Assembly (NCBI GenBank): GCA_038078735.1
Contig: JBBTTI010000001.1
Location: forward strand, 20,830 to 84,829
Length of the DNA: 64,000 bases
Direction: 5' to 3'
Origin: Patescibacteria group bacterium
Lineage (GTDB): Bacteria; Patescibacteriota; Minisyncoccia; Minisyncoccales; CAZWNE01
The translations under genes were made by a program, and so were the position numbers. Each line of letters begins with the position of its first letter. Positions within the stretch are counted from its first letter, which is position 1. The notes under the pieces were generated by a model. That model ran no database searches, was not told the origin of the DNA, and saw only the letters and a list, made by a program, of their open reading frames with translations. Positions 1 through 64,000 of the stretch are shown here, piece after piece.

Positions 1-1
1 A

Positions 2-250
2 GAAAAAGATTGGAAAGAAATGGGAGTCAAAAATCCCCAAGAAGTTATTAATTATTTAAAATCTTATCGTTGGTCTAGTTATTTAGACTGTATAGGAATT
101 GCCAATTTTCCCTCAGTAACGAAAAGAGATTTTTTAATGGAGCTTTTCGGCGGTTCGGCGAATATTAAAAAATTTATCGAGAGTCGCATTTTAGAGGGGT
201 CAGAGACGAAAAAGAGTTACGAAAAAATTAAAGATTTAGTTTTAGAATAA
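2..250 (+). CDS. C-terminal part of an IS200-like/REP-associated Y1 (HUH) transposase homologue; 5' end lies outside the window
   Basis: Frame is open from position 2. YRWSSYLDCIG...FLMELFG aligns with YPWSSYQDVAK...IILNQFS at the C-terminus of the full-length paralogue at 8231-8899. Confidence 0.55.
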   Translation, partial: EKDWKEMGVKNPQEVINYLKSYRWSSYLDCIGIANFPSVTKRDFLMELFGGSANIKKFIESRILEGSETKKSYEKIKDLVLE

Positions 251-252
251 AA

Positions 253-281
253 ATACAGGGGTTGCACCCCTGTATTTTTTA
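253..281 (+). terminator. Hairpin ATACAGGGG-TTGC-ACCCCTGTAT followed by a T-run; also a REP-like palindrome
   Basis: Perfect inverted repeat directly after the stop codon. Arms resemble the ATACAGAGA..TCTCTGTAT palindrome family (23487, 59044). Confidence 0.5.
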
Positions 282-314
282 AGAAATAAGATTGAGCTGT
301 GTTAGAATAAACAA

Positions 315-1175
315 ATGGAAGATAAAAATAAGCGTTTGATTATTATTGATTCAAATTCGGTTATTCATCGGGCTTTTCATGCCTTGCCGCCTTTAACCAA
401 TAAAAAAGGAGAGGTGGTCGGCGCGGTTTACGGATTTTTATTGGTCTTTTTTAAGGCTATAAAAGATTTCCAGCCGGATTATATTGCGGCTTGTTTTGAT
501 TTTCATGCGCCAACTTTCCGCCATAAAAAATTTAAAGAGTATAAAGCCAATAGACCGCATGCCCCCGAAGAACTTTATTCACAGATTCCTAAAGTTAAAG
601 AAGTTTTAAAAAGTTTTGGCGTCCCGATTTTTGAGAAGGAGGGTTTTGAAGCGGATGACATCATCGGCACGATCGCTTCTTTATCTCCGGTTGAAACAAT
701 TATTTTAAGCGGCGATGCGGATAATTTACAACTAGTTGACGCTAAAACTCAAGTTTATTTATTAAGAAAAGGAGTTAAAGATATAGTTTTATATAACAGA
801 AAAGCGGTAGAAGAAAAATACGGAGGATTAACCCCCGAACAGCTAGTTGATTTTAAAGGGTTGAGAGGAGATCCTTCAGATAACATCCCCGGCGTAGCCG
901 GAATAGGAGAAAAGACTGCCACGAGCTTAATTTTGGAATTCGGCGGACTGGATCTAATATATAATAATCTGGCCTTAATTACATCAAAAGTTGAGGAAAA
1001 ATTAATCCGAAATAAAGAGCAGGCATATTTAAGTCGGGAATTGGCCACGATCGAAAAAAAAGTTCCGATTGATTTTGACTTGGCAAAATGCAGTTTTATT
1101 GATTACAAACAGGATGCGGTTAGGGAAGCTTTAGAAAAATTAGGATTTCATAGTTTAATTTCCCGTTTATGGTAA
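315..1175 (+). CDS. Stand-alone 5'-3' exonuclease (Pol I N-terminal/FEN-like domain)
   Basis: IIDSNSVIHRAFHALP, FEADDIIGT, GDADNLQLV, LRGDPSDNIPGVAGIGEKTA (H3TH) motifs. Confidence 0.85.
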   Translation: MEDKNKRLIIIDSNSVIHRAFHALPPLTNKKGEVVGAVYGFLLVFFKAIKDFQPDYIAACFDFHAPTFRHKKFKEYKANRPHAPEELYSQIPKVKEVLKSFGVPIFEKEGFEADDIIGTIASLSPVETIILSGDADNLQLVDAKTQVYLLRKGVKDIVLYNRKAVEEKYGGLTPEQLVDFKGLRGDPSDNIPGVAGIGEKTATSLILEFGGLDLIYNNLALITSKVEEKLIRNKEQAYLSRELATIEKKVPIDFDLAKCSFIDYKQDAVREALEKLGFHSLISRLW

Positions 1176-1232
1176 AATATAAATAATGTAAAGGCCGGAA
1201 ATATTTTTATTTAATTAACAAATAATAAAATA

Positions 1233-2159
1233 ATGAAAAGCAAAATTGTTATTGCAGTTGTTATCGCTTTCATCCTTTCTTTGGGAGGTTTGTACCAAGG
1301 ATTTCAAAACGGAAACGAACTCAAAAACGGATTGACGAAATTGACCGAAAGAATAGACGCTGAGGCTCAAAGGTTGAATAAAAGAACCACTACTAACATT
1401 TATTCCGGCGAACCGGTTGGTTATGTTATTGAATTTGAAAACGGAACAACCTTTTATGTTTCCGGAGATACTGGTCCTATGGCCGACATGACGATAATAA
1501 GGGATTATTTTAAACCGGAAGTGGCTGTCTTGCCTATCGGCGGATTCTTCACTATGGGTCCCACGGAAGCGGCTTTTTCCGCCTCTTTAGTCAAGCCTCA
1601 AAATTATGTGATCCCATACCATTATGGCAGTTATCCGATGTTAACCCAAAATCCAATTGAATTTAAAGATGCTCTCAAAAAGTATGATTTAGCTGATCGT
1701 TTTCTGGCGCCAAAAAATGGCGAGGAAAAAAATATAATGGGAGTAAAATTTGTTTGGTTGGGGCACGCTTCGCTTTTATTAATTTCTCCGGAGGGGAAAA
1801 ATATTTTGATTGATCCTGCCACTCCATTAGGGGTGTTTCCGGAAAAATACAAGGACTTTTCCGCTTTTGGCAAAGTTGATTTGGTTTTATTAACCCACGG
1901 TCATCCTGATCACACGGTGATTTCAGATTTGAATAAATTGGGCAAGATGTATAATCCAATATTTATAGCGCCCTATGAGCTCGGCACTTGGGTCCAGGAA
2001 CGTATTAATTTTCCGGAGTCGGTTTTTGCCTTAGCCAATAAAGGAGCCAACATTACCGCTCAAGAATTTGCAAAAATAGGATATCCCGTGGAAAAAATAG
2101 GCAAAATTAAAATTTATTTAGTGCCTGCAAGCCATTCTTCTTCTGTTGCTCCGCAGTAG
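1233..2159 (+). CDS. Membrane-anchored MBL-fold metal-dependent hydrolase (UPF0173-like), apparently circularly permuted
   Basis: N-terminal TM helix. Then a C-half-like block (FYVSGDTG...LPIGGFFTMGP...IPYHYGS), followed by an N-half-like block (FVWLGHASLL...LLTHGHPDH...ASHSSS). Confidence 0.65.
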   Translation: MKSKIVIAVVIAFILSLGGLYQGFQNGNELKNGLTKLTERIDAEAQRLNKRTTTNIYSGEPVGYVIEFENGTTFYVSGDTGPMADMTIIRDYFKPEVAVLPIGGFFTMGPTEAAFSASLVKPQNYVIPYHYGSYPMLTQNPIEFKDALKKYDLADRFLAPKNGEEKNIMGVKFVWLGHASLLLISPEGKNILIDPATPLGVFPEKYKDFSAFGKVDLVLLTHGHPDHTVISDLNKLGKMYNPIFIAPYELGTWVQERINFPESVFALANKGANITAQEFAKIGYPVEKIGKIKIYLVPASHSSSVAPQ

Positions 2160-3930
2160 CAAATTTCTAATGAGAAAGTATTCATTATATGCTCTTCTTT
2201 TCGGCACCCTTGCGTTTTTAGGGCTGACGGTTTCGGTTACTCTTTATTTTTCTATTCAAAAAGAGCGGAATGAACTGACTAAAACGGCAATTTCAGAAAA
2301 AATAAATTTAGCGGAAGCCATCAATGAAACGGCATTTTCTTCGGCTTGGAAATTCCGAGTTTCTTCTATTCCCGGTATAGAAAATTTGTTTATTGGTCAA
2401 ATGGCTAAAGCCAAGGATGTTGTTTATATAAAAATTGTTGGGTTAGACGGCGCAGTTCGCCTAAGCAGTCTGAAAGATGAGGTGGGAGAAATAATTAAGG
2501 ATGCAGATATCCGGAGAGCGTTATCATCCCAGGAAACAGTCACCAAAGACAGTTTTTTCAATGGAAAAGAAATTAAATTAATTATCTATCCGACCCAAAG
2601 TAATAACGCTATTTTTATCGGTTTTTCTCTGCAAGGCATAAAAGATATTATAGCCAGGACCACCATTCAAAGCATTGTTTTAGGAATAGGGTCTTTGTTT
2701 TTTATCCTTCTGGTGTTGTTTTTTGTTTTTCGCTCCATAACTAATCCTATCAAAAAAATAATTACTGTTTGCCGGGAGATTTCTAAGGGAAATTTAAACG
2801 CCAAAATTAAAGTGGGGTCAAGAAATGAAATTGGGGAGTTGGCAGATACTTTTAACGAAACAATCGGTAATTTGAGGCAGTCTTATATCGCCCTAAAGGA
2901 AGAAAAAGATAAAACTTTATCTATAATCACTAATTTTAGCGATGGCTTATTGGTTTTTGACAATGAAAATAAACTTTCTTTGATAAACCCTCAAGCTGAA
3001 TTATTTTTACAAATTAAAGCCGAAGAAATATCGAAAAGGTTGATGTCGGAACTTAAAAAACAGCCGGGGTTTAAGTTATTAATAGAAACACTAGAAAGAG
3101 AGTCTTTAAAAGTCTTTAGGAAAGAATTATTAATTAGGGATGATTTAATATTGGAGGTTTCAACTATTTTCATGGTAAGCGGAGGAGAAAAATTAGGGAT
3201 ATTAGTCATTCTGCACGATGTTACCCGCGAGAAAACAATTGAGCGGTTGAAGACAGAGTTTGTTTCGCTTGCCGCCCACCAATTAAGAACTCCTCTTTCC
3301 GGAATGAAGTGGGCTTTAAAGATGATGCTGGATGGAGATGCCGGAAAAATAACCAAAAAACAAACAGAATTAACTAATAAGGTTTATGAGTCGAATGAAA
3401 GAATGATTGATTTAGTAAACGATCTTTTAAATGTTGCCCGCATTGAAGAGGGAAGATATATTTTTAAACCGATATTCGCCGACATGGAAACGATTATTCA
3501 ATTTGTAGTTAACTCTTATAAAGAACAGGTTGAAAAGAAGGGCCTCGGGTTGGAATTCAAAGTATTGGAAAAAGAATTACCGCAAGTTAAAATAGATGTA
3601 GAGAAAATGAGGTTGGCTGTTCAAAATCTTATAGATAATGCCATAAAATATACTGTTTCCGGCGGCAGCATAACAGTTTCTTTGCGGCGCGCTGGCGAGA
3701 GTATAGAATGTCAGATTTCTGATACCGGTGTTGGTATACCGGACGATCAAAAAGCAAGGGTGTTTTCAAAATTCTTTCGGGGGACCAATGCGGTAAAAAT
3801 AGAAACGGATGGTTCCGGGCTCGGCCTCTTTATCGCTAAAAATATTATTGAAGCTCATGGCGGGAAAATTTGGTTTCAATCAGAAGAAGGCAAGGGGACG
3901 GCATTCTGTTTTTCTTTGCCGATTAAATAA
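2146..3930 (+). CDS. Sensor histidine kinase (TM, HAMP, PAS-like, HisKA, HATPase_c)
   Basis: H-box FVSLAAHQLRTPLS. N/G boxes NLIDNAIKYT, DTGVGIP, GSGLGLFIAK. Start could be the internal ATG near 2170. Confidence 0.85.
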   Translation: MLRSSKFLMRKYSLYALLFGTLAFLGLTVSVTLYFSIQKERNELTKTAISEKINLAEAINETAFSSAWKFRVSSIPGIENLFIGQMAKAKDVVYIKIVGLDGAVRLSSLKDEVGEIIKDADIRRALSSQETVTKDSFFNGKEIKLIIYPTQSNNAIFIGFSLQGIKDIIARTTIQSIVLGIGSLFFILLVLFFVFRSITNPIKKIITVCREISKGNLNAKIKVGSRNEIGELADTFNETIGNLRQSYIALKEEKDKTLSIITNFSDGLLVFDNENKLSLINPQAELFLQIKAEEISKRLMSELKKQPGFKLLIETLERESLKVFRKELLIRDDLILEVSTIFMVSGGEKLGILVILHDVTREKTIERLKTEFVSLAAHQLRTPLSGMKWALKMMLDGDAGKITKKQTELTNKVYESNERMIDLVNDLLNVARIEEGRYIFKPIFADMETIIQFVVNSYKEQVEKKGLGLEFKVLEKELPQVKIDVEKMRLAVQNLIDNAIKYTVSGGSITVSLRRAGESIECQISDTGVGIPDDQKARVFSKFFRGTNAVKIETDGSGLGLFIAKNIIEAHGGKIWFQSEEGKGTAFCFSLPIK

Positions 3931-3942
3931 GGAAATAATTAT

Positions 3943-5076
3943 ATGGCTCAAAGTATTTTTTCAAAATCGTCAGGCGATGCAGAGTCGTTTCCTCAAGACT
4001 TAGAGGGCCGGACTCGTTTTCCGCTTTTTGCCAAAATTATTGTCGTCTTTGTTCTTTTTGGGTTTTTGCCGTTATTAATCGCAACGAAAATTCAAGCGGG
4101 CTTTTTGATTTTACTTTTTATCGCGGCAATTTCCATCGGTATTTTTCTCTCAGTGCGGATTGTTATCAGACCTTTAAAAAAGTTATTAAACGGCGTACGT
4201 CAGCTTGCCCGCGGAGAGTATGGCGCGAAAATAGAAATAAAATCCAACGATGAGTTTTCGATATTCGCTGATTATTTTAATGAGATTAGTCAAAAATTAA
4301 AAATAACCATTGAAAGAGAAAAAGCTATTTCACAAATGAAGTCAGAATTTATTACTTTAGCCGCCCATCAGCTTCGCACTCCCCTTTCGGCGATAAAATG
4401 GGTGATGAAGATGATGATTAACGGCGATGTCGGCAAACTCACCCAAGAGCAAAAAGATTTTTTACAAAAAGGCTATGATTCCAACGAGAGAATTATTGGA
4501 TTGGTTAATGATATGCTGGATGTCGCTAAAATTGAAGAAGGGAGGTTTGGATATAATTTTGAATTTGGCGATATTGTCGCTGTGATTAAAGAGACATTAA
4601 ACGAACAGGTTCTCCGGTTCCAGGAGAAAAATATTAAAGTTATCTTTGAGCCGCCTGAAAAAGATTTCCCTAAAATAAAAATGGACTCCCAAAAAATTAA
4701 ATTAGCTCTGAAAAATATTTTAGAGAATTCTATTAATTACACTCTGGCCGGAGGGCAAATCCAAATAAATGCTGAACCATCTGGCAGAGATTATCTTGAA
4801 ATAAAAATACAAGACACGGGGGTGGGCATCCCCCATAGCCAGATGCCGCGGCTTTTTTCTAAATTTTTCCGCAGCGAGAATGTTATTAAAATGCAGACCG
4901 AAGGTTCCGGTCTAGGTCTTTTTATTGTTAAAAATATAATTAAAAGACATGGCGGTGAAATTTGGATAGAGTCAGAAGAGGGTAAGGGCACGACTGTTCA
5001 TTTTACCTTGCCATTTAAGGAAAGATTGATTCCGGAGAAAGAAGAGGCGCTTGAAGAATTTATCATCGGCTTTTAG
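3943..5076 (+). CDS. Sensor histidine kinase (TM, HAMP, HisKA, HATPase_c)
   Basis: FITLAAHQLRTPLS, NILENSINYT, DTGVGIP, GSGLGLFIVK. Paralogue of the upstream kinase. Confidence 0.85.
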   Translation: MAQSIFSKSSGDAESFPQDLEGRTRFPLFAKIIVVFVLFGFLPLLIATKIQAGFLILLFIAAISIGIFLSVRIVIRPLKKLLNGVRQLARGEYGAKIEIKSNDEFSIFADYFNEISQKLKITIEREKAISQMKSEFITLAAHQLRTPLSAIKWVMKMMINGDVGKLTQEQKDFLQKGYDSNERIIGLVNDMLDVAKIEEGRFGYNFEFGDIVAVIKETLNEQVLRFQEKNIKVIFEPPEKDFPKIKMDSQKIKLALKNILENSINYTLAGGQIQINAEPSGRDYLEIKIQDTGVGIPHSQMPRLFSKFFRSENVIKMQTEGSGLGLFIVKNIIKRHGGEIWIESEEGKGTTVHFTLPFKERLIPEKEEALEEFIIGF

Positions 5077-5123
5077 TTTGGTTTATTTGTGTTTTTTTTA
5101 TAATAAAGTAAAATATATAATAT

Positions 5124-5489
5124 ATGATAAATGTTCTCGTTGTTGAAGACGATAAATTTTTAAGGGAATTAATTTCTCAAAAACTCATTAAGGATGGTTT
5201 CAATGTCCATGGCGCCATTGACGGAGAAGAAGGATTAAAGATGGTAAAAGAATTCAACCCTTCTATTATTCTGCTTGATTTAATTTTGCCCGGCATGGAT
5301 GGTTTTGAAGTTCTTTCCCGAATTAAAAACGATCCCTCCATAGCGTCAATCCCGGTGATTGTTCTCTCTAATCTAGGCCAGAAAGAAGACGTGGAAAGGG
5401 GGCTGAAACTGGGCGCGGTTGATTACCTGATTAAAGCCCATTTTACTCCCGGCGAAATTATTGAGAAAGTGAGAAGTATTCTGAAATAG
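5124..5489 (+). CDS. Single-domain response regulator (CheY-like receiver)
   Basis: VLVVEDD...LLDLILPGMDG...LSNLG...DYLIKA receiver motifs; no output domain. Confidence 0.85.
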   Translation: MINVLVVEDDKFLRELISQKLIKDGFNVHGAIDGEEGLKMVKEFNPSIILLDLILPGMDGFEVLSRIKNDPSIASIPVIVLSNLGQKEDVERGLKLGAVDYLIKAHFTPGEIIEKVRSILK

Positions 5490-5548
5490 TCAAAGAGATA
5501 AATCTCTTTTCCATCTTCGTTTTTAATAAATTAAAAACTTGATAAATA

Positions 5549-6424
5549 ATGCCGGAACTTCCCGAAGTTGAAACTATTGTCAGAAGTTTGAATAAAACCG
5601 TCCTCGGTCGAAAGATCGAGGATGTTTGGTCTGATACAAAGAAAATAATCAAGCGCCCTCAAGGTTTTGGGCAGTTTAAAAAAGAAATTATTGGCCGAAA
5701 AATTGAGAGCGTTAAAAGGCGGGCAAAAAATATTTTAATCGGACTGTCGGGGAATAAAATTTTGCTTATTCATCAAAAAATGACAGGGCATTTATTGGCA
5801 GGGAGGTGGAAACTGGAAGATGGCAGATGGAAGCCCCTATTAAAAGGTCCGCTTGAAGATTCGGTTAATTTATATATTCATTTGATGTTTCAACTAAGCG
5901 GTGGAGGATTGATGCTCGCCCTTTCGGATTTAAGAAAGTTTGCCAAAGTAGAATTTTTGGATAAAGAAATTATAGAAAAAGAATTAAGCTCTTTAGGGCC
6001 GGAGCCTTTGGAAAAAAGTTTTACTTTTGAAAAATTCAAAGATTGTTTTAAGAATAAAAAAGGCAAAATAAAACAGATTTTAATGAAGCCGGAGATTATT
6101 GCCGGTATCGGCAATATCTATTCAGACGAAATTTTATGGGAGGCGAAAATCCATCCCTCCACTCAAGCGCAAATACTATCGAGGCCGAACCTCAATAGTG
6201 TTTACAGGGCGATGAAAAAGATTTTAAATAAAGCTATTGAATTACAGGGTGATAGTATGAGCGATTATCGTTTAATTACAGGAGAGAAGGGCGGTTATCA
6301 AAATGTCCAAAAAGTTTACCGGCAGGAAGGCAAACATTGTCCTCGCAAAGATGGCGGCGTTATAGAAAGATTAAAAATAGGCGGTCGTTCTGCTCACTTT
6401 TGTCCTATCTGCCAACGCATTTAA
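5549..6424 (+). CDS. mutM: Formamidopyrimidine-DNA glycosylase
   Basis: N-terminal MPELPEVET, H2TH region, C-terminal zinc finger CPRKDGG...RSAHFCPICQ. Confidence 0.9.
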   Translation: MPELPEVETIVRSLNKTVLGRKIEDVWSDTKKIIKRPQGFGQFKKEIIGRKIESVKRRAKNILIGLSGNKILLIHQKMTGHLLAGRWKLEDGRWKPLLKGPLEDSVNLYIHLMFQLSGGGLMLALSDLRKFAKVEFLDKEIIEKELSSLGPEPLEKSFTFEKFKDCFKNKKGKIKQILMKPEIIAGIGNIYSDEILWEAKIHPSTQAQILSRPNLNSVYRAMKKILNKAIELQGDSMSDYRLITGEKGGYQNVQKVYRQEGKHCPRKDGGVIERLKIGGRSAHFCPICQRI

Positions 6425-6455
6425 ATGTTAGTCAAAAATTGTTAAAATAAATCTG

Positions 6456-6476
6456 CTTAGGGACTTAGTCCCTAAG
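6456..6476. repeat. REP-like 21-nt palindrome CTTAGGGACT-T-AGTCCCTAAG (left flank of the truncated RAYT-like gene)
   Basis: Perfect 10-bp arms. A near copy is at 6922-6942 and a compensatory variant lies inside leuS at 46811-46831. Confidence 0.8.
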
Positions 6477-6485
6477 GAGAAATTA

Positions 6486-6926
6486 GTGAGCTTTGTATGT
6501 TATTGTTTCAATCCCAATCATTACCATTTTCTTTTACAGCAAATCTCAGACCGTGGTATAGAAAAATTTATGCACCGTTTAGGGTCGGGATACACAACTT
6601 ATTTTAATAAAAAATATAATCGCAACGGTTCTTTATTCCAGGGAACATTTAAGGCGAATCAGATTGATTCGGATGAATATTTATTATATGTCAGCGCTTA
6701 CGTTAATCTAAATAATAGAATTCACAAAATAGAAAAAGAAGTTTTTGATTCAAGCTGGGGTGAGTATTCTGAGGGTATTAAGAAAAATAGTGGTTTTTGT
6801 GATAAAAATATTATTCTAAATCAATTTGCCAATTTTCAGGAATATAAATCTTTTTCAGAAAACGTTGTGGCGACTGCTAGGGAAAGAAAGGAATTAGAAA
6901 AAATATTAAAAATCGATCTTACTTAG
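6486..6926 (+). CDS. N-terminally truncated IS200-like/RAYT Y1 transposase homologue
   Basis: PNHYHFLL (HUH) and YVSAYVNLN (Tyr motif) align with residues ~85-222 of the 8231-8899 paralogue. The first ~85 aa are absent. GTG start. Confidence 0.6.
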   Translation: MSFVCYCFNPNHYHFLLQQISDRGIEKFMHRLGSGYTTYFNKKYNRNGSLFQGTFKANQIDSDEYLLYVSAYVNLNNRIHKIEKEVFDSSWGEYSEGIKKNSGFCDKNIILNQFANFQEYKSFSENVVATARERKELEKILKIDLT

Positions 6927-6942
6927 GGACTTAGTCCCTTAA
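6922..6942. repeat. REP-like palindrome CTTAGGGACTTAGTCCCTTAA (right flank; overlaps the stop codon)
   Basis: Core AGGGACTTAGTCCCT is identical to 6456-6476. Confidence 0.75.
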
Positions 6943-6944
6943 AT

Positions 6945-7892
6945 ATGTTAATTTTTATTTACGGCGAGGATAACTTCAGGTCAAAACAGAAATTGCAGGA
7001 AATAATTGAGAAATATAAAAAAGTCCATAAAAACGGGCTTAATTTAATTATCATAGATTGCCAAAGCGCTGATTTTGTTGACTTTAAACGCGAGTTGGAA
7101 ACAGTTTCAATGTTCAAAGAAAAAAAACTTATTATTTTAAAAAACGCTATTTCTTCTGTTAAGTTCGAAGATCCGCTTTTGGATTGCAAAGATAGTTTAT
7201 TAAAATCTGAAGAAAATACGATTGTTTTTTTTGAAGACGGCAAGGCAGACTCGCGCAAGTCTTTTTTTAAATTTTTGGAGAAAAATTCAAAATCTCAAGA
7301 ATTCAAACCTCTTTCCTCTGCGCAATCGATGGTTTTCGCGAAGAAAGAATTCGAAAAATACGGAGCCAAAATCCAAAAAGAGGCTCTGGAGCAGCTGGTC
7401 ATTTTTTGCGCTAATGACCTTTGGCGGCTTTCCAACGAAATTAAAAAATTGGCCGCTTTTAAACTTAAAGATCAAAATTCGGAAATAGGGTTAAAAGACG
7501 TGGAGCAAATGGTCAATAGCGAAATTGAAACCGATATATTCAAGACAATTGACGCTATCGCCAGAAAAAATAAAAAACAGGCCCTGGAATTACTTCATAA
7601 ACATCTGGAAGACGGCGACTCCGTGCCTTATCTTCTTTCAATGATAAACTTTCAGTTCCGCAATCTTTTAATTATCAAAGACCTTTTAGAAAGAAGAGTG
7701 CAGTATCAATTAATCGCCCAAAAATCAGGCCTTCATCCATTTGTGGTTAGAAAAAGTTATGAGCTTTGCCAAAGATTCACTTTTCTTGAAATAAAAAAAA
7801 TCTACCAAAAAGTATTTGAGGCAGATGTTAATATTAAAACTGGCAGAATAGAACCGCAAACAGCCCTTGATTTGCTTATTTCAGGGATTTAG
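6945..7892 (+). CDS. holA: DNA polymerase III delta subunit
   Basis: Size and the N-terminal IFIYGEDNFR...KL pattern are typical of HolA; clamp-loader delta-like helical C-terminus. Confidence 0.7.
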   Translation: MLIFIYGEDNFRSKQKLQEIIEKYKKVHKNGLNLIIIDCQSADFVDFKRELETVSMFKEKKLIILKNAISSVKFEDPLLDCKDSLLKSEENTIVFFEDGKADSRKSFFKFLEKNSKSQEFKPLSSAQSMVFAKKEFEKYGAKIQKEALEQLVIFCANDLWRLSNEIKKLAAFKLKDQNSEIGLKDVEQMVNSEIETDIFKTIDAIARKNKKQALELLHKHLEDGDSVPYLLSMINFQFRNLLIIKDLLERRVQYQLIAQKSGLHPFVVRKSYELCQRFTFLEIKKIYQKVFEADVNIKTGRIEPQTALDLLISGI

Positions 7893-8142
7893 CTAAAGAC
7901 TTGGCTAAGCGGGATTTTTTTCTGTCAGCGGTATTTTTTTTAATTACTCCAACCTTAGCTGACTTATCAAGGATTTTAAAAACTTGGGGCATGAGATTTT
8001 TCGCTTCGTCTGTCTTTTTTTGAACGATCAAAATTTTCACCCCTTTCAAGAGGTTTTTTAATTTTTCTTTATAAATTGAATTTTGAGCTTTTCGTCTTAA
8101 ACTTTGTCTGAAAGCTTTTTTAGCCGATGATGTAATTGCCAT
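7876..8142 (-). CDS. rpsT: 30S ribosomal protein S20
   Basis: MAITSSAKKAFRQSLRRKAQN..., basic 88-aa protein. Confidence 0.9.
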   Translation of the reverse strand: MAITSSAKKAFRQSLRRKAQNSIYKEKLKNLLKGVKILIVQKKTDEAKNLMPQVFKILDKSAKVGVIKKNTADRKKSRLAKSLAKSLK

Positions 8143-8187
8143 ATTTGCTATATTATCATACTTTATTTTTTAATCAAGTATTCGTTA

Positions 8188-8214
8188 ATTGTTAGACGCT
8201 CAGCGTCTAACAAT
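8188..8214. repeat. REP-like palindrome ATTGTTAGACGCT-C-AGCGTCTAACAAT
   Basis: Perfect inverted repeat. The 21-nt core GTTAGACGCTCAGCGTCTAAC recurs identically at 8921-8941 on the other side of the RAYT gene. Confidence 0.85.
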
Positions 8215-8230
8215 CCTCCGTTGAGTGTTT

Positions 8231-8899
8231 TTATTCGAGAAAGAGATCTTTAATTTTTATTTTTGCGGTGCTTGTTTCTACAAATTTATAATAAGTATTA
8301 GTTTTAGAAAATTGATTAAGAATAATATTTGGCTTCAAGAGTTCTCCCCATCTGTTATTTTTAGCCACATCTTGATAGCTCGACCAAGGATAATTTATTT
8401 CTTTACTTTCCCATTGCTTTAATTCTCTTGGGTTGCGGTGAATATATGCGGAGAGATAAAGAAGTTGTTCGTCTGTTTCCACCGGAATAGCTCGAAAAGC
8501 TCCCTGGAAAAGATGTCCTTCTTTCTTATATTTTGCATTGAAGTATTTGGCGTAGCTAGTTTGTAGCCGCTGAAGGTAGTAAGAAATTCCATCACAATTA
8601 TTAGTTTTTTCTTGGACGAGGAGATGAAAATGATTAGGCATAATAGCGAAGGAGTTAAGTTCTATCTTTTTTGTCTCCACTATTTTCTGAATTATTTCTC
8701 GCGGTACATTAAACGTTGAGTATTTAATAAAATAAGAAGATTGGCGACCTATGTTGTAAAAGGGAATTGTTGCTTGGCAAAAAAGAGTAGAAAATAAAAA
8801 TCTCACATAGTCCTTGCTATCAATAAAGATAGATTCCCCATTATTGCTTCTGTTGCAAATATGATAGTACGAATTTTGGGCAAATTTAATTTTTCTCAT
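8231..8899 (-). mobile_element. Full-length IS200-like / REP-associated tyrosine transposase (RAYT-type Y1 HUH enzyme)
   Basis: PNHFHLLV (HUH), LLYLSAYIHRNP (catalytic Tyr helix). Bracketed by identical 21-nt palindromes. Confidence 0.8.
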
Positions 8900-8920
8900 A
8901 TATATCGTTTATTATACTAT

Positions 8921-8941
8921 GTTAGACGCTCAGCGTCTAAC
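8921..8941. repeat. REP-like palindrome GTTAGACGCTCAGCGTCTAAC
   Basis: Identical to 8191-8211. Confidence 0.85.
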
Positions 8942-8954
8942 ATTTAAAACCCCG

Positions 8955-8984
8955 TTGACACGACTTCTCACAAAGTGATAGTAT
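8955..8984 (+). promoter_or_regulatory. Sigma70-like promoter (TTGACA ... TG-n-TAGTAT)
   Basis: Consensus -35 at 8955-8960 and an extended -10 about 18 nt downstream. It precedes a ~125-nt leader and the 9111 ORF. Confidence 0.5.
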
Positions 8985-9110
8985 ATTCTAATACAGCACC
9001 TTGGCAATTTGGATCGAAATAAAATAAATGGGTGCTAGGAAAGGATGATGGCAATGACTGTCTAAAATTGCGACGTTAGATCCGGTTTAAGTCTAAAAAG
9101 GAGGAACCTC

Positions 9111-9479
9111 ATGCATAGAAAAAAATGGGTATTCCTATTTCCGATTCTGTTGGTGTTAGCCCTAATGTTCGCAACAGGTTTTCCCGTAGTAGCTTCAGCA
9201 GCCCCGGCCAGTACTGTGTCGGTCCTGCATGAGGGAGCAGTAACCACAGCTTCAATTGAAAATGGCGTGGCGATAGCTCCCAGCGTAGCGTTAATGTCAG
9301 CGGCTTTTGCTGACACCGGCCAGCCCGCAATTACCATAGCGGTGGCCCCTTTGGTGACATCTACGGCAACTTTTACCGCAGCGTTAAATACCGGATCTGG
9401 AGGGCTCCCTCTGAAGTTTCCGATATTGGTGGCTTCTGGCGCGGCCCGCACCCACACTGACCAGCTAACTACCGGATAA
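9111..9479 (+). CDS. Small secreted Ala/Thr/Val-rich protein, unknown function
   Basis: RBS AAAAAGGAGGAAC 5 nt upstream. Signal peptide MHRKKWVFLFPILLVLALMFATGFPVVASA. GC-richer than its surroundings. Followed by a strong terminator. Confidence 0.6.
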   Translation: MHRKKWVFLFPILLVLALMFATGFPVVASAAPASTVSVLHEGAVTTASIENGVAIAPSVALMSAAFADTGQPAITIAVAPLVTSTATFTAALNTGSGGLPLKFPILVASGAARTHTDQLTTG

Positions 9480-9512
9480 CCTCAGCCATTTCTCAAGTTT
9501 TTCTCGCCCTAA

Positions 9513-9557
9513 AAGGGTGAACACATCTGATCAAATGTGTTCACCCTTATTTTTTTG
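9513..9557 (+). terminator. Rho-independent terminator
   Basis: AAGGGTGAACACAT/ATGTGTTCACCCTT stem followed by a T-run. Confidence 0.8.
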
Positions 9558-9589
9558 GCTATTTTTGGTTTTTAAGATAAAATGGGAGC

Positions 9590-10786
9590 ATGGTGGGACT
9601 GATTAGAAAATTTATTCCGAAGTTTTTGATTAGCTGGTATCATTTTGGTTTGGCCTTTTTGGCCGCGATTTTGTACGGGTTTCCCAGTCGGAAATTAAAA
9701 ATTATTGGAGTAACCGGAACTAACGGGAAAACAACAGTGGTTGAATTAACCGCCAGAGTTTTAGAGGAAGCAGGCTTCAAAGTCGCTTTTTTGTCATCAA
9801 TCAGATTTAAAATCAACGAAAAAGAATGGCCCAATAAATTAAAAATGACAATGCCGGGCCGTTTTTTTATCCAAAAATTTTTAAAGCAGGCGTCAACAGC
9901 CGGTTGCCAATATTTTATTTTAGAGGTTACTTCCGAAGGAATTTTGCAGCATCGCCATAGGTTTATAAATTTTAACACAGCTGTTTTCACTAATTTATCG
10001 CCAGAGCATATTGAACGCCACGGCGGTTTTGAAAACTACAAAAAAGCCAAAGGAAAATTATTTCAGGCAGTCAAAAATATTCATATTATTAATCTTGACG
10101 ATAAAAACACAGATTATTTTTGGCAATTTCCCGCAAAGAAAAAAATAACATACCAAATGTCAGGAAATCTGATATCCATTAACGGATTTAATGGATATCC
10201 GATTTCCGCTAATCCGCAATTAAAATTATTAGGCGATTTTAATCTTTATAATGCGGCGGCGGCAATCTCCGTCGGCTTATCGCAAGGAATTAATTTAGAA
10301 ATTTGTAAAAAAGCCGTGGAAAGTTTTGAGGGGATTCCGGGTAGAATGGAATTGGTAATTTCTCAACCATTTAAGGTTTTTGTGGATTATGCTTTTACTC
10401 CCAATGCTTTGGAAAAAGTTTATCAAGCCGTGAAACCGAAAATTTGTGTTTTAGGCGCGGCTGGCGGAGGCAGGGATAAGTGGAAAAGAAAAGTGTTGGG
10501 CGAGATAGCCGGAAAATATTGTGGAGAAGTTATCATTACTAATGAAGATCCTTATGACGAAAATCCAATGGAAATAATTGAGCAAGTGGCAGAGGGCGCG
10601 GGCCCAAAAGCCAAAAAGATTTTAGATAGAAGAGAAGCAATAAGAGAAGCATTAAAACTGGCTAATCCTGGTGATACGGTGATTATTACCGGCAAGGGAT
10701 GCGAACCGTGGATATGCCTAGCTGGTGGCAAAAAAATCCCCTGGGACGACAGGCAGGTGGTAAAAGAAGAATTTGCAAAATTTTGA
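9590..10786 (+). CDS. murE: Mur ligase family protein (MurE-like UDP-MurNAc-tripeptide synthetase)
   Basis: P-loop GVTGTNGKTT, FTNLSPEHIERHGG, DYAFTP, ITNEDPY motifs. Confidence 0.75.
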   Translation: MVGLIRKFIPKFLISWYHFGLAFLAAILYGFPSRKLKIIGVTGTNGKTTVVELTARVLEEAGFKVAFLSSIRFKINEKEWPNKLKMTMPGRFFIQKFLKQASTAGCQYFILEVTSEGILQHRHRFINFNTAVFTNLSPEHIERHGGFENYKKAKGKLFQAVKNIHIINLDDKNTDYFWQFPAKKKITYQMSGNLISINGFNGYPISANPQLKLLGDFNLYNAAAAISVGLSQGINLEICKKAVESFEGIPGRMELVISQPFKVFVDYAFTPNALEKVYQAVKPKICVLGAAGGGRDKWKRKVLGEIAGKYCGEVIITNEDPYDENPMEIIEQVAEGAGPKAKKILDRREAIREALKLANPGDTVIITGKGCEPWICLAGGKKIPWDDRQVVKEEFAKF

Positions 10787-10810
10787 ATTTAAGTATAAGA
10801 TGCGCATACT

Positions 10811-10963
10811 ATGCAAAACAAAAAACTGCCGAATTCAATAAGGAAATTTATCCGCAAAGAAAAGACGAGGATTCGCCGGGAAATTTCAGATGCGAAAGAG
10901 CGGGAAAATTTTATCTCAGAATTGTATAAAAGATTTTCTCGTCCCCGTAGTTCAACTGGATAG
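10811..10963 (+). CDS. Possible small basic protein (50 aa)
   Basis: ATG ORF MQNKKLPNSIRKFIRKEKTRIRREISDAKERENFISELYKRF... No clear RBS. The 3' end runs into the tRNA-like fragment. Confidence 0.25.
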   Translation: MQNKKLPNSIRKFIRKEKTRIRREISDAKERENFISELYKRFSRPRSSTG

Positions 10964-10972
10964 AATGGAGGC
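10941..10972 (+). other. tRNA 5'-half-like fragment (acceptor strand, D-arm, 5' anticodon-stem strand)
   Basis: GTCCCCG-TA-GTTC-AACTGGATA-GAAT-G-GAGGC. Closely resembles the 5' half of tRNA-Arg at 11290. The acceptor strand is perfectly complementary to CGGGGAC at 11981-11987. Confidence 0.55.
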
Positions 10973-11046
10973 CTCCCTCTGGGCCGTAAGGCCCAAGCTC
11001 CGCTCCGTTGGAGCGTACGCTCCAGAGGACGGGCCTGAGGCCGAAG
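10973..11046 (+). repeat. GC-rich structured module, copy 1 (CTCCCTCTGGGCCGTAAGGCCCAA + 33-nt insert + CGGGCCTGAGGCCGAAG)
   Basis: Both halves are identical to the 41-nt copy at 11914-11954. Contains a TGGGCC-GTAA-GGCCCA hairpin. Confidence 0.8.
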
Positions 11047-11051
11047 CCAGT

Positions 11052-11381
11052 ATGTTTTATGTATATTTATTAAAAAGCATAAAAGACGAGAGTTTTTATA
11101 TAGGACAAACGGACGATATTAAGAAGAGACTTCAGAGACATAACAGCGGATTTGTCCAGACGACTAAAAATAGAGTGCCATGGATAGTGTTGGGGTATGA
11201 ACAATATGATACGCGGGAAAAAGCAAGATGGCGCGAATATGAGCTGAAACATAATTATTTAAAAAAGAAAAAATTTATCGAAAGATTTTGTCCCCATAGC
11301 TTAATGGATAAAGTAGCGGCCTCCGAAGCCGCGGATCGAGGTTCGACTCCCCGTGGGGGCATAATTATTATATGCAATTAA
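11052..11381 (+). CDS. GIY-YIG nuclease superfamily protein (COG2827/UPF0213-like)
   Basis: MFYVYLLKS...FYIGQTDDIKKRLQRHNSG...REYELK. The track ORF starts earlier (10890), but that part is the tRNA-like/GC-rich module. The frame has no stop until 11381, so it reads through tRNA-Arg. Confidence 0.75.
   Translation: MFYVYLLKSIKDESFYIGQTDDIKKRLQRHNSGFVQTTKNRVPWIVLGYEQYDTREKARWREYELKHNYLKKKKFIERFCPHSLMDKVAASEAADRGSTPRGGIIIICN
11290..11361 (+). tRNA. tRNA-Arg (anticodon CCG), 72 nt, CCA not encoded
   Basis: Manual cloverleaf: GTCCCCA/TGGGGGC acceptor (one G-U), D-arm GCTT-AATGGATA-AAGT, anticodon arm GCGGC-CTCCGAA-GCCGC, T-arm CGAGG-TTCGACT-CCCCG (one A-C mismatch). Confidence 0.8.
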
Positions 11382-11884
11382 TTTTACCGTCTCTAAAATA
11401 TAAAGCATCGTATATTGAAGCATTGGAAGAATCGAAAAACGAAACAGAAGAAACGCAATTGAATAAACCTGCAGAAAATCAATCATTCGAAGAATTTGTG
11501 CAACAGCTAAACGATAATGCGAAAGGTATAAATTTGCCGGAAGGATATGTGCCGGCGACAATGCTTTGGCTTATAGATAAAAATAAGGTGATTGGCCGGG
11601 TGCAAATACGCCACGAATTAAACGACTACTTAATGAAATACGGAGGACACATCGGTTATTATATCCGTCCGTCAAAAAGGATGATGGGGTATGGCACAAA
11701 AATACTTGAATTGGCGTTGGTATATGCGGAAAAGCTGGGTTTGTCGAAAGTCCTGATAACGTGCGACGACGACAATTTTGGTTCCCGACGTATCATTGAA
11801 GCAAATGGTGGTATACTAGAAAATATAATTACAGTCGAGAAAGGTAAGCCTAAAAGGCGACGGTATTGGATAACGATTCTATAA
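11372..11884 (+). CDS. GNAT-family N-acetyltransferase
   Basis: GHIGYYIRPSKRMMGYGTKILELAL...ITCDDDNFGSRRIIEANGG acetyl-CoA-binding core. Confidence 0.7.
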   Translation: MQLILPSLKYKASYIEALEESKNETEETQLNKPAENQSFEEFVQQLNDNAKGINLPEGYVPATMLWLIDKNKVIGRVQIRHELNDYLMKYGGHIGYYIRPSKRMMGYGTKILELALVYAEKLGLSKVLITCDDDNFGSRRIIEANGGILENIITVEKGKPKRRRYWITIL

Positions 11885-11908
11885 GTGGATAGAAAATATA
11901 TCCTAATG

Positions 11909-11988
11909 TCTCCCTCCCTCTGGGCCGTAAGGCCCAACGGGCCTGAGGCCGAAGGAGAAGATTGGCTGTTCAAATCAGCCCGGGGACA
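11909..11988 (+). other. tRNA 3'-portion-like fragment: anticodon-type stem TCTCC/GGAGA enclosing the 40-nt GC-rich module, 5-nt variable loop, T-arm, acceptor 3' strand
   Basis: GGCTG-TTCAAAT-CAGCC T-arm, then CGGGGAC-A. No matching 5' acceptor or D-arm is present locally. Confidence 0.55.
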
Positions 11989-12268
11989 CAGAATGGCGGG
12001 CTTGTTGACAAAGTATTTTGATTTAGTAAACTCAATAGCGAGGGGGTGCGGGTTTTTTACCTTAAGGACAAACGGTTTCTGATGGAGGAGGTTTAAATGC
12101 ATGCACTGGTTAAAGTCCAAACCAGATTTAAGTAAAAGAACCGATTTTATTAGGGCCGGTCTCCCTCACTAAAAAGCTGTTAAGCCTTACTTGACAGTTT
12201 TTTTGTTGGTGGAATTTATGGTATATTGATTTTAGAAAGGTCGTTTTCAAAATTAAACTAAAAATTTT

Positions 12269-12526
12269 ATGGCAAACGAAGAAGGAAAATTAATCGGCAA
12301 AATCTCCCATTATTTTTCTAATATTGAAGTGGCGGTTATTGATTTAAACGGCGCATTAAAAATAGGAGATAATATCAGAATCATCGGTGGCGAAGTTGAC
12401 TTTGACCAAGCGGTTGATTCAATGGAAATTGACCGGAAGAAAGTTGAAAAAGCGGGAAAGGGCGATTCGGTGGGAATGAAAGTTAGTCAGAAAGTAAGAG
12501 AAGATTATAAAGTATATAAATTGTAA
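12269..12526 (+). CDS. Small beta-barrel protein resembling translation-factor domain II
   Basis: GKISHYFSNIEVAVIDL...IGDNIRIIG...GDSVGMKV pattern; assignment by eye only. Confidence 0.4.
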   Translation: MANEEGKLIGKISHYFSNIEVAVIDLNGALKIGDNIRIIGGEVDFDQAVDSMEIDRKKVEKAGKGDSVGMKVSQKVREDYKVYKL

Positions 12527-12535
12527 TTTTTTTAT

Positions 12536-12928
12536 ATGGAGCTGGAGATTATTTTACAGCTAGTTTTAGCTACATTTTTAGGTGCCTTATTAGGTATAGA
12601 AAGGGAATATAAAAGAAAAGAAGCCGGACTTCAAACTTATAGTTTGGTAGCTTTGGGCACTTGTCTTTTCACCTTAGTCTCTTCTCGGTTTGTTGGTTTT
12701 AATCCAGCCTTATTAGCAGTGGGCATTGGTTTTGTCGGCGCAGGCGTGATTTTTCACCGCGAAAATTCAACTCAAGGATTAACTACAGCTGCCGGGCTTT
12801 GGACAACAGCGGCGATTGGTATAGCCGTAGGCGCCAAGTTTTATTTTTTGGCTATCTTTACTTCTTTCCTGGCAATTTTAATTCTTACCGGTTTCGGAAT
12901 TCTGGAAAGCAAAATTTTCAAAAAATGA
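12536..12928 (+). CDS. MgtC/SapB family membrane protein
   Basis: LGIEREYKRKEAGLQTYSLVALG and GLTTAAGLWTTAAIGIAVG motifs; 4 TM helices. Confidence 0.8.
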   Translation: MELEIILQLVLATFLGALLGIEREYKRKEAGLQTYSLVALGTCLFTLVSSRFVGFNPALLAVGIGFVGAGVIFHRENSTQGLTTAAGLWTTAAIGIAVGAKFYFLAIFTSFLAILILTGFGILESKIFKK

Positions 12929-14172
12929 TATTTATAGCCGATTTTCATATTCATAGCAGATATTCCCGGGCTACGAGCAAAGATATGGATTTAGAGGCCC
13001 TTGATAAATGGGCGAAAATCAAAGGAATTAAGGTTTTAGGCACGGGCGACTTTACTCATCCCGAATGGCTTAAAAATTTAAAAGCAAAACTAGAGCCAGC
13101 TGAAGCTGGTCTTTTTAAGTTGAAGACAGAAACAGACGGAGTTCGTTTTATTTTGACAAGCGAGATAAGTTGTATCTATAAAAAAGCAGATAAGGTTAGA
13201 AAAATTCATATTATTGTTTTTGCTCCTTCATTTGAAACAGTTGATAAAATTAATGCTTGTTTGAACAAAATCGGCAATTTAAAATCAGACGGCCGGCCGA
13301 TTCTGGGATTAGATGCCAAAGAATTAGCGAAAATTATTTTAGACGCTTCCAAGGATTGTTTAGTTATTCCTGCTCATGCCTGGACTCCTTGGTTTTCAAT
13401 TTTTGGATCAAAATCAGGGTTTAACTCAATTGAAGAATGTTTCGGAGAATATTCAAAATATATTTATGCGATAGAAACCGGACTAAGTTCGGATCCTTTG
13501 ATGAATTGGCAATTATCAATGCTTGATAAAGTTGCCTTAATCAGTAATTCAGACGCTCATTCTCCGCAGAAAATCGGCAGAGAGGCGAATGTTTTTAATG
13601 CGGAAATAAGTTATTCCGCGATTACCGACGCTATAAAATCAAAAGATCCTGAAAAATTTCTTTATACAATTGAATTTTTTCCCGAAGAGGGCAAGTATCA
13701 TTTTGACGGGCATAGAAATTGCGAAGTTTCTTTATCGCCGAAAGAATCAAAAAAATATAATAATCTTTGTCCTAATTGCGGTAAACCATTAACTATCGGC
13801 GTTTTAAACAGGGTGGCGGAGTTAGCTGACAAGCCGGAAGGATTCAAGCCGCCAAACGCCATTCCTTTCAAGAGTTTGGTACCTTTGGCGGAAATTATTG
13901 CCGAAACTTTAGGCCGCGGAGTAGCGACAAAAGAAGTTATTAAACATTATCAGAATCTAATCGGTAAACTTGGTCCGGAATTTAATATTTTATTAAACGC
14001 TTCAATAAAAGATTTAAAATCAGCCACTCTGCCTGAAATTGCCGAAGGAATTATTCGAGTGAGGGAAGGCAAGATTTCCGTGGAGCCGGGTTATGACGGC
14101 GTTTACGGCAAAGTTCATATTTTTTCTAAGGGCAAGCAAAGAAAACCGATAAAACAAGGGCTTTTGTTTTAA
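12925..14172 (+). CDS. PHP-domain endonuclease Q-like protein (TIGR00375 family)
   Basis: MIFIADFHIHSRYSRATS...GTGDFTHPEW...IPAHAWTPWFS...NSDAHSP plus a CPNCG zinc motif. The track start at 12799 overlaps mgtC; ATG 12925 is preferred. Confidence 0.75.
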   Translation: MIFIADFHIHSRYSRATSKDMDLEALDKWAKIKGIKVLGTGDFTHPEWLKNLKAKLEPAEAGLFKLKTETDGVRFILTSEISCIYKKADKVRKIHIIVFAPSFETVDKINACLNKIGNLKSDGRPILGLDAKELAKIILDASKDCLVIPAHAWTPWFSIFGSKSGFNSIEECFGEYSKYIYAIETGLSSDPLMNWQLSMLDKVALISNSDAHSPQKIGREANVFNAEISYSAITDAIKSKDPEKFLYTIEFFPEEGKYHFDGHRNCEVSLSPKESKKYNNLCPNCGKPLTIGVLNRVAELADKPEGFKPPNAIPFKSLVPLAEIIAETLGRGVATKEVIKHYQNLIGKLGPEFNILLNASIKDLKSATLPEIAEGIIRVREGKISVEPGYDGVYGKVHIFSKGKQRKPIKQGLLF

Positions 14173-14279
14173 CTCTTTACATATTAAATGATTCGTGTAT
14201 TATAAAAATATCCTTAAAGTAGCTGTTCTAGTTTAGGGTTAAAAGGTCGTTTTATTCGCACTAGTAGTTATATTTATTT

Positions 14280-14462
14280 ATGGCTTTCAAAGATTTTGGT
14301 CCCAAAAGGGACTTTCCTCCCAGAGAGATGATCAAGGGCAACTGGAAGTGTTCAGAATGCGGAGCGGAGATTACCGAGCTCCCATTCGAGCCAGCCGCCG
14401 ACAGACCTATCTACTGCAGAGAATGCTGGAGGAACAAGAGATCAGACAGATTTCAAAGATAA
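14280..14462 (+). CDS. Small CxxC...CxxC zinc-ribbon protein
   Basis: CSECGAEITELPFEPAADRPIYCRECW. Confidence 0.6.
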   Translation: MAFKDFGPKRDFPPREMIKGNWKCSECGAEITELPFEPAADRPIYCRECWRNKRSDRFQR

Positions 14463-15416
14463 TCCTCTGATTGTTAAAACCGTCCCGTTCGGGGCGGTTT
14501 TAATTTCGAATTTATTATCAATAAATTTTTCAATTATTCGCATATTGATTTGGCAGCGGTCGGTAACTTCCGAAACCGTAACTCGTGATTTGCCGCTGGC
14601 CATGGCTAAATAGGGTAAAATTTGATCAGCCATATATTTATCTAAACAGGCGTTTGATTTTTGTTCTTTTAACAATTCTAGGGCCGCTTCTTTACCAATG
14701 TCTTCAGCTTTTTTCCCTAATTTACCTAACCCGTCGGCGCCGATTATTGTGTTTTGAAATTCGGCAATTAAGCAAATTTGGCTGCCCGGGCATTGAGCAG
14801 GATAATATTCTATTTTTTCTTCCATCGGTAAATTTAATCCTCCCAAAATTTCTCTTGCTCCGGTGATCTGTTTTTCTGCCGTTTTTTTCTCTTCGTCGGA
14901 TTCTGAAGCCCCGGAAATTACCAAGACTTTTTTTAAATCCCCTCTCTCGGTAAGGTTCAAATTTTTAAGCTTTGAAGGAAAGATATTCACTTCTACTTTG
15001 GCTCCTCCTTCCGGATAATAGCCTCTTTTTAAAATATTAATTTCAATTTTAACTCCCATTTTTTCTAAAATCTTTAAAAAAACATAGCGAAAATAATCAA
15101 TGGTTGGCGAAAAAAATGTGTCAGTCGTCCCGCCTCCAAAAATAATTTTTATTGGTACAGGGGAGAACAGGGCGGGTAAAATCAGGGCCTGTAAAACCAA
15201 AACAATACTCTCGGCCGCCGGAATATTTACGGAGAACCGTTCTCCGTAAATATCTCCGGGATAAAAACAATTACCTTCTATCCGGCCATTGCAAAGCCGG
15301 GCTAATGTTTGAATATTTAAAAGGTCTTGGGGCAAGACATTAAAAATCCGGCAAGGTTTTTTAGTTACTGCCGATAAAGCGCAGACTAATCCTGCTGGGC
15401 CATCAATTTCAATCAT
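14442..15416 (-). CDS. RNA 3'-terminal phosphate cyclase-like protein (RtcA/Rcl1 fold)
   Basis: MIEIDG..., GYYPEGGAKVEV, YMADQILPYLAMASG. The N-terminal GEGGGQ-type motif and the expected His in the C-terminal motif are not obvious. Confidence 0.6.
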   Translation of the reverse strand: MIEIDGPAGLVCALSAVTKKPCRIFNVLPQDLLNIQTLARLCNGRIEGNCFYPGDIYGERFSVNIPAAESIVLVLQALILPALFSPVPIKIIFGGGTTDTFFSPTIDYFRYVFLKILEKMGVKIEINILKRGYYPEGGAKVEVNIFPSKLKNLNLTERGDLKKVLVISGASESDEEKKTAEKQITGAREILGGLNLPMEEKIEYYPAQCPGSQICLIAEFQNTIIGADGLGKLGKKAEDIGKEAALELLKEQKSNACLDKYMADQILPYLAMASGKSRVTVSEVTDRCQINMRIIEKFIDNKFEIKTAPNGTVLTIRGLSLKSV

Positions 15417-15454
15417 ATTTTTATTTTAGCACAACGTAATCTATAATTAGAGTA

Positions 15455-16441
15455 ATGAAGGACATTGATTTAATTTGTAAACTAAATAAAGATTGGCGGC
15501 CGGATAATATTAAAATCAAGAAAGCCGGCGGTCAGACAAATAGGAATTTTATTGTTCAACACAAAAATAAAAAGTTTTTTGTTCGGCTTCCCTGGGAAAC
15601 CAGCGTGATTGACAGAAACACCGAGGGAAAGAATATTTTAGCTTTAAGCCGCAATAAAAAATTGCGAGAAATTTTACCGAAATATTATATTTATATCTTA
15701 AGGGGTAAAAATATCTTATCTCCAAAGGGTGAAAAATTTAACCTGCCCGACGGCACGATGGTGGCAGAGTATATCCTGGGGAGGATATTTACGGCTTCTT
15801 TATTTAAAATAAAGAAATATCAGGAAAGATTGGCGCGCATGTTTTATGTTTTCCATACCAGTGGCGCGCGTTTTAATAATAAATATAATGTTTTTCGCGA
15901 TGAAATTGAAAAATACAGAGTGGCTGCCAAAAAATATCCCATTCAAAAAATTATTAGCCCAGAGATAATTGAAAATCTGAATAAAATCGAAAAAGAAGCT
16001 GCGCTGATGGTTCCTATCAAAAAAAGAGTTCCTGCGCATAATGATTTTATATTCCAAAATTTCTTAACAGGAAATAACGGGAAAATTTATCTTTTAGACT
16101 TTGAATACGCCGGAATGAGCGAGAAAGGAGGAGCTCTTTACGATTTCGCATTTTTATTCGCCGATAATCTTTTTCGCAAGCCGACGATAACTAAAGAATT
16201 GTTTGAAAAATTTTTAAGAGTGGCTGATAAAATATACAGGCAATCACTCGATCGAAATCAAATTTGGTGGTTAGTGGCAACGGTTGCTGTGATGCAAGTT
16301 TGGTGGGGACTGCTTCGTTATTTTGACGTTAAAACAAAAAAGGAAAAGAAATATTTCAAAGATTATGTTTTGAAAAGAGCAAAGGGAATTTTAGATTTAT
16401 ACAAAATTATAAGTAAAAAAAATGGGGCTAGTTCATGCTAG
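15455..16441 (+). CDS. Choline/ethanolamine-kinase or APH-family small-molecule kinase
   Basis: Brenner motif HNDFIFQN and LLDFEYAG. Confidence 0.7.
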   Translation: MKDIDLICKLNKDWRPDNIKIKKAGGQTNRNFIVQHKNKKFFVRLPWETSVIDRNTEGKNILALSRNKKLREILPKYYIYILRGKNILSPKGEKFNLPDGTMVAEYILGRIFTASLFKIKKYQERLARMFYVFHTSGARFNNKYNVFRDEIEKYRVAAKKYPIQKIISPEIIENLNKIEKEAALMVPIKKRVPAHNDFIFQNFLTGNNGKIYLLDFEYAGMSEKGGALYDFAFLFADNLFRKPTITKELFEKFLRVADKIYRQSLDRNQIWWLVATVAVMQVWWGLLRYFDVKTKKEKKYFKDYVLKRAKGILDLYKIISKKNGASSC

Positions 16442-17210
16442 CCCCAGTGAAACGGCGAATAATATTCGCTACCCCTTTAGCATAGGAGAATGGTGAAACA
16501 TATCCACCTTTGGAAACCACGATCTCTTTACACTCCCTTGAGGCATTTTGCGGACACCCAACGTATCTGACTAAATTTAGCATAGGACTGTCGCCATCGC
16601 TGTCTCCGATTCCAAGTGTTTGAGATATGGGAATACCCGTGACCTCTTCAACTTGAAGCACTCCAGTTCCTTTGTCTATGCCGCCAGGTGAGATGTCCAC
16701 GGTATCAGTAGAGTGGTGAACTACTACCCATTCTGCTTGGAGAGGGCCTTTCAATTTTTTCTGAACTTCTGTATAAAACTCCTCTATTGAGAAAGTCGCT
16801 TTGGCGGTCATTTCTAGCGCGATGTTGAGTTCGTTTCCTTTATAGAGTCTTATCGCTTCCTTGTATTTGGCGAGTATTTGCCGCACCACAACATCACGAA
16901 TTTGACCCTCGAAGTAACCCTTGACGTCGGATTTTAGGCGCGGGTTTGGCTTCCATATTTCATTCAGAATATGAAAAATTCCCAAACCATTTTCGCAAAT
17001 AGACCACCCATTGGGACTGCCGATCATATGGAGAATAGCCCTTACATAAGGCATCTCCCTTCCAGAGCAGGCTCCCATAAGGAACGGTGGTTTTTCGCTC
17101 CTGGTTAATTCCGCGAGGTGCGAAAGTTCGTATAGGCCCTCATAGAGTTCACGAGAAGGCGGTCCCATAACGCAGCCGTTTAGGTCAACTAAAATATTTC
17201 GTACTTCCAT
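16428..17210 (-). CDS. HAD-IIB-like hydrolase homologue with atypical motif I
   Basis: ILVDLNGCV (DxN in place of DxD), GIGDSDGDSPML motif IV. GC-richer than its neighbours. RBS AAGGAGAAG. Confidence 0.55.
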   Translation of the reverse strand: MEVRNILVDLNGCVMGPPSRELYEGLYELSHLAELTRSEKPPFLMGACSGREMPYVRAILHMIGSPNGWSICENGLGIFHILNEIWKPNPRLKSDVKGYFEGQIRDVVVRQILAKYKEAIRLYKGNELNIALEMTAKATFSIEEFYTEVQKKLKGPLQAEWVVVHHSTDTVDISPGGIDKGTGVLQVEEVTGIPISQTLGIGDSDGDSPMLNLVRYVGCPQNASRECKEIVVSKGGYVSPFSYAKGVANIIRRFTGASMN

Positions 17211-17303
17211 ACTTCTCCTTATCCAATATTTTTTGTTGCAATACTAAATTATGAATAACATAATCTTTTATAATCTGTCAAATTGTGTTATCGTATTCTT
17301 AAC

Positions 17304-17891
17304 ATGAGAAAAACTATTTTCCGAAGAAAAACAAAAGAAACGGATATAAAAATTGAGCTAAATATTGATGGTAAGGGTGAGGCTGAAATTAATACGCCCA
17401 TTAACTTTCTTAACCATCTTTTAAGCGGTTTTGCCAAACACGGGCTTTTTGATTTAAAAATTAAGGCTTCGGGTGATATTGAAATTGATCAGCATCACAC
17501 GGTGGAAGATATCGGCATTTGTTTAGGCGCAGCTTTTAAACAAGCTTTAGGAGATAAAAAGGGGATCAATCGGGCGGGCTATTTTGTTTTTCCCCTGGAT
17601 GAAGCTCTTTCGGTGGTGTCGGTTGATATCTCTGGCAGAGCTTATTTAGATTTTAATTGTAAATTCAAGAAAGAAAAAATAGGTGAATTGGATTCAGATT
17701 TAATAAAAGAATTTTTTTGGGGATTTGTCAGACATTTGGAGGCCACTTTGCATATTAGGATTTTAATCGGCGAGAATGAGCACCATAAAGCCGAATCCCT
17801 TTTTAAAGCCTTCGGCAAGGCGATGAAAATGGCCTGCTCTAAAGATAAAAGAGTTTTAAAAGAGCTACCAAGCACTAAAGGTTTAATTTAA
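17304..17891 (+). CDS. hisB: Imidazoleglycerol-phosphate dehydratase
   Basis: RKTKETDIKIELNIDG, DQHHTVEDIGICLG, GENEHHKAESLFKAFG. Confidence 0.9.
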   Translation: MRKTIFRRKTKETDIKIELNIDGKGEAEINTPINFLNHLLSGFAKHGLFDLKIKASGDIEIDQHHTVEDIGICLGAAFKQALGDKKGINRAGYFVFPLDEALSVVSVDISGRAYLDFNCKFKKEKIGELDSDLIKEFFWGFVRHLEATLHIRILIGENEHHKAESLFKAFGKAMKMACSKDKRVLKELPSTKGLI

Positions 17892-17894
17892 AGT

Positions 17895-18950
17895 ATGGTC
17901 AAAGATCGCATCAGAAAAATGAGCCGGTACAACCCTCCTTTAGAAGGAAGGAGTTCTAACGATTTCTTGCTTTTGGATTTTAATGAAAGAACCACCCCTG
18001 CCAGTCCGAAAGTTAAAGAGGCTTTAAAAAAATTTATTGAGTCGGATAGGTTGCAGGTTTATCCCGAATATGGCGATTTGGAAGCAAGAATTGCCGAATA
18101 TGCCGGCGTAAAAAATGGCCAGGCAATGGTAACTAACGGCGGCGATCAGGGGATTGATATTGTCTGCAGAGGGTTTTTGGATGAGGGCGATAAAGTTATT
18201 ATTCCCTTTCCTTCTTTTGCTATGCATTATCAATCGGCCGGCATTCAGGGGGCGGAAATTTTGGAGCCAAAATATAACAACAATGGAGAACTCGCCTTAG
18301 GAGAAATATTGTCTTTATTAGACGATGCGAAAGTAAAATTAATTATTCTTTGTAATCCCAATAATCCTCTCGGCAGTATTATCTCAATTAACGACGTAGA
18401 AAAGATTTTAGAAAAAGCTAAAGAAAGAAACATTGCCGTTTTGCACGATGAAGCTTATTTTGAATTCTCAAAAATTACCGCCAAAGACTTAATAGAAAAA
18501 TATGACAATCTTTATATTATCAGAACATTTGCTAAAGCCTTCGGCTTGGTGGCAGGCAGGGCAGGATATGTTATTTCACAAGAGAAAAACATTCAGGAAT
18601 TATTAAAAATCAGGGGACCTTATGATGTAAATATGTTTGCTAAAACCGCTATTTTAGCGGCTCTTTCCGACATTGATTATATGCAAGCGTATATTAAGGA
18701 AGTGATGGAAGTTTCTAAGCCAAGATTAGAAAAATTTTTAAAGGAAAAAGGAATTTTCTTTTATCCAAGTCGGGCCAACTATATTCTTTTAATATTAAAA
18801 AATCCGAAGGAAATAGTGGAAAAATTAAAATCTAAGGGGATTTTAGTCAGACCAAAACCTGATCATGAGGGTAAAGACGCGGTAAGGATAAGTATCGGCA
18901 CAATGGAAGATACCGAACGGCTTATTGCGGTTTTAAAAGAGATATTGTAA
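17895..18950 (+). CDS. hisC: Histidinol-phosphate aminotransferase
   Basis: Class-II aminotransferase pattern: NPNNPLG, RTFAKAFGLVAGRAGY (PLP Lys), YPSRANYIL. Confidence 0.85.
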   Translation: MVKDRIRKMSRYNPPLEGRSSNDFLLLDFNERTTPASPKVKEALKKFIESDRLQVYPEYGDLEARIAEYAGVKNGQAMVTNGGDQGIDIVCRGFLDEGDKVIIPFPSFAMHYQSAGIQGAEILEPKYNNNGELALGEILSLLDDAKVKLIILCNPNNPLGSIISINDVEKILEKAKERNIAVLHDEAYFEFSKITAKDLIEKYDNLYIIRTFAKAFGLVAGRAGYVISQEKNIQELLKIRGPYDVNMFAKTAILAALSDIDYMQAYIKEVMEVSKPRLEKFLKEKGIFFYPSRANYILLILKNPKEIVEKLKSKGILVRPKPDHEGKDAVRISIGTMEDTERLIAVLKEIL

Positions 18951-18966
18951 GATTAAACCTGCGCAA

Positions 18967-19845
18967 ATGGAAAAAATTAAAGAAGTTTTAATTGAATACC
19001 TGACAGAAACAGTCAAAGAAGTAAAAAAACGGGCAGCTCTCGGCCAAGGCCGGGAGGTTTTGGGCGAGGTCATTAATCGGCCGGAAGATTTGGAAATCGG
19101 CATTGACCGGGTGGGAGAAGATATTTTAGGGAGCCTTTTAAAGAAAAACCAATTAAAGGCTACTATCTACTCTGAACCGGAAGATCGGGATATTGAAAAC
19201 GGCAATGATTTTTACGGCTCTATTGATCCTTTTGACGGATCAGCGCTTTATATGAAAGGGTTTGAACATAATTGGTACACTGCTTTAAGCTTTTATGATA
19301 AAGAGAAAAAACCGATAGCCACAGGAATCGCCGACATTCTAAATGAAAAGTTTTATATAATGGAAAATAGCAGAGCCTATTTATTAGACATTAAAACCGG
19401 CGAAGAAAAAAATATTTCTCCCTCAAAGAGGGAAAATCTGACCGAACCGATTGTCTTAGCGAGCTATATGATGAAGTCAATTTATTCCGCCAAATTTTTG
19501 GAATTTTTCGGAGATATAGTAAAAAATATGCATCCCAAAGCTCTTTTATATCCCCAAGGAGGTTCTTTCATCTATGCTTATTTGGCCTGCGGCCTTGTTG
19601 ACGCCTATGTAATGTTTAATGAACCGAGATCAGAGGTTGATCCCGGATTTCCTATAGCTAAAGCTGCCGGTTGTCAGATAGTCAGCGTTGATTCCGACGG
19701 CCGGTATCGGGATTATGAATTTTTGCCCGCGCGCCAGCACGATAAAGTTGACTTGTTAATTGCTTCAAATAATTCTAAAATAAGAGATCAATTAATAAAA
19801 GAATATGTCAAAAAATATGACGAAAAATACTCTTTTAAGCCTTAA
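18967..19845 (+). CDS. Inositol-monophosphatase-family phosphatase (possible histidinol-phosphatase by context)
   Basis: IDPFDGS metal-binding motif. Adjacent to hisB-hisC. Confidence 0.55.
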   Translation: MEKIKEVLIEYLTETVKEVKKRAALGQGREVLGEVINRPEDLEIGIDRVGEDILGSLLKKNQLKATIYSEPEDRDIENGNDFYGSIDPFDGSALYMKGFEHNWYTALSFYDKEKKPIATGIADILNEKFYIMENSRAYLLDIKTGEEKNISPSKRENLTEPIVLASYMMKSIYSAKFLEFFGDIVKNMHPKALLYPQGGSFIYAYLACGLVDAYVMFNEPRSEVDPGFPIAKAAGCQIVSVDSDGRYRDYEFLPARQHDKVDLLIASNNSKIRDQLIKEYVKKYDEKYSFKP

Positions 19846-20686
19846 ACCAATTCAAAAATTAATAAATGGCATCGGTAGGGATATTAAAAAATATTTCGGC
19901 AAAGATAAAAGTTGCATTGTCGGATTGGAAGATGATGGCGTGTTCTACGGAGAGGGTCTCTATCAATGGCTGATTGGAGAAAAAGTTGATGTAGTTTTTA
20001 CTATAATGGATGACGATGGAAAGGGGCTGGAAGAAGAAAAAGTAAGAGGAAGAAAGATTTTATTAATTGATAATGACGTTGTTAGCGGCAAGGGGTACAA
20101 AAGAGCAATGGAAGCGATGCGTTCGGTAAAAGAGCGGCTTAAAATAAAAGATATAAAATATGCGGTTTTGTGCGATAGGACCGGCTTGGCTGATTTTTCA
20201 GTTGAAAATTATTCCGCTTACGCCCCTTGGAGTCTAGAGAGAATAGATGCCATAGATTTAAAAATTATTCAGGATCTTGCCAAGGATGGCAGAAAATCGT
20301 TTGTTGATATTGCCAAAAAAACCAGATTAAGCTCGGTCGGGATTAAAAATCGGGTGGAACGTTTAGTTGCTGACGGCGTTTTGAAAATTCAGGGCATGCT
20401 TAATATGGATAAAGTTTATTCGGTTAGCGCCCATATTGAAATTGAAGCCGACAGCGCTACCGTTAACCGTTTATTAAACAAATTTGAGAAATCGCCCCTA
20501 GTTTATCATTTGGTAAAAATTTCCGGCAGATATAATTTGATGGCGAGTATCGTTGCTCCTAATCTGGAGAGTATTGAAAATTTTATTGACAAAGAGATAA
20601 GAAAAACTGAAGGAGTAAAACATATTGAGATTCATGTGGGAGAACTGCCGATAATTCCCAAAACTTGGAAACCGCCAATCTCTTGA
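19805..20686 (+). CDS. Fusion of a phosphoribosyltransferase-like domain and an Lrp/AsnC-family regulator
   Basis: KILLIDNDVVSGKG PRT-like loop. AsnC HTH: LKIIQDLAKDGRKSFVDIAKKTRLSSVGIKNRVERL. Confidence 0.6.
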   Translation: MSKNMTKNTLLSLKPIQKLINGIGRDIKKYFGKDKSCIVGLEDDGVFYGEGLYQWLIGEKVDVVFTIMDDDGKGLEEEKVRGRKILLIDNDVVSGKGYKRAMEAMRSVKERLKIKDIKYAVLCDRTGLADFSVENYSAYAPWSLERIDAIDLKIIQDLAKDGRKSFVDIAKKTRLSSVGIKNRVERLVADGVLKIQGMLNMDKVYSVSAHIEIEADSATVNRLLNKFEKSPLVYHLVKISGRYNLMASIVAPNLESIENFIDKEIRKTEGVKHIEIHVGELPIIPKTWKPPIS

Positions 20687-20694
20687 CTTACCCC

Positions 20695-20722
20695 TTGACA
20701 AGGTCTCTTGATTTTGTAAACT
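20695..20722 (+). promoter_or_regulatory. Sigma70-like promoter (TTGACA-16 nt-TAAACT with upstream TG)
   Basis: Precedes a ~200-nt leader ending in hairpin ATCCCCCTCGAGAGGGGAT+TTTT just before greA. Confidence 0.45.
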
Positions 20723-20930
20723 AAAGTATACAAGCAAGAAAAGTTTAGAAAATAAAGAAAAAAAGATGTTGAATATAGATAATCAAAGAAAAAATCTTAT
20801 CAAGATAGCCAACTCTTATAAATTGGTTTATTTGACTGGTATTTTTTGCGCAGTGATTCGTTGAGGGGATAAATAAAAAGATTATAAAAAATAAAAACTA
20901 TCCCCCTCGAGAGGGGATTTTTCTAAAAGT

Positions 20931-21404
20931 ATGGCTCCAAAAAAGTTTTATTTAACAAAAGAAGGGTTGGAAAAGACAAAAAAAGAGTACGAAGATTTAA
21001 AAAATCTTAAACTCTCCAAAACCAATGGCGAAGTTCCTAAGATTTGGCATTCAGAAGATTTGAATCCCGAATATCTTGCTTTTCAGGAGGATCTGGAATT
21101 TTTAGAATCACGGCTGAATGACTTGGAACATATAATTAAAAATGCCGAATTGATCAAGTCGCCAAACAGAGAAGAGCAAAAAAATATTAATTTAGGGGCG
21201 ACGGTGATGGTGCAGGTTAACGGTCAGATGGATGAATTTACTTTAGTGGGCACTTTAGAGGCCAATCCTTCTTTAGGCATGATTTCTAATGAGTCTCCGG
21301 TCGGTCAGCAATTATTAGGCCATAAAATTGGAGATGAAGTTGTCGTCTCTTCGCCAATTAAAACTATTTATAGAATAAAAAAGATAAAATATAAAACAAT
21401 TTAA
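20931..21404 (+). CDS. greA: Transcription elongation factor GreA
   Basis: N-terminal coiled coil (LTKEGLEKTKKEYEDLK) and C-terminal SNESPVGQQLLGHKIGDEV. Confidence 0.85.
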   Translation: MAPKKFYLTKEGLEKTKKEYEDLKNLKLSKTNGEVPKIWHSEDLNPEYLAFQEDLEFLESRLNDLEHIIKNAELIKSPNREEQKNINLGATVMVQVNGQMDEFTLVGTLEANPSLGMISNESPVGQQLLGHKIGDEVVVSSPIKTIYRIKKIKYKTI

Positions 21405-21463
21405 ACGAAAAAGAGGAAATTCTCCTCTTTTTTGTTTGGTTCAAAAAATGTTAAGATTAAAAT

Positions 21464-22096
21464 ATGGAAAATGTGCTTGATTTTTTGATTGAAATCGGGA
21501 AGTTAAAAAAGATGTTAAGGCAAGGATGGGTATTAAGGGGGATTAAAAATCCGGAATGCATTGCTTCTCATACTTTCCGCATGGCTGTTATGGCCTGGCT
21601 TTTAGGCGAAGAGCGGAAGCTTAACATATGCAAAATAATTAAAATGTCTCTTATTCATGATATTTGCGAGGTTTATGCGGGCGACGCCACTCCATATCAT
21701 CCGTTTTTGTTAAATAATAAAAAATTACCTAAAGGCCTGACGGAAACATGGCCGAGATTTTCCAAAAAAGAAAAAGAAAAAATTTTTTACGAAAAACACA
21801 AAAAAGAGGACAAAGCGTTAAGGGCAATTATTTTAAAACTCCCGCCGCTTTTAAGAAATGAAATAGTCAGTCTTTGGGACGATTACGAAAAAGGGCTGAC
21901 TCCCGAAGGAAGATTTGTCCGCCAGCTTGACCGAGTAGAAAATTTATTACAAGCATTGGAGTATCGGCAAGAAGGAAAAAATTTTTCTATGAATCCGTGG
22001 TGGATTCAAATAGAGGAATTAGTGGACGACCCGGTTTTAATTGACTTCATTAAAGTTTTAGAGAGAAAATTTAATAAAAAATGCTTAAATCATTAA
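21464..22096 (+). CDS. HD-domain phosphohydrolase (YfbR-like)
   Basis: SHTFRMAVMAW...IHDICEVYAGD. Confidence 0.7.
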   Translation: MENVLDFLIEIGKLKKMLRQGWVLRGIKNPECIASHTFRMAVMAWLLGEERKLNICKIIKMSLIHDICEVYAGDATPYHPFLLNNKKLPKGLTETWPRFSKKEKEKIFYEKHKKEDKALRAIILKLPPLLRNEIVSLWDDYEKGLTPEGRFVRQLDRVENLLQALEYRQEGKNFSMNPWWIQIEELVDDPVLIDFIKVLERKFNKKCLNH

Positions 22097-22707
22097 ATAA
22101 GGTTATTAAAATTTTAATTGCTTCTGACTTTCTGCTTCAGTCGGGCTGGGGTTTGATCGGTCCGATTTTTGCTATTTTTTTAATCGGACAAATTAAAGGC
22201 GGCAGCTTGGAAATGGTTGGGTTTGTCGCTGCCATCTATTGGATTGTCAAATCAATTGCTCAGCCATTTATCGCCCATCAGCTGGATAAAAATCATGGCG
22301 AGAAAGATGATTTTATTTTTTTAGTTGTCGGAATGTATGTGGCTAATTTAATTCCCTTAGGCTATATTTTTTCCACTGAACCATGGCATATTTTTACTTT
22401 GGAATTTATCAGAGGGCTAGCGATGGCCTGCGTTATCCCTACTTGGGCAGGTATTTTCACCAGACACATAGATAAGGGCAGAGAGGCCTTTTCTTGGAGT
22501 CTAGAGAGCACCGGTATCGGCTTTGCCGCCGGAATTGCCGGAGCCTTTGGCGGGATTATGGCCAGTACCCTAGGTTTCAACGTGGTTTTTATTTTACTCG
22601 TCATTTTCGGAACGCTTTCGTCTTCGGCCTTACTTCTAATCCGTCATCAGATTTATCCTAAAAATAAATTTACTCCCCGCCTTCCACCCACCGAAAAACC
22701 ATTCTAA
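22081..22707 (+). CDS. Six-TM, half-size MFS-like membrane protein
   Basis: About 6 hydrophobic helices; only ~208 aa. Confidence 0.5.
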   Translation: MLKSLNKVIKILIASDFLLQSGWGLIGPIFAIFLIGQIKGGSLEMVGFVAAIYWIVKSIAQPFIAHQLDKNHGEKDDFIFLVVGMYVANLIPLGYIFSTEPWHIFTLEFIRGLAMACVIPTWAGIFTRHIDKGREAFSWSLESTGIGFAAGIAGAFGGIMASTLGFNVVFILLVIFGTLSSSALLLIRHQIYPKNKFTPRLPPTEKPF

Positions 22708-22867
22708 AGGCGATGAGAACTTCGTTCTCATCTTCACCTTCACCATGCTGTGTAGGGCTCGGTATTTGACAAATTTGATAAAGTATGCTACGTAAAAAGA
22801 ATACGCAGTAAATTTTACTGCCGCATAAATACATTAGTAGCGCGAAAAGCGTAAAAGGAGAGTCGTC

Positions 22868-23392
22868 ATGACAACTATTGTCGCAGACGAAGTGCTGGGT
22901 AGGTTCGCCCGGCAGCAAAATGATTGGTTCAGGAGGGTAAGGGAAGGGTCTCTTGACCCCGAGGAGGTTGGTCGTGTGGTCCAAAGCGTAATAGACCGCG
23001 GTCATCTTTTCGCTTACGACAAACGGAAAGACGGTTGGAAGTTGGTGGAGGATGTGGATTTTACTCCCATTGACCCGGCTAAGTTGGATTTCATCTCGTT
23101 TCTGAAGCCGGGTGAGGGTTCTATTGGTGGCAACGAAATGGTTCGTCGGGCTCGCGAGCTCCATGCCAATTTCGGCCAACGTCATGCGGAATATCTGCTG
23201 GAACACCAGCGGGAGATCCCGCAAGAGTTCCGGAAATACTATATAGTGTTTACCGGAACAATCTGGCGCATTCCAGACGGCGGCCTGAGTGTGGCTTGTC
23301 TCCTCTGGGATGGCGGGCGGTGGATTCTGGACTTCCATTGGCTCGAGAATGATTGGGGTTCCGGTGACCGTTTGCCCCGTTCCCGCGAGTAG
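22868..23392 (+). CDS. Paralogue of the DGR target protein; carries a VR-like Trp-rich C-terminus but no cognate TR in this window
   Basis: RBS AAAAGGAGAG. Shared blocks with 61720-62358: GW..VED, GNEMVRRAR, IPQEFRK, IVFTGTIWRIPDGG, LLWDGGRW, WLENDW. GC-rich island. Confidence 0.7.
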   Translation: MTTIVADEVLGRFARQQNDWFRRVREGSLDPEEVGRVVQSVIDRGHLFAYDKRKDGWKLVEDVDFTPIDPAKLDFISFLKPGEGSIGGNEMVRRARELHANFGQRHAEYLLEHQREIPQEFRKYYIVFTGTIWRIPDGGLSVACLLWDGGRWILDFHWLENDWGSGDRLPRSRE

Positions 23393-23413
23393 ATCTTTGA
23401 TACTTCGTCGTTT

Positions 23414-23445
23414 AAAACCCCGACAAAATTTTTGTCGGGGTTTTT
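23414..23445 (+). terminator. Rho-independent terminator
   Basis: AAAACCCCGACAAAA/TTTTGTCGGGGTTTT hairpin. Confidence 0.8.
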
Positions 23446-23486
23446 CTTTCGTCAAAAAATGTTATTATTAAAATTTGCGATAAAAA

Positions 23487-23513
23487 ATACAGAGAACGGG
23501 TCTCTGTATGTTT
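23487..23513. repeat. Palindromic repeat ATACAGAGA-ACGGG-TCTCTGTAT(GTTT), intergenic copy
   Basis: 27 nt identical to 59044-59070 inside tsaD. Confidence 0.85.
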
Positions 23514-23639
23514 TTTTATTTGGGTAAAAAGTTGACAAAAGACGTTTATTTGTTAATCTTTGCGTAAGGCTCGCGCTGTAGATGTCAAACATCTACAGCT
23601 TTTTTTTATTTTTTTAATGGTTTTATGATAAAATAAAAT

Positions 23640-25343
23640 ATGATCAATCAGGAGCTGGCGAAAATATTCTATGAGATTGCCGATTATTTAGAAATGGATA
23701 AAATTCCTTTCAAGCCTTTTGCTTGGCGGAAAGTTGCCAATGTTTTAGAAGCAATGGAAGAAGATGTCGGCGATATTTATGAAAAAGGGGGGAGAGGGGC
23801 TTTGGAGGAAATTCCGGGAGTCGGAAAAAGCATTGCCGAGAACATTGAAGAGTATCTGAAAACCGGCAAGGTCAGATATTACGAAGAATTCAAAAGGAGT
23901 TTGCCGATAAATTTGCCGGAGCTGATTGCCGTTGAAGGGCTGGGGCCAAAAAAGGTAAAGGTTCTTTATGAAAAATTAAGAGTCAGCAATCTGAAAGACT
24001 TAGAAAAAGCCGCTAAAGCGCATAAAATCGCTCCTTTATTCGGCTTTGGCGAAAAAACAGAAAAGAATATCTTAGAAAGCATTAATTTTTTGAAAAAGAG
24101 TAAGGGTCGTTTTTTATTGGGTGAAATTTTGCCAAAAGTCAAAGAGGTTTATGATAAATTAAAATCCTTGAAAGGAGTGGAGGCGATCAGCGAGGCGGGT
24201 TCTTTGAGAAGAAGAAAGGAAACAATCGGCGATGTTGATTTTTTAGTAATTTCTAGAACTTCCAAATCAGTTATGGATTTTTTTGTTGGATTACCCGGTG
24301 TCGTCAAAATTTGGGGCAAAGGCAATACTAAGGCCTCGGTAAGATTTAAAGATGGTTTTGATATGGATATCAGGGTCTTACCACAAAAATCATACGGCGC
24401 CGGACTTCAATATTTTACCGGTTCAGTTGAGCATAATATTGCTTTGAGAAAAATAGCCATAGATAAGGGACTGAAACTTTCCGAGTACGGATTATTCAAG
24501 GGATCAAAAATGATTGCCTCGGAAACAGAAGAAGATATCTACCGGGCCTTAGGCATGGACTGGATAGCGCCGGAATTAAGAGAAAATCAGGGAGAAATAG
24601 ATGCTGCCCAAAATAATCAACTCCCGGTGTTGATTAATCTTAAAGACATTAAGGGCGATTTGCATATTCATGAAAAAGATGATTCCATAGATGAGCTTGT
24701 CGAAGAGGCGAGAAAGATGGGGTATGAATATCTGGGGATTTCCGACCACACAAAATTTTTACGCATTGAGCATGGACTGGATGAAAAACAATTAATCCGG
24801 CGCAATAAAGAGATTGATAAACTTAACCAAAAATATAAAGACTTTAAAATTCTAAAAGGTTGCGAAGCAAATATTTTAGGGGACGGCTCAATTGATATCA
24901 AAGACGAGGTTTTAGCTCAAATGGATTATGTTATTGCTGGAATTCATTCTGGTTTTAAAATGTCTAAAGACCAAATGACAAAAAGAATAATAAAGGCGAT
25001 ACAAAATCCAAATGTAGATATTTTTTCCCATCCGACCGGCAGACTGATTAAAGAACGCGATGAATACCAGACTGATCTCGGAAAAATTATGGAAACAGCC
25101 AAGGAAGCCGGTACTATTTTAGAAATTAACGCCTCTCCTGCAAGATTGGATTTAAATGACCAAAATATAAGAAAGGCAAAAGAAATGGGAATAAAAATGG
25201 TTATTAATACTGATGCCCATAGCAAAGACCAATTAAGATTTATGGAATTTGGCGTGGCTCAAGCCAGAAGAGGCTGGGCCGAGAAGGAAGATATCATTAA
25301 TTGCTGGCCATTGGAAAGATTATTAAATTTTTTTAAAAAGTAA
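23640..25343 (+). CDS. polX: Family X DNA polymerase with C-terminal PHP domain
   Basis: HhH (GVGKSIAE, GLGPKKV), GSLRRRKETIGDVDFLV, PHP HxH (DLHIHE) and NTDAHS. Confidence 0.85.
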   Translation: MINQELAKIFYEIADYLEMDKIPFKPFAWRKVANVLEAMEEDVGDIYEKGGRGALEEIPGVGKSIAENIEEYLKTGKVRYYEEFKRSLPINLPELIAVEGLGPKKVKVLYEKLRVSNLKDLEKAAKAHKIAPLFGFGEKTEKNILESINFLKKSKGRFLLGEILPKVKEVYDKLKSLKGVEAISEAGSLRRRKETIGDVDFLVISRTSKSVMDFFVGLPGVVKIWGKGNTKASVRFKDGFDMDIRVLPQKSYGAGLQYFTGSVEHNIALRKIAIDKGLKLSEYGLFKGSKMIASETEEDIYRALGMDWIAPELRENQGEIDAAQNNQLPVLINLKDIKGDLHIHEKDDSIDELVEEARKMGYEYLGISDHTKFLRIEHGLDEKQLIRRNKEIDKLNQKYKDFKILKGCEANILGDGSIDIKDEVLAQMDYVIAGIHSGFKMSKDQMTKRIIKAIQNPNVDIFSHPTGRLIKERDEYQTDLGKIMETAKEAGTILEINASPARLDLNDQNIRKAKEMGIKMVINTDAHSKDQLRFMEFGVAQARRGWAEKEDIINCWPLERLLNFFKK

Positions 25344-25347
25344 GTCT

Positions 25348-25800
25348 ATGGAAAAATCAGCCGGAGCAATAATTTTTAGGAATCAAGGCGATCAAGTCTT
25401 GTTTTTACTTTTGCATTACCCTAACAGATCATCAAGGGTTAAAAGGGAACATTGGGATTTTTCCAAGGGCCATATAGAAAAAGGCGAGAATGAGGTAGAT
25501 GCGGCTAAAAGGGAGATAAAAGAAGAAACCGGCTTGGCGGATATTAAAATTCTTGACGGTTTTCAAGAAATAATAAAATATTATTTTACGGTCGGCAAAA
25601 AAACTATTTTTAAAACAGTCATTTTTTATTTAGCCGAAACAAAAACTAAAGACATAAAAATTTCAGACGAGCACGTCGGCTTTAAATGGCTTCCCTACAA
25701 GGAGGCATTAAAACAGCTGACTTTCAGTAAGCCAAAAAACATTCTCAAAAAAGCCAGTGGCTTTCTTTTAGACAGCAAAGGAGTTAAAATAATAAAATAA
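25348..25800 (+). CDS. NUDIX hydrolase
   Basis: Nudix box GHIEKGENEVDAAKREIKEETGL. Confidence 0.85.
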   Translation: MEKSAGAIIFRNQGDQVLFLLLHYPNRSSRVKREHWDFSKGHIEKGENEVDAAKREIKEETGLADIKILDGFQEIIKYYFTVGKKTIFKTVIFYLAETKTKDIKISDEHVGFKWLPYKEALKQLTFSKPKNILKKASGFLLDSKGVKIIK

Positions 25801-25817
25801 GAGAAAGGAGTAGTAAA

Positions 25818-25979
25818 ATGCTTAGTACTTTGTTATGTCTAAAATGCAATATCTCTCATCCGCTCACTCAAGAATTTTGTTCTTCTTGTGGTTGTCCCTT
25901 AGTGATTGAGATCATCGGTTCGTCCCCTAGAAATCCGGGCCACGATGAGGAATTGCCCAAAATAGCTCACCGAGTGTGA
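25818..25979 (+). CDS. Possible 53-aa zinc-ribbon peptide (below the ORF-track cutoff)
   Basis: RBS AAAGGAG 7 nt upstream. CLKC...CSSCGC. Ends in the bidirectional hairpin AGCTCAC/GTGAGCT. Confidence 0.4.
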   Translation: MLSTLLCLKCNISHPLTQEFCSSCGCPLVIEIIGSSPRNPGHDEELPKIAHRV

Positions 25980-25989
25980 GCTATTTTTA

Positions 25990-26334
25990 TTATTTCACTG
26001 CTTCGATGATTTTTTCAAAGATTTGAGGGTTATCTTGGACTAAACCGGCTAAGATTTTTCTGTCCAGTTCAATTTTGTTTTTCTTTAAGCCGAAAATAAA
26101 TTTGCTGTAGCTTGTTCCCTGTAATTTACAGGCGGATGAGATGGTGGTTTGCCAAGCCCTGCGAAAATCCCTTTTTCTGACTTTTCTGTCGCGGTAATGA
26201 TAAGACAGGGCCTTCATCACGGCTTGCTTGGCGGCGGCAATTTTGGATTTTCTGCCCCAGTGAAAACCCTTGGTATAAGCCAATAAATGCCTTCTTCTTT
26301 TTTGCGAAAATATTCCTCCTTTTACTCTAGACAT
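25990..26334 (-). CDS. rplT: 50S ribosomal protein L20
   Basis: MSRVKGG...RRRHLLAYTKGFHWGRK...YRDRKVRKRDFRRAW. Confidence 0.95.
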   Translation of the reverse strand: MSRVKGGIFSQKRRRHLLAYTKGFHWGRKSKIAAAKQAVMKALSYHYRDRKVRKRDFRRAWQTTISSACKLQGTSYSKFIFGLKKNKIELDRKILAGLVQDNPQIFEKIIEAVK

Positions 26335-26340
26335 AAATTT

Positions 26341-26520
26341 TTAACAGTGAAGCCATTTTTTAATCGCTTTGACCTCGGTTTTAGAAACTTTAACCCACTT
26401 CCGACTTTGCCGGACTCTTTTTCCCGATTTTTTCGCTCGGTAATGATCAAGACCGGTATGTCTTCTTAAAATTTTTCCGTTTTTGGTGAATTTAAAACGT
26501 TTTAAAATTGATTTGCGCAT
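26341..26520 (-). CDS. rpmI: 50S ribosomal protein L35 (59 aa, below the ORF-track cutoff)
   Basis: Manual translation MRKSILKRFKFTKNGKILRRHTGLDHYRAKKSGKRVRQSRK... Lies between infC and rplT. Confidence 0.85.
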   Translation of the reverse strand: MRKSILKRFKFTKNGKILRRHTGLDHYRAKKSGKRVRQSRKWVKVSKTEVKAIKKWLHC

Positions 26521-26542
26521 AAATTCGCATATTTGCGATAAA

Positions 26543-27061
26543 TTAGTTATTCGTTGATTTTGATATTAACATTGAAAAGCCCTTCATTTCTCTTTTCAAT
26601 TCTCTTTCAACTTTAATCGGAGTCATTTTCCCTAAGATTTCCAAAAATTGTTTTATTTTTCCGGTGGCGAAATTAGCCAAAGCTTTTTCCCGCCCCCTTA
26701 AAACCATTTCGATCCTTACCCTGTTCCCCTCTTTTAAAAATTTTTCCGCCAGTTTTGCCCGGGTTTCCATATCATGAGGCGAAATATTGAAGGTTAGTCT
26801 TATCCCTTTCATTTCTCCTCCTTTTTTCCCGCCACTGGCCGCTTTTTCTTTTTTTTGCAGCCAGTAAAGATATTTTCCATAGTCCATCAGTTTGCAAACA
26901 GGAGGATCAACTTTCTCTGTTATCTGGATTAAATCTAAATTGCGCTCCCGGGCCATTTGGAGCGCTTCGCCCAGCGGCACAATTCCAATCTGATTTTCCG
27001 CATCATCTATCAGGCGAACCGTATCAGTTTTTATTTGGTTGTTTAATAATGGCCTTTTAAT
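26543..27061 (-). CDS. infC: Translation initiation factor IF-3; probable non-ATG (ATT or TTG) start
   Basis: NNQIKTDTVRLIDDAENQIG...LDLIQI...CKLMDYGKY. The first 12 codons of the track ORF lie inside the tmRNA 3' end. Confidence 0.85.
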   Translation of the reverse strand: MKRPLLNNQIKTDTVRLIDDAENQIGIVPLGEALQMARERNLDLIQITEKVDPPVCKLMDYGKYLYWLQKKEKAASGGKKGGEMKGIRLTFNISPHDMETRAKLAEKFLKEGNRVRIEMVLRGREKALANFATGKIKQFLEILGKMTPIKVERELKREMKGFSMLISKSTNN

Positions 27062-27067
27062 CAAGTG

Positions 27068-27420
27068 TGGAGGTGGCGAGTGTGAGCTCGCATCCAAGAA
27101 TTATTCTAAAGATAGTTCTACAAATGTATCTCATTTGCTTTAAGCAAGAAGTTTAAAATGAGAAAAATCTTCCTACTTTGAGTTCTTTGATTGTTCAATA
27201 GTTTTTCTAAACCCGCTGAAAAGTTATCTATCTCGCTGATATAACACCCCCTATAGCACCTAGCGAGAATCCGAGAAGGGGATGCCGCCTTAAGCTAAAG
27301 CTAAAGCGGGTTGTTTGTTGAATAGATTAGCATTTATTCTAGCTTCTCAAAGTTTTATGAGATTTGAGAAAACTCAAATTGCCTATCTTTATCAAATTCC
27401 CGTCGAAGCAATTCACCCCC
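27068..27420 (-). ncRNA. ssrA: tmRNA (ssrA), ~353 nt, CCA not encoded
   Basis: 5' GGGGGTGAATTGCTTCGACGGGAATTTG. Tag frame GCT AAT CTA TTC AAC AAA CAA CCC GCT TTA GCT TTA GCT TAA (ANLFNKQPALALA*). 3' T-arm-like GCGAG..CTCGC, then CACCTCC-A pairing with the 5' end, including G3-U. Confidence 0.85.
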
Positions 27421-27868
27421 TTTTTAACTCTCTGGCTATCTCTCTGTCCAGTTCCCGTTTACTGATCTTTTCCCTTTTGTCATATTTCTTTTTTCCCTTA
27501 GCTACCCCGAATTCCAGCTTTATCTTTCCGTCGTTAGTATATACCTTCAGGGGTATTAAAGTCAAGCCTGACTGCTTGGATTTGCCGATTAAATAAAGGA
27601 TTTCTTTTTTTCTCAAAAGCAGTTTTCTTGAACGCTGGGGTTCGTAATCGCCGGGCATATTTTTCGGCTGATAAGGAGGAATATTGGCGCCAACCAGAAA
27701 AGCTTCGCTGTTTTTATCAATAACAACATACGAACCGGCCAAATTAACTCGGTTCATTCTGATTGATTTGACTTCTTGGCCAATCAAAGACATCCCGGCT
27801 TCAAATTTCTCCAGGATTTCATAGTTAAACCCCGCTTTTCTATTCTCGGCAAAGATTTTTATCATCAC
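27413..27868 (-). CDS. smpB: SsrA-binding protein
   Basis: NRKAGFNYEILEKFEAGMSLIGQEVKS...RSRKLLLRKKE. Confidence 0.95.
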   Translation of the reverse strand: MMIKIFAENRKAGFNYEILEKFEAGMSLIGQEVKSIRMNRVNLAGSYVVIDKNSEAFLVGANIPPYQPKNMPGDYEPQRSRKLLLRKKEILYLIGKSKQSGLTLIPLKVYTNDGKIKLEFGVAKGKKKYDKREKISKRELDREIARELKRG

Positions 27869-27894
27869 CTTTAGTTTAACACAGCTTTACGCTA

Positions 27895-27922
27895 TTGACA
27901 AATTTTCTAAAACGTGTATAAT
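27895..27922 (+). promoter_or_regulatory. Strong sigma70-like promoter (TTGACA-16 nt-TG-TATAAT)
   Basis: Consensus -35 and extended -10. Followed by a ~110-nt leader before the 28038 ORF. Confidence 0.6.
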
Positions 27923-28037
27923 TTTAATATTATCGGGGTAGGTCGATAAAGTTCTTTATACTCTATCGCATATCGCACTGAGGTCTGCGACCACGAAGAG
28001 TGGCGTAAATAAAACCCAGGCGAAAAAAGGAAAAAGA

Positions 28038-28511
28038 ATGCTTATTATAATCAATGGCAAAATTCAGGAAAAAAGTGATCTATTCAAAACGGAAACGGTA
28101 GAATGTGGCACTCAGAATAATCCCCGCTCTTACAAGACATATTTTTTAGGAGACATTCAAATTAAAAATGATCACGATGGCAATTTTTATTTGAATGTCG
28201 ACGACCTTGCTGGCGTTGTACCATACCAAATTCCACCGCAAATGATTACTGGATTTTCTATAATGAGCGGCCTTAGCGGAACGCGACGACTTCGGGGTAT
28301 TTACGTGCTTGGTAAATCTAAAGCAGTTGTAGATGGTGTAAGGGATGGGATTATTAAGGTTAATGGAGCATCTATAGAAGATGTCCGTAGCCTTTATAGT
28401 AAGATCCGTGCTGGTACAATTCTTCCCGCCGAAAGCTGGGAAGCAGAACAGATTAAGCCCACATTCAAGCAGAGACTAAGCTACGCCCTGCATCAAGTTT
28501 TCCTGAGATAA
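28038..28511 (+). CDS. Hypothetical protein (157 aa)
   Basis: ORF between a consensus promoter and a strong terminator; no recognisable motifs. Confidence 0.5.
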   Translation: MLIIINGKIQEKSDLFKTETVECGTQNNPRSYKTYFLGDIQIKNDHDGNFYLNVDDLAGVVPYQIPPQMITGFSIMSGLSGTRRLRGIYVLGKSKAVVDGVRDGIIKVNGASIEDVRSLYSKIRAGTILPAESWEAEQIKPTFKQRLSYALHQVFLR

Positions 28512-28517
28512 CAGAAA

Positions 28518-28550
28518 GAGCCTCGAGTGTCCTACCAACACTCGAGGCTC
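28518..28550 (+). terminator. Stem-loop terminator (12-bp stem GAGCCTCGAGTG/CACTCGAGGCTC)
   Basis: Perfect stem 7 nt after the stop; T-rich tail. Confidence 0.7.
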
Positions 28551-28593
28551 TAACTATTTTTTAATCACTTAGAAACGGAGTTTCTAAGTGTAT

Positions 28594-28614
28594 GTTGGAC
28601 ATTCAACGTCTAAC
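28594..28614. repeat. Degenerate REP-like palindrome GTTGGACATTCAACGTCTAAC
   Basis: Related to the GTTAGACG..CGTCTAAC family (8191, 8921, 38606). Confidence 0.5.
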
Positions 28615-28625
28615 AATAAACATAT

Positions 28626-28877
28626 TTATTTATAAACTTCTTTTCTGTGGCCAATTTTAAAGAAAATTGTTTCTCCTTCTCTAAAATAAAAAAATACTCG
28701 ATATCGCCGAGTAATCCTGAAAGAAAAAGAACCAGGCAGTTCTTTTATTCTTTTCGTATGTAATCTTGCGTCAAACCAGTTTACGATAAAAATTTTCTCT
28801 TGTTTTTTAAATAATTTTTTAATCTCTTTCGGCAAATCATCAAGGTCTTTTAAAAAATCTTTGGTATATATAATCAT
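28626..28877 (-). CDS. RelE/ParE-family type II toxin
   Basis: ...SFSFRITRRYRVFFYFREGETIFFKIGHRKEVY, the typical RelE C-terminal pattern. Confidence 0.75.
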   Translation of the reverse strand: MIIYTKDFLKDLDDLPKEIKKLFKKQEKIFIVNWFDARLHTKRIKELPGSFSFRITRRYRVFFYFREGETIFFKIGHRKEVYK

Positions 28878-29065
28878 TATTTTGGCGGATATTTTTGTAG
28901 GGCCATTAGGTGAGCTTTTTTAATTTGACCTCCGTTTTTATATTCTTTTATACTTTCTTCGGGAATAAAAACTAAAAACTTCTGAAGTTGATTTCGCATT
29001 AATTGTACTTCTTGAAGAATTTGGTCTAGTTTTAATTTTCCGTTTTGGGAAATAGTGTTAGCCAT
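28877..29065 (-). CDS. Putative cognate antitoxin
   Basis: 62-aa ORF overlapping the toxin start by 1 nt. Confidence 0.5.
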   Translation of the reverse strand: MANTISQNGKLKLDQILQEVQLMRNQLQKFLVFIPEESIKEYKNGGQIKKAHLMALQKYPPK

Positions 29066-29155
29066 ATAATTTTAGTATAACCCCTATAGTTTTAAAGTCA
29101 AATTTTGTCTCTTCTTATCCTTTAGTTTTTAAGCGAAATAAGTTAAAATATCAAT

Positions 29156-30718
29156 ATGGCGCTCCGCGAAGAAATCAAAAAATTAACGGAAAAAGCGGTA
29201 AAAGAACTTTATGGGGAGCTTGCCTCGCCACAAGGCAAGGTTAGAATTGATCAGCCGGAGAATGCGGAGTTTGGCGATTACTCCACTAATGCGGCGATGT
29301 TGCTTAAGAAAAATCCTCAAGAAATCGCTAATGTCATAAAGTCAGATTTTTTGGAAAAAATAGAGGTAAAAAACGGATTTATCAATTTTTTTATCGCTAA
29401 AGAGTATTTGCAAAAACAAGTTAGCGAGATTTTAAAACAAGGGCAATCCTTCGGCAAGCTCAGGACTGGCTGCGGCCAGAAAATTAACGTTGAATTTATT
29501 TCAGCCAATCCAACCGGACCATTAACTTTAGGCAATGGTCGAGGCGGTTTTTGCGGAGATGTTTTGACAAATATTTTAGAAAAATCCGGGTATAAAGTAA
29601 CACGCGAATATTATCTTAACGATCGGGGCGAACAAATTATAAAATTAGGCCATTCAGTTTTAGGCGACGAAGAAGCTGTATATAAGGGGAAATATATTGA
29701 AGAGTTAAAAAGAGATGTTAAGAAGGGAAATAATATTGGCGAGGCTGGTAGTCAAGCCGCAAAAATTATTTTGGAGAAAATGATCAAACCGGCAATTAAG
29801 AAAATGGGAATAAAATTTGACACATGGTTTTCCGAGAAGAGTTTATATCAAAAAAGTGAGATTAAAAAAACTTCGGATCTTTTAAAAAAGAAAAGTTTGG
29901 TTTATGAAAACGAGGGAGCTCTTTGGTTTAAATCGACTCAATTTGGCGATGACAAAGACCGGGTTTTAATTAAAGAGAACAAAGAGGAAACTTATTTTTT
30001 ATCAGACATCGCTTATTTAAAAAACAAATTTGATCGTGGTTTTAAAAAGTTAATATTTTTCTGGGGAGCAGATCACTATGGCTATGTGGCGCGATTGAAA
30101 GCTGCAGCCGAGGCGTTAGGTTACAGAAAAGATCAGATAGATATAATTATTATGCAATTAGTGCGCTTGATGCAGGGGGGCCAAGAAGTCAGAATGGCAA
30201 AACGCACTGGAATTTATGTAACCATAGATGAGCTGATTGATGAAGTTGGCTTGGATGTCGCCAGATATTTCTTTTTAACCAGAAGTTCGGATACTCATTT
30301 GAATTTTGATTTGGATTTAGCCAAAGAACAATCAGAAAAAAATCCAGTTTTTTATATCCAATACGCATACGCGAGAATACACAGTATTCTCGCGAAATTC
30401 AAAAATCAAAATTCAAAAATCAAGATTACAACTAAAAATTTAAAATTATTAAGCCACCCTTCGGAACTCAATTTAATTAAGCAATTGATCAGATTACCGG
30501 AAATAGTAGGAGATACCGCTGGAGATTATCAGGTTCAGCGTTTGCCCCAATACGCAATAGATTTAGCGGTAGCTTTTCACCAATTTTACAGGGATTGTAA
30601 AATCCTGAGCGAAGCCGAAGGATTGCAGAAAGCTCGCTTGGGTTTGGTTTTGTCAACCAAAATAACTTTAAAAAACACTCTGGATTTAATGGGCATTTCC
30701 GCTCCGGAAAGGATGTAA
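29156..30718 (+). CDS. argS: Arginyl-tRNA synthetase
   Basis: SANPTGPLTLGNGRG (HIGH-like), DHYGYVARL, YIQYAYARIHSIL, DALR-type C-terminus ending in M. Confidence 0.95.
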   Translation: MALREEIKKLTEKAVKELYGELASPQGKVRIDQPENAEFGDYSTNAAMLLKKNPQEIANVIKSDFLEKIEVKNGFINFFIAKEYLQKQVSEILKQGQSFGKLRTGCGQKINVEFISANPTGPLTLGNGRGGFCGDVLTNILEKSGYKVTREYYLNDRGEQIIKLGHSVLGDEEAVYKGKYIEELKRDVKKGNNIGEAGSQAAKIILEKMIKPAIKKMGIKFDTWFSEKSLYQKSEIKKTSDLLKKKSLVYENEGALWFKSTQFGDDKDRVLIKENKEETYFLSDIAYLKNKFDRGFKKLIFFWGADHYGYVARLKAAAEALGYRKDQIDIIIMQLVRLMQGGQEVRMAKRTGIYVTIDELIDEVGLDVARYFFLTRSSDTHLNFDLDLAKEQSEKNPVFYIQYAYARIHSILAKFKNQNSKIKITTKNLKLLSHPSELNLIKQLIRLPEIVGDTAGDYQVQRLPQYAIDLAVAFHQFYRDCKILSEAEGLQKARLGLVLSTKITLKNTLDLMGISAPERM

Positions 30719-30872
30719 TTGACAATATTGTATTAATAAAGCAAACTTAGATCGTCTAAACGGAGCATATCTCGGAAGTAAATTCTGGGAAGCGGCAGGA
30801 AGAGGCACTCTTCTCGTCTCAGGCGGAGCGTAATAATAATGCCATGGCATAAATATTACATATTTATATTTT

Positions 30873-31445
30873 ATGAAAAAGATTACTAAAATTAAAGCAA
30901 AATTTTATTCAAAAGAAATTTTAAAGTATTTACTTTTGGCCGGAGCGATTAGTATTGCCGCTTCTTCGCCTTACTTTATTCCTCAACTAATAAAGAATAT
31001 CAAACGAAATAGACGCCACAGTCTAAATGGGAAAAAATTTACGGACGCATTTAGTTATTTAAAAAAGAAAGGACTTATTGAAGTCGAAAAAGATGGTCAC
31101 GATATCAATATTACACTGACTGAAGATGGTAGAAAAAGGGCGGGGAAATATCAAATAGACGATTTAAGAATCAAGGAACCGGAGAGGTGGGATAAAAAAT
31201 GGAGAGTAGTAATTTTTGATGTTCCTCACGGAGATAGAGTAAAAAGAAACGCTTTTAGATACAAATTGAAGAGTTTTGGATTTTATTCTTTGCAAAAAAG
31301 TGTTTGGATCCACCCTTTTGATTGCGAGGAGGAAATAAAACTTCTTCGGGAATTTTTCGGCTTAAACGATAAACAGATTCAAACTCTTTTAGTAGAAAAG
31401 ATGGAAAAAGACTGGTTCCTTAAAAAGTTTTTTAAATTGTCGTGA
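30873..31445 (+). CDS. PaaX-like/Cas2-fold-containing putative regulator with an N-terminal TM segment
   Basis: WDKKWRVVIFDVPHGDRVKRNAFRYKLKSFGFYSLQKSVWIHP. Confidence 0.5.
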   Translation: MKKITKIKAKFYSKEILKYLLLAGAISIAASSPYFIPQLIKNIKRNRRHSLNGKKFTDAFSYLKKKGLIEVEKDGHDINITLTEDGRKRAGKYQIDDLRIKEPERWDKKWRVVIFDVPHGDRVKRNAFRYKLKSFGFYSLQKSVWIHPFDCEEEIKLLREFFGLNDKQIQTLLVEKMEKDWFLKKFFKLS

Positions 31446-31525
31446 TTAAATAGTAACATTTGTGCCATGGCATAATTATTACGTATTGTTTGATTAGCGG
31501 GTAAAAAAATGATATTTTAATATAT

Positions 31526-32072
31526 ATGCGATTTAAAAATAAATATTTTATTCTGCGGCACGGAGAGAATAACTATATGATAGAAAATAAGGATTTTATT
31601 TATCCTGCCGGAGTTGCGCCATCAGTAAAGTTAACCAAAAAAGGGATAGAACAGATCAAAAAAGCCGCTCAAGAATTAAAAAAAGAAGGAGTCGTTTTGA
31701 TTTATTCTTCTGATTTTTTCAGGACTCGCCAAACGGCTAAGATCGTGGCAAAAGAATTAGGAATTAAAAAAATTAATTTTGACAAACGATTGCGAGATAT
31801 AAATTTAGGTATATACCACGGCAGAACAAAAAAAGAATTTTATGAATTTATTGATTATAAAAACAGAAAATTTTCAACAAAACCGCTAAAGGGCGAAAGT
31901 TGGGATGATGTTAAAAAAAGAGTAGTGAGCTTTATTAAAGATATTGATAAAAAAAAGTAAAAACAAAAATATTTTGATTATCGGCCATGGCGATCCTTTA
32001 TGGCTGTTAGAAGGAGCGGTAAGGAGATTAAGTCCCTATATTAAAGTCGGGGAATTGAGAAAATTAAATTAA
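31526..32072 (+). pseudogene. Histidine-phosphatase (phosphoglycerate-mutase-like) gene interrupted by a frameshift in an A8 run
   Basis: RHGENNY catalytic motif in frame 1 (stop at 31958). NILIIGHGDPLWLL continues in the +1 frame to 32072. Removing one A of 31949-31956 fuses them. Confidence 0.7.
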
Positions 32073-32074
32073 TT

Positions 32075-34891
32075 ATGGACCTAAATTTTCCGCAATTAGA
32101 AAAAAAAATATTAAAATTCTGGAAAGCAAAAAAGATTTTTGAAAAGCTTCAGAAGAAAAACCAAGGTAAAAAACGCTGGTCTTTTTTAGATGGGCCGATT
32201 ACAGCTAATAATTCAATGGGCGTTCATCACGCTTGGGGGCGGACTTATAAAGATTTATTCCAAAGATATAAAGCGATGCAGGGTTTTGATCAGAAATTTC
32301 AAAACGGCTTTGACTGCCAAGGTCTTTGGGTGGAGGTTGAAGTAGAAAAAGAACTCGGATTTAAGACAAAAAAAGATATTGAGATTTATGGCATAGATAA
32401 GTTTGTTGAAAAATGCAAAGAGCGTGTTTTGAAATATTCAAAAATTCAAACCGAACAGTCAATCCGGCTTGGCCAGTGGATGGACTGGGACAATTCCTAT
32501 TACACAATGTCGGATGAGAACAATTACGCTATTTGGAATTTCCTGAAGAAATGTTGGAACGACGGGAATTTGTATAAAGGCAGGGATGCGGTGCCGTGGT
32601 GCCCGAGATGCGGCACAGCCATTTCCCAACATGAGATATTGACTGAAGACTACAAAGAAGTTACTCATGATTCTTTGTATCTGGAATACCCGATTATAAA
32701 TAAAAAGGATGAGTTTTTGCTTGTTTGGACAACTACGCCTTGGACTTTGCCAGGCAATGTGGCTGTTGCTGTAGATCCTAAAAAAGACTATGCTCTTGTT
32801 TCCGGTTCCGTTGCCGGCAATAAGTATTATATTTTAAAGGATTTAGCCGCCAGTTTGGATTTGAAAGTTTTAGAAATTTTAAAAGGAGAAAAATTAGTCG
32901 GCTTGGAATACCAATCTCCTTTTGACCAGCTGTCTAGGGTTAAAAAATCTTTAGAAAATTATATCCACAGAGTAATTTCTGCCGATCCGCAGATTTTGCC
33001 GATCAGCCAAACTGAAGGGACCGGTCTTGTCCATATTGCTCCCGGCGCAGGCAGCGAAGATTTTAGATTAGGCAAAAAATTGGCCATTCCGGTTATTGAG
33101 CTTATAAATGAAGAAGCTAATTATCTTGACGGGCTTGATGAGTTTTCCGGCAAAAACGCCAAAAATGATCCAGCCATAATCATTGATTATTTAAAAAATA
33201 AAGATGGCGGCAAGTATCTTTTTGAGATAAAAAAAATCAGCCACAGGTATCCTGTTTGTTGGCGATGCAAAGAAGAATTGGTTTGGCGGGTGGTTGATGA
33301 ATGGTATATTTCAATGGACAAATTGAGAGAACCTTTAATGGAAATAGCCAAAAAGATTAAATGGCTGCCGTCTTTCGGCTTAGACCGCGAGCTTGATTGG
33401 CTGAAAAATATGCAAGACTGGCTTATTTCAAAAAAACGCTATTGGGGGCTGGCCCTGCCTATTTTTGAATGCAAAAAGTGCGGTAATTTTGAAGTCATCG
33501 GCTCCAAAGAGGAATTAGAAGAAAGAGCAGTTGACGGCTGGCAAAAATTTGCCGGCCATTCTCCCCATAGGCCGTGGGTAGATGAAGTAAAAATAAAATG
33601 TTCAAAATGCGGAGAAATCGTTTCAAGAGTGCCTGATGTCGGCAATCCCTGGCTTGATGCCGGCATTGTTTCCTTTTCAACAATGGATGAGTCGTGGTTT
33701 CCGGCAGATTTTATTTGTGAGTCGTTCCCCGGCCAATTCAAAAATTGGTTTTACTCTTTAATTGTTATGAGTACGGTTCTTAAGGAGACTAATCCGACAA
33801 AAACTATTTTTGGCTATGCTTCGGTGCGCGATGAAAAAGACGAAGAAATGCATAAGTCAAAGGGCAATGCTATTTGGTTTGATGAGGCGGTTGAAAAAAT
33901 AGGAGCCGATGTCATGCGCTGGATGTATGCCAAACAAAACCCGGTTGATAATTTAAGATTTGGCTATAATGCCGCCGAGGAAACAAAAAGAAAACTTCTG
34001 ACCATTTATAATGTTATTGAATTTTTTATTACCTATATTCCGCACGAACAATATCCCAAAAAAGAAGAGACGCCTAAAAGTAAAAATATTCTTGATAAGT
34101 GGATTATCTCGCGATTGAATAATATTATTGCAAAAGTAACAAAAAGTTTGGACGATTTTGACGCCATGCGGGCAACATTAACTATCGAGGATTTTTTTAT
34201 AAACGATTTATCTCTTTGGTATGTGAGAAGGTCAAGAAAACGTTTCCAAAAATCCCAAGACAAAGAAGAAATCCAAACTCTTTGGAGCGTTCTTATTAAT
34301 ATAATAAAACTTATGGCTCCGATTATGCCGTTTTTTGCCGAAGAAAATTATGGAAAACTGCGGTCAAAAGAAATGCCGGAATCAGTCCATCTGATTGATT
34401 GGCCAAAAGCTCAAGAGAAATATATTGATCTGGAATTAGAAGAGAGTATGGCAAAAACGAGGGAGATAGTTGCTTTAGCCTTAGCTGAAAGAGCGGAACT
34501 TGGCATCAAAGTCAGACAACCGCTCGCTTCGCTGTGTATAAAAGAGAAGCTTGATGAGGGGATGTTGGAGTTGATAAAAGATGAAGTGAATGTTAAAAAA
34601 ATCATTCTCGGGGAGTGTTTAAAATTAGACACTGAAATCACTCCTGAACTTAAAGAAGAGGGATTAGTCAGAGAAATTATTCGGAACATACAGGATGCCA
34701 GAAAAAAGGCAAATTTAAAACCGCAAGACAAAGTTTTGATGAATTATTCCGCAGCGCCTGATTTGGATAAGGTTATAATTAAGAATAAGAAAATAATTTT
34801 AGAGGAGACAAAATTAAAGGACTTGGTTTTTGACAAAGCAATAGCGTTAAACAATCAACAATGTTCATTCATTATCGCGGCCGAGGGTTAA
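32075..34891 (+). CDS. ileS: Isoleucyl-tRNA synthetase
   Basis: PITANNSMGVHHAWGR (HIGH), KSKGN-type KMSKS (MHKSKGNAI), editing-domain TTTPWTLPGN. Confidence 0.95.
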   Translation: MDLNFPQLEKKILKFWKAKKIFEKLQKKNQGKKRWSFLDGPITANNSMGVHHAWGRTYKDLFQRYKAMQGFDQKFQNGFDCQGLWVEVEVEKELGFKTKKDIEIYGIDKFVEKCKERVLKYSKIQTEQSIRLGQWMDWDNSYYTMSDENNYAIWNFLKKCWNDGNLYKGRDAVPWCPRCGTAISQHEILTEDYKEVTHDSLYLEYPIINKKDEFLLVWTTTPWTLPGNVAVAVDPKKDYALVSGSVAGNKYYILKDLAASLDLKVLEILKGEKLVGLEYQSPFDQLSRVKKSLENYIHRVISADPQILPISQTEGTGLVHIAPGAGSEDFRLGKKLAIPVIELINEEANYLDGLDEFSGKNAKNDPAIIIDYLKNKDGGKYLFEIKKISHRYPVCWRCKEELVWRVVDEWYISMDKLREPLMEIAKKIKWLPSFGLDRELDWLKNMQDWLISKKRYWGLALPIFECKKCGNFEVIGSKEELEERAVDGWQKFAGHSPHRPWVDEVKIKCSKCGEIVSRVPDVGNPWLDAGIVSFSTMDESWFPADFICESFPGQFKNWFYSLIVMSTVLKETNPTKTIFGYASVRDEKDEEMHKSKGNAIWFDEAVEKIGADVMRWMYAKQNPVDNLRFGYNAAEETKRKLLTIYNVIEFFITYIPHEQYPKKEETPKSKNILDKWIISRLNNIIAKVTKSLDDFDAMRATLTIEDFFINDLSLWYVRRSRKRFQKSQDKEEIQTLWSVLINIIKLMAPIMPFFAEENYGKLRSKEMPESVHLIDWPKAQEKYIDLELEESMAKTREIVALALAERAELGIKVRQPLASLCIKEKLDEGMLELIKDEVNVKKIILGECLKLDTEITPELKEEGLVREIIRNIQDARKKANLKPQDKVLMNYSAAPDLDKVIIKNKKIILEETKLKDLVFDKAIALNNQQCSFIIAAEG

Positions 34892-35571
34892 TTTTCAAAA
34901 AAGAAGAGCGGGGCGAGGCAGATTTGTTATTTACTGTTTACACCAAGGATTTCGGCAAATTGGAAATATTGGGAAAATCCGTCAGAAAGATCGCTTCTAA
35001 GTTAAGACCGTCGGCGGAAGTTTTTTATTTATCGGAAATTGAGTTTATTCAAGGGAAAATTCAGAAAACTTTGACCGATGCCACTTTGGTTGATAAATTT
35101 TCCGGAATTAGGGGAGATTTAAAAAAAATAAGAATTGCTCACAAAATTTCTGAAGTTTTGGATAATTTGATAAAAGGACAGGAACCGGATGAAAAAATCT
35201 GGCGCCTTCTAATTGAAACATTTCAAAAACTAAATGATTTGAAATTACCAGCCCAAGGCTGGTCCGCCTCGGGCGGAGAAATTATTTACTGCTATTTTTA
35301 TTGGAATTTTATTTCCATTTTAGGATACCGGCCGGAATTATATCATTGCGTCCGTTGCCGGAAAAAAATAATAACCGAGAGGAATTATCTCGTCCCTGAA
35401 GAGGGCGGAATAATTTGCGGCAGTTGTAAATCTGAAGGCAGGAACATAAGCCCTGAAGCGATAAAAATTTTAAGGATTATTTTAAAAAGGGATTGGGCCA
35501 CTTTATTTAAATTGAAATTTGAGGCACAATACTTAAAGGAGTTAATATGCGTAAATTATTCATCGTCTTAA
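34861..35571 (+). CDS. recO: DNA repair protein RecO
   Basis: GLIFKKEERGEADLLFTVYTKDFGKLEILGKSVRK and zinc motif CVRC...CGSC. Confidence 0.8.
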   Translation: MFIHYRGRGLIFKKEERGEADLLFTVYTKDFGKLEILGKSVRKIASKLRPSAEVFYLSEIEFIQGKIQKTLTDATLVDKFSGIRGDLKKIRIAHKISEVLDNLIKGQEPDEKIWRLLIETFQKLNDLKLPAQGWSASGGEIIYCYFYWNFISILGYRPELYHCVRCRKKIITERNYLVPEEGGIICGSCKSEGRNISPEAIKILRIILKRDWATLFKLKFEAQYLKELICVNYSSS

Positions 35572-37211
35572 TAATATTAGCGGCAATAGGAGGATTGGTT
35601 GGTTTTTGGAATTATCAAAGGAATACTTATTCTAAAGATGTTTTAAAATTGGAAATTTTAGGGCCAGATCAGGTGATTTTAGGGGAAATTTCAGAATATA
35701 CCGTCAAGTATAAAAATAACGGTAATTTTCGTTTAGATAATCCGGAATTAATTTTTGCGCCACCCGATCACTCGCTTTCGGGCGATCAGGTCGTTGGAAG
35801 GCAAATTTTAGGCAAAGAGAAACTAGGCGAGGCAATTTATCCCGGAGAAGAAAAAGCTTTCACTTTTTCAGTACGGCTATTAGGCAAAGAAGGAGAGGCA
35901 AGGACTGCCAAGGCGACTTTGTCTTATCAGCCGAAGGGATTAAAGGCAAGATATGAATCGTCGACTACTTTTACCTCTAATATTAAATCAGTTCCCTTAA
36001 CCCTAGAGTTTGATTTGCCAAGCAAAGCTGAATCAGCGCAAGATTTTACATTCAGATTGAATTATTTTTCCAATATAAATTCTCTTTTAACGGACTTAAG
36101 GGTCCAATTGGAGTATCCTGTTGATTTTGAGTTCTTGGAATCGTCTCCAAAATCGTTGGATAAAACCGAATGGGATATCCCTGTTTTAAATAAATCGCAA
36201 GGCGGCAGAGTAGAAATTTCCGGCAAAGTTTCCGGAGACGTGGGCTCGGCAAAAATTTTTAAAGCAAAATTAGGCATCTGGAAAAATGGAGAATTTGTCT
36301 TGTTGAAGGAGGCTGAAGGCGGAGTGGAAATTACCAAGGCATCAGTCTTTTTGCGCCAGGAAATTAATAATAATCCTAAATATCCGGCTTCCCCCGGCGA
36401 TTGGCTGCACTATGAAGTTTTTTTCAAAAATATCGGGGATGACGCTTTGACTAATTTATTTATTGTTAATAAGTTAGAGGGCGATGCGTTTGATTTTAAT
36501 ACGATTAAATCTGATTCGGGTATTTTTAAATCCGGAGACAACTCAATTGTTTTTGACTGGAAAAGGGTGGCAAAACTTCAATATTTAGCGCCGACTGAAG
36601 AGGGCAAGGTTGATTTTTGGGTAAGAGTGAAAGACGATTTAGGCAACGTTAAAAATCCGGTTTTAAGAAACAAGGTTTTTGCTTCTCAGGTTGAAGAAGA
36701 ATTTGTCACCAAAATTGGCTCTAAAATGGAAGCGATCCAAAAAGGTTATTTTCAGGATGAGGTTTTTGGCAATTCGGGTCCTCTGCCGCCAAGAGGAGGA
36801 GAAACTACCACTTATACCATACTTTGGCAGGCAAAAAATTATTATTCAGATGTCAGAGATGTAAAAATGAAAGCTACTTTACCCCAAGGAGTGGAATTAA
36901 CCGGGAAAATATTCCCGGAAGAAGAAGCTCAAAAATTTACTTTTGATTCAGAGTCTAGGGAGATTGTTTGGTCTCTGGGAAATTTGGAACGAGGAAAAGG
37001 AGTTTTGAACTCCCCTCCTAATTTTTCTTTTCAAGTTGCTTTTACTCCAACAGTATCTCAAAGAGGCCAGACGCCGAATATCATCGGCCAAGTTCAGATT
37101 ACCGGCGAAGACACTTGGACAGAGTCTACTTTAGAAGCAACAGCGCCCGTTATAAATACCACCTTGCCCGATGATAAGACCATCACCCCGGCGCTTGGAA
37201 TAGTGCAGTAA
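35547..37211 (+). CDS. Membrane-anchored hypothetical protein with repeated beta-rich (DUF11-like) segments
   Basis: N-terminal TM helix, then recurring Y-x-V-x-[FY]-K-N-x-G patterns. Confidence 0.5.
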   Translation: MRKLFIVLIILAAIGGLVGFWNYQRNTYSKDVLKLEILGPDQVILGEISEYTVKYKNNGNFRLDNPELIFAPPDHSLSGDQVVGRQILGKEKLGEAIYPGEEKAFTFSVRLLGKEGEARTAKATLSYQPKGLKARYESSTTFTSNIKSVPLTLEFDLPSKAESAQDFTFRLNYFSNINSLLTDLRVQLEYPVDFEFLESSPKSLDKTEWDIPVLNKSQGGRVEISGKVSGDVGSAKIFKAKLGIWKNGEFVLLKEAEGGVEITKASVFLRQEINNNPKYPASPGDWLHYEVFFKNIGDDALTNLFIVNKLEGDAFDFNTIKSDSGIFKSGDNSIVFDWKRVAKLQYLAPTEEGKVDFWVRVKDDLGNVKNPVLRNKVFASQVEEEFVTKIGSKMEAIQKGYFQDEVFGNSGPLPPRGGETTTYTILWQAKNYYSDVRDVKMKATLPQGVELTGKIFPEEEAQKFTFDSESREIVWSLGNLERGKGVLNSPPNFSFQVAFTPTVSQRGQTPNIIGQVQITGEDTWTESTLEATAPVINTTLPDDKTITPALGIVQ

Positions 37212-37221
37212 ATTTAAAATT

Positions 37222-38499
37222 ATGCAAGATTTAATGGATAAAATTATTAGTTTATGCAAGAGGCGGGGTTTTGTTTTCCCTGGTTCGGAAATCTACGGCG
37301 GATTGTCTAACTCGTGGGATTACGGCCCGTTAGGCACGGAACTTAAAAATAATATCAAGCAGCTTTGGTGGAAAAGATTTGTTCAGAGCCGCGATGATAT
37401 GGTGGGCATAGACTCTTCGCTTATTATGAATCCCAAGGTTTGGGAGGCATCGGGTCATTTGAAAGAGTTTACCGATCCGCTTGTTGAATGTAAAAATTGC
37501 CATAATAGATTTCGCGAAGATTCTTTAGAGGAAACGAAATGTCCAGATTGCGGCAAAAAAGAATTTACTTCTTCAATGCAGTTTAATTTGATGTTTAAGA
37601 CATTTATCGGCCCGGCGGAAGAAAAAAACAATATTGCTTATTTCCGTCCGGAAACTGCCCAAGCAATGTTCGTTGATTTCAAAAATGTTTTAGACACCTC
37701 TAGAAAAACTTTGCCCTTTGGAATTGCTCAAATCGGCAAAGCTTTCCGCAATGAGATTACTCCGGGGAATTTTATTTTTAGAACGCGCGAATTCGAACAA
37801 ATGGAAATAGAGTATTTTATCCGCCAAGAAGATTGGGAAAAATATTTTGAATACTGGAGAAAAGAAATAATAGAATGGATTAAAGATTTGGGAGTTGATA
37901 TTAAAAATATCCATGAAAATGAAATTTCCGATAAGGAACGGGCTCACTACTCTAAAAGAACCATAGACTTTGATTATGATTTTCCTTTTGGTCGGAAAGA
38001 ATTATACGGCTTGGCTTATAGAACCGATTTCGATTTGAAAAACCACTTCAAAGAACCGCCGTATAAAGAGGAGGGCGTCAATGCGTTCTATCCGCACGTC
38101 ATAGAGCCGACATGGGGAGTTGATCGTTCGGTTTTAGTGGCGCTTCTGGAGGCGTATAAAGAAGAAGATAAAAGAATCGTTTTAAAGTTGCCCGTGAAAC
38201 TGGCTCCCTACAAAGCCGCAGTTTTCCCGCTCTTGGCGAATAAACCGGAACTCGTAAAGCTGGCTAAAAAAATTTATGATGATCTGCGGAAAGATTTTAT
38301 GGTGGCTTTTGACGATCGGGGGAATATCGGCAAGCGTTATTATTCGCAAGATGAAATCGGCACGCCGGCCTGCATTACCGTTGACTTTGATAGTTTAGAA
38401 AAAAATGATGTCACTATCCGCGACCGCGACACTATGAAACAAGAAAGAGTTAAGATTAAAGACTTAGCGAATATTCTAAAAGATAAACTAAACCGTTAA
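37222..38499 (+). CDS. glyQS: Glycyl-tRNA synthetase (dimeric class II)
   Basis: RRGFVFPGSEIYGG, FRPETAQAMF, GKAFRNEITP, GVDRSVL. Confidence 0.95.
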   Translation: MQDLMDKIISLCKRRGFVFPGSEIYGGLSNSWDYGPLGTELKNNIKQLWWKRFVQSRDDMVGIDSSLIMNPKVWEASGHLKEFTDPLVECKNCHNRFREDSLEETKCPDCGKKEFTSSMQFNLMFKTFIGPAEEKNNIAYFRPETAQAMFVDFKNVLDTSRKTLPFGIAQIGKAFRNEITPGNFIFRTREFEQMEIEYFIRQEDWEKYFEYWRKEIIEWIKDLGVDIKNIHENEISDKERAHYSKRTIDFDYDFPFGRKELYGLAYRTDFDLKNHFKEPPYKEEGVNAFYPHVIEPTWGVDRSVLVALLEAYKEEDKRIVLKLPVKLAPYKAAVFPLLANKPELVKLAKKIYDDLRKDFMVAFDDRGNIGKRYYSQDEIGTPACITVDFDSLEKNDVTIRDRDTMKQERVKIKDLANILKDKLNR

Positions 38500-38605
38500 G
38501 CTGGACAGAAAAGATATTATGTCTACGAAAAATCGCCAAGCGAGCGGTTTTTATTTTGAAAAACTGAATTTTCTGATATAATTAAGTAATGATTAGTCGG
38601 GTAGT

Positions 38606-38626
38606 GTTAGACGCCAGACGTCTAAC
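38606..38626. repeat. REP-like palindrome GTTAGACG-CCAGA-CGTCTAAC
   Basis: Same arms as the palindromes flanking the RAYT gene at 8231-8899. Confidence 0.75.
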
Positions 38627-38648
38627 ATCCATAAGAAACTTATTGAAT

Positions 38649-38780
38649 ATGAGAAAGAATAATAAAAAAATTGTATATTTGTCTTTTGAGCGTTATTTAG
38701 CCCAACAGATGAAAGATAAGGTATTTAGAGAGGCATACGAGAAAGAAGGTCAGTATCTTAAGATTGAATTTGTTAAATAA
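38649..38780 (+). CDS. Possible 43-aa antitoxin-like remnant
   Basis: MRKNNKKIVYLSFERYLAQQMKDKVFREAYEKE...; weak, by-eye resemblance only. Confidence 0.25.
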   Translation: MRKNNKKIVYLSFERYLAQQMKDKVFREAYEKEGQYLKIEFVK

Positions 38781-38781
38781 T

Positions 38782-40062
38782 ATGTTTCGCAAAACTACGT
38801 TAAAAAATGGGTTGAGGATAATTACCGTGCCGCAGGATAATACGGAAACGGTGACGGTTTTAGTGTTGGTCGGGACCGGTTCAAAATATGAAACCAAAGA
38901 TATCTCCGGCATTTCTCATTTTTTGGAGCATTTATTTTTTAAAGGAACAAAAGAAAAACCGACGGCCTTAGCTGTAATTGAACCCTTAGATAAAGTCGGT
39001 GGCGTTTACAACGCTTTCACTTCCCAAGAATGCACAGGCTTTTACGCTAAAGTTGAGGCGTCGCATTTCGAATTAGCCTTGGAATGGGTTTCGGACATTC
39101 TTTTAAACTCCACTTTTCCGGCCAAGGAAATTGAAAAAGAAAAAGGGGTGATTATTGAAGAAATAAATATGTATTATGACGATCCAAGGAGATATGTCCA
39201 AACTTTATGGACGAAACTTTTATACGGCGATCAGCCGGCCGGCTGGGATGTTGCCGGGACGAAAGAAACGGTCTCTAAAATTAACCGGCAAAATCTCGTA
39301 GATTATGTCAATAATCATTACACTTCTTCCAGCGTTATCGTTTGTATTGCCGGAAAAATTAACGAATCTGAAGGACTGGCCAAAGTAGAAAAATATTTTT
39401 CGAAAATAAAAATTAAACAGACAGAGGAAAAATTAAAAGTTATTGAGAAACAGGATAAGCCGGGATGCTTAATTCATTATAAGAAAACCGACCAGACTCA
39501 TTTTTGTTTGGGAGCTCGGGGATATAATATTTTTCATCCTCAAAAATACGCTCAAGAATTATTGGCAACAATTTTGGGAGCCGGAGGGATGATGAGCAAT
39601 CGGCTTTTTACCGAGGTAAGGGAAAAATTAGGATTGGCTTATTATATTTCAACGGAAACTGACACCAGCACTGACACGGGGTTTTTAGTCACCAATGCCG
39701 GTGTGGACAATACAAGGGTGAAAAAAAGCATCCAAACTATTTTAAAAGAGTATAAAAAAATTTCTCAAATTAAAGTTTCCGCTCAAGAGCTTAAAAAAGC
39801 CAAAGATAATATCAAAGGGAAAACAGCTATTTATTTAGAGCCGTCTGACTCCCAGGCCTCTTTTTTCGGATTTCAGGAACTTTTAGAAAAGAAAATTTTA
39901 ACCCCAAATGATTTTTTCCGGGAAATTGATAAAGTTTCCCAAAGTGATATCCTGAAAGTAGCTAAAGATATTTTTCAGCCGGGAAAATTAAATTTGGCTT
40001 TAATCGGCCCGTTTAAAAACGATGAACCAAACATTAGACATATCTTGGCAAACAATTTTTAA
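38782..40062 (+). CDS. M16-family (pitrilysin-like) zinc peptidase
   Basis: HxxEH motif GISHFLEHLFFKGT. Start moved to MFRKTTLKNGLRI. Confidence 0.85.
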   Translation: MFRKTTLKNGLRIITVPQDNTETVTVLVLVGTGSKYETKDISGISHFLEHLFFKGTKEKPTALAVIEPLDKVGGVYNAFTSQECTGFYAKVEASHFELALEWVSDILLNSTFPAKEIEKEKGVIIEEINMYYDDPRRYVQTLWTKLLYGDQPAGWDVAGTKETVSKINRQNLVDYVNNHYTSSSVIVCIAGKINESEGLAKVEKYFSKIKIKQTEEKLKVIEKQDKPGCLIHYKKTDQTHFCLGARGYNIFHPQKYAQELLATILGAGGMMSNRLFTEVREKLGLAYYISTETDTSTDTGFLVTNAGVDNTRVKKSIQTILKEYKKISQIKVSAQELKKAKDNIKGKTAIYLEPSDSQASFFGFQELLEKKILTPNDFFREIDKVSQSDILKVAKDIFQPGKLNLALIGPFKNDEPNIRHILANNF

Positions 40063-41035
40063 AGTTGTTTTAATCGGATTTTCCCTTTATCTTGTATTTT
40101 TACTAAGGGATATTTTGGTTTTAGTGATATTTGCCTTAATTATTTCCGTTTTGTTTAATCCCGCCATTGAATTTTTGCAAAGATACAAAATTCCCAGAGT
40201 TTTAGCTACTATCCTAATTTATACCGGAGTGTTCGGTATTCTAGGTTTTTTTGTTTATTTAACTATTCCAATTTTTGTCAATGAACTTAAGCAATTCTCT
40301 CAGTTTTTCCCTCAGTACTTTGAAAAATTAGCTCCGCCCTTAAAGGGATTGGGGCTTGAAACGTTTGATAGTTTTGACAGTTTTGTTGACGGATTGGGAG
40401 GGTTGGCGATAAAAGCATCTTCTAATATATTTTCCGCAGTTTCAATTATTTTTGGCGGTATTTTTTCCACCATCACTATTTTTACTATTGCAATTTTTCT
40501 TTCCTTTGAACAAAATGCTATTGAGAAAACAGTCGGTATTTTTTCTCCTAAAAAATACGAAGAGTATGTCTTAATCCTTTGGAAAAAATCTCAAGCAAAG
40601 GTTTCCGGTTGGTTTGGCTCAAAAATCCTTACCGGTTTGTTTGTGGGACTGCTTACTTTCGCTGCCTGTAAAATTTTAGCTGTGAAATATGCCATTTCTT
40701 TTGCTTTTCTCGCCGGAATTTTAAATATTATTCCGATCATAGGTCCGATTGTTACGGGAATTATTATATTTGTTTTTACAGGATTAGATTCATGGACAAA
40801 AGCTGCTTTCGTTCTGATTATTTTTTTTCTTATACAGCAAATCGAGGGCAATATTATAACTCCGATTTTAACCAGGAAATTTGTCGGAATACCGGCAGTG
40901 CTGGTGTTCATCGCTTTACTGATCGGCAGCCAGCTCTGGGGAATTTTAGGGGCAATTCTAGTTATTCCCTTAGCTGGCGTAATCTTTGAATTTTCCAGAG
41001 ATTTTTTAAAAAAGAGAAAAGAATCCATTGAATAA
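40022..41035 (+). CDS. AI-2E family transporter (PerM/UPF0118)
   Basis: 8 TM helices; FFLIQQIEGNIITP motif. Confidence 0.75.
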   Translation: MNQTLDISWQTIFKVVLIGFSLYLVFLLRDILVLVIFALIISVLFNPAIEFLQRYKIPRVLATILIYTGVFGILGFFVYLTIPIFVNELKQFSQFFPQYFEKLAPPLKGLGLETFDSFDSFVDGLGGLAIKASSNIFSAVSIIFGGIFSTITIFTIAIFLSFEQNAIEKTVGIFSPKKYEEYVLILWKKSQAKVSGWFGSKILTGLFVGLLTFAACKILAVKYAISFAFLAGILNIIPIIGPIVTGIIIFVFTGLDSWTKAAFVLIIFFLIQQIEGNIITPILTRKFVGIPAVLVFIALLIGSQLWGILGAILVIPLAGVIFEFSRDFLKKRKESIE

Positions 41036-41678
41036 AATGGCTGTTTTATATATTGTTGCCACTCCTATCGGCAATCTTCAAGATATAACTTTTAGAGCCG
41101 TTGAAACCCTTAAAAGGGTTGATTTAATTTTGTGTGAAGATACGAGAGTAACTCAAAAATTACTCAGCCATTACGAAATTAAAACACCAACATTGAGCTA
41201 CCATCAGCACAGCAAATTAAATAAAATAGAATATATATTAGATCTTTTAAAACAAGGCAAAAACTTGGCCCTGGTTTCCGATGCCGGCACTCCGGGCATT
41301 TCCGACCCTGGTAATAAACTTATTGCCGAATTTACACAGGTGCAACCTGTGCCTGGGCCATCTGCTTTAACTGCGGTAGCAAGTATTGCTGGTTTTCCGA
41401 TGGATAGATTTTTATTTCTGGGATTTCCGCCGATAAAGAATAAAAGGAAAAAATTTTTTGAAGAGGTCGCCACTTCAAGATATCCGGTAATTTTTTACGA
41501 ATCACCCTATCGTATTATTAAAACTTTAAATGAGATTGAACCCCTGAGAGATATTGTGGTTGGTCGCGAATTGACTAAGAAATTTGAAACAGTTTATCGC
41601 GGTAAAGCTAAAGACGTTTTAAACCAGTTGACAAAAGAGGAAATTAGAGGAGAATTTGTGGTAATAATAAACAGATGA
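41028..41678 (+). CDS. rsmI: 16S rRNA (cytidine1402-2'-O)-methyltransferase
   Basis: LYIVATPIGNLQDITFRA...ILCEDTR...SDAGTPGISDPG. Confidence 0.9.
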   Translation: MNKMAVLYIVATPIGNLQDITFRAVETLKRVDLILCEDTRVTQKLLSHYEIKTPTLSYHQHSKLNKIEYILDLLKQGKNLALVSDAGTPGISDPGNKLIAEFTQVQPVPGPSALTAVASIAGFPMDRFLFLGFPPIKNKRKKFFEEVATSRYPVIFYESPYRIIKTLNEIEPLRDIVVGRELTKKFETVYRGKAKDVLNQLTKEEIRGEFVVIINR

Positions 41679-43069
41679 AAAATAAATTTTATATCACAAC
41701 CAGCATTGCTTATACAAATGCGTCTCCGCATATCGGCTTTGCCTTAGAAGCGATCCAGGCGGATGTTTTAGCCCGTTATCATCGAAATTTAAGTGAGGAT
41801 GTTTTCTTTTTGACCGGGACCGATGAGCATGGCGCGAAAATCGCCAAGGCGGCAGAAAAATCAGGTAAAAACCCGCAAGAATTCACCGATGAAATTTCTG
41901 CCAAATTTCATGGATTAACTAAGGGTTTAAATTTATCTAATGACGATTTTATCAGAACCACCGATCAGGCGCGGCATTGGCCGACAGTAAAAGATATTTG
42001 GTTGAAACTGAAAAAAAATAACGATATTTATAAAAAAAATTACAAAGGCCTTTATTGTCTAGGCTGTGAGGCTTTTATCACTCAAAAAGATTTAATTGAC
42101 GGAAAATGTAAGATCCATCTTAAAGAACCGGAAGCCATTGGCGAGGAAAATTATTTTTTCAGGCTTTCGAAATATTCAAACAAAATAGAAGAGTTGATTA
42201 AAAAAGATGAGGTAAAAATAATTCCCCAAGAAAAGAAAAACGAAATGTTAAACTTTGTCAGGCAGGGATTAGAGGACATCAGTTTTTCAAGGCCGAGTAA
42301 AGATTTGAAATGGGGCATACCTGTGCCAGATGACGATTCTCAAACAATCTATGTTTGGGCAGACGCTCTTGTGAATTACCTTCTCCCGAAGAAATATTGG
42401 CCGGCCGATATCCATTGTCTGGGAAAAGATATCTTAAGATTTCACGCCACAATTTGGCTGGGAATGCTTTTATCTTCAAAATTGCCCTTGCCAAAATCAA
42501 TTTTTGTCCACGGCTTTATAACTTCTAACGGCCAAAAAATGTCGAAATCATTAGGGAACGTAGTCGATCCGTTTGAATTAATTAGAAAATACGGCGCAGA
42601 CGCAGTTCGTTATTTTCTTTTGCGGGAAATTCCAGCAACCGAAGACGGAGACTTTACTATTGAAAAATTTGAGCAAAGATACAATGCTGATTTAGCCAGT
42701 GGGCTGGGAAATTTGGTGGCGAGAGTAATAACATTGGCCGAAAAATTCAAAATTCAAATCTCAAAATCCAAAATAAATCCAAAATTCGAAATTCAAATAA
42801 ATAAAACTCGAGAGAAATATAAAAAGGCGCTTGAGGAATTTAAATTTAACGAAGCTTTAATTGCGATTTGGGAGTTAATCAGTTTTTGCGACAAAATTAT
42901 AAACGAAGAAAAACCTTGGGAGGGAGGAAAAGAAAAAATTATAGATGATTTACAAATAACAATCATCGAAATTGCAAATTTAATAAAGCCATTTATGCCC
43001 GAAACCTCGGGAAAAATAATAGAGCAGATAAAAAATAGGGTTAGTCAGTCATTATTCCCGCGAATTTAA
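41675..43069 (+). CDS. metG: Methionyl-tRNA synthetase (short form)
   Basis: YTNASPHIGF (HIGH-like), KMSKSLGN. Confidence 0.95.
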   Translation: MKNKFYITTSIAYTNASPHIGFALEAIQADVLARYHRNLSEDVFFLTGTDEHGAKIAKAAEKSGKNPQEFTDEISAKFHGLTKGLNLSNDDFIRTTDQARHWPTVKDIWLKLKKNNDIYKKNYKGLYCLGCEAFITQKDLIDGKCKIHLKEPEAIGEENYFFRLSKYSNKIEELIKKDEVKIIPQEKKNEMLNFVRQGLEDISFSRPSKDLKWGIPVPDDDSQTIYVWADALVNYLLPKKYWPADIHCLGKDILRFHATIWLGMLLSSKLPLPKSIFVHGFITSNGQKMSKSLGNVVDPFELIRKYGADAVRYFLLREIPATEDGDFTIEKFEQRYNADLASGLGNLVARVITLAEKFKIQISKSKINPKFEIQINKTREKYKKALEEFKFNEALIAIWELISFCDKIINEEKPWEGGKEKIIDDLQITIIEIANLIKPFMPETSGKIIEQIKNRVSQSLFPRI

Positions 43070-43072
43070 AAT

Positions 43073-44002
43073 ATGATTTCTGTTTCTCAAATATTTTGGG
43101 TTTTATTTGTAATTTTTATCTTAGGAGCCGTTATTTTTGACCTTTATTTACAAGGAAGAAGGAAAAAAGAACTTTCCATGAGGGAGGCGGGTTTTTGGAC
43201 ATTAGGATGGATAGGTTTGGCGTTATTTTTCAATCTGCTAATTTATTTTTTCTTGGGGCATGAAAAAGCTTTGGAATTTTTCGCCGCTTATTTGTTGGAA
43301 AAATCGCTTAGTTTAGACAACCTTTTTGTTTTTTTGGTAATTTTTTCTTATTTTGATCTTTCCGTAATTGCCCAGCAGAAAATCTTAAAACTGGGAATTT
43401 TGGGCGCTTTTTTAATGAGAGCCGTTTTCATTTTCGGGGGCATTTGGCTCTTACAGAGATTTGATTTTCTTTTTTATATTTTTGGCGCTTTTTTGATTTT
43501 TACAGCGCTTAAGCTTCTTCTTCAAAAAGGGGAAAAAATAAACCCCCAGAAAAGCTTATTTTTGAAGATTGTAAGAAAATTTATTCCCATGGCAGACGAT
43601 TGCAAGGAAAATAAATTTTGTATAAAAAAAGAAGGAAAGCTCCATTTTACCCCTCTTTTTATTGCCTTGATTTTGATTGAAGGATCGGATTTGGTTTTTG
43701 CTTTAGATTCCGTGCCCGCAGTTCTAGCCATCACGCAAGATCCGTTTTTGGCCTATACTTCCAATGCCTTTGCCATACTCGGCTTAAGGGCTCTTTATTT
43801 TTTCTTAATCACTTTTTTGCCAAAATTCATTTACTTGGAAAAAGCCATAATAGCTTTATTGGCGTTTGTCGGCTTGAAAATGATTTTAAACCAGTTTTAT
43901 CATATTCCCCTGGCTTTTTCGATCGGCTTTATTTTATCGGTTTTGATAATTTCCATTTTATTGTCTTATAAAAAATTAAAAGAAAATGAAAGTGCTAATT
44001 GA
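43073..44002 (+). CDS. TerC-family integral membrane protein
   Basis: LLEKSLSLDNLFVF and EGSDLVFALDSVPA motifs. Confidence 0.8.
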   Translation: MISVSQIFWVLFVIFILGAVIFDLYLQGRRKKELSMREAGFWTLGWIGLALFFNLLIYFFLGHEKALEFFAAYLLEKSLSLDNLFVFLVIFSYFDLSVIAQQKILKLGILGAFLMRAVFIFGGIWLLQRFDFLFYIFGAFLIFTALKLLLQKGEKINPQKSLFLKIVRKFIPMADDCKENKFCIKKEGKLHFTPLFIALILIEGSDLVFALDSVPAVLAITQDPFLAYTSNAFAILGLRALYFFLITFLPKFIYLEKAIIALLAFVGLKMILNQFYHIPLAFSIGFILSVLIISILLSYKKLKENESAN

Positions 44003-44825
44003 TACGCACGCCCACGTGAATTTCAATGCTTTTAAGGATGATGCCGACGAAGTGATTGGCCGGTCTTTGGCTGGAGGAGTTCAAATGATAAATGTCGGTT
44101 CGCAGTATTCTACCTCAAAGAGAGCGGTAGAAATGGCTGAGAAATATGAAAGCGGAGTTTATGCGGCCATTGGGCTTCATCCGATTCATTTAGCCGATGG
44201 CATTTTTAAAACAAAATTAGACGAAGAAGAAGTAATTATTCCGACCAAAAATGAAGAATTTGATTCTGAAAAATATAAAAAACTCGCCAAATCTTCCAAA
44301 GTTGTTGCCATCGGTGAAATCGGCTTAGATTATTATTACCGGCCAAAAACTAAAACAAAACTCGAGGAATTCAAAGAATTGCAGAGAACGGTTCTCTGTA
44401 AACAGCTGGATTTGGCAAAAGAATTAAATTTGCCGGTTATTTTTCACTGCCGTTCAGCGCATAACGACTTAATAAACGAGATCCGATCTCGCGACGAAAT
44501 CGGATCTCCTAAAATACGCGGGGTAATCCATTGTTTCACAGGAACTTGGGAGGAGGCGCAGAAATATTTGGAAATGGGTTTTTATTTAGGGTTTAATGGA
44601 ATAATCTTTAAGCTTGATTTAAACGACGTGATTAAAAAAACTCCCCTAGAAAGAATTGTTTTAGAAACCGATTGTCCGTATTTAACTCCGAAGCCCATGG
44701 AAGGCCGCAACGAGCCTTTATACGTGAAATATGTCGCTGAAAAAATTTCGGAACTAAAAAATGTAAGCATTGAAGAAATATCTCAAGCTACCACTCAAAA
44801 TGCCAGAAAACTCTTTAGAATTTAA
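43986..44825 (+). CDS. tatD: TatD-family metal-dependent hydrolase
   Basis: LIDTHAHVNF, GEIGLDYYY, IFHCRSA, ETDCPYL. Confidence 0.9.
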   Translation: MKVLIDTHAHVNFNAFKDDADEVIGRSLAGGVQMINVGSQYSTSKRAVEMAEKYESGVYAAIGLHPIHLADGIFKTKLDEEEVIIPTKNEEFDSEKYKKLAKSSKVVAIGEIGLDYYYRPKTKTKLEEFKELQRTVLCKQLDLAKELNLPVIFHCRSAHNDLINEIRSRDEIGSPKIRGVIHCFTGTWEEAQKYLEMGFYLGFNGIIFKLDLNDVIKKTPLERIVLETDCPYLTPKPMEGRNEPLYVKYVAEKISELKNVSIEEISQATTQNARKLFRI

Positions 44826-44850
44826 TATCACGAGAACGGTTCTCGTGATA
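44826..44850. repeat. Perfect palindrome TATCACGAGAAC-G-GTTCTCGTGATA immediately after the tatD stop
   Basis: 12-bp arms and no T-run, so REP-like rather than a classical terminator. The GAGAAC..GTTCTC core recurs at 22713-22733. Confidence 0.6.
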
Positions 44851-44906
44851 AATTAGACAAAAACCAGCTTGAGAGAGCTGATTTTTTATGTTAAATTAAG
44901 TATATT

Positions 44907-47279
44907 ATGGAACAATACAACCCGCAGAGAATTGAAGCGAAATGGCAAAAATTTTGGGAGAAGAAAGGGTTTTATAAAACTGAAGATTCGAGTAAAAAAC
45001 CTAAAAAATATATTTTAGTTGAATTTCCTTATCCTTCTGGCGACGGCCTTCATGTCGGCCACGTCAGAAGTTATTCTGCTTTAGACGCGGTCTGCCGAAA
45101 AAAAAGAATGGAAGGGTTTAATGTTTTGTTCCCGATTGGCTGGGATGCTTTTGGTTTGCCGACAGAAAATTATGCCATAAAAAATGGCATCCATCCGAGC
45201 GCGGCCACGGGAAAAAATATAGCTAATTTTAAAAGACAGCTTAAGAGTTTGGGTCTGTCATTTGATTGGTCAAGGGAGATAAATACAACTGATCCCGAAT
45301 ATTATAAATGGACTCAATGGATCTTTTTAAAACTTTTTGAGAAAGACATGGCTTATCAAGCGGAAATTCCGGTTAACTGGTGCCCTTCTTGCAAAATTGG
45401 TTTGGCTAATGAAGAAGTAGTTGATGGAGCTTGCGAAAGATGTCATACGCCAGTCGGAGAGAAAACATTAAAGCAATGGATGATACGAATTACCAAGTAT
45501 GCCGACAGATTGATAGACGATTTGAAGAATGTTGATTTCCCCGAGCGCGTTAAATCCCAAGAAATAAATTGGATAGGAAAATCAGAAGGCGCAGAAATTA
45601 AATTTAAAATTGTCATAGGTGACACCTATGACAATTTACCAGTTTTTACAACAAGGCCAGATACGTTATTCGGCTGTACTTATTTAGTTTTATCGCCGGA
45701 ACATTCGTTAATCGAAAATTTAAAATTAAAAATTGAAAATTGGGACGAAGTCCAAAAATATCGCAAAGAAGCGAAAAAGAAAAGCGAGCTGGAAAGAACG
45801 GAATTAACTAAAGATAAAACCGGTGTGGAATTAAAGGGAATAAAAGCGATAAATCCGGCAAACAATGAAGAAATTCCTGTTTTTGTGGCAGATTATGTTT
45901 TATCTTCTTATGGAACCGGCGCCATTATGGCGGTTCCGGCTCATGATCAGCGCGATTTTGATTTTGCCAAAAAATATAATCTGCCGATTAAAATTGTTGT
46001 TGACGATAAGGAACGCTTGGTTGATTCTGGAAAATTTAACGGGATGGAGTCAGATGTTGCTAAATGGGAAATTACTAAGTTTGTTGGCGGGAAGAAAACA
46101 ATAAATTACAAATTAAGGGATTGGGTTTTTTCAAGGCAACATTATTGGGGAGAGCCCATTCCAATTATTCATTGCTTGAAATGCGGCCAAGTGCCGGTGC
46201 CGGAAAAAGATTTGCCGGTAGAGCTTCCTTACGTTGAAAAATACCAGCCAACAGGAACCGGCGAATCGCCCTTGGCAGTTATCACGGATTGGGTTAATGT
46301 TAAATGTCCGAAATGCGGCGGCCAGGCTAAGCGGGAAACTGACACTATGCCTAATTGGGCCGGATCTAACTGGTATTATTTAAGATATCTAGATCCGAAA
46401 AATAATAAAGCCTTGGCTGATGTTAAAAAAATAAAATACTGGATGCCTCTTGATTGGTATAACGGCGGTATGGAACATACCACTTTGCATCTTTTATATT
46501 CCAGATTTGTTTACAAATTTTTATATGACATCGGGATAGTGCCGTCTTCCGAGCCTTACCAAAAAAGAACTTCCCATGGCATGGTTTTAGCCGAAGACAA
46601 CAGGAAAATGTCCAAGTCTTTTGGCAATGTCATTAACCCGGACGATATTGTCAAAAAATTTGGCGCTGATTCATTACGTCTTTATGAAATGTTTATGGGG
46701 CCATTTGATCAGGCAATTGCTTGGAGCACGAACGGCTTAAGAGGTTGTTACAGATTTTTAAATAAAGTTTGGCAATTACAATTTAAAGTTAAAAGAGACT
46801 TAGTCTCCCACTTAGAGACTAAGTCTCTAAGTCGCTTGTTACATCAAACGATTAAAAAGGTGACGGAGGATATAGAAAGTTTAAATTATAATACGGCAAT
46901 TTCAGCCTTGATGATTTTAGTTAATCAATCAGACCAAATAACAAAAAATAGTTTTGAAATTTTATTGAAATTGCTGGCGCCATTTGCGCCGCATATTGCT
47001 GAGGAATTATGGAGCAATTTAGGCAATAAAAATTCTATTTTTGAAGAATCTTGGCCGAAATACGACGAAAAATTAATGCAGGAAGATAAAATCAACTTGA
47101 TTATTCAGATTAACGGCAAATTCCGAGATAAGATTGAGGTCGAGGCTGAAATCTCCGAAGGCGAAGTTAAAAAATTGACTTTAAATCGGGAAAAAGTTAA
47201 ACAATGGGTAGCAGGTAAAGAGATTAAAAAAATAATTTTTATTAAAAATAAACTAATCAATATTGTATGTGCGGAATAG
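44907..47279 (+). CDS. leuS: Leucyl-tRNA synthetase
   Basis: PYPSGDGLHVGHV (HIGH), KMSKSFGN, CP1 editing TTRPDTLFG. Confidence 0.95.
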   Translation: MEQYNPQRIEAKWQKFWEKKGFYKTEDSSKKPKKYILVEFPYPSGDGLHVGHVRSYSALDAVCRKKRMEGFNVLFPIGWDAFGLPTENYAIKNGIHPSAATGKNIANFKRQLKSLGLSFDWSREINTTDPEYYKWTQWIFLKLFEKDMAYQAEIPVNWCPSCKIGLANEEVVDGACERCHTPVGEKTLKQWMIRITKYADRLIDDLKNVDFPERVKSQEINWIGKSEGAEIKFKIVIGDTYDNLPVFTTRPDTLFGCTYLVLSPEHSLIENLKLKIENWDEVQKYRKEAKKKSELERTELTKDKTGVELKGIKAINPANNEEIPVFVADYVLSSYGTGAIMAVPAHDQRDFDFAKKYNLPIKIVVDDKERLVDSGKFNGMESDVAKWEITKFVGGKKTINYKLRDWVFSRQHYWGEPIPIIHCLKCGQVPVPEKDLPVELPYVEKYQPTGTGESPLAVITDWVNVKCPKCGGQAKRETDTMPNWAGSNWYYLRYLDPKNNKALADVKKIKYWMPLDWYNGGMEHTTLHLLYSRFVYKFLYDIGIVPSSEPYQKRTSHGMVLAEDNRKMSKSFGNVINPDDIVKKFGADSLRLYEMFMGPFDQAIAWSTNGLRGCYRFLNKVWQLQFKVKRDLVSHLETKSLSRLLHQTIKKVTEDIESLNYNTAISALMILVNQSDQITKNSFEILLKLLAPFAPHIAEELWSNLGNKNSIFEESWPKYDEKLMQEDKINLIIQINGKFRDKIEVEAEISEGEVKKLTLNREKVKQWVAGKEIKKIIFIKNKLINIVCAE
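46795..46831. repeat. Two tandem REP-like palindromes inside leuS (GAGACTTAGTCTC; CTTAGAGACT-A-AGTCTCTAAG)
   Basis: The second differs from the RAYT-flanking 6456-6476 palindrome only by a compensatory G/C to A/T arm change and the central base. Confidence 0.8.
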
Positions 47280-49093
47280 TCGGTTATATAGGTAAAAAAA
47301 ATGCCGTTCCAATTTTAATGGAAGGGCTTAAAAGAGAAAGCTACCGAGGATATGATTCCAGCGGTATTGTTGTTTTATGCGGCAATGAAATTACCAGCGT
47401 TAAGGCGGTGGGCAAATTAGAAGAATTAGAAACAAAAATTATTCCCTGCGATATAAATGGAAATGTCGGTTTGGGCCATGTCCGCTGGGCAACTCACGGC
47501 GAGGTGACCGAAGAAAATGCCCATCCGCATCACGACTGCAAAAACAATATTTGGCTGGTTCATAACGGGATTATTGAAAATTATAAAGAATTGAAAAAAA
47601 AGTTGGAAGAAAAAGGCCATAAATTTGTTTCGCAAACAGATACCGAAGTTTTACCTCACTTGGTTGAAAATTTTTTCCAAGGGAATCTGGAAGATGCGGT
47701 TCGCAAAGCTTTGAAATTGATTAAAGGCACTTACGGTATTGCCGTAATAGCCAAAGAAGATCCCGGAAAAATTGTCGTCGCCAGAATGGCCAGTCCTTTA
47801 GTCATCTCCGTTAACGGCGCAGGCGGTTTTGTCGCTTCAGACTCTGCGGCTATTCTTTCTCATTCAAATAAAGTGGTTTTTCTGGAGGATGGAGAAATTG
47901 CCGTGATTACTCCTGAAGAATTTACAATTACCGACTTGATGAATCATCAAAAAGCCAAAGAGCCCATAGAACTAGATTGGACGATTGAAGAAGCCCAAAA
48001 AGGCGGCTATCCCCATTTTATGCTCAAAGAAATTATGGAGCAGCCGGAGAGTATAGAAAATTCTTTGCGCGGCAGATTGATTTTAGAAGATGGCAAGGCA
48101 AGGTTGGGAGGATTAGCTTCTGTCCAAGATAAATTAAGAGATATTGAAAGGCTGAACATTATTGCTTGCGGCACTGCTTATTATGCCGGGCTGGTGGGAG
48201 AATATATGCTTGAAGAATATGCCGGTGTGCCGGTTGAAGTAGACTTAGCTTCAGAATATCGTTATCGGAAGCCTATCATTGATAAGAAAACAGCGGTTTT
48301 AGCTATTTCTCAATCCGGTGAAACCGCTGACACTTTAGCCGCCCTAAAAGAAGCGAAAGAAAAAGGAGCAATGATCTTAGGGTTAGTTAATACCATTGGT
48401 TCCAGTGTCACCAGAGAAACAGAGGCCGGAGTTTATAATCACGCCGGACCGGAACTTGGCGTTGCTTCTACCAAAGCCTTTACTTCGCAATTGGCAATTT
48501 TAGCTCTTTTGACTTTGTATTTGGGCAGACAGCGTCAGCTTTCTTTAGTTATGGGGCAAAGAATTGCTAAAGAGCTAGCCTTAATTCCTGAATTAGTCGG
48601 GAAAATATTGAAAGACAGCTCTAAGATTGAGGCAGTGGCTAAAAAATATAAAAATTGCGGAAACTTTTTATTCTTAGGCAGAAAATATAACTTCCCTATC
48701 GCTTTAGAAGGAGCCTTAAAACTAAAAGAAATATCTTATGTCCATGCCGAGGGTTACGGCGCCGGGGAAATGAAGCACGGCCCAATTGCTTTGATTGATG
48801 AAAATTTTCCGACAGTGACTATTTGTCCGTCAGATTCGGTCTATGAAAAAATGGTTTCTAATATTGAAGAAATAAAAGCCAGAAAAGGCAAGGTTATTGC
48901 TATAGCTACCGAAGGCAATGAGGAAATAAAAAACCTGGCAGACGATGTAATTTATATCCCCAAAACTCTGGAAATGCTGACGCCGATTTTGTCTATTATT
49001 CCTTTGCAGTTATTTGCCTATTATATGGGGACGCTAAGAGAGTGCGACGTGGATCGTCCCCGCAACCTGGCAAAATCCGTCACCGTAGAGTAA
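47267..49093 (+). CDS. glmS: Glutamine--fructose-6-phosphate aminotransferase
   Basis: MCGIVGYIG N-terminus, two SIS domains, C-terminal ...KSVTVE. Confidence 0.95.
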   Translation: MCGIVGYIGKKNAVPILMEGLKRESYRGYDSSGIVVLCGNEITSVKAVGKLEELETKIIPCDINGNVGLGHVRWATHGEVTEENAHPHHDCKNNIWLVHNGIIENYKELKKKLEEKGHKFVSQTDTEVLPHLVENFFQGNLEDAVRKALKLIKGTYGIAVIAKEDPGKIVVARMASPLVISVNGAGGFVASDSAAILSHSNKVVFLEDGEIAVITPEEFTITDLMNHQKAKEPIELDWTIEEAQKGGYPHFMLKEIMEQPESIENSLRGRLILEDGKARLGGLASVQDKLRDIERLNIIACGTAYYAGLVGEYMLEEYAGVPVEVDLASEYRYRKPIIDKKTAVLAISQSGETADTLAALKEAKEKGAMILGLVNTIGSSVTRETEAGVYNHAGPELGVASTKAFTSQLAILALLTLYLGRQRQLSLVMGQRIAKELALIPELVGKILKDSSKIEAVAKKYKNCGNFLFLGRKYNFPIALEGALKLKEISYVHAEGYGAGEMKHGPIALIDENFPTVTICPSDSVYEKMVSNIEEIKARKGKVIAIATEGNEEIKNLADDVIYIPKTLEMLTPILSIIPLQLFAYYMGTLRECDVDRPRNLAKSVTVE

Positions 49094-49115
49094 AATAATT
49101 TATATATGGAGTATA

Positions 49116-49138
49116 ATCCCGACATCGGGTGTCGGGAT
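49116..49138 (+). terminator. Hairpin ATCCCGACA-TCGGG-TGTCGGGAT downstream of glmS
   Basis: 9-bp perfect stem; weak T-tail. Confidence 0.5.
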
Positions 49139-49142
49139 AAAT

Positions 49143-49171
49143 TTGACAGAACAAATAAAGCGTGCTAAATA
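49143..49171 (+). promoter_or_regulatory. Sigma70-like promoter (TTGACA-17 nt-TAAATA)
   Basis: Followed by a leader hairpin CGCATAGTA..TCTGCTGTGCG and RBS AAGGAGGAAC. Confidence 0.5.
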
Positions 49172-49231
49172 AAGTTCACGCATAGTAAATTTTTCTGCTG
49201 TGCGAGAACCTTAAATAAGGAGGAACAGTCC

Positions 49232-49843
49232 ATGAAGAATGGAACAGTCCACCACAAGGCAACCGATGGGCAGCGAAGGGATATCGCTGCCACTATAGTT
49301 GCTGCCATACCACACGATCTCTCATTTAAAGAGGCTCAGGAAATAATCGGTGGTAAAGGTCCTTTTATAGCCAACATCCGGGAGGTATTCACGAGTCGAC
49401 GATTAACTATTGTACCGGCTGGTGGTGTGTGGTTTAATCTCGAGGTTATTGATGTCGATCCTATGACGGTTGTTGCTCTTGCTAACTACGAGGTTAAAGA
49501 TTGGAAATATCTCGGTCCTCAATATACGGGCAAGCGGGTACGCAGGGTGAAGCTCATTCATTTGGGTCATAATAATAATCTTAATGAGGCAAGAGCAAGA
49601 GCAGATGGGATGGGCTACCGACTTGTTGGTGGCCAAATGATGGAACCTTTTAGAAATAAGTTTCCTAAATATAATGATACCGGGCCCATAGTTTTTGGAG
49701 GTGATGAGTGGTTAAATCCACACGGTGAGACACGTGTCGTGGCCTACCTCCACGATATTAGTAATTATGAGTTGCTGAGAGCATTTCGCAAATCTAATTC
49801 TCTTTTCGACAAAGTCTGCCGATGGATGGTTACCTTAAAATAA
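49232..49843 (+). CDS. Distant paralogue of the DGR-target family, without a Trp-rich VR-like tail
   Basis: Strong RBS. GC-richer island. NEARARADG..., PIVFGGDEWLNPHGETRVVAYL is colinear with IVFTGTIWRIPDGGLSVACLL and IFFDGTVLRDPDGSRCVLYL. Confidence 0.55.
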   Translation: MKNGTVHHKATDGQRRDIAATIVAAIPHDLSFKEAQEIIGGKGPFIANIREVFTSRRLTIVPAGGVWFNLEVIDVDPMTVVALANYEVKDWKYLGPQYTGKRVRRVKLIHLGHNNNLNEARARADGMGYRLVGGQMMEPFRNKFPKYNDTGPIVFGGDEWLNPHGETRVVAYLHDISNYELLRAFRKSNSLFDKVCRWMVTLK

Positions 49844-49941
49844 GGGGCATTGAGCAAAAGTCCTCTCATGGTACTTCGGTACTCGTGGGGGGACTTTTTT
49901 ATTTTCAAATCATTATTTTTTGTGATATATTGGAAGATATT

Positions 49942-51543
49942 ATGGAGAAAACAATTTTAATTGGTGGAAAAGCGGGACAGGGTACGGCGGTTACTTCACA
50001 TTTAATTGCGAAGATTTTTTGCCATTTAGGCTATTATGTTTTTAATTACCGCGATTATCCATCTTTAATTACCGGCGGCCACAATTTTAACGTTATAAGT
50101 ATTTCCGATAAACCTATTTCTTCCCATAAAGATAAGTTTGATATTATCTTGGCTTTAGACCAAAAGACTATTGATCTTCATAAGAAAAATTTAAACAAAG
50201 GAGGAATAATTTTTGACGGTAAAGGTTTAAAACCGATTTTTGGCAATAATGTTTTGATCGGCAAGCTTTTTAAATATTTTGGCGTTGATAAAAGTCCTAT
50301 ATTTAAGGCTTTTGAGGAAGAATTCAAGGAAAAAGCTGAAATGGCTAAAACAGCGATAGAGGAAGGATATAATTCAATTGAAATTAAAGAGAAATTAGTG
50401 AAAAACGGCAAAGAAAAATACTTACTTTCTGGTAATGAGGGATTATCTTTGGGAGCGATTGCCGCAGGAATGGATATTTACATTGCTTATCCAATGACTC
50501 CGGCTACTTCCATTTTGAGTTTTTTGGCTAAAAGGCAGCTAGAGCAGAACATTTTAGTTTTGCAATTGGAAAACGAAATCGCTGTTGTTGACGCAGCTAT
50601 CGGCGCTTCTTTTGTCGGGGCGAAAACAATGGTGGGCACTTCCGGCGGCGGCTTCGCTTTAATGACCGAATCTTTAAGCTTAGCCGGCATGGTGGAATTG
50701 CCCTTGGTGATTTTCTTAGGTCAGAGGACTGCTCCCTCAACCGGAGTTGCCACCTATACTGGCCAAGGTGATTTGAAGTTTGCCTTAAATCCCGGCCAGG
50801 GCGAATTTCCCAGAGTAGTTGTCGCTCCGGGAGACGCCAAAGAAGCTATTATTAGAACCCAGGAATCTTTTTATTTGTCTTCAAAATATCTGGCGCCAAT
50901 AATTATATTAGGAGACAAGCATTTAAGCGAATCAAGCTATAGTTTTGACAATATAGCTAAATCATCCATAAGTAATTCCAGATTTATTTTAGATAAAATT
51001 CCTTTGAATTATAAAAGCTATCAAATCACAAAAACCGGCGTGTCGCCGCGATTGGTTCCGGGTCAAGGGCCGGTGGTTCGCGCCAATAGTTATGAGCACA
51101 CTGATTTTGGCAATACCACAGAAAATGCGGAATGGATAATAAAAATGAACGATAAGCGTCAGAGAAAACAGGAGTCTATTGCTAAAGAAACTAAAAAATT
51201 AAATCCCGTTAGCATCTACGGAAAAGGACGTAATTTAATTATTGGCTGGGGATCAACTAAAGGCGCTATTATTGATGCTTTGCCGAAATTAAAAAATTTC
51301 CGATTCCTGCAGATTTCTTATTTAATGCCTTTTCCGAAAGAAGAGGTTTTGAAAGAAATTAAGAAGTCCCTGCCTGCCGGCAGGCAGGCAAAAAAGATTA
51401 TTTTAGTAGAAAATAATTCCACCGGATTGCTTGGAGATGTTATCGCCGAACAAACAGGATTTATTATTAAAAATAAAATTTTAAGATACGACGCCAGACC
51501 ATTTACTGCGGAATACTTAATTAACGAAATCCATGGAAAATAA
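49942..51543 (+). CDS. 2-oxoacid:ferredoxin oxidoreductase, fused gamma-alpha subunit
   Basis: GGKAGQGTAV (gamma) then GNEGLSLGAIAAGMDIYIAYPMTPATSIL (alpha). The track start at 49822 overlaps the previous gene; MEKTILIGG is preferred. Confidence 0.8.
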   Translation: MEKTILIGGKAGQGTAVTSHLIAKIFCHLGYYVFNYRDYPSLITGGHNFNVISISDKPISSHKDKFDIILALDQKTIDLHKKNLNKGGIIFDGKGLKPIFGNNVLIGKLFKYFGVDKSPIFKAFEEEFKEKAEMAKTAIEEGYNSIEIKEKLVKNGKEKYLLSGNEGLSLGAIAAGMDIYIAYPMTPATSILSFLAKRQLEQNILVLQLENEIAVVDAAIGASFVGAKTMVGTSGGGFALMTESLSLAGMVELPLVIFLGQRTAPSTGVATYTGQGDLKFALNPGQGEFPRVVVAPGDAKEAIIRTQESFYLSSKYLAPIIILGDKHLSESSYSFDNIAKSSISNSRFILDKIPLNYKSYQITKTGVSPRLVPGQGPVVRANSYEHTDFGNTTENAEWIIKMNDKRQRKQESIAKETKKLNPVSIYGKGRNLIIGWGSTKGAIIDALPKLKNFRFLQISYLMPFPKEEVLKEIKKSLPAGRQAKKIILVENNSTGLLGDVIAEQTGFIIKNKILRYDARPFTAEYLINEIHGK

Positions 51544-52366
51544 AGATTTAAATACAAAAGAAGAGAATACTTGGTGCCCGGGGTGTCCGGATTTCAGTAT
51601 TTTGGAGTCAACCAAAAGGGCTTTAGTTGAATTGGTCAATGAAAATAAAATTGAAATCAAAAATACGGCTATCGTCACCGGCATCGGTTGCCATGCTAAA
51701 ATTTTTGACTATTTAGAGTTGAATAGTTTTTCCGGATTGCATGGCCGGGTCTTGCCGATTGCTTTGGGGATGAAAATCGGAAATCCAAAATTAACGGTTA
51801 TCGGCTTTGGCGGCGATGGCGACACTTACTCTGAAGGTATGGAGCATTTTATCCATAATTGCCGATATAACTCGGATATGACGATGATTGTTAATAATAA
51901 TCAGGTTTTTGCCTTAACTGTTGGCCAACCCACGCCAACATCGGAAAAGGGCCCTTTAAAGCCCTTAAACCCCATTGCCCTAGCTTTAACGGCCGGAGCC
52001 AGTTTTGTCGCCCGAGGATCAGCTTTAGATATAGAACATTTGAAAAATCTTATTAAGGAAGCGATTTTGCATAAAGGATTTTCTTTTATTGATATTTTAC
52101 AGCCTTGTATTGTTTTCCATAATACTGTTCCTTATTTCCAGAAAAATATTTATAAGTTAGACCCGATTCGCGATCTGACTAATTCAAAAGAGGCCATGGA
52201 GAGAGCCGAGGAATGGGATTATTGTTTTGATAGGGATCAAAAAATTCCCATCGGCATTTTTTATAAAAAAGAAAGGCCGGTTTTTGAAGAACAACTGCCG
52301 CACAATACTTGGTATACTCAAAAAAGAAAAACCGACTGGCAAGACCTTACCAAAGATTTTCACTAA
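51533..52366 (+). CDS. 2-oxoacid:ferredoxin oxidoreductase beta subunit (TPP-binding)
   Basis: WCPGCPDFSIL, GIGCH, GFGGDGDTYSEG. Confidence 0.85.
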   Translation: MENKDLNTKEENTWCPGCPDFSILESTKRALVELVNENKIEIKNTAIVTGIGCHAKIFDYLELNSFSGLHGRVLPIALGMKIGNPKLTVIGFGGDGDTYSEGMEHFIHNCRYNSDMTMIVNNNQVFALTVGQPTPTSEKGPLKPLNPIALALTAGASFVARGSALDIEHLKNLIKEAILHKGFSFIDILQPCIVFHNTVPYFQKNIYKLDPIRDLTNSKEAMERAEEWDYCFDRDQKIPIGIFYKKERPVFEEQLPHNTWYTQKRKTDWQDLTKDFH

Positions 52367-52405
52367 AAAAGTGGGGCCTCTGACCTCCACTTTTGTTTAA
52401 TAAAA

Positions 52406-52433
52406 TTGACAATTAAAGAATTAACGATATACT
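52406..52433 (+). promoter_or_regulatory. Sigma70-like promoter (TTGACA-16 nt-TATACT)
   Basis: Directly upstream of RBS AGGAGGA and the 52452 ORF. Confidence 0.55.
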
Positions 52434-52451
52434 GTTCATTAGGAGGATAAA

Positions 52452-52757
52452 ATGTCATTAATAGATCTTTTTGAAAATAGACTAAAGCTGGGACAAGAAT
52501 TGAGTGAGGAGGAGCTTGAGGAAATTGATCGAATGAGAGCTACAGAGACAGAGAATAAAGAGCTGTCTGCCCGCCTTGTAGACATAATAGGATTGAACTT
52601 AAGAGTTCGTGTTTCTAATTACATCGAGGCCTTGAAGGAAACATATGACAAAATAGAGCTAGAATATCAGAATCCTAATACTTCGGACAAGCGTAAAGTT
52701 GAGTTAGCCGTGCTGGGTCAGAAGGTTTCCGAGGGTTTAAACATATTAACACGATGA
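52452..52757 (+). CDS. Hypothetical acidic coiled-coil-like protein (101 aa)
   Basis: Consensus promoter, strong RBS and terminator AGCAGGG..CCCTGCT+T-run (52782-52820). Confidence 0.5.
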   Translation: MSLIDLFENRLKLGQELSEEELEEIDRMRATETENKELSARLVDIIGLNLRVRVSNYIEALKETYDKIELEYQNPNTSDKRKVELAVLGQKVSEGLNILTR

Positions 52758-52840
52758 TATTCTGTCGGGAATCGGCGTAATAGCAGGGGGAAAAATTATC
52801 TCGCCCTGCTTTTTTATTTTTAGGTAAATTGTTAAACATT

Positions 52841-52861
52841 GTTAAACATTCAATGTCTAAC
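52841..52861. repeat. REP-like palindrome GTTAAACATTCAATGTCTAAC (preceded by a duplicated GTTAAACATT)
   Basis: AT-shifted variant of the GTTAGACG..CGTCTAAC family; partner copy at 53690-53710. Confidence 0.6.
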
Positions 52862-52989
52862 AACTCTATAGAATAGCAGAATAATATAATAGTAATATCA
52901 TTGCTATAGCATAGATATTACTATTGCATGTGGAGTTTTAAATTAGCTGATTTTTAGTAAAGGGAGCCGATCTGTGATATAAACAATAT

Positions 52990-53274
52990 ATGAATATTAA
53001 AGATATAAAAAATAAAATCAATCCGATTTTAAAACGCAATGATGTCAAAAGGGCGGCGGTTTTTGGTTCAGCCGCAAGGGGTGAAGCGAAAAAAAATAGC
53101 GACGTTGATATTCTTATAAAATTTAAAAAAGATAACAAAACATTGTTTGATTTAGTTGGATTAAAAATTGAATTAGAAGAAAAACTTAATAAAAAGGTAG
53201 ATGTTTTAACTTACGATTCTATCCATCCGCTTTTAAGAAATATTATTTTAAAAGAGCAAAAAATAATTTTATGA
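52990..53274 (+). CDS. MNT-type nucleotidyltransferase antitoxin
   Basis: AAVFGSAARGEAKKNSDVDILI (GSxxRGx..DxD). Confidence 0.85.
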   Translation: MNIKDIKNKINPILKRNDVKRAAVFGSAARGEAKKNSDVDILIKFKKDNKTLFDLVGLKIELEEKLNKKVDVLTYDSIHPLLRNIILKEQKIIL

Positions 53275-53612
53275 GGAAAAATATAAGAATATTTCTCCTT
53301 CATATCTTAGAAAGCATAGAAAGGATAGAAAGTTTTACAGCGGGGATATCTCGCGAGAAGTTTTTAGAGTCGGAAATGATTCAAGACGCAGTTATTAGAA
53401 GATTAGGAATTATTGGAGAAGCAGTTAAAAATTTACCCCAAAGTTTTAAAAATAATCACCAGGAAATTGAATGGAAAAAAATTGCGGGGACAAGAGATAT
53501 TATTATTCATGAATATTTCGGAGTAGATTTAAAGCTTACTTATAAAATTATTGAAAAAGATATCCCAGAATTAAAAGAAAAAATATCAGAGCTATTAAGA
53601 AAAATTAGTTAA
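53271..53612 (+). CDS. HepT/DUF86 HEPN-domain toxin
   Basis: RDIIIHEYFGVD (Rx4-6H HEPN motif). 4-nt overlap with the MNT gene. Confidence 0.85.
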   Translation: MRKNIRIFLLHILESIERIESFTAGISREKFLESEMIQDAVIRRLGIIGEAVKNLPQSFKNNHQEIEWKKIAGTRDIIIHEYFGVDLKLTYKIIEKDIPELKEKISELLRKIS

Positions 53613-53618
53613 ATTAGT

Positions 53619-53674
53619 TAAACTCTTTCTATTTTGGCGCCGAGGAGGCGGAGTTTTTCGTCGAGTTTTTCATA
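53619..53674 (-). repeat. Duplicate of the last 56 nt of murA (encodes YEKLDEKLRLLGAKIERV*)
   Basis: 54/56 identity with 54332-54387; both differences are synonymous. Confidence 0.85.
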
Positions 53675-53689
53675 ATCTCGATCAAATAT

Positions 53690-53710
53690 GTTAAACATCC
53701 GATGTCTAAC
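53690..53710. repeat. REP-like palindrome GTTAAACATCCGATGTCTAAC
   Basis: Same family as 52841-52861. Confidence 0.6.
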
Positions 53711-53754
53711 ATGTAAAAGCTTGACTGGGGATAACTTTTTGCTATACTAAAAAT

Positions 53755-53846
53755 GTGCTTGTGGGGCGTCAGCCCTATTCGGCTAAATACATAAGCCGAA
53801 GGCAGGCACAACAAAAACACCGCTTTAAGGCGGTATTTTTGTTTTT
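53755..53846 (+). ncRNA. Candidate small RNA (~90 nt) between a consensus promoter and a bidirectional terminator
   Basis: TTGACT-16 nt-TATACT at 53721-53748. Nested hairpins GGGC/GCCC and TTCGGCT/AGCCGAA closed by GTGCTTG/CAGGCAC. Terminator ACCGC..GCGGT+T-run. Confidence 0.35.
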
Positions 53847-54324
53847 AATCTTCATCTGGACTTCCCTTCATCGTTGTGAAAAATTTCGTGTCGCGATATT
53901 GATTAGTTACCCAAGCGGGGACAATGCTCCAAAAATGCATCGCGCCATTATCGCCAATCTTTCTAATTATCACTTTAATTTTTCTTCCGTCAATTATGGC
54001 GATGATTCCCCAATAATTTACACTCAGGCTCTTTTTGATTCTTTTTTTATAGCTTTTTACGTCAAACTCTTTTATGGTTTCTTCGAATTCTTGATAAGTT
54101 GTAGAAATTTTTACTAATTTTATTGCTAATGGTAATAATTTGAATCTTAAAATTTGGGAGGATCTTTCCCTTTCAGAACGAGCATTTTTAAAAACGATAT
54201 GATTGAATCCTTCAGAAGTAAAATAAATTTTTTGATTAAAGGCGGGAGAAAAAACACTACCTGTCGAACTATAAAATTTCTGCGTATCCTCTTTTAATTT
54301 ACTGTAATTAGATAAATCATCCAT
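53845..54324 (-). CDS. Hypothetical protein (159 aa) carried on the insert at the murA 3' end
   Basis: Intact ORF; no motif I can name. Confidence 0.5.
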   Translation of the reverse strand: MDDLSNYSKLKEDTQKFYSSTGSVFSPAFNQKIYFTSEGFNHIVFKNARSERERSSQILRFKLLPLAIKLVKISTTYQEFEETIKEFDVKSYKKRIKKSLSVNYWGIIAIIDGRKIKVIIRKIGDNGAMHFWSIVPAWVTNQYRDTKFFTTMKGSPDED

Positions 54325-54330
54325 AATAAG

Positions 54331-55590
54331 CTAAACTCTTTCTATTTTGGCGCCGAGGAGGCGGAGTTTTTCATCGAGTTTTTCGTAGCCCCGCTCTATT
54401 TGGGAAACGTTGTCAATTTGAGTTTGGCCTTTGGCAATCAGACCGGCTAAAATAAGAGCCGCTCCCGACCGGATGTCGTTAGAATCTATTTTATTGCCGG
54501 TCAGCTCGGTTTTGCCGAAAATTAAAGCTCGGTGGGGGTCGGTAATTTCGATGTCGGCTCCCATTTTTCTTAATTCATGCAAATGCTGGAATCGATTTTC
54601 GTAAAGAGGATCGTGAATCAGGCTTTTCCCTTGAGCCTGAGTAAGCAGGACCGAAACTGCCGGCTGTAAGTCGGTTGGAAATCCGGGATAAGGAAGAACT
54701 TGAATTTTTGTGGGGAAGAATTCTTTTGCCGGTTTGATTAAAACTTCATTAGCGCCAATTTCAAAATTTACGCCGATTTCTTTCATTTCTCCCCAGAACA
54801 TTGTCAGATGGTCGGGATCAATATTTTTAATTTTTCCCGTTCCCCCTGTAATGGCAAAAGCGATAAAAAAAGTGCCAATTTCCAGCGGGTCGGGTGAAAT
54901 TTTAAATTCAGCCCCATTTAATTTCTTTCCGCCTTCAATTTCAATATTATGAGTGCCGATACCTTGAATATTAACTCCCATTTTTCTCAACATATTTCCC
55001 AAATCTTGGACTTGAGGTTCAGCGGCGGCAATTTCAATTCTAGTTTTGCCCTGGGCTTGGCTGGCCACCATCATAGAAATTTCCGTAGCCGTAACTGAGA
55101 ATTCTTTTAAAACAATATGTTTTCCTTCCAGAATTTCCGGCGCTTCAAAGCAGTAGAAGCCATCTTTTTCTTCCACTTTTACTCCAAAGTTTTGCAGAGC
55201 TTTCAGGTGGGTAGAGATTGGCCGTAATCCGATTTTATCTCCGCCGGGATGAGGAACTTTAAATTTTTTAAATCTGGTTATAAGAGAGCCTATCAGTAAA
55301 ACCGAAACTCTCATTTTTTCAAAAAGATCGCTTGGTATTTTTTCCGGATTGATATTTTTAGGATCAATTTTTACTTTTCTATCGTTCAGCCATTCAACTC
55401 CGGCACCCATTTGCTTCAAAATTTCAATTTGATCTAAAACGTCGGAAACTCTGGGTAAATTATCAATAATTGACGGCTCTTCGGAAAGTAAAACCGCCGC
55501 CAAACAGGCGCCGGCCGAGTTTTTATATCCGGAAATTTCCACTTCCCCGGAAAGTGGCACCCCGCCCTGAATGAGAAATTTAGATGCCAT
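54331..55590 (-). CDS. murA: UDP-N-acetylglucosamine 1-carboxyvinyltransferase
   Basis: MASKFLIQGG..LSGEVEISGYKNSA, HPGGDKIGLRPI, FPTDLQP. Confidence 0.95.
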   Translation of the reverse strand: MASKFLIQGGVPLSGEVEISGYKNSAGACLAAVLLSEEPSIIDNLPRVSDVLDQIEILKQMGAGVEWLNDRKVKIDPKNINPEKIPSDLFEKMRVSVLLIGSLITRFKKFKVPHPGGDKIGLRPISTHLKALQNFGVKVEEKDGFYCFEAPEILEGKHIVLKEFSVTATEISMMVASQAQGKTRIEIAAAEPQVQDLGNMLRKMGVNIQGIGTHNIEIEGGKKLNGAEFKISPDPLEIGTFFIAFAITGGTGKIKNIDPDHLTMFWGEMKEIGVNFEIGANEVLIKPAKEFFPTKIQVLPYPGFPTDLQPAVSVLLTQAQGKSLIHDPLYENRFQHLHELRKMGADIEITDPHRALIFGKTELTGNKIDSNDIRSGAALILAGLIAKGQTQIDNVSQIERGYEKLDEKLRLLGAKIERV

Positions 55591-55636
55591 AAAACTTGTT
55601 TTTAAGTCAATTTTAGTCTATTCTAAAAAATAAGCT

Positions 55637-56545
55637 ATGTCAAAGAAACTAAAAAATATTATCTGTTTAGGGGGAGGCAATGCCATGCCTAAGGCGGTTC
55701 TTGCCGGTCTCAAAAAATACCCGGTAAACTTATCCGTTATTTGCGCTATGTTGGATTCTGGAGCATCGGCCGGCCGTGAAAGAGAGATTTATAAAACCAA
55801 TATATCTTTTGGCGATATCCGTCGAGCATTCCTCGCTTTGTCCGGAGCCAGCCAAGATGTTAAAGACGCCTTTAACGTTCGTTTTAAAAATGGCCCTTAT
55901 GCCGGTGCGGTTGTCGCTAATATTTTAGGCACAGCCGTAGCGAAAGAAGGCGATTACGAAAAAGCGCTTAGGGTCTATGGGGAAGTTTTTAAAATTTCTT
56001 CTCGGTATCATATTTTACCCTCAACCCTTGATGACGCCACTCTCTATGCCGAATTGGAAAACGGTCAAATTATAAAAGGAGAGGCTAATATTGACGTTCC
56101 TAAACATAACTCAAAAATCAGCAAGGTTTATTTAAAACCAAAACCCGGAGCATATCCTGAAGCAGTAGAGGCGATAAAAAAAGCTGATTTGATAATTATC
56201 GGACCCGGCGACTTATATTCTTCTTTAATGCAAATTTTATTGATTGATGGTATTTCAGCCGCTATTAATAAAAGCAAGGCCAAAAAAGTTTATATTTGTA
56301 ACATAATGACAAAAAAAGGAGAAACTGACGGATTTTCTGTTTTAGATTTTACAAATGAAATAGAAAAATATTTAAAAGGCAGGGTTGATTTTATTATCCA
56401 TAACAATAAAGAGGGAAATGTTAGAATTAATGATGATTTGAAAAATAATAAAAAGTTTATTGGAAAAAACTTATTAAAATCAGGAACAGTTGAACATAAT
56501 CCAAATAAATTAGCAAAAATTATTTTAAAACTATGCAAGCTGTAA
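55637..56545 (+). CDS. YvcK/CofD-family (UPF0052) protein
   Basis: ICLGGGNAMPK...GPGDLYSSLMQILL. Confidence 0.7.
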   Translation: MSKKLKNIICLGGGNAMPKAVLAGLKKYPVNLSVICAMLDSGASAGREREIYKTNISFGDIRRAFLALSGASQDVKDAFNVRFKNGPYAGAVVANILGTAVAKEGDYEKALRVYGEVFKISSRYHILPSTLDDATLYAELENGQIIKGEANIDVPKHNSKISKVYLKPKPGAYPEAVEAIKKADLIIIGPGDLYSSLMQILLIDGISAAINKSKAKKVYICNIMTKKGETDGFSVLDFTNEIEKYLKGRVDFIIHNNKEGNVRINDDLKNNKKFIGKNLLKSGTVEHNPNKLAKIILKLCKL

Positions 56546-57684
56546 TTTTAGCCGCCGGTGAGTCGTCTCGCTTTTGGCCATTAAATCAAAAACATAAATC
56601 GCTCATTAAAATAATGGGCCGGCCTTTAATTTATTGGACGATAAAAGGACTGGCGGAAAACGGGATAAAAAATATAGCCATAATTATCAGCCCGGGTTCG
56701 TCTTTAGAAGAGGATTTGAAGCCCATCTCTCAAGAATTAGACCTTAATTTTTCCTTTATTGTCCAAGAAAAGCCCTTAAGCACGGGCAATGCTATATTTT
56801 TGGCTAAGGATTTTATAAAAGAGCCGTTTTTCATTGTCTGGGGAGCAGAGGTTTTAACTGGAGAAATAGTTGGTAAAATTTTAGAAAAAAATCATTCCCG
56901 GGCAGTTTTGGTGGGAGCTGAAACTGATACCCCTTGGGATTACGGCGTTTTTAAATTGGAGGGAGAGAAAGTGGTAGAAATAGTAGAAAATCCCAAACAG
57001 GGCGAAGAACCTTCTAAAATTAAAAAAGTTGGGATTTACTTTTTAGAGCCTAGTTTTTTTGATTATTACCAAAAAATTTCAAAGCATCACGAAGCTGATT
57101 TTATTGAGGCTCTTAATCTTTATTTAAAAGACAAAAAAACCGAACTGTTGCTTTGGCCGGAAGATGTTCTTTCTTTGAAATATCCCTGGGATTTATTTCC
57201 TATTTTAGAATACTTATCAAAAGACGTTAAAGATAAAATTTATATTGGGAAGAATTGTCAAATCAGCCCGAATTGCCATCTTCGCGGCCCTGTTTCCATC
57301 GGCGATAATTGCAAAATCGGCAATGGCGTGGAAATAAAAAATTCAATTATTGGCGATGGTACGCGTATTCCCCATCTAAGTTATATCGGCGATTCTATTA
57401 TCGGGGAGAATTGCAATTTGGGCGCCGGGACAATTACCGCTAATCTTCGTTTTGATAAAAAAACAATCAAGGCTAAAGTTAAAGGTGATCTTCTGGACAC
57501 AGGACGAGAAAAGTTTGGTTGCGTTATTGGCAATAATACTCAAACTGGCATCAATGTTTCTTTAATGCCGGGAATTTTAATCGGTTCTAATTGCCAAATT
57601 GGTCCGACCTCCTTAGTCAGAGAAAACATTGAAGACAACACAACTTTTTACAGCGAATTCAAGGGAGTGAAAAAGTCCACTTGA
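56533..57684 (+). CDS. Sugar-phosphate nucleotidyltransferase with C-terminal left-handed beta-helix (GlmU-like architecture)
   Basis: AVILAAGESSRFWPL N-terminus; hexapeptide repeats IGDNCKIGNGVEIKNSIIGDG... Confidence 0.75.
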   Translation: MQAVILAAGESSRFWPLNQKHKSLIKIMGRPLIYWTIKGLAENGIKNIAIIISPGSSLEEDLKPISQELDLNFSFIVQEKPLSTGNAIFLAKDFIKEPFFIVWGAEVLTGEIVGKILEKNHSRAVLVGAETDTPWDYGVFKLEGEKVVEIVENPKQGEEPSKIKKVGIYFLEPSFFDYYQKISKHHEADFIEALNLYLKDKKTELLLWPEDVLSLKYPWDLFPILEYLSKDVKDKIYIGKNCQISPNCHLRGPVSIGDNCKIGNGVEIKNSIIGDGTRIPHLSYIGDSIIGENCNLGAGTITANLRFDKKTIKAKVKGDLLDTGREKFGCVIGNNTQTGINVSLMPGILIGSNCQIGPTSLVRENIEDNTTFYSEFKGVKKST

Positions 57685-57714
57685 CAGGGCTTTTTGCTAT
57701 GCTATTTTAAATAA

Positions 57715-57895
57715 ATACACCTTTTAATAACAGAATTCTTGAGGATGAATGCTCCTTTCACAATGGGTAGCCAAAGAAAACTCGCTCCTTTCAAGCGGGT
57801 GAGTAAAAGGCTACCTGGCCATAATTTACATGGAGGGAAGGTCTCTCCGCTATCGTCCCCACTCATAGTTTTAGAGTGGGGGCTATTTTTTTGGA
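57715..57895 (+). promoter_or_regulatory. Candidate structured leader/attenuator upstream of tsaC-tsaD-glyA-folD
   Basis: TTGACA at 57681. Helices GGTAGCC/GGCTACC and CTCC/GGAG. Ends in terminator CCCCACTC..GAGTGGGG+T7, about 25 nt before tsaC. Confidence 0.4.
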
Positions 57896-57917
57896 GTTTT
57901 TTAGTTTTTGATTTAGA

Positions 57918-58466
57918 ATGAGGAATATGGAAAATATAGAATTAGCCGTGGAAATTATAAAAAATGGAGGAGTGATTATCTGCCCAACCGATACGGTTTA
58001 CGGTTTAATTTGTGACGCGACCAATAAAAAAGCAGTCGCCAAAGTTTTTAAAATAAAAAAGAGGCCAAAAAATAAGCCTTTGCCGATTTTTATTAAAGAC
58101 CTAAAAATGGCAAAAGAATTAGCGCAGATTGATGAAAAACAAGAGAAATTTTTAAGAAAAGTTTGGCCCGGTGCGGTCACGGTTATATTAAAATCGCGAA
58201 AGCAAAAAGATAAAACTATCGGCCTTAGAATTCCAAATTACAAGTTATTGCTCGGCTTAGCCGAGCAACTCAATAGGCCGTTAACTGGGACTTCAGCGAA
58301 CTTGTCCGGCCAACCAGCGTCGGGCAATATTAAAAAAGTTTTAAAGCAATTTGAAAATCAAAAATACCAGCCTGATTTGGTAATAGATGCCGGCAATCTG
58401 CCGAAAAGTAAGCCATCAAAAATAATTGATTTAACTGTATGCCCGCCAAAAATACTAAGACCATGA
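57918..58466 (+). CDS. tsaC: L-threonylcarbamoyladenylate synthase (YrdC/TsaC type)
   Basis: GGVIICPTDTVYGLICDA...RIPNY...TSANLSGQP. Confidence 0.9.
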   Translation: MRNMENIELAVEIIKNGGVIICPTDTVYGLICDATNKKAVAKVFKIKKRPKNKPLPIFIKDLKMAKELAQIDEKQEKFLRKVWPGAVTVILKSRKQKDKTIGLRIPNYKLLLGLAEQLNRPLTGTSANLSGQPASGNIKKVLKQFENQKYQPDLVIDAGNLPKSKPSKIIDLTVCPPKILRP

Positions 58467-59485
58467 AAATTTTAGCCATAGATACATCTTGTGACGACAC
58501 CGCAATCGCCGTATTAGAAATTAGAAATTTGAAATTAGAAATTTTGTCTAACGTCGTGTCGTCGCAAGTGAAACTTCATGCTAAATATGGAGGGGTTTAT
58601 CCTATGTTGGCCAAGAGAGAGCATCTGAAAAATTTACCTCTTGTTTTTAAGCGCGCCCTTCGACAGGCTCAGGGTAAACTATCTGATATAGATTATGTCG
58701 CGGTGACCGTCGGCCCGGGGCTTGAACCTTGCCTATGGCAAGGGATTAATTTTGCCAAAGAGCTGTCAGAGAAACTAAAAAAACCATTAATTTCAGTCAA
58801 TCACATAGAGGGCCACATCTTGGCCAATTTAATTGAGGGGAATCGGATTCCACTCAAATTACCGGCTATCTGTTTGGTTGTTTCCGGGGGGCATACACAG
58901 CTGATTTTAATGAAAGGAATCGGGAAATACAGATTGGTTGGCGAAACGAGAGACGACGCCGCTGGTGAATGCTTTGACAAAGCTGCTCGGATTTTGGGGC
59001 TAGGTTACCCGGGCGGCCCCATAATTTCTAAATTAGCAAAAACATACAGAGAACGGGTCTCTGTATGTTTACCGAGGCCGATGATGTATACGAAAGACTA
59101 TGATTTTAGTTTTTCTGGGTTAAAAACGGCAGTTTTGTATAAAACTAAAGAATTTAAAAAAATAAACTCTAAAATAAAAACTGAATTCTGCCACGAAATC
59201 CAACAAGCGATTATTGATGTTTTAATTAAAAAAACCATAAAAGCAGCTAAAGATTTCAGGGTAAAATCAATAATCTTAGGTGGCGGTGTCACGGCTAATC
59301 GAGAGTTAAGAAAACAATTTGGAGAAAGAATTAATAAAGAAATCCCGGATACTAAATACTTGATACCAGATACTAAATACTCGACTGACAACGCCGCTAT
59401 GATCGCAGTCGCAGCTTATTTTCACAGAAACAAAAAAGTTAAAAACTTTCAAAACATCAAAGCAAATGGTAATCTAAGTTTATGA
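58463..59485 (+). CDS. tsaD: tRNA N6-adenosine threonylcarbamoyltransferase
   Basis: MKILAIDTSCDDTA, VNHIEGH, GGHTQL, GYPGGP, FSFSGLKT, STDNAAMIA. Confidence 0.95.
   Translation: MKILAIDTSCDDTAIAVLEIRNLKLEILSNVVSSQVKLHAKYGGVYPMLAKREHLKNLPLVFKRALRQAQGKLSDIDYVAVTVGPGLEPCLWQGINFAKELSEKLKKPLISVNHIEGHILANLIEGNRIPLKLPAICLVVSGGHTQLILMKGIGKYRLVGETRDDAAGECFDKAARILGLGYPGGPIISKLAKTYRERVSVCLPRPMMYTKDYDFSFSGLKTAVLYKTKEFKKINSKIKTEFCHEIQQAIIDVLIKKTIKAAKDFRVKSIILGGGVTANRELRKQFGERINKEIPDTKYLIPDTKYSTDNAAMIAVAAYFHRNKKVKNFQNIKANGNLSL
59044..59070. repeat. Palindromic repeat ATACAGAGA-ACGGG-TCTCTGTAT(GTTT), in-frame copy inside tsaD
   Basis: 27/27 identical to intergenic 23487-23513. Encodes TYRERVSVC between the conserved GYPGGP..SKLA and PRPM blocks. 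Confidence 0.85.
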
Positions 59486-60813
59486 ATTTAAAACAATCCG
59501 ATCCAAAAGTTTATGAGCTGATTGAGGCTGAAAAACAAAGGCGCCGAGAGGGTTTAGAAATGATTCCTTCAGAAAATCACACCTCGCCGGCTGTTCTGGA
59601 AGCGCTTGGCTCTATTTTAACTGACAAGTATGCCGAAGGTTATCCCGGTCGGCGTTATTACGGCGGCAACCAGATTATTGATCAGGTTGAAACTTTGGCT
59701 ATTGAAAGAGTAAAACAGGCTTTTGGCGTGCCTTATGCCAATGTCCAGCCGTATTCGGGCAGTCCGGCAAACTTTGCTGTTTATCTGGCGGTTTGTCAGA
59801 ACGGGGACACGATAATGGGGCAAAATCTTTCAGACGGCGGCCATCTCACTCATGGTTGGAAAACTAACTGGTCTTCAAGATTTTTTAAAAGTGTTCCTTA
59901 CCATGTGAAAGCTGACGGCTATATTGATTTGGAAGAAGTGAGAACTTTGGCCAGAGAGCATAAGCCGAAATTAATTTGGTGCGGAGCCACAGCTTATTCG
60001 AGGGAAATTCCTTTCGAGGAATTATCAAAAATTGCCGATGGAGTCGGAGCTTATTTAGCAGCTGATATTGCCCATATCGGTGGCCTGATTGTTGCCGGTG
60101 TTCATAAAAGTCCGGTGTCTTTTGTTCATATTATTACTTCTACTTCCCACAAAACCTTGAGAGGACCAAGGGGCGGATTTATAATGATTACTCAAAAGGG
60201 GTTAGATAAGGATCCGGATTTGGCTAAAAAAATGGATAGCGCTGTTTTCCCCGGTGGCGCGCAAGGCGGCCCGCACGAACACCAGATAGCGGCCATAGCC
60301 GTTGCCTTAGGCGAGGCTTTAAGACCTGAATTTAAAGAATACGGGAAACAAATTGTTAAAAATTCTAAAGTCTTGGCCGAAGAATTAATGAAAAAAGGGG
60401 TAAAGTTAGTTTCTAATGGCACCGATAACCATATGATGCTGATTGATCTGACTCTTTATGGGAATGGCATGGGAGTATTTTTGGAAAAAGCTTTAGATTC
60501 GGCCGGTATTACTGTAAACAAAAATACTATTCCCTTAGAACCGTCTTCGCCATTTTATCCGAGTGGCGTAAGATTAGGGACTCCGGCAATTACTACCAGG
60601 GGAATGAAAGAAGGGGAAATGAAAATAATTGCCGGTTGGATAGCTGAAGTTGTCAATGAAATAAAAAATTATAAATTGCCGGGCAATAAAGAAGAAAGGC
60701 AAGAATATTTAAAAAGATTTAAAGAAGAAATTGCTAAAAACGAAACATTGAAAAAAATAAAACAGCAAGTTTTGGAACTAAGTAAAAGATATCCTATCCC
60801 AGCAATAAATTGA
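59482..60813 (+). CDS. glyA: Serine hydroxymethyltransferase
   Basis: LEMIPSENHTSPAV, TSTSHKTLRGPRGG (PLP Lys). Confidence 0.95.
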   Translation: MNLKQSDPKVYELIEAEKQRRREGLEMIPSENHTSPAVLEALGSILTDKYAEGYPGRRYYGGNQIIDQVETLAIERVKQAFGVPYANVQPYSGSPANFAVYLAVCQNGDTIMGQNLSDGGHLTHGWKTNWSSRFFKSVPYHVKADGYIDLEEVRTLAREHKPKLIWCGATAYSREIPFEELSKIADGVGAYLAADIAHIGGLIVAGVHKSPVSFVHIITSTSHKTLRGPRGGFIMITQKGLDKDPDLAKKMDSAVFPGGAQGGPHEHQIAAIAVALGEALRPEFKEYGKQIVKNSKVLAEELMKKGVKLVSNGTDNHMMLIDLTLYGNGMGVFLEKALDSAGITVNKNTIPLEPSSPFYPSGVRLGTPAITTRGMKEGEMKIIAGWIAEVVNEIKNYKLPGNKEERQEYLKRFKEEIAKNETLKKIKQQVLELSKRYPIPAIN

Positions 60814-61592
60814 TGGTTTTATTAGACGGGAAAAAAATAGCTGATGAAATTTTGGCTAATTTAAAAACCCGCGGGAAAAAAATAAAACTGGCGGTAATTT
60901 TAGTCGGGGAAGATTCGGCTTCCCTAATTTTTATTGAACAAAAACGAAAAGCTTGCGAAAAAGTAGGAATAGATTTTGAGCTATTTAAGTTTTCAGCAGA
61001 GATCGGGTCTCTGTTACTTAAAGAAGAAATTAAAAAAATTATTGGTGATCCTAAAAATTCTGGAGTAATTATCCAACTTCCTCTGCCCGAGCAATTTAAT
61101 ACCGGAGAATTTTTGAATTTAATTCCTGAAGAAAAAGATGTTGATGTTTTGTCCGAAAAGAGTTTCGGAAAATTTTCCAGAGGCGAATCATTGATTCTGC
61201 CGCCGACTGTCGGAGCCATTTCAGTTCTTTTTAAAAGTTATAAAATAGAAATAGAGAATAGGAATATTGTTATTGTTGGTGCTGGCCGTCTAGTCGGCAA
61301 GCCCTTAGTCGCCTGGCTAAAATTACAAGGGGCTAAGTTTTCCGTATTAGACGAGTCGGTTAAAGATATTTCCTCTTATACCGCTAAAGCCGATATTCTA
61401 ATTTCTGGCGTTGGCGAACCGAACTTAGTTATGGGCAATATGGTTAAAGAAGGGGTAGTAGTGATTGATTTTGCTAAAGATATTGATTTTGAATCAGTTT
61501 CTAAAAAAGCCAGTTATATCACCCCTGTCCCCGGCGGCATCGGCCCGATAACCGTCGCCTGTCTGTTGGAAAACTTGACTAAACTATCATAG
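60810..61592 (+). CDS. folD: Methylenetetrahydrofolate dehydrogenase/cyclohydrolase
   Basis: LDGKKIADEI, VGEDSAS..., VVIVGAGRLVGKPL, TPVPGGIGPITVA. Confidence 0.9.
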   Translation: MMVLLDGKKIADEILANLKTRGKKIKLAVILVGEDSASLIFIEQKRKACEKVGIDFELFKFSAEIGSLLLKEEIKKIIGDPKNSGVIIQLPLPEQFNTGEFLNLIPEEKDVDVLSEKSFGKFSRGESLILPPTVGAISVLFKSYKIEIENRNIVIVGAGRLVGKPLVAWLKLQGAKFSVLDESVKDISSYTAKADILISGVGEPNLVMGNMVKEGVVVIDFAKDIDFESVSKKASYITPVPGGIGPITVACLLENLTKLS

Positions 61593-61602
61593 AGTGCTAT
61601 TA
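61574..61602 (+). promoter_or_regulatory. Sigma70-like promoter for the DGR target gene (TTGACT-17 nt-TATTAT), overlapping the folD stop
   Basis: Near-consensus hexamers with 17-nt spacing. Confidence 0.5.
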
Positions 61603-61637
61603 TATAAATAGCTTTTTTTATTTTTCACTTGCGAGTA

Positions 61638-61684
61638 GCCATAGCCAGAAACCACTGACTCTTTCGGTGTTTTCTGGCTATGGC
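61638..61684 (+). promoter_or_regulatory. Long leader hairpin (GCCATAGCCAGAAA ... TTTCTGGCTATGGC) in the 5' UTR of the DGR target
   Basis: 14-bp perfect arms plus an inner CAC/GTG. No T-run. Lies between the promoter and RBS AGAAGGAGGAG. Confidence 0.6.
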
Positions 61685-61719
61685 TGCAAGAAGTGGCCAT
61701 AAGCAGAAGGAGGAGAACA

Positions 61720-62358
61720 ATGAGTAAGCCTATTACAATTGGTCAGTCTCACAACGTTATCTCGATCCTGGCAAACAATGCGGATTGGAATGCCCTTGCA
61801 AACAGCGGAGATGCTTTACAGGCAATAATTGACCATCCGCAAGAGTCTGGCGAGCAGTTTACCCTGTTTCTCAAGAATAGCGGCAAGATGATTGTCGGCG
61901 AACCGAGAATTATTCCCATCGACCGCACCGCGCCTTTTGACCCGGTAAAACTCTTGGGCCAGGGCTGGACCATCGAGGAGCAGGACGAGCGTTCCCTTGC
62001 CCTGACCCAGGTGAATCTCGCCAACGTCTGGCTTGAGCACATGCTCAACAAGGGCGAAGACTGGATTACGGGCGAAGAGAAGCTGAGGCGCCTGAAGAAA
62101 GCGAACAGCATCCGCCTGGATGCCAAGGTTTTCCAGACCCTTTGGGAAGATAAATCATTGATTCCCGAGGCCTGGAAAAAGAAGACCAAAGGAAATGCTG
62201 CATATATCTTCTTTGATGGGACCGTTCTGCGCGACCCTGATGGTTCTCGCTGTGTCCTCTACCTGTGCTGGAGAGATGGCCAGTGGCGCTGGAACTACTA
62301 CTGGCTCGACAGCGACTGGAGCGCTAGCGATCCGTCCGCTGTCCTCGCAAGTATCTAA
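61720..62358 (+). CDS. DGR variable (target) protein, 212 aa
   Basis: ATG 61720 with a strong RBS (the track GTG start at 61693 is less likely). The C-terminal 42 codons are the VR. Confidence 0.85.
   Translation: MSKPITIGQSHNVISILANNADWNALANSGDALQAIIDHPQESGEQFTLFLKNSGKMIVGEPRIIPIDRTAPFDPVKLLGQGWTIEEQDERSLALTQVNLANVWLEHMLNKGEDWITGEEKLRRLKKANSIRLDAKVFQTLWEDKSLIPEAWKKKTKGNAAYIFFDGTVLRDPDGSRCVLYLCWRDGQWRWNYYWLDSDWSASDPSAVLASI
62225..62350 (+). repeat. DGR variable repeat (VR)
   Basis: 114/126 identical to the TR. All 12 differences lie opposite TR adenines. Confidence 0.9.
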
Positions 62359-62382
62359 TTTTGCCCTTTGAACTTCGTCTGT

Positions 62383-62416
62383 AAATCCCCGAAACATTAT
62401 GTTTCGGGGATTTTTT
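62383..62416 (+). terminator. Hairpin AAATCCCCGAAAC/GTTTCGGGGATTT + T-run, 33 nt after the VR (a terminator and/or the DGR target-recognition hairpin)
   Basis: 13-bp perfect stem, 5-nt loop. Confidence 0.75.
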
Positions 62417-62666
62417 ATTTTGTGATAAAATAAAGTTGGCAATAGGCGAATACGCGGACGGCTACGGCTTTCCGCTGCCGAACCCAGTATTCATGCGCTC
62501 GGAATATTTCTGGCTACGGCTTGAGATAGGGCGGCGCACGAGGATTCCAAAAAACTAAAGATACTTGGTATAGAATGCTATGGCATTTTCGATGCCGGAT
62601 TAGATTCAACCCGGAGATCGCCATTATGGCTTCAGGGGGTGGTGGCATAGGTGGCATTCTATACAT

Positions 62667-62792
62667 TTCTGCGCGACCCTGATGGTAATCGCTATGTCCT
62701 CTACCTGTACTGGAAAGATGGCCAGTGGAACTGGAACTACAACTGGCTCGACAACGACTGGAACGCTAACAATCCGTCCGCTGTCCTCGCAA
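62667..62792 (+). repeat. DGR template repeat (TR)
   Basis: Same orientation as the VR. AAC/AAT/TAT/TAC/AAA codons at exactly the positions that differ in the VR. Confidence 0.9.
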
Positions 62793-62802
62793 CTTTCTTT
62801 AT

Positions 62803-63210
62803 TTACCCGCCCAATTTTAGGCGGGTTTGTTTTACAAGCTGGCCCTGCCAGCCGCCGAGCATTTTCCCTAGTTCGTCTATTTTTAAGGATAGAGCTATGT
62901 ATTTTTTATCATCCAGGGATTTTGTTTCCCAGCACATCATTAAGAATATTTTAAGAGTGTCTATTTTTCTTCGTGCTAAACGGACGTAAGGCAATTTTTC
63001 TTCTTTGTTAAGAAATCCGGCGGTAGTTATTGCTTCTATGGCGTTAACAAAAAGATTGTCGATTTTCTGCCCGAGCGAATACCGGTGCGTTTTTGGTATA
63101 ATCGGATAATATTGGTACCAAAGAAGATAAGCGCTTTTCGCCTTCTGTAAAATTGGCAAAAGGGCGGGGCGGGGGGGGTTAGAAGTATGAATAAAATTAA
63201 GCTGGTTCAT
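62803..63210 (-). CDS. avd: Avd-like accessory variability determinant (four-helix-bundle family)
   Basis: YYPIIPKTHRYSLGQKIDNLFVNAIEAI...KIDTLKIFLMMCWE...IDELGKMLGGWQ pattern. Lies on the strand opposite to the TR and RT. Confidence 0.75.
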   Translation of the reverse strand: MNQLNFIHTSNPPRPALLPILQKAKSAYLLWYQYYPIIPKTHRYSLGQKIDNLFVNAIEAITTAGFLNKEEKLPYVRLARRKIDTLKIFLMMCWETKSLDDKKYIALSLKIDELGKMLGGWQGQLVKQTRLKLGG

Positions 63211-64000
63211 AATTATGATTATATCATTTCCATTGAAAACCTGCTTTTGGCGTGGAAGGAATTTTTAAAAGGGAAAAGGCATCGCAAAGATATGCAGGAG
63301 TTTGAATTCCGGCTGATGAATAATATCATTTCTCTGCACGATGATCTAGCCGCTAAAACCTATATTCATGGCGGTTATCATGCCTTCAAAATTTATGACC
63401 CGAAACTGCGGGACATCCACAAAGCAAGCGTACGGGACAGATTGTTGCATCATGCCGTCTACAGGGTTTTATATCCATTCTTTGACAGAATTTTTATATC
63501 AGATTCTTTTTCCTGCCGGCTCGGCAAGGGCACTCATAAGGCAATTAATAGATTTAGAGATTTTAGCCGTAAAGTATCTAAAAATAATACGAAAACAGCG
63601 TGGGTTTTGAAGTGCGACATTAGAAAGTTTTTTGCCTCGATAGACCAGAAGATACTGATTGATATTATAAAAGATTTCATACCAGACAAAGATATTGTTC
63701 GGCTCATTTCTGAAATTATCGGCAGTTTTTATTCAACCAAGGAAGGCAAGGGTCTGCCCCTTGGCAATCTTACTTCCCAGCTGCTGGTCAATATTTATAT
63801 GAATAAATTTGACCAATTTGTAAAACACAAACTCAAAGCAGAATATTATATCCGCTATGCGGACGATTTTGTCATTTTATCGAAAAATAAGGAATGGCTC
63901 AGATTGGCGTTGAAGGAAATGGGTAATTTTCTGCAAGATAAGCTAGACTTGCAATTGCACCCGAATAAAGTATCAATAGAAACCCTTGCTTCCGGAGTAG
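63188..64000 (+). CDS. DGR-type reverse transcriptase (3' end beyond the window)
   Basis: Manual translation: RDIHKASVRDRLLHHA, SFSCRLGKGTHKA, KCDIRKFFASIDQ, GLPLGNLTSQLLVNIYM, YIRYADDFVIL. Not in the ORF track because there is no stop before the window edge. Confidence 0.9.

Follow-up and report, generated by a model that had tools for sequence, protein, structure and literature searches.

How does a bacterial gene come to have its 3' end written twice? Behind murA, in the 64,000-nt stretch of Patescibacteria group bacterium DNA analysed here (the window), the last codons of the gene recur as a 72-nt direct repeat (89% identity), with an open reading frame, a small RNA gene and a palindrome between the copies. 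Only two positions differ in the 56-nt repeat core (53619-53674 and 54332-54387; 54/56 identical), and both copies read YEKLDEKLRLLGAKIERV and then a stop codon on the minus strand. Alignment and a BLAST self-match (E ~2e-20, far past chance) confirm the repeat as originally predicted, its longest exact stretch being only ~40 nt. Just one copy, the right, is attached to murA, again as predicted: it ends an ORF that scores 484 bits against the TIGR01072 equivalog (cut-off 393; residues 4-418) and matches PF00275 at 6e-78.

The original prediction looked to related genomes for an empty site, and many have one. In relatives whose murA is 76-86% identical, porB and murA lie tail to tail, with stop codons abutting or overlapping and nothing between. 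The closest metagenomic relatives with this arrangement are L091, L092, and L093 (murA identity 86%, 85%, and 84%, respectively); others include L100, L106, L131, L107, and L148. In the window, by contrast with these empty sites, the two stop codons are separated by an interval that holds three self-contained cassettes (Table 1): ORF101; the toxin-antitoxin pair MntA-HepT; and the small RNA with ORF159. The predicted insert is one of these three, accumulated between porB and murA. No ORFs other than ORF101, MntA, HepT, and ORF159 are present in the 1,965-nt interval, and none encodes an integrase or transposase. ARAGORN finds no tRNA or tmRNA at the locus, and no further murA remnants were found between porB and MntA.

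MntA-HepT is an older cassette of the same interval. It has the domains and layout of a type VII toxin-antitoxin system: NTP_transf_2 and HepT-like Pfam domains (PF01909/PF18765 and PF01934; 4e-18 for PF01909 and 1e-30 for PF01934) in two genes that overlap by 4 nt. The NCBIfam equivalog scores for MntA and HepT, 49-56 bits, fall just under the cut-off of 60. The pair is missing beside murA in 79 relatives.

Table 1. Features of the porB-murA junction, and related palindromes, by position in the window
Feature	Position	Strand	Description
Inserted interval	52367-54330		From porB stop (52366) to murA stop (54331); 1,965 nt; empty in relatives
ORF101 cassette	52406-52815	+	Promoter TTGACA-16-TATACT (52406-52433), ORF 52452-52757, terminator-like hairpin ~52771-52815
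Palindrome copy a	52840-52862		91% identical to copy b; upstream of MntA-HepT
MntA-HepT toxin-antitoxin pair	52990-53612	+	MntA 52990-53274, HepT 53271-53612; Pfam
Left (displaced) repeat copy	53612-53683	-	Orphan murA 3' end; outer end enters last HepT codons
Palindrome copy b	53689-53711		TGTTAAACATCCGATGTCTAACA; between displaced repeat copy and RNA promoter
RNA promoter	53721-53748	+	Sigma-70-type TTGACT-16-tgTATACT; TG extension; -35/-10 positions conserved across loci
Small RNA gene	53755-53844	+	~90 nt; convergent with ORF159
ORF159	53845-54324	-	Conserved 159-aa protein, LPD3-like
Right (attached) repeat copy	54325-54396	-	Last ~20 murA codons, stop, and 6 nt reaching the ORF159 ATG
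murA	54331-55590	-	UDP-N-acetylglucosamine 1-carboxyvinyltransferase; 419-aa ORF; intact target gene
Palindrome third copy	28593-28615		Adjoins RelE-like toxin-antitoxin pair

A search for the 159-aa protein in other contexts, as first proposed, shows that ORF159 and the RNA recur together in unrelated neighbourhoods, in at least 172 species-representative Patescibacteria genomes. The RNA adjoins ORF159 in 79 of 80 loci, and none was found elsewhere in ~1.3 Mb searched. There is no third conserved partner gene: neighbour families each reach at most 5 of the 80 loci. The module is a discrete block of ~620-860 nt in otherwise unrelated surroundings. Within subclades, homology extends 1-120 nt upstream of the ATG and 90-160 nt past the stop codon, beyond which the flanks are unrelated; conservation stops at the two promoters, and the inner borders vary by 0-148 nt. 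RNA and protein diverge together between clades. The module is missing from 79 of 80 murA-relative loci and is apparently absent from most Patescibacteria species. No description of it was found in the literature.

At precisely this position the sister strain L090 (95% nucleotide identity; MurA 99% identical in amino acids) has another member of the ORF159 family (36% amino acid identity) together with a variant RNA. Its murA differs from that of the window by 13 mismatches in the last 60 nt (71 in all), compared to ~2.9 per 60 nt elsewhere. The proteins closest to that of the L090 module lie on ~1 kb contigs, which do not reach the far border.

ORF159, whose predicted minus-strand frame is present, has no separate promoter here, and its start lies 7 nt past the murA stop codon. 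Its family comprises 619 protein clusters, nearly all of 159 aa and 72-90% identical, from several candidate phyla; at the 50%-identity level there are 971 representatives, all of them stand-alone proteins of ~130-220 aa. (The N-terminal extensions of the longer members look like mis-called start codons.) Across module-bearing Patescibacteria genomes ORF159 is 65-90% identical and MurA ~34%; at loci where ORF159 is 71-76% identical, murA is only 33-35%. The protein is predicted to be alpha+beta and soluble, with invariant residues His42 and Arg52. Third-position GC (GC3) of the gene follows host GC (r = 0.70; range 0.14-0.83), and thereby indicates long residence under strong purifying selection. 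The L053 version joins ORF159 residues 1-154 to a fragment of a serine recombinase, and no RNA lies nearby.

What is ORF159? The window protein matches no Pfam family, but 26 of 72 family members match LPD3 (PF18798) at E up to 1, over the full-length profile (2-113 of 114); the best scores, 25.8-26.0 bits, approach the gathering threshold of 27, and all matches fall below it. Fold comparison with viral proteins likewise ranks phage polyvalent proteins first (probability 1.0 and 0.95). The polyvalent proteins of phages and conjugative elements are the only ones known to carry LPD3 (Iyer et al. 2017, PMC5512222). There it is part of large proteins, whereas the ORF159 domain stands alone, in a bacterial chromosome, paired with an RNA; no ORF159 relatives were found in viral contigs. 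Since LPD3 has no known function, the link supplies context rather than mechanism. No nuclease or toxin motif was recognised in ORF159, and searches of PADLOC, PHROGs, NCBIfam, and PDB (by sequence and by fold) were negative. An HUH (IS200-type) transposase was considered and rejected: there is no HUH motif and no Pfam match.

The predicted promoter is present, and the small RNA candidate behind it proves to be a real, conserved RNA gene, with 93-98% nucleotide identity in its core across ~80 loci and a fold supported by covariation. The candidate transcript, 53752-53848, has a predicted fold of -43.3 kcal/mol (z = -6.3), built around a three-way-junction core (~53754-53811) of helices P1, P2, and P3. 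Distal to this core, a bidirectional terminator common to the RNA and ORF159 (53812-53844) includes an intrinsic terminator (53819-53834). The junction is the invariant part and lies clear of ORF159; the terminator, which overlaps, is the variable part. The covariance model scores 92 bits, and 98.2% of cells are paired, with eight compensatory pairs (slid controls, 35-51% paired); helix P3 also covaries in clade 2, where it is longer. Junction strands are 0-1 nt long, and almost no conserved base is unpaired. The RNA has no match in Rfam 15 at gathering thresholds; at E up to 10, the best matches on the RNA strand (19 and 18 bits; E = 0.2-3) are terminator look-alikes. SRP RNA, 6S RNA, Y RNA, hammerhead, and riboswitch were dropped as identities because of the missing conserved loops, the 0-1 nt junction strands, and the lack of any model match.

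These features suggest that RNA and protein function as a pair. The RNA, which would be abundantly transcribed and is tightly folded, probably acts by shape, since it offers almost no unpaired conserved bases; most likely it binds the LPD3-like ORF159 protein. The most likely function is that of an RNA-protein toxin-antitoxin or conflict (defence/addiction) module. Signs of a conflict system include the near-threshold LPD3 matches, the phage polyvalent fold matches, MntA-HepT here, and, beside the module of L190, MNT-HEPN together with AbiEi/AbiEii. A conflict role would explain the spread of the module, its compact persistence, and its place among other toxin-antitoxin cassettes. Against such a role, conservation in clade 1 is far above the toxin-antitoxin norm. 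On balance we favor the explanation that a mobile ORF159-RNA unit, acting as an RNA-protein conflict module, inserted behind murA.

It is possible, but we think it doubtful, that the module is instead a housekeeping ribonucleoprotein of the Patescibacteria, its scattered positions reflecting poor synteny and occasional relocation. A near-invariant RNA, a protein far more conserved than MurA, and a GC3 adjusted to host composition would fit such a particle. So would the subclades, which broadly follow taxonomy, and the behaviour of the gene within species, where it is single-copy and positionally stable: identical proteins keep the same context in at least 10 samples. This constancy of context argues against an active transposon and is what a housekeeping ribonucleoprotein could show. 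A housekeeping gene, however, would hardly be missing from 79 of 80 murA-relative loci and, apparently, from most species; nor does it sit well with 36%-identical paralogues at the same site in sister strains, or with the tandem modules from two clades at L060. GC3 outliers and perfect flanking repeats indicate recent transfer, and the LPD3 relation and the toxin-antitoxin and abortive-infection neighbours further oppose a housekeeping role.

A broader formulation spans the two roles, and we advance it tentatively: ORF159 and its RNA would form an undescribed ribonucleoprotein system, ancient in the Patescibacteria, that moves as a ~0.65-kb unit with long target duplications of variable length. 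It would represent either a new class of toxin-antitoxin module, with an RNA antitoxin and a protein toxin, or a new cellular RNP. Its RNA would be a ~60-nt three-way junction of rRNA-like conservation, not in Rfam, and its dedicated protein would have an uncharacterised, LPD3-like fold.

Does the RNA need a protein at all? It might serve only as a cis-acting regulator of ORF159, as an antisense RNA through the common terminator or as a read-through sensor, and bind no protein. Convergent type I toxin-antitoxin pairs exist in Bacillus, and the layout here, two convergent genes with a common bidirectional terminator, resembles theirs. It is the variable terminator, however, that overlaps ORF159, whereas the invariant three-way junction does not; moreover, junction strands of 0-1 nt leave no obvious ligand pocket. 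Regulation in cis as the sole role is therefore rather unlikely.

How, then, did the unit favored above reach the murA end? Flanking repeats, 17-120 nt long and of unrelated sequence, accompany the module at six or seven other loci; ~70 of 80 loci have none. At L011 the repeat is 50 nt, and there as well the 3' end of the upstream gene is duplicated. Others measure 83 nt (L024), 55 nt (L040; 100% identity, with GC3 of 0.70 versus flank GC of 0.43), 120 nt (L041; 99%), and 17 nt (L037), and all of these, with that of L011, are unrelated in sequence. The repeat-bounded unit at L041 (-112 to +162) coincides with its block of homology to L045. Repeats of 39-42 nt at L030, L044, and L052 share a hairpin-like sequence and could represent a dispersed REP-type element.

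These observations support reading the murA repeat as the footprint of an insertion, one that kept the 3' end of murA complete. In the ancestor, porB and murA were convergent, with abutting stop codons. Accessory DNA totalling 1,965 nt then gathered at the junction as three cassettes, the youngest being a 641-nt unit (53684-54324) made up of ORF159, the convergent ~90-nt RNA, and their common bidirectional terminator. The unit lies within duplicated target sequence of ~60-72 nt, which ran from the last ~20 murA codons to the final codons of HepT, at that time the adjacent gene; one target copy completes murA and now forms the ORF159 5' leader, and the other is orphaned beside HepT. Indeed, the outer end of the repeat (AATTAGTTAAAC / AATAAGCTAAAC) contains the last codons of HepT, and the convergent stop codons overlap, the arrangement that duplication of a HepT-murA junction would leave. 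(By the left repeat copy, at ~53604-53621, is a 9-nt tandem, ATTAGTTAA.) Both copies share lineage-specific substitutions that are missing from sister strain L090 and from more distant relatives, so the copies derive from each other and are not a resident and foreign pair.

Such an insertion presumably is neither end- nor site-specific, and duplicates tens of target bases. Candidate routes are replication template switching; microhomology-mediated joining; and single crossover by a circular copy bearing a short homologous patch. Gene conversion may later have kept the repeat core alike. An integrase or transposase acting on defined ends is not indicated. Two mechanisms were considered and rejected: the template and variable repeats of a DGR, as a reverse transcriptase is lacking and the mismatches show no adenine specificity; and an insertion sequence or transposon, given the lack of a Pfam transposase and of conserved termini, the inner borders that vary by 0-148 nt, and the duplications of 17-120 nt.

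Might the repeat copies instead be attL and attR, left when an element with a murA-3'-like attP integrated site-specifically and later was reduced, CIME-like, to ORF159 and the RNA? The direct repeats do regenerate the murA 3' end, each copy of the 72-nt repeat encoding the MurA C-terminus, and the differences from the sister strain cluster within the repeated segment. A large serine recombinase also frequently accompanies the module: L013 has the full-length gene immediately upstream, and ~20 loci carry, upstream of ORF159, ~90-nt remnants of the 3' end of this gene, a motif that recurs five times in L025 as a ~35-nt tail repeat. Yet neither a recombinase nor the recombinase-tail motif is present in the interval or nearby, and serine recombinases do not generate long repeats. 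The repeats of other loci have no common att core, being unrelated, 17-120 nt long, and variable at their inner borders; and the displaced copy is unlike the resident allele and carries the derived sequence of the attached copy. Remnant status is thus unlikely. Given that unit ends vary and that the interval encodes neither an integrase nor a transposase, the evidence does not support site-specific integration; from the original prediction of insertion or duplication at the murA end, the footprint and its empty sites stand, and specificity of the integrase/att type does not.

The order of events could in principle be reversed, with ORF159 and the RNA present first, and MntA-HepT arriving later at the palindrome together with a murA 3' fragment from a related donor. 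The true borders then would be the palindrome copies at 52840 and 53689, which are 91% identical, 849 nt apart, and bracket MntA-HepT and the murA remnant; a third copy lies beside another toxin-antitoxin pair, and the sister strain likewise has an ORF159-family module directly behind murA. Such an incoming cassette, however, must coincidentally have carried a piece that matches the local gene end at 96% identity, and the outer repeat end includes the last HepT codons as overlapping convergent stops; we judge this sequence of events improbable. The palindrome, originally noted as REP-like, is indeed a repeated element (three copies in the window, where 0.01 are expected), but it is restricted to this lineage and lies outside the conserved cassette. 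It was rejected as a dif/Xer or attC site because its spacer is 3-7 nt and its arm orientation is wrong.

Finally, repeats can cause mis-joins in short-read metagenome assemblies, but a collapsed or mis-joined repeat, a caveat raised at the outset, is next to impossible here: both copies are present on L001, a 12.6-kb ENA contig (99.98% identical) obtained independently from Hainich groundwater, so that two independent assemblies show the same structure; the exact repeat of ~40 nt is shorter than read length; contigs from six single Logan runs end 36 nt beyond the HepT stop codon, within the repeat, as a true two-copy sequence that branches the assembly graph would make them; and other genomes have similar structures.

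The RNA is a candidate new family, without an Rfam entry, among the most sequence-conserved elements at these loci and coupled to a protein family of about a thousand 50%-identity representatives. Patescibacteria genomes are tiny and contain many genes of unknown function; a near-invariant mobile RNA-protein pair offers a testable entry point. The remote link to ORF159 would be the first functional context for LPD3. The filled murA-porB junction also illustrates strain-level variation in uncultured bacteria, sister strains carrying different family members at the same base position. And target duplications of 17-120 nt, some of which restore gene ends, are an unusual insertion signature in bacteria.

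Several known systems share parts of this pattern. Phage 21 and element e14 at icd, and genomic islands at tRNA and tmRNA genes, are insertions that regenerate the 3' end of their target. As in those cases, direct repeats of a gene 3' end leave the gene intact, with an orphan 3' copy at the far border; here, however, there is no integrase and no constant core, the copies share lineage-specific substitutions, and repeats range from 17 to 120 nt. Integron cassettes and pdif modules likewise are small, often encode toxin-antitoxin systems, gather at one spot, and are swapped between strains. At L025 a short repeat separates successive cassettes as in their arrays, but the repeat there is a serine-recombinase gene's 3' end. 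An attC site requires at least ~57 nt, with R''/L''/L'/R' boxes, and the palindrome has only 23 nt; nothing resembling an IntI or Xer-type site was recognised; and the interval 52367-54330 encodes no tyrosine recombinase.

Comparable in organisation are the type III toxin-antitoxin systems (ToxIN, CptIN, and TenpIN) and the convergent type I pairs (txpA/RatA and bsrG/SR4). In type III systems the antitoxin RNA is a tandem array, upstream and on the same strand, whereas the RNA here consists of one three-way-junction unit and is transcribed convergently towards the protein gene; ORF159 has no match to a ToxN/AbiQ/CptN/TenpN-type toxin in PADLOC, Pfam, or PHROGs. Type I systems pair a small hydrophobic toxin with an antisense RNA, whereas ORF159 is a soluble protein of 159 aa and only the terminator overlaps. 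Conservation of the module is far higher than is usual for toxin-antitoxin pairs. Like the type III and type I pairs, the module nonetheless joins a compact protein gene to a structured RNA with a strong promoter, is mobile, occupies variable contexts among toxin-antitoxin cassettes, and has an RNA and a protein that diverge together.

The 3' end of murA occurs twice in the window. The copies form a direct repeat of 72 nt at 89% identity, with a 56-nt core in which two positions differ, and either copy, read on the minus strand, encodes YEKLDEKLRLLGAKIERV followed by a stop codon. The attached copy is the genuine 3' end of a 419-aa ORF identified as MurA (TIGR01072 equivalog, 484 bits versus a cut-off of 393); the displaced copy has no gene body joined to it. 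The original prediction, a duplicated murA end bracketing an insert with only the right copy belonging to the gene, therefore stands, and the elements it placed between the copies were each located: a palindrome, a promoter, a structured transcript (stable candidate fold, -43.3 kcal/mol, z = -6.3), and ORF159. Assembly artefact is ruled out, whether by collapse or mis-joining: a 12.6-kb ENA contig from Hainich groundwater, the product of a separate assembly, has both copies and is 99.98% identical; the longest exact repeat stretch is about 40 nt; and six single-run Logan contigs with an identical HepT gene all stop 36 nt past the HepT stop, within the repeat, as a genuine two-copy sequence behaves in a de Bruijn graph.

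Features of the window
Feature	Position	Strand	Remarks
tRNA-Arg(CCG)	11289-11362		
tmRNA gene	27065-27420	-	96 bits
151-aa ORF	27413-27868	-	beside tmRNA; SmpB-like by eye
TGTTRRACRT palindrome, copy 1	28593-28615		
RelE-like pair	28626-29065		
ORF101 cassette	52406-52815		own terminator-like hairpin
ORF101 promoter	52406-52433		near-consensus (11/12 positions)
ORF101	52452-52757		
TGTTRRACRT palindrome, copy 2	52840-52862		
19-nt-arm palindrome	52888-52925		AATAGTAATATCATTGCTA / TAGCATAGATATTACTATT; perfect spacing
MntA-HepT pair	52990-53612		
9-nt tandem	53604-53621		ATTAGTTAA-ATTAGTTAA
Displaced repeat copy	53612-53683		
TGTTRRACRT palindrome, copy 3	53689-53711		between repeat copies
RNA promoter	53721-53748		TTGACT-16-TATACT with TG extension
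Intrinsic terminator	53819-53834		
ORF159	53845-54324	-	ORF call
Attached repeat copy	54325-54396		
murA ORF	54331-55590	-	

The sequence following murA was inspected in 80 metagenomic murA loci (73-99% protein identity). In the closest relatives the order is cofD, murA, and then porB on the opposite strand; the murA and porB stops abut or overlap in L091 (86%), L092 (85%), and L093 (84%), and likewise in L100, L106, L131, L107, L148, and others. Empty sites thus exist, and the duplicated arrangement is not common to all relatives. The window's porB stop is at 52366 and its murA stop at 54331; the intervening 1,965 nt were thus inserted in this lineage. This interval consists of three self-contained units: ORF101, a further orphan cassette for which no family match was found; MntA-HepT; and the RNA gene with ORF159. 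No extra murA remnant lies between porB and MntA. The 19-nt-arm palindrome upstream of MntA is possibly the operator of that toxin-antitoxin pair. The other palindrome (TGTTRRACRTnnnAYGTYYAACA) has three window copies versus 0.01 expected, all adjoining a toxin-antitoxin cassette (the RelE-like pair; MntA-HepT). Within the set of fetched loci, this lineage and L094 alone carry it; it may be REP-like, or serve as a site for recombination or as an operator. Elsewhere in the window, the tmRNA, the SmpB-like ORF, and tRNA-Arg(CCG) are ordinary housekeeping genes.

ORF159 proved to occur in many other contexts. Its homologues form 619 clusters with 72-90% identity, almost every one of them with a length of exactly 159 aa; they belong to Nealson-, Azam-, Komeili-, Lipton-, Staskawicz-, Nomura-, and Kaiserbacteria and further groups. 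A one-genome-per-species scan found relatives in at least 172 genomes; 80 loci were fetched from these, and murA adjoins ORF159 in none of the 80. Where murA lies within a few kb, it is 33-35% identical, versus 71-76% for ORF159. A profile search of 1.84 billion representatives returned 971 relatives, almost all of 130-170 aa, and residues G39, H42, and R52 are invariant among 71-72 divergent members. The window protein had no match in Pfam, PHROGs, NCBIfam, or PADLOC, nor in a sequence profile search of the PDB. AlphaFold with a deep alignment (pLDDT 91.5, pTM 0.84) predicts an alpha+beta domain made up of two helices (one N-terminal, one long), a hairpin, and a long antiparallel sheet. This predicted fold had no match among solved structures. 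A link to LPD3 (PF18798) is hinted at independently by two results: 26 of the 72 members align to the complete profile, scoring 26 bits where the threshold is 27; and in the viral fold search the best matches were a pair of polyvalent phage proteins, each about 1,050 aa long (probability 1.0 and 0.95). LPD3 is an uncharacterised domain of phage and conjugative-element polyvalent proteins (PMC5512222). Most of the ORF159 loci L002-L081 have a TTGATT-17-TAAACT-like promoter 8-15 nt upstream of the ATG; because it stops about 7-10 nt short of the start codon, the mRNA may be leaderless. The window has the end of murA in place of this promoter, so that ORF159 probably shares a transcript with murA.

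The partner of ORF159 is a small convergent RNA gene, directly downstream in 79 of 80 loci. Its core of about 57 nt shows 93-98% nucleotide identity; the -35 and -10 boxes keep their positions; the sequence of the terminator stem is freely variable, its pairing retained; and conservation ends just upstream of the -35 box. A covariance model from 50 sequences finds one copy in the window (92 bits), one in each module locus, and none in 79 murA relatives (about 560 kb). Weak extra matches (20-25 bits) were noted at L049:801-863 and L076:4669-4747, two ORF159 loci in which they may be degenerate second copies, and at window 51367-51397, within the POR gene and probably spurious. The proposed structure comprises P1 (GUGCUUGUG paired with GGCAGGCAC), P2 (GGGGC-GUCA-GCCCU), and P3 (UUCGGCU, a variable loop, AGCYGAA); 98.2% of cells are paired, with compensatory changes at eight pairs, and slid controls drop to 35-51%. 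In clade 2, which includes the paralogue in sister strain L090 (from Hainich H43), the second module of L060, L190, L193, and L196, the RNA again forms the three-way junction; its P2 is capped by a GNRA loop, and its P3 is longer and covaries. No Rfam 15 family matches.

The module is both resident and mobile. The GC3 of ORF159 tracks host-flank GC (r = 0.70, range 0.14-0.83); identical proteins always share the same context, in at least 10 samples; and RNA and terminator variants cluster by lineage. The gene has thus long been resident in a single copy, held by very strong purifying selection. Mobility is seen in the flanks. Every neighbouring gene family is confined to at most 5 of the 80 loci, and within subclades at 80-88% nucleotide identity homology extends just 1-120 nt upstream of the ATG and 90-160 nt downstream of the stop, with unrelated sequence beyond. 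Flanking direct repeats are present at six or seven independent loci: L011 (50 nt, including the last 14 codons and stop of the upstream gene), L024 (83 nt), L037 (17 nt), L040 (55 nt), L041 (120 nt), and the related L030, L044, and L052 (39-42 nt). The repeat-bounded unit of L041 (-112 to +162 relative to the ORF) matches the extent of its homology block to L045. L040 combines a perfect repeat with GC3 at 0.70 where the flank has 0.43 GC, an indication of recent transfer. At exactly the window's position behind murA, L090 carries another ORF159-family gene (L090:3666-4215; 159 aa, 36% identical) and a variant RNA, within which its contig ends; the flanks are 95% nucleotide-identical to the window. 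Tandem modules occupy L060:1950-3317: a clade-1 ORF159 and RNA, a recombinase-tail remnant, and a 28%-identical paralogue with a clade-2 RNA.

Serine recombinase sequences were observed beside several modules. A large serine recombinase, seen at L013:2312-3991 (559 aa) and at L074:2272-3765 (-), has its end 9 nt ahead of ORF159. Remnants of about 90 nt of the recombinase C-terminal coding end (LLRDLDDVRT...YIP) precede ORF159 in many lineages, at about 20 other loci roughly 60-120 nt upstream; some lie downstream of the RNA as well. At L025:3897-8297, a motif of about 35 nt, TTTGGCGCGGACTAGTGGACGATGTTAGAACTG, occurs five times on one strand between cassettes (ORF159 with its RNA; 155-aa and 339-aa ORFs, ParB-like and ParA-like by eye; others), two copies having a 30-nt GC-rich insertion. 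Because a large serine recombinase gene ends in this motif, the region looks like a cassette array. At L053:4001-5314, ORF159 residues 1-154 are in frame with the C-terminal 280 or so residues of a serine recombinase, with no RNA gene nearby; this fusion reflects either rearrangement or a chimeric assembly.

The RNA gene has a strong promoter, and its product is a three-way junction with perfect stacking and hardly any conserved unpaired bases, the P3 loop being the sole part that varies. Such a stacked junction with few conserved unpaired bases most likely acts as a protein-binding shape rather than through base pairing. RNA and protein change together between clades. The module may, tentatively, be an RNA-protein toxin-antitoxin or other conflict module, as suggested by its compact self-contained architecture; its toxin-antitoxin and abortive-infection neighbours (MntA-HepT in the window; MNT-HEPN and AbiEi/AbiEii in L190); paralogue replacement between sister strains; and the LPD3 link. 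A cellular ribonucleoprotein, for which the unusually high conservation is the main argument, is rather unlikely.

The repeat also bears on the order of arrival. Its outer end, past the murA stop, reads AATTAGTTAAAC in the displaced copy and AATAAGCTAAAC in the attached copy. The displaced copy's outer stretch includes HepT's last codons (ATT AGT TAA), and the HepT and murA stops would overlap; overlapping stop codons are typical of these compact genomes. The duplicated target thus spanned a pre-existing HepT-murA junction, which favours the RNA-ORF159 unit as the last arrival, into the murA end. The 9-nt tandem, where the HepT stop meets the orphan murA end, is microhomology at a cassette border. 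It is improbable that MntA-HepT and the murA fragment instead came in together at the palindrome, although copies at 52840 and 53689 bracket them. As for the copies between which the RNA-ORF159 unit would have arrived, both read CTCCGCCTCCTCGGCGCC (LRLLGA), whereas L090 and all more distant relatives have TTGCG(N) (LRK/S/N-LGA). This rules out the pairing of a resident with a foreign copy; the two copies evidently derive from each other. Their mismatches are concentrated in the innermost 12 nt, and L090 differs from the window at 13 positions in the last 60 nt of murA, versus a background of about 2.9 per 60 nt. On this evidence, the gene end may travel with the cassette in strain-to-strain exchange, and gene conversion may have kept the repeat core alike.

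Among repeat-flanked loci, inner borders lie 0-148 nt from the ATG and, on the RNA side, anywhere from inside the promoter to a point about 160 nt upstream. The repeats vary both in sequence and in length (17-120 nt), the units lack conserved ends, and the window's insert contains no recombinase; together these speak against integrase-mediated att-site recombination and against transposase action. Of the predicted site-specific insertion into murA, insertion was right in essence; site specificity is unsupported, there being no recombinase and no common core. The target stretch would instead be duplicated around imported DNA, perhaps through replication template switching, microhomology-mediated joining, or single-crossover integration of a circular copy with a short homologous patch. 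Selection would keep only events that spared murA.

The cargo is apparently a widespread, previously undescribed protein-RNA module. Phage 21/e14 integration at icd and islands at tRNA genes regenerate gene ends. The footprint at murA is alike, but the window insert departs from these integrations in both integrase and common core. The module protein stands near Pfam LPD3, under threshold. Although the module does not have their defining features, its layout is like that of type III and convergent type I toxin-antitoxin systems.

Follow-up and report, generated by a model that had tools for sequence, protein, structure and literature searches.

The question raised by this locus is how a short palindromic repeat that lies intergenically in a Patescibacteria (CPR) genome comes to be present, letter for letter, in frame within tsaD. 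The DNA analysed is a stretch of 64,000 nt, referred to here as the window. A 27/27 match between an intergenic and a tsaD sequence was reported in the first-pass annotation and is confirmed: the 27-mer ATACAGAGAACGGGTCTCTGTATGTTT occurs exactly twice in the window, at 23487-23513 (intergenic) and 59044-59070 (tsaD), and in fact the two copies agree at 31 of 32 nt (23482-23513, AAAAAATACAG..., vs 59039-59070, AAAACATACAG...). The match had been judged far beyond chance, and none of 100 dinucleotide-preserving shuffles reproduces the 27-mer. The broader pattern CAGAGA-N3-9-TCTCTG has four matches in the window vs none in the shuffles; two of the copies are exact and two are variants. One variant is the related hairpin already described in folD (CAGAGATCGGGTCTCTG at 60997-61013, encoding AEIGSL) and the other, CAGAGAACGGTTCTCTG within tatD, had been overlooked. 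The tsaD, tatD and folD copies are each read in a different frame. Perfect intragenic hairpins with a stem of at least 12 bp number five in the window, vs 0.05 expected from synonymous-codon shuffles. Chance or codon-driven convergence was rejected, as neither the repeat nor the intragenic hairpins are reproduced by shuffling. An assembly artefact is ruled out by agreement among independent assemblies: two of these (L001, L002) have the identical tsaD sequence, and the closest relative (L026, L027) carries the same repeat at this site.

The repeat, termed REP-1a, has a consensus of ∼33 nt, AAAACATACAGAGAACGGGTCTCTGTATGTTTT, of which the 27-mer is the core. As folded single-stranded DNA the tsaD copy has a free energy of -12.1 kcal/mol (z = -11) and the intergenic copy one of -8.9. 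There is no stop codon in any of the six frames; among randomly generated palindromes built to this design, 6% are likewise free of stops. When the consensus is read directly, neither a GTAG nor a CGTC tag is present, and an Rfam scan at the gathering threshold returned only tmRNA and one tRNA, with no RNA family matching the palindrome. The intergenic copy, which is situated between an open reading frame at 22868-23392 and a PolX-like one at 23640-25343, belongs to a block of 92 nt that is also conserved in L022. In line with its description as terminator-like, the stem-loop fits, on either strand, the consensus of an intrinsic terminator. No T tail follows the copy in tsaD, and premature termination within that gene is therefore unlikely. 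The elements and genes of the window are listed in the table.

Table. Palindromic elements, host genes and transposase genes in the window
Feature	Position	Strand	Remarks
REP-1a copy inside tsaD	59039..59070	+	perfect 13-bp stem, 5-nt loop; encodes KTYRERVSVCL
REP-1a intergenic copy	23482..23513	+	32 nt, 1 mismatch to tsaD copy; terminator-like on both strands
tsaD, host gene	58439..59485	+	also two 7-nt arrays, 58513-58543 and 59348-59381
REP-1 variant CAGAGAACGGTTCTCTG in TatD-family gene (43986-44825)	44382..44398	+	encodes LQRTVLC
REP-1 variant GCAGAGATCGGGTCTCTGT in folD (60810-61592)	60996..61014	+	encodes AEIGSL
REP-1c palindrome TATCACGAGAACGGTTCTCGTGATA	44826..44850	+	starts at final base of tatD stop codon (ORF end 44825 + 1)
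REP-1d, perfect 31-nt palindrome ATATTTACGGAGAACCGTTCTCCGTAAATAT in RtcA gene (14442-15416, minus strand)	15223..15253	.	GAGAAC-N-GTTCTC core
RAYT-like Y1/HUH transposase gene (240 aa), 3′ end only	1..250	+	full gene = L028:339-1061
REP-1b palindrome AAAAATACAGGGGTTGCACCCCTGTATTTTT flanking RAYT of 1-250	249..279	+	stem foot ATACAG/CTGTAT, as in REP-1a
Second RAYT-like Y1/HUH transposase gene	8231..8899	-	
REP-2 palindrome, one side of second RAYT	8188..8214	.	
REP-2 palindrome, other side of second RAYT	8919..8943	.	
REP-3 palindrome inside LeuRS (44907-47279)	45607..45637	.	family also flanks RAYT on L113

The identity of the element is indicated by the genes that it adjoins in related genomes. 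REP-1a copies are found at 2627(-) and 3393(+) around an open reading frame at 2660-3385 in L005, and at 3052 and 3811 around one at 3083-3808 in L017. The flanked frames encode a 241-amino-acid, IS200-like Y1/HUH transposase (Pfam Y1_Tnp, E = 1.5e-10, above cut-off), and the motifs MPNHxHLL and YIxxNP, which carry the HUH and Tyr residues, are invariant in all four sequences compared. The best NCBIfam match is the REP-associated tyrosine transposase (REP_Tyr_transpos) at 35-50 bits (49.8), below the curated cut-off of 80. Relatives of this RAYT number more than 2000, and wherever one of them bears a source name, the label is CPR. Transposition or cleavage by these RAYT-like proteins is a predicted activity. 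Each of the two Y1_Tnp genes of the window is flanked by a palindrome family of its own; the syntenic RAYT of this genome adjoins the variant REP-1b and not REP-1a. Within the portion of this genome that was available, no RAYT with REP-1a on its flanks was found; the five Y1_Tnp genes seen (two in the window, three on L113) all have other palindromes beside them. The REP-3 family, members of which flank a RAYT on contig L113 of this assembly, is also represented within the LeuRS coding sequence of the window, and L114 similarly has a REP adjoining a RAYT and another copy in an aminoacyl-tRNA synthetase (aaRS) gene. Upstream of the RAYT, the loop of the palindrome in L005 is the inverse of that in L013 and L017, with stem and flank unchanged. 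A reading of L005 as closely related and differing by an exchanged RAYT cassette was dropped; identity to L005 is mosaic (exo 95% nt, PolX 80% with L022, fabD about 51%) and no recent cassette swap is therefore claimed.

A scan of the genome collection with a 19-mer of the repeat yielded 20 loci, nearly all from CPR metagenome-assembled genomes (MAGs) with one to four copies each. The exact 19-mer is present in 26 copies across roughly 14 MAGs, and about 10 of these lie within full-length housekeeping coding sequences: rsmA, murD, class II aaRS of the Asp/Asn/Lys type, GT4, a Cu-ATPase and LeuRS. Five of the six possible frames are used by the in-frame copies, and the encoded peptide changes with the frame, 27-33 nt being translated into 9-11 amino acids. 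Inverted doublets spaced 4-6 nt apart occur in murD (L006/L019) and in L008/L015/L021; the copies in the window are singlets. The core GAGAAC-N-GTTCTC, seen in REP-1d, is common to many copies. The earlier proposal of a REP-like element tolerated in frame is thus upheld, since the same palindrome flanks a RAYT-like gene in relatives and is in frame in at least six other housekeeping genes.

Of major interest is the site in tsaD itself. The copy reads AAA ACA TAC AGA GAA CGG GTC TCT GTA TGT TTA, and the translated sequence KTYRERVSVCL constitutes the whole variable linker of TsaD between GYPGGPIISKLA and PRPM. That the linker is not obviously lengthened, as noted before, is a fair description: compared with a bacterial TsaD of known structure (8iey) it has two residues more, and compared with most CPR orthologues one to five fewer. 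The AlphaFold model predicts that the linker, which has an invariant motif on each side, comprises the end of a helix and coil, with a block-mean pLDDT of 78-84. The closest relative has a TsaD with 94% amino acid identity, and the tsaD sequences of the window and L026 show no difference in the REP and 13 in the preceding 67 nt. The same AGAG..CGG..CTCT core is found at the same codon positions in three distant orthologues with 65-69% amino acid identity to the window TsaD (L023, TAGAGAACGGGTCTCTA; L024, ACAGAGATCGGATCTCTGT; L112, ACAGAGGGCGGGCCTCTGT). In 17 diverged lineages a palindrome with a different stem is present, its axis always exactly 16.5 nt upstream of the PRPM Pro codon. The tsaD site has therefore long been palindrome-bearing, as judged from the shared core and the fixed axis.

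Palindromes with a stem of at least 8 bp are found in ∼20 of 85 TsaD loci; in 38 of the 85 the linker has a 7-nt tandem array instead, and more distant loci have a short plain linker. Arrays of this type are abundant inside CPR genes; a literature search for such heptanucleotide arrays in CPR turned up nothing. Inverted doublets are present in tsaD of L055, L072, L078, L088 and L104. The linker types are interspersed on a neighbour-joining tree of TsaD, which is too weakly resolved for counting gains and losses. In another genome the 17-nt core of the tsaD palindrome also occurs in an intergenic copy and an aaRS copy, all within 18 kb. Second copies of the tsaD palindromes of other lineages were mostly not found in flanks of 1.5 kb, because these are too short; with longer flanks a second copy was detected for L111 and none for L112.

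These data suggest that palindromes have held the same TsaD loop, in the same codon register, in many CPR lineages. A simple recent insertion does not account for the tsaD copy; the linker is best read as a permissive loop that has been occupied for a long time and in which palindromes are turned over or homogenised. Turnover or homogenisation of the REP family, whether by gene conversion, re-insertion or template switching, better explains the 27/27 identity of the tsaD and intergenic copies than does a single recent insertion. Of the two routes offered in the first-pass annotation, gene conversion is retained as an option, and a single de novo insertion of recent date is less well supported. 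The possibility raised there, that the segment is ancestral sequence shared with distant relatives, is partly borne out by the orthologues that have the core in register. At the folD site the closest relative, L026, has a different member of the palindrome family, the remainder of the gene being 91% identical. The 19-nt core of that palindrome is identical to REP-1c, the intergenic hairpin of the window, and the window and L026 folD palindromes are separated by compensated double changes.

Most work on REP/RAYT systems concerns Proteobacteria, where those of the TnpA-REP type were reportedly described by Nunvar in 2010, and classical REPs are extragenic and number hundreds of copies. REP or REPIN elements together with RAYT transposases form the proteobacterial 'REPtrons' (Bertels and Rainey, 2011; PMC3116915). 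Co-evolution of RAYT and REP and processing of single-stranded DNA are documented, and the Escherichia coli TnpA-REP is active in vitro on a folded single strand (Ton-Hoang/Corneloup 2021; PMC8266576). The CPR elements share with these systems a palindrome of ∼30 nt that can form a hairpin in single-stranded DNA, copies that appear to be dispersed and in some genomes form inverted doublets, a Y1/HUH gene bracketed by its cognate palindrome (L005, L017), a set of several RAYT paralogues in one genome, every one with a separate REP family, and a frequent location directly 3′ of genes as a terminator-like hairpin. They differ in that the host is a CPR bacterium with an 89% coding genome, copy number looks low (as seen in a 64-kb window and MAGs, vs hundreds), ∼40% of the copies found here are intragenic whereas the proteobacterial ones are mainly extragenic, the RAYTs are ∼240 amino acids long and score below the NCBIfam curated cut-off, and the part of this genome that was available yielded no RAYT cognate to REP-1a.

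Intragenic REPs and RPEs have already been documented (PMC3733652, PMC10969869). REP singles and dimers are in frame in housekeeping genes of Opitutus terrae, Thauera and others, adding ∼10-30 residues, and it was argued that tolerated intragenic copies are those left after selection (Di Nocera et al., 2013; PMC3733652). REP-1a is likewise in frame within known housekeeping genes. The REPs of that study belong to GTAG- or CGTC-tagged superfamilies and many are in replication and repair genes, whereas REP-1a has neither tag; persistence of a palindrome at a fixed codon of one gene across a whole radiation is not reported there. RPEs (Ogata et al., 2000) are portrayed, in the passages of PMC10969869 and PMC3733652 that deal with them, as selfish palindromic repeats of ∼100-150 bp, inserted in frame, in a genome that is small and reduced, into many essential genes unrelated to one another, encoding a conserved peptide of 30-50 residues compatible with the fold and function of the protein and having no dedicated transposase known. 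As far as those passages describe RPEs, REP-1 resembles them in being in frame in tsaD, tatD, folD, rsmA, murD, aaRS, GT4 and ATPase genes, and differs in its 27-33 nt, its 9-11 residues and its unrelated sequence. Intragenic REPs are thus a known phenomenon, to which REP-1a adds a CPR case. A full-text literature search returned no paper describing REPs in CPR genomes, the two being mentioned together only in one unrelated paper.

It may be asked whether the tsaD hairpin is instead a selected element of the gene or mRNA, maintained by compensatory evolution: for instance a site at which translation pauses between the two TsaD halves, a signal for RNase or for stability in the tsaC-tsaD-glyA-folD operon, or a protein-binding palindrome, with the resemblance to REPs arising because all such palindromes must suit one binding protein. 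The constant axis in 17 diverged lineages with fully compensated stem differences argues for this, as do identical synonymous positions of AGA GAA CGG GTC TCT among orthologues of only 65% amino acid identity, a REP unchanged relative to L026 despite high local divergence and the core common to many copies. We nevertheless consider it unlikely. Most TsaD loci have an array or a plain linker in place of the palindrome, the linker types are interspersed on the tree, and there is no Rfam match. The same palindrome is present in unrelated genes in five frames, in spacers and beside transposase genes, and perfect symmetry can persist unselected through quasi-palindrome template switching (PMC7202029). 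That process accounts for perfect arms, compensated multi-base changes and inversion of a loop about a fixed axis.

Template switching during replication might even have created and perfected the palindromes in situ, with no transposase involved, the tsaD-intergenic identity being due to ectopic gene conversion alone and the RAYT link incidental, from RAYT genes landing beside hairpins. The perfect palindromes with a fixed axis, the inverted loop upstream of the RAYT and the double changes in folD are consistent with such an origin, which we regard as very improbable: it is a mutational process that by itself leaves unexplained the link to a transposase and the identical copies of ∼27-33 nt at non-homologous sites in many genomes and genes. 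The palindrome families are dispersed, and a separate family on both sides of each RAYT paralogue is the arrangement that defines a REPtron. A diversity-generating retroelement (DGR) is present at the end of the window. As this element and a paralogue of its target gene are nearby, the hairpin was also considered as the DGR target-recognition hairpin that lies downstream of variable regions (VRs). The intergenic copy is 95 nt downstream of the target-gene paralogue and tsaD is 2.6 kb upstream of the DGR, but the main VR (62225-62366) is followed by a different hairpin (62383-62413) and there is no sequence resembling a VR or template repeat (TR) beside the tsaD, folD or tatD copies. Matches in other genomes adjoin RAYT genes or are in housekeeping genes, with no DGR noted among neighbouring open reading frames that were read rather than systematically annotated. 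The DGR link is effectively refuted, and its probability is close to nil.

Most likely, then, the repeat is a REP of a CPR REP/RAYT system that has been long-lived in the tsaD loop and has been turned over or homogenised there. The RAYT would act on the folded single strand, making or exchanging copies, and short-patch gene conversion together with quasi-palindrome template switching may be an alternative or additional route. In a genome that is 89% coding, the survivors would be only stop-free copies in permissive surface loops. The tsaD loop may be an old landing site whose axis and codon register are fixed and whose sequence is periodically replaced or homogenised toward circulating REP variants, which would explain the identity of the tsaD and intergenic copies in the window. 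The intergenic copy may also serve as a bidirectional terminator-like hairpin, and the copy in tsaD is most likely functionless in itself. Several points weigh against this reading: a RAYT with REP-1a beside it was not found in the available sequence, the RAYTs score below the curated cut-off, the GTAG or CGTC tag is absent, the activity of these proteins is a predicted one, copy number appears low, and the strict constancy of the tsaD axis is unlike independent transposition and could instead reflect selection on the hairpin there.

A more speculative possibility, which we put forward tentatively and with considerable doubt, is that CPR bacteria, which have almost no intergenic space, keep REPIN-like replicators inside essential genes, where a small number of persistent landing pads, the TsaD linker among them, would be occupied in turn by register-locked palindromes and dispersed heptanucleotide arrays, possibly via hairpin exchange by RAYTs. 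The 7-nt array unit would cause a frameshift on slippage, and either the arrays or the hairpins might modulate the expression of t6A synthesis and other core functions.

The findings indicate that CPR/Patescibacteria have a RAYT family of large size together with its cognate palindromes, and that in these tiny gene-dense genomes a large share of the palindromes is in frame in core genes. For annotation, in-frame palindromes would explain odd lineage-specific peptides in conserved proteins. The TsaD linker, with one axis, dozens of stems and alternation with 7-nt arrays, represents a natural series in which the persistence, homogenisation and replacement of palindromes can be followed in an essential gene, and which also bears on whether RAYTs exchange hairpins at fixed sites.

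The repeat ATACAGAGAACGGGTCTCTGTATGTTT occurs exactly at two sites of the window, one intergenic and one within tsaD (Table), and none of 100 dinucleotide-preserving shuffles gave such a match (0/100). The 27/27 identity of the two copies, described in the first-pass annotation, is thus borne out; with one mismatch the full repeat extends to 32 nt. The pattern CAGAGA-N3-9-TCTCTG is found at four window sites and at 0 in shuffles. It recovers the folD variant that the annotation had listed and also a variant in a TatD-family gene (tatD) that it had not. The coding copies in tsaD, folD and tatD are in three different reading frames, one each.

Table. Positions of repeats, genes and other features (window coordinates unless a fetched locus, L, is named)
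Feature	Position or locus	Strand	Remarks
tsaD	58439-59485		348 aa; Pfam PF00814
Repeat in tsaD, 27 nt; 32 nt	59044-59070; 59039-59070		pattern site
Intergenic repeat, 27 nt; 32 nt	23487-23513; 23482-23513		pattern site
folD variant	60997-61013		pattern site
TatD-family gene variant	44382-44398		pattern site; ORF 43986-44825
19-mer in rsmA	L003, L007		copies at same site
19-mer in murD	L006, L019		inverted doublet
19-mer in class II Asp/Asn/Lys-type aaRS	L004
19-mer in GT4 glycosyltransferase	L012, L020
19-mer in Cu-ATPase	L008		doublet
19-mer in LeuRS	L015		doublet
19-mer in tsaD	window
Palindromes in Mur ligase, RtcA, ArgRS, LeuRS and TsaC genes	10171-10199, 15223-15253, 30370-30394, 45607-45637, 46794-46832, 58248-58268		long, perfect
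RAYT gene 1	1-250 (3' end); full length L028:339-1061; region with palindromes 1-279 and L028:268-1090		240 aa; Y1_Tnp
RAYT gene 2	8231-8899	(-)	Y1_Tnp; palindromes 8188-8214 and 8919-8943
Heptanucleotide arrays	30395-30447, 42742-42797, 45710-45742, 58513-58543, 59348-59381		in coding genes
DGR	61693-64000
DGR target gene	61693-62358	(+)	VR ~62225-62366
DGR TR	62667-62808
DGR bAvd	62803-63210	(-)
DGR RT	from 63292		runs off window
Paralogue of DGR target	22868-23392		174-aa ORF
Inverted repeat, 22 nt	61637-61685		just upstream of DGR target gene
72-nt copies	53612-53683, 54325-54396		89% identical, 713 nt apart
tmRNA gene	27065-27420	(-)	Rfam
tRNA gene	11290-11361	(+)	Rfam

A scan with the 19-mer ACAGAGAACGGGTCTCTGT over one genome per species (GTDB representatives), which is biased toward perfectly conserved copies, gave 20 loci, nearly all in CPR MAGs (Nealsonbacteria, 'Patescibacteria group', TPA 'Saccharibacteria'), with 1-4 exact copies per MAG. 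Extended from these loci, the consensus of the element, termed REP-1a, is AAAACATACAGAGAACGGGTCTCTGTATGTTTT. At locus L005 a 241-aa open reading frame has a copy on either side, the two being inverted relative to each other; the orthologue at L017 is also flanked by two copies, and one copy precedes the orthologue at L013. All three match Pfam Y1_Tnp (IS200-like) above cut-off; their best NCBIfam match is 'REP-associated tyrosine transposase' (RAYT), yet below the curated cut-off. They keep the HUH motif (MPNHxHLL) and the tyrosine motif YIxxNP. The family has >2000 relatives at E <= 1e-10, few with a source name, and all of those are labelled CPR.

The window starts inside a Y1_Tnp gene (RAYT gene 1). 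A variant palindrome, ATACAGGGGTTGCACCCCTGTAT, brackets it on either side (one copy at window 249-279), and the coding sequence of the gene itself contains a similar hairpin as third copy, encoding KKYRGTTPVNS. RAYT gene 2 is bracketed by identical copies of TGTTAGACGCTCAGCGTCTAACA, a palindrome with three diverged copies elsewhere in the window (28593, 38605, 52840). Contig L113, of the same assembly and equal coverage, carries a further three Y1_Tnp genes within 20 kb. AAAATGTCATAGGTGACACCTATGACATTTT stands on either side of one of them, and the window's LeuRS gene contains a palindrome of this family, at 45607-45637. A RAYT gene flanked by REP-1a was not found in ~100 kb of the window's genome. 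A REPtron is defined as a Y1/HUH transposase gene with its own short palindrome on both sides, each of several paralogues being paired with a separate palindrome family (PMC3116915, PMC8266576); judged from sequence, the layout of gene and palindrome here is this defining arrangement.

Intragenic copies are the rule here, not an oddity. About 10 of the 26 copies with the exact 19-mer lie in full-length housekeeping genes, and 5 of the 6 possible frames are used (YRERVSV, TENGSLY, QRTGLC, YRDPFSV, TETRSLY). The 33-mer REP is stop-free in six of six frames, a property found in just 6% of random palindromes matched for design and base composition. Coding sequences of the window hold 7 perfect hairpins whose stem reaches 11 bp or more and 5 whose stem reaches 12 bp or more, where 0.25 and 0.05 are expected from codon-shuffled or synonymous-shuffled genes. 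The hosts are Mur ligase, RtcA, ArgRS, LeuRS (three overlapping hairpins, two sites) and TsaD; TsaC/Sua5 has a 10-bp hairpin. In locus L072 the tsaD linker contains, as a doublet, the core of the palindrome at 15223 (GGAGAACCGTTCTCC).

A MAG labelled 'Gammaproteobacteria' (L008, L015, L021; CAYHPG01), of 46-49% GC, has inverted 19-mer doublets in LeuRS and Cu-ATPase, which points either to a mislabelled MAG or to an element that has spread outside the low-GC CPR lineage. A Chryseobacterium match (L016) resembles an ordinary terminator. A further palindrome family, CCCC[T/C]ACACCAAA..TTTGGTGT[A/G]GGGG, is found inside coding sequences of two different CPR genomes (L111:11746-11771, L112:14990-15016), with one copy in TopA.

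The tsaD reading frame is clearly assignable to TsaD: the product shares 94% identity with a Patescibacteria MAG protein that NCBI names 'TsaD' and matches solved TsaD structures at E = 4e-74. The REP copy encodes K-T-Y-R-E-R-V-S-V-C-L, the entire linker between GYPGGPIISKLA and PRPM. In an AlphaFold model (mean pLDDT 84) residues 192-201 are helix and 202-225 coil, block-mean pLDDT being 84 and 78 over residues 201-220, and alignment with the solved TsaD 8iey gives a 2-residue insertion in the linker. What the REP encodes thus stands in place of a variable connector that joins two invariant TsaD motifs. We infer that the linker is on the TsaD surface.

An assembly artefact is ruled out, because the same tsaD sequence is present in independent assemblies (L001, L002) and the tsaD of the closest relative has the same REP in two further assemblies (L026, L027). 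The history of the site was followed in linker DNA extracted from 85 TsaD loci. Of these, 20 contain a perfect palindrome whose stem, 8 bp or longer (maximum 29 bp), differs by lineage (e.g. GGTCGAGAAC-A-GTTCTCGACC, GGCAGAGGTC-A-GACCTCTGCC, TAGAGGCC-CG-GCCTCTA); in 38 the linker holds a true 7-nt tandem array, and 27 have neither, the more distant of these showing a short plain AKKGxxxIxL-type linker. In 17 lineages the axis of the palindrome falls on one and the same codon, at its middle base, exactly 16.5 nt ahead of the Pro codon in PRPM. For the L072 doublet, a calculation by hand places the proximal unit in this register, and other tsaD doublets are likely to share it. The REP-1a core is in the same register in three distant orthologues of 65-69% aa identity (L023, TAGAGAACGGGTCTCTA; L024, ACAGAGATCGGATCTCTGT; L112, ACAGAGGGCGGGCCTCTGT), with stem changes compensated. 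Palindrome-type and array-type linkers are interspersed on an NJ tree, itself weak. Because of the fixed axis, the core in distant orthologues and the interspersed linker types, the tsaD site is seen to have been occupied for a long time, with content that turns over. The earlier proposal, insertion or gene conversion of a REP-like element that is tolerated in frame, is supported as to REP nature and tolerance by the RAYT-flanking copies and the other housekeeping genes; a single recent insertion is disfavoured by the distant orthologues and the register kept across lineages.

Several observations speak for turnover, or homogenisation with the other palindromes of the genome. The window's tsaD copy, 27/27 identical to the intergenic one, also equals the RAYT-flanking consensus of other genomes. 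Against L026, the closest relative (tsaD 95% nt identical), the REP has 0 differences and the preceding 67 nt have 13. At locus L111 the 17-nt core of the tsaD palindrome, CAGAGAAC-N-GTTCTCTG, is shared with an intergenic copy and with one inside a class I aaRS gene, the three spanning no more than 18 kb. Genes of the window and L026 are 91-95% identical, yet the palindromes at the folD loop differ, GCAGAGATCGGGTCTCTGT in the window (60996-61014) and CACGAGAACGGTTCTCGTG in L026 (L026:3066-3084), in a gene otherwise 91% identical. The L026 folD palindrome matches over all 19 nt the window's intergenic hairpin 44826-44850, just after tatD; the folD loop of L112 has no palindrome. Upstream of RAYT, the REP of L005 has the same stem and flank as that of L013 and L017 but the opposite loop orientation. 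The folD difference and the inverted loop fit either RAYT-mediated hairpin exchange or quasi-palindrome template switching (PMC7202029). Similarity of L005/L022 to the window is mosaic (exo 95% nt, PolX 80%, fabD about 51%).

Three terminator-like hairpins (23414, 23487, 23575) lie in a 250-nt spacer. The middle one is the intergenic copy, and its fit to a terminator consensus on both strands agrees with its first description as terminator-like. A 92-nt block (within window 23483-23607 and L022:6100-6400), made up of the REP, a promoter-like TTGACA-16-TAATCT element and GCGTAAGGCT, is nearly identical in the window and L022. In the window a hairpin and T run come next, and a very short RNA could be transcribed here; next in L022 are a structured, GC-rich region that starts with GTGCG and a split reverse-transcriptase ORF, possibly a retroelement. 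The REP lies at a junction of variable cargo, because the genes beside the conserved block differ: a DGR-target paralogue in the window, and AbiEii on one side and the split reverse transcriptase on the other in L022.

Heptanucleotide tandem arrays are found in coding genes of the window and in many of the loci L031-L112. A strict scan of all fetched loci gave 58 period-7 arrays, whereas periods 4-6 and 8-11 had 0-3 apiece. In ~45% of CPR orthologues the TsaD linker is filled by such an array, the unit being specific to the lineage, e.g. (AAACTAC)5, (GAAATCC)4 and (AATTTTC)4.5. A gene may have the same unit in several of its loops (three arrays in L108), and a unit may also be present on both strands (L068). 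Two arrays lie in the window's tsaD, encoding LEIRNLKLEIL and IPDTKYLIPDTKY. As 7 is coprime to 3, slippage by a unit would shift the frame. The arrays are reminiscent of cyanobacterial STRR repeats; a literature search for heptanucleotide arrays in CPR found nothing.

The window also contains a diversity-generating retroelement (DGR), in which all 12 mismatches between variable (VR) and template (TR) repeats in the first 120 nt are at TR adenines. The 174-aa paralogue resembles the DGR target in its 3' flank (ACTTCGTC and a 15-bp hairpin) and has the same CxxWxxGxWxxxxxWLxxDW motif at its C-terminus; its VR equivalent is only ~60% like TR, with differences that are not A-specific. Neither protein has a Pfam match. 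The 72-nt copies are a separate observation, and the tmRNA and tRNA genes are the only Rfam gathering-level matches in the window.

Earlier work has established REP/RAYT systems and the co-evolution of the two partners (PMC3116915, PMC5581495, PMC8266576). Intragenic REPs are catalogued too, with dimers that code for 20-30 residues among them (PMC3733652), and Rickettsia palindromic elements are referred to as the classic in-frame case (via PMC10969869). The element thus belongs to a known kind, and the RAYT link and in-gene REPs are already known from other bacteria. It differs from the known cases in its host phylum, CPR, for which a full-text literature search on REPs yielded a single, unrelated paper, in low copy number, in a high intragenic fraction, in lacking GTAG or CGTC tags, and in that a palindrome has persisted in a single gene, in a single codon register, throughout a radiation.

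Follow-up and report, generated by a model that had tools for sequence, protein, structure and literature searches.

The stretch of DNA analysed here, called the window throughout (64,000 nucleotides from a Patescibacteria group bacterium), carries at its end a DGR cassette of the standard CPR type, architecture B3, and the coordinates of its features are collected in Table 1. The TR and the VR differed by 12 mismatches in their 126-nt alignment, and 12 of 12 fell on TR adenines; adenine-only TR/VR mismatches were common to about 70 relatives as well. The end of the VR lies 8 nt short of the stop codon of the target gene. Its final 21 nt (CCGTCCGCTGTCCTCGCAA) are the same in VR and TR, free of A and IMH-like, and the repeats diverge immediately beyond them, which makes this segment a candidate IMH. 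No Pfam or NCBIfam domain was matched in the target protein, and recognisable domains are typically missing from CPR DGR targets (Roux 2021).

Table 1. Features of the DGR cassette, in window positions.
Feature	Coordinates	Strand	Remarks
DGR target (variable protein) gene	61720–62358	+	VR at 3' end; strong SD (AAGGAGG)
Variable repeat (VR)	62225–62350	+	126 nt aligned to TR
Intrinsic terminator of target gene, predicted	62383–62423	+	14-bp hairpin and T run
Extended −10 promoter (TG-A-TAAAAT), proposed for DGR RNA	62423–62431	+	Read from sequence; TSS near 62438
Structured 5' domain of DGR RNA, predicted	62438–62666	+	Reaches TR boundary; ~225 nt
Template repeat (TR)	62667–62792	+	Alignment to VR
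Linker TCTTTATTT	62796–62804	+	Candidate long-range partner of AACTAAAGA (62553–62561, 5' domain)
Hairpin ACCCGCC/GGCGGGT (62805–62826), then TTTGTTTT (TTGTTTT)	62805–62834	+	Covers last ~10 avd codons
avd	62803–63210	−	135 aa, pI 9.85; likeliest start ATG 63210, alternative TTG 63159–63157 (Leu18)
G/C tract GGGCGGGGCGGGGGGGG, proposed slippage switch	63162–63178		G8 at 63171–63178 (C8 on avd strand)
DGR reverse transcriptase (RT)	63187–64000	+	Cut by window end; full length 335 aa in locus L001
Extended −10 promoter TGATATAAT, predicted, for avd	63218–63226	−	Within RT codons 11–14

The RT matched RVT_1 (E=1.3e-25), and its best solved relative was 8ub7_A, a 328-aa RT (E=4.8e-41, compared to 1e-17 for group II intron RTs). 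The motif LGNLTSQ is visible in its translation, and [LIV]GxxxSQ is a signature of DGR RTs. The avd product scored 44.9 bits against PF22296 (bAvd; cutoff 40, E=1.8e-11), and the ORF is therefore Avd-like as the first-pass annotation had proposed, but the family named there, PF05635, gave 21.4 bits, under its cutoff of 33.8. The NCBIfam profile DivGenRetAVD matched with E=1.2e-17 and 64 bits, below its 80-bit cutoff, in an alignment beginning at residue 18. Avd was thus recognised by a profile match above a curated threshold, by its small size and by its basic pI; a comparison of its sequence with the PDB gave no meaningful match. With mismatches at TR adenines, an RT of the DGR clade and a VR at the 3' end of the target gene, the element is a DGR, and the earlier call was borne out by the TR-adenine mismatches, the bAvd Pfam match and the nearness of the RT to 8ub7.

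The target, the TR and the RT lie on the plus strand and the Avd-like ORF on the minus strand, wedged between TR and RT, exactly as first described. This layout had been called unusual, but it is the TR-(avd)-RT order of architecture B3 and is common to the relatives with enough sequence. Paul et al. 2017 reportedly dealt with the CPR-type DGR cassette as well. Architecture B3, with the core order TR-(avd)-RT and avd on the reverse strand, accounts for 90% of CPR DGRs (Wu et al. 2018, NAR 46:11, PMC5758913). The window has the same order and orientation of target/VR, TR, reverse avd and RT in a Patescibacteria host, with no architecture-level difference from that cassette; the target is without a recognisable domain there and here, and the DGR clade is CPR-restricted (Roux 2021). 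When synteny with related cassettes was compared, as the first-pass annotation had advised, the same layout was found in all of the approximately 160 relatives with enough sequence, in a family with matches in more than 500 CPR species representatives. The RT was adjacent and divergent in all of about 80 GTDB loci, and 70 of 72 relatives had the TR beside the stop codon of the oppositely oriented avd. In the window, 10 nt (62793–62802) lie between the end of the TR and the stop codon of avd (62803–62805), and TR and RT are 395 nt apart on the same strand. The cassette probably works as three expression units, namely the target gene, the DGR RNA, and avd and RT face to face.

The head-to-head overlap of avd with the RT start was found as claimed, in slightly different dimensions. 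The RT ATG occupies 63187–63189 and does not start at 63188, and therefore the overlap with the avd ATG (63210–63208) is 24 nt and not 23 nt. Read from the opposite strand, each of the two start codons forms the His8 codon of the other gene. The spacing from TGATATAAT to the avd ATG is exactly 7 nt, and TAnnnT stands exactly 7 nt ahead of the avd ATG in 47 of 50 (42 with TG) and in 34 of 50 relatives. The same geometry recurs at other genes of the window, and in the genome 8 of 8 TG-extended −10 motifs near gene starts sit 5–9 nt before an ATG. A −10 element exactly 7 nt from the ATG would imply a leaderless avd mRNA, starting at ATG 63210 and driven by TGATATAAT from inside the RT coding sequence. 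For the RT, a TAnnnT hexamer, always preceded by GG, was found 7 nt before the ATG in 27 of 54 loci of the ATG-N18-CAT class; the window RT is without this −10/N7/ATG geometry. Thus avd and RT, the latter with its start at 63187, appear to be face-to-face transcripts, avd leaderless and the RT leaderless in about half of the relatives and not clearly so in the window itself. In the papers covered, among them Wu et al. 2018, Roux 2021 and Handa et al. 2024, neither the homopolymer nor the 5' RNA domain was found described, and the same holds for the head-to-head overlap of ATG and His codons and for the leaderless arrangement of the promoters.

The tract GGGCGGGGCGGGGGGGG and its G8 run lie at the positions first reported. 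They are 8 nt and not 10 nt upstream of the RT ATG, in avd codons 11–17 (NPPRPAL) and not 10–16, inside the 17-codon N-terminal extension of Avd. The homopolymer had rightly been considered odd for an AT-rich genome, as it is the sole run of at least 7 G or C in the 64-kb window (GC 37.8%), where about 0.2 runs of G8 or longer are expected by chance. It is not a peculiarity of this genome but a family-wide element. A tract of at least 7 nt was present in 113 of 141 distinct loci, with lengths peaking at 9–10, and G/C runs of at least 7 numbered 64 at the tract site compared to 1 elsewhere in about 543–553 kb. The relatives thus conserve inside an ORF a homopolymer of the length that marks contingency loci (at least 7, in an ORF or promoter). 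Its distance to the avd LLP codons is fixed (3–9 nt) and that to the RT ATG is variable (8–30 nt, once 190). A −35/spacer/−10 reading of the tract, made by eye, fails in the window, with a 21-nt spacer and no TAnnnT in the expected place.

In the window, C8 places the upstream ATG in frame with the Avd body, and one C more or less (C7 or C9) gives a truncated Avd of 55–57 aa. The upstream ATG was in frame in 43 of the 113 loci with a tract, compared to 26 of the 28 loci with a short tract or none, where the frame was also open (Fisher p=8e-8; p=0.0015 for the same contrast in an independent metagenome set). The in-frame share among tract loci, 38%, equals the random one third. Tract length differed between contigs that were identical elsewhere (C10/C11, G10/G9, C9/C12 and C12/CCAC9; 3–4 comparisons, in which assembly error is possible), and part of these differences could be homopolymer assembly errors. 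Among about 16 groups of contigs with identical flanks, 13 shared one tract length, so that switching would be too slow to differ in most samples. In the polymorphic pairs L028/L046 and L082–85, the frame was restored by neither length. Clusters at 90% identity held PP, PPP, PPPP and PPPPP variants together with frame-shifted N-termini. Several contigs end near the tract; this is not evidence, because short contigs place every feature near an end.

The frame logic of a switch holds if ATG 63210 is the avd start, and the sequence data make this ATG the most likely one. Besides being in frame and open in nearly all loci with a short tract or none, the ORF that it opens extends to the tract in 110 of 113 loci, compared to a background of 57%, and codons that would place a stop on the antisense strand (TTA, CTA, TCA) occur in 0 of 304 cases in RT codons 2–7, compared to 4.6% in the remaining RT. 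A start at TTG Leu18 is the less likely alternative; this codon is present in the window and in 54–71% of loci. Among 70 out-of-frame loci, 20 are without ATG, GTG or TTG between the tract and Lys20–25, and enrichment of start codons after the tract in out-of-frame loci was not significant (71% versus 58%, p=0.11). A choice between the two starts by SD was rejected, as both are without one, and the criterion is uninformative because the genome rarely uses SDs (7 of 52). Termination-reinitiation from the out-of-frame upstream ORF to TTG Leu18 was also considered; the stops are scattered 7–122 nt beyond Leu18 and therefore give no support for such coupling.

These findings fit a contingency (phase-variation) switch acting on Avd. 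The slip-strand idea of the first-pass annotation has gained comparative support from the relatives, in the conservation of the tract, its frame statistics and its length differences. The likeliest mechanism would be DNA-level slipped-strand phase variation, in which tract slippage couples or uncouples the avd ATG and the conserved Avd body, and C8 in the window would be the ON frame. In the studied DGR, cDNA synthesis depends on Avd, so that the supply of Avd, and mutagenesis with it, would be turned ON and OFF stochastically. No paper that joins DGRs with poly-G, phase variation or homopolymers, or Patescibacteria with phase variation, was found in the literature covered. As a circumstantial observation, the activity of CPR DGRs (clade 2) in metagenomes is below the average (Roux 2021).

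The alternative that survives best, itself unlikely, is that the tract serves expression of the RT, as a promoter spacer or upstream element or, here, as a G-rich SD, with Avd starting after the tract at TTG Leu18 (63159). In that case RT transcription would be adjusted by the length of the tract, as it is by the promoter-spacer poly-G of Neisseria porA, and the upstream avd frame would be irrelevant. Consistent with this, the tract abuts the hexamer 7 nt before the RT ATG in the 27 of 54 ATG-N18-CAT loci that have it, a −35-like TTGGCA/CTGGCA (antisense of avd Leu18-Pro19) can be seen by eye approximately 17–18 nt upstream of that hexamer, TTG Leu18 is frequent, the Avd HMMs begin at residue 18, and the in-frame share among tract loci is statistically random. 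The upstream frame, however, is kept in 26 of the 28 tract-less loci and antisense stops are avoided in RT codons 2–7; 20 of the 70 out-of-frame loci offer no canonical start between the tract and Lys20–25, the tract holds its distance to avd and not to the RT ATG, and the window RT is without the −10 geometry.

Rather less probable is a recoding site, at which RNA polymerase slippage on C9–10, or a ribosomal +1/−1 shift on CCC-C while the ribosome stalls on polyproline, would bring some of the products into frame at any DNA length and let Avd always be made, in reduced and tunable amounts. CCC-C is the classical tRNA-Pro +1 shift site, and ribosomes stall at PPP motifs. The frame is random (43 of 113) and yet the ORF from ATG to tract stays open in 110 of 113 loci, lengths cluster tightly at 9–10, and they are stable in most identical-flank groups, all of which recoding would accommodate. 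Transcriptional slippage, on the other hand, has been documented mainly at A/T runs; in Campylobacter and Neisseria, G/C runs are the classical sites of phase variation at the DNA level. The length of the DNA tract also does vary between near-identical contigs.

A different set of features concerns the RNA that carries the TR. The first-pass annotation had supposed that the TR RNA may be co-transcribed toward the RT, with the roughly 400 nt of antisense avd as a functional spacer like the priming spacer of BPP-1. TR and RT do lie on one strand, 395 nt apart, BPP-1 priming needs RNA downstream of the TR (Handa 2024), no clear promoter is seen for the window RT itself, and termination at intrinsic terminators is seldom 100% efficient. 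Against this, a hairpin with a T tail was found on the TR strand in 135 of 138 relatives, 10–45 nt past the TR, compared to 4 of 138 on the avd strand and 12% of random segments. Its stems covary, with a mean energy of −12.6 kcal/mol, 7–10 bp and, in about half, loops of 4–5 nt. With a GC-rich stem that runs straight into a U-run in the transcript, the element has the sequence hallmarks of a Rho-independent terminator and is predicted to be one. Upstream, TGnTAnnnT occurs 220–250 nt ahead of the TR in 44 of 72 relatives (conserved columns 22–33 of alignment A3), and 42 of the 48 predicted pairs in the 5' domain show compensatory double changes (RNAalifold, 68 relatives); this covarying conserved RNA lies upstream of the TR. 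The TCTTTATTT/AACTAAAGA register of 9 bp was paired in 67–93 of 93 loci, with modest covariation (cognate score 7.17 versus 6.74 ± 0.095 permuted); this candidate duplex between upstream and downstream RNA would close right after the TR and resembles the cPRT-stop duplex (Handa 2024). An Rfam scan of 61000–64000 at E≤1 gave no match for the 5' domain or the junction. Sub-threshold chance matches in the same interval fell only on the two terminators.

The strand-specific hairpin and U-run after the TR, with a promoter and covarying domain before it, suggest a discrete noncoding DGR RNA of approximately 400 nt, which would run from the extended −10 promoter through the 5' domain and the TR to the hairpin. 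Continuous transcription from the TR to the RT is accordingly quite unlikely, and about half of the ATG-N18-CAT relatives carry a separate −10 element for the RT, 7 nt from its ATG. Because the hairpin overlaps the 3' end of avd, the part of avd that is antisense to the functional RNA is probably limited to its last ~10 codons instead of spanning 400 nt. It may be an intrinsic terminator and the 3' end of the DGR RNA, an Avd-binding stem-loop, or both; instead of terminating, it could also belong to a longer Sp-like RNA as its Avd-binding stem-loop (Handa 2024).

That the frame disruptions and length differences are homopolymer sequencing or assembly errors in what is just a conserved polyproline-coding segment is very improbable. 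In its favour, homopolymers of 9–12 are prone to error, contig ends fall near the tract in several cases and some MAGs come from long-read data. Against it, 13 groups of independently assembled contigs with identical flanks agree exactly on length, including out-of-frame ones (such as 4 contigs with C9), PPP is lost where the tract is absent, and the use of CCC codons throughout in AT-rich genomes, together with 64 runs here versus 1 elsewhere, indicates selection on nucleotides.

The best overall explanation, to which we assign a probability of roughly 50%, is thus a B3 cassette with a discrete DGR RNA, face-to-face avd and RT, and the avd tract as a switch. Within it, the anatomy, its conservation across the family, the frame statistics and the differing tract lengths of some otherwise identical contigs are observed, and the transcript ends, leaderless initiation, termination and the switch are inferred. 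The joint proposition that a hypermutable avd homopolymer gates the DGR and that an uncatalogued ~400-nt DGR RNA has its elements relocated upstream is more tentative, at somewhat less than even odds.

Like the BPP-1 DGR (avd-TR-Sp-brt; PDB 8ub7 series, Handa et al. 2024), the cassette has an RT of this family (E=5e-41 to 8ub7_A), a basic Avd of the four-helix-bundle type and differences between TR and VR that are specific to adenines. The avd gene of BPP-1 is found upstream of the TR and on its strand, giving only a short upstream RNA segment, and a 140-nt spacer downstream of the TR holds the primer and protein grapples (Handa et al. 2024). In contrast, avd in the window is on the opposite strand, a large conserved RNA domain of ~225 nt lies upstream of the TR, and the first stem-loop downstream of it runs into a terminator-like U-run. 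The tract resembles the poly-G/C loci of Campylobacter jejuni and Neisseria (in ORFs and in the porA/opc promoter spacers): it is a G/C homopolymer of 8–13 in an AT-rich genome, at the 5' end of an ORF, beside a predicted divergent promoter, and kept across species. Its length apparently changes between some near-identical contigs, and genomes with the frame that would be ON occur beside others with an OFF frame. The present tract differs in sitting in an accessory factor of targeted hypermutation and not in a surface or restriction-modification gene, and the proposed switching would take place in uncultivated groundwater CPR hosts.

For annotation, gene callers split avd and RT at the junction or give them wrong starts; Met36 was taken as the start of the window RT, and relatives of avd were called at 109 to 247 aa. 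The DGR RNA delimited by the predicted promoter and terminator, with its covarying 5' domain, would offer a concrete construct to reconstitute a CPR DGR and, if the reading is true, RNA elements that lie downstream of the TR in the Bordetella phage would have moved upstream in CPR elements. To our knowledge, the regulation of DGR activity is largely unknown, and we know of no experimental studies of CPR DGRs. A conserved avd contingency tract would provide a simple, testable regulatory principle, stochastic ON/OFF control of a mutator, and could help explain why fewer CPR DGRs score as active in metagenomic surveys. If true, the hypermutation machine would itself be gated by a hypermutable homopolymer abutting the RT promoter, and within a population, protein diversification would be stochastically ON in some subpopulations and OFF in others.

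The final 2.3 kb of the window hold a DGR cassette that lacks only the 3′ end of the RT gene. The VR and TR differ at 12 positions, and all of the mismatches (12/12) fall at TR adenines. The minus-strand ORF that had been called Avd-like in the first-pass annotation was confirmed as such, its product (pI 9.85) scoring 44.9 bits against the Pfam bAvd model (cutoff 40) and matching the NCBIfam Avd equivalog from residue 18 onward with E = 1.2e-17, under the cutoff of that model. The full-length RT, read from the source contig (143 kb, Patescibacteria, Hainich groundwater), has 335 aa, and its closest solved structure is the 328-aa RT of PDB 8ub7 (E = 4.8e-41). The arrangement was found as previously described with one-base corrections, the RT ATG being at 63187 and not 63188, and the head-to-head overlap of the avd and RT starts being 24 nt. 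In the source assembly the RT had been called from Met36 (63292), a start that avoids the overlap and would drop the conserved SIENLLLAWKEF segment, and avd relatives within one 90% cluster were called at 109 to 247 aa; the N-termini annotated in databases for such Avd and RT proteins cannot be relied on.

Coordinates of the DGR cassette and its associated elements in the window
Feature	Position	Strand	Remarks
Target ORF	61720-62358	plus	carries the VR
VR	62225-62350		126 nt, within the target ORF
Extended -10 promoter	62423-62431		TG-A-TAAAAT, 3′ of the target-gene terminator
TR	62667-62792		compared with the VR
avd ORF	62803..63210	minus	135 aa
Post-TR hairpin	62805-62826	plus	ACCCGCC/GGCGGGT followed by TTTGTTTT
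Tract	63162-63178		GGGCGGGGCGGGGGGGG, contains G8
RT start	63187	plus	ATG; 3′ end beyond the window
avd extended -10	63226-63218	minus	perfect TGATATAAT

Relatives were gathered with aligned Avd relatives as the query, which gave at least 553 matches in GTDB species representatives and at least 517 in metagenome contigs. The RT adjoined avd in divergent orientation in all 80 GTDB loci examined, 70 of the 72 loci with sufficient sequence had a TR opposite in strand to avd, and in these the gap from the avd stop to the TR was most often 7 nt, with the VR approximately 450-510 nt further away. The layout, which had been considered unusual, is already known as architecture B3, in which a reverse-strand avd stands between TR and RT (TR-(avd)-RT; Wu et al. 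2018, PMC5758913), and is the norm rather than an oddity. Typical CPR cassettes were also found in loci whose MAG titles read Gammaproteobacteria, Bdellovibrionales, Bryobacterales or Methanosarcinales (L024, L025, L027, L028, L031, L038, L046 and L057), titles that probably reflect binning or labelling errors and not horizontal transfer. In the Hainich H43/H41 loci L082-L085, the codons for the RT N-terminus (equivalent to MKIKLVHN) and the ATG, approximately 100 nt upstream of avd, were seemingly deleted and no RT gene was called, yet the tract still varied (C10 vs C11); this strain may carry a decaying cassette. Approximately 9 kb upstream of the DGR in the source contig, L001, lies a HepT-like/nucleotidyltransferase (MNT) pair, a typical toxin-antitoxin module (window ~52990-53612; L001 19599-20221). 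A VirD4/TrwB-like coupling ATPase (T4SS-DNA_transf, TrwB_AAD_bind; L001 2299-4725), accompanied by several small unannotated ORFs, is found approximately 4 kb past the RT, outside the window, and hints at a mobile or conjugative region beside the DGR.

Directly 3′ of the TR on the TR/RT strand, a T-rich tail preceded by a perfect 5-12-bp hairpin (usually 7-10 bp) was present in 135 of 138 distinct relatives; the corresponding frequencies were 4/138 for the avd strand and 12% for random segments. The distal stem positions covary across relatives. The hairpin covers the avd stop and the last ~10 avd codons, and this overlap accounts for the conserved KQNSP...GEK tail of the Avd relatives; it could serve as a terminator, as a stem-loop bound by Avd, or as both. 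Before the TR, TGnTAnnnT occurs at a distance of 220-250 nt in 44 of 72 relatives, and the noncoding segment of ~225 nt between promoter and TR (62423-62666 in the window, promoter included) is kept at the nucleotide level in the VR-to-TR spacers of the relatives L002-L081. RNAalifold predicted 48 pairs in this segment, 42 of them with compensatory double changes, and one predicted helix closes exactly at the TR boundary. In CPR elements the DGR RNA probably has this segment, which matches no Rfam family, as its 5′ domain. A conserved A-rich stretch of the segment (AAATGAAGA, 62553-62561) and the TR-hairpin linker (TCTTCATTT, 62796-62804) are complementary, with modest covariation (7.17 for cognate pairs vs 6.74 ± 0.095 for permuted pairs). 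We infer a discrete DGR RNA of approximately 400 nt, from about 62438 to 62834; the RNA elements around the TR fit the DGR RNA picture of Handa et al. The earlier proposal of a ~400-nt antisense avd spacer co-transcribed toward the RT is disfavoured by the hairpin and T tail after the TR and by the proposed separate promoter and 5′ domain upstream, although read-through past the hairpin is possible.

Avd profiles begin at Leu18, here a TTG codon (63159-63157) from which some relatives are annotated, and the evidence favours the upstream ATG (63210) as the predicted avd start over this codon. Of 141 distinct loci, 28 have a tract of at most 6 or none at all, and in 26 of these the upstream ATG was in frame and open (binomial vs 1/3, p = 7e-11). 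An ORF beginning with ATG extended to the tract in 110 of the 113 loci that carry one, compared to 57% at random positions. RT codons 2-7, which are antisense to avd in the same register, held no antisense-stop codons (0/304) compared to 4.6% in the remaining RT. TAnnnT was located exactly 7 nt before the avd ATG in 47/50 loci of the ATG-N18-CAT class of start overlap (42 with TG at -15/-14) and in 34/50 of the ATG-N15-CAT class. In at least 104/141 loci the layout is a mirror image, each ATG being the reverse complement of a His codon of the other gene. Only 7 of 52 long ORFs of the window genome have an SD-like motif, and all TG-extended -10 motifs within 40 nt of gene starts in the window (8/8) sit 5-9 nt before the ATG; these two patterns suggest the use of leaderless mRNAs by this Patescibacteria genome. 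Strong SDs are few in the window, and the DGR target gene has one of them.

Apart from the G8, the 64-kb window has no G or C run of ≥7, and a tract of ≥7 was found in 113 of the 141 distinct loci. In the GTDB set its length ranged from 5 to 13 (G10 in 26 loci, G9 in 20 and G8 in eight), and across 553 kb of GTDB loci 64 G/C runs of ≥7 were at the tract site compared to one (C7) elsewhere. The spacing from the tract to avd is fixed (3-9 nt from the Leu-Leu-Pro codons) and that to the RT ATG is variable. In avd the tract encodes PPP, always with CCC codons, and PPP is not retained where the tract is absent, indicating that the constraint acts on nucleotides.

With a tract of ≥7, the upstream ATG was in frame in only 43/113 loci (38%), indistinguishable from 1/3 and different from the tract-less loci (Fisher p = 8e-8 overall and 0.0015 when the independent metagenome set is taken by itself). 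Of 70 out-of-frame loci, 20 offer no start codon (ATG, GTG or TTG) in the stretch from the tract to where the conserved domain starts, and therefore a downstream start cannot be the general answer. At C8 the avd of the window is in frame; with C7 or C9 the predicted products would be 55-57 aa long. Contigs with identical flanks of 150-700 nt differed in tract length, with C10 vs C11 in Hainich samples, G10 vs G9, C9 vs C12 and C12 vs CCAC9, and 90%-identity clusters hold PP, PPP, PPPP and PPPPP variants together with frame-shifted N-termini. In contrast, 13 further identical-flank groups had one tract length each, so the tract is not wildly unstable. The claim that G8 is a slip-strand switch was strengthened by the frame contrast and the flank-identical length differences, and tempered by these 13 stable groups. 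Many short metagenome contigs (L083, L084, L085, L089, L092, L103, L154, L164 and others) end ~5-140 nt from the tract; a heterogeneous homopolymer that breaks the assembly graph could be the cause, as could the mere shortness of the contigs.

Slippage at the tract could instead occur at the level of RNA or the ribosome, and this alternative to DNA-level switching remains. Another alternative is that the tract acts within the RT promoter: among ATG-N18-CAT loci, about half have it abutting a TAnnnT located 7 nt from the RT ATG, but the RT junction of the window (G8-TTAGAAGT-ATG) does not have this geometry. The window tract is at SD distance from the RT ATG.

The site-specific G/C homopolymer (8-13) is conserved where an ORF has its 5′ end, its ON and OFF frames are mixed across genomes, the frame is nearly always ON where the tract is lost (26/28), and near-identical sequences show some length differences; comparative phasome studies of Campylobacter and Neisseria call phase-variable genes by this signature. 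The finding combines two known kinds of element, a DGR and a contingency tract. The literature searched, which did not cover Paul et al. 2017, held no description of such a tract in DGRs, of the mirrored, overlapping starts and their leaderless promoter geometry, of the terminator-like 3′ element or of the large covarying 5′ RNA domain. Given this signature and the need for Avd in cDNA synthesis in the studied DGR system, a stochastic ON/OFF switch on DGR mutagenesis would be the simplest mechanism: slippage would move avd in and out of frame, turn the supply of Avd ON or OFF, and so switch mutagenesis stochastically. The CPR-restricted DGR clade reported by Roux et al. (2021) has lower-than-average activity, which agrees circumstantially with such a switch in avd.
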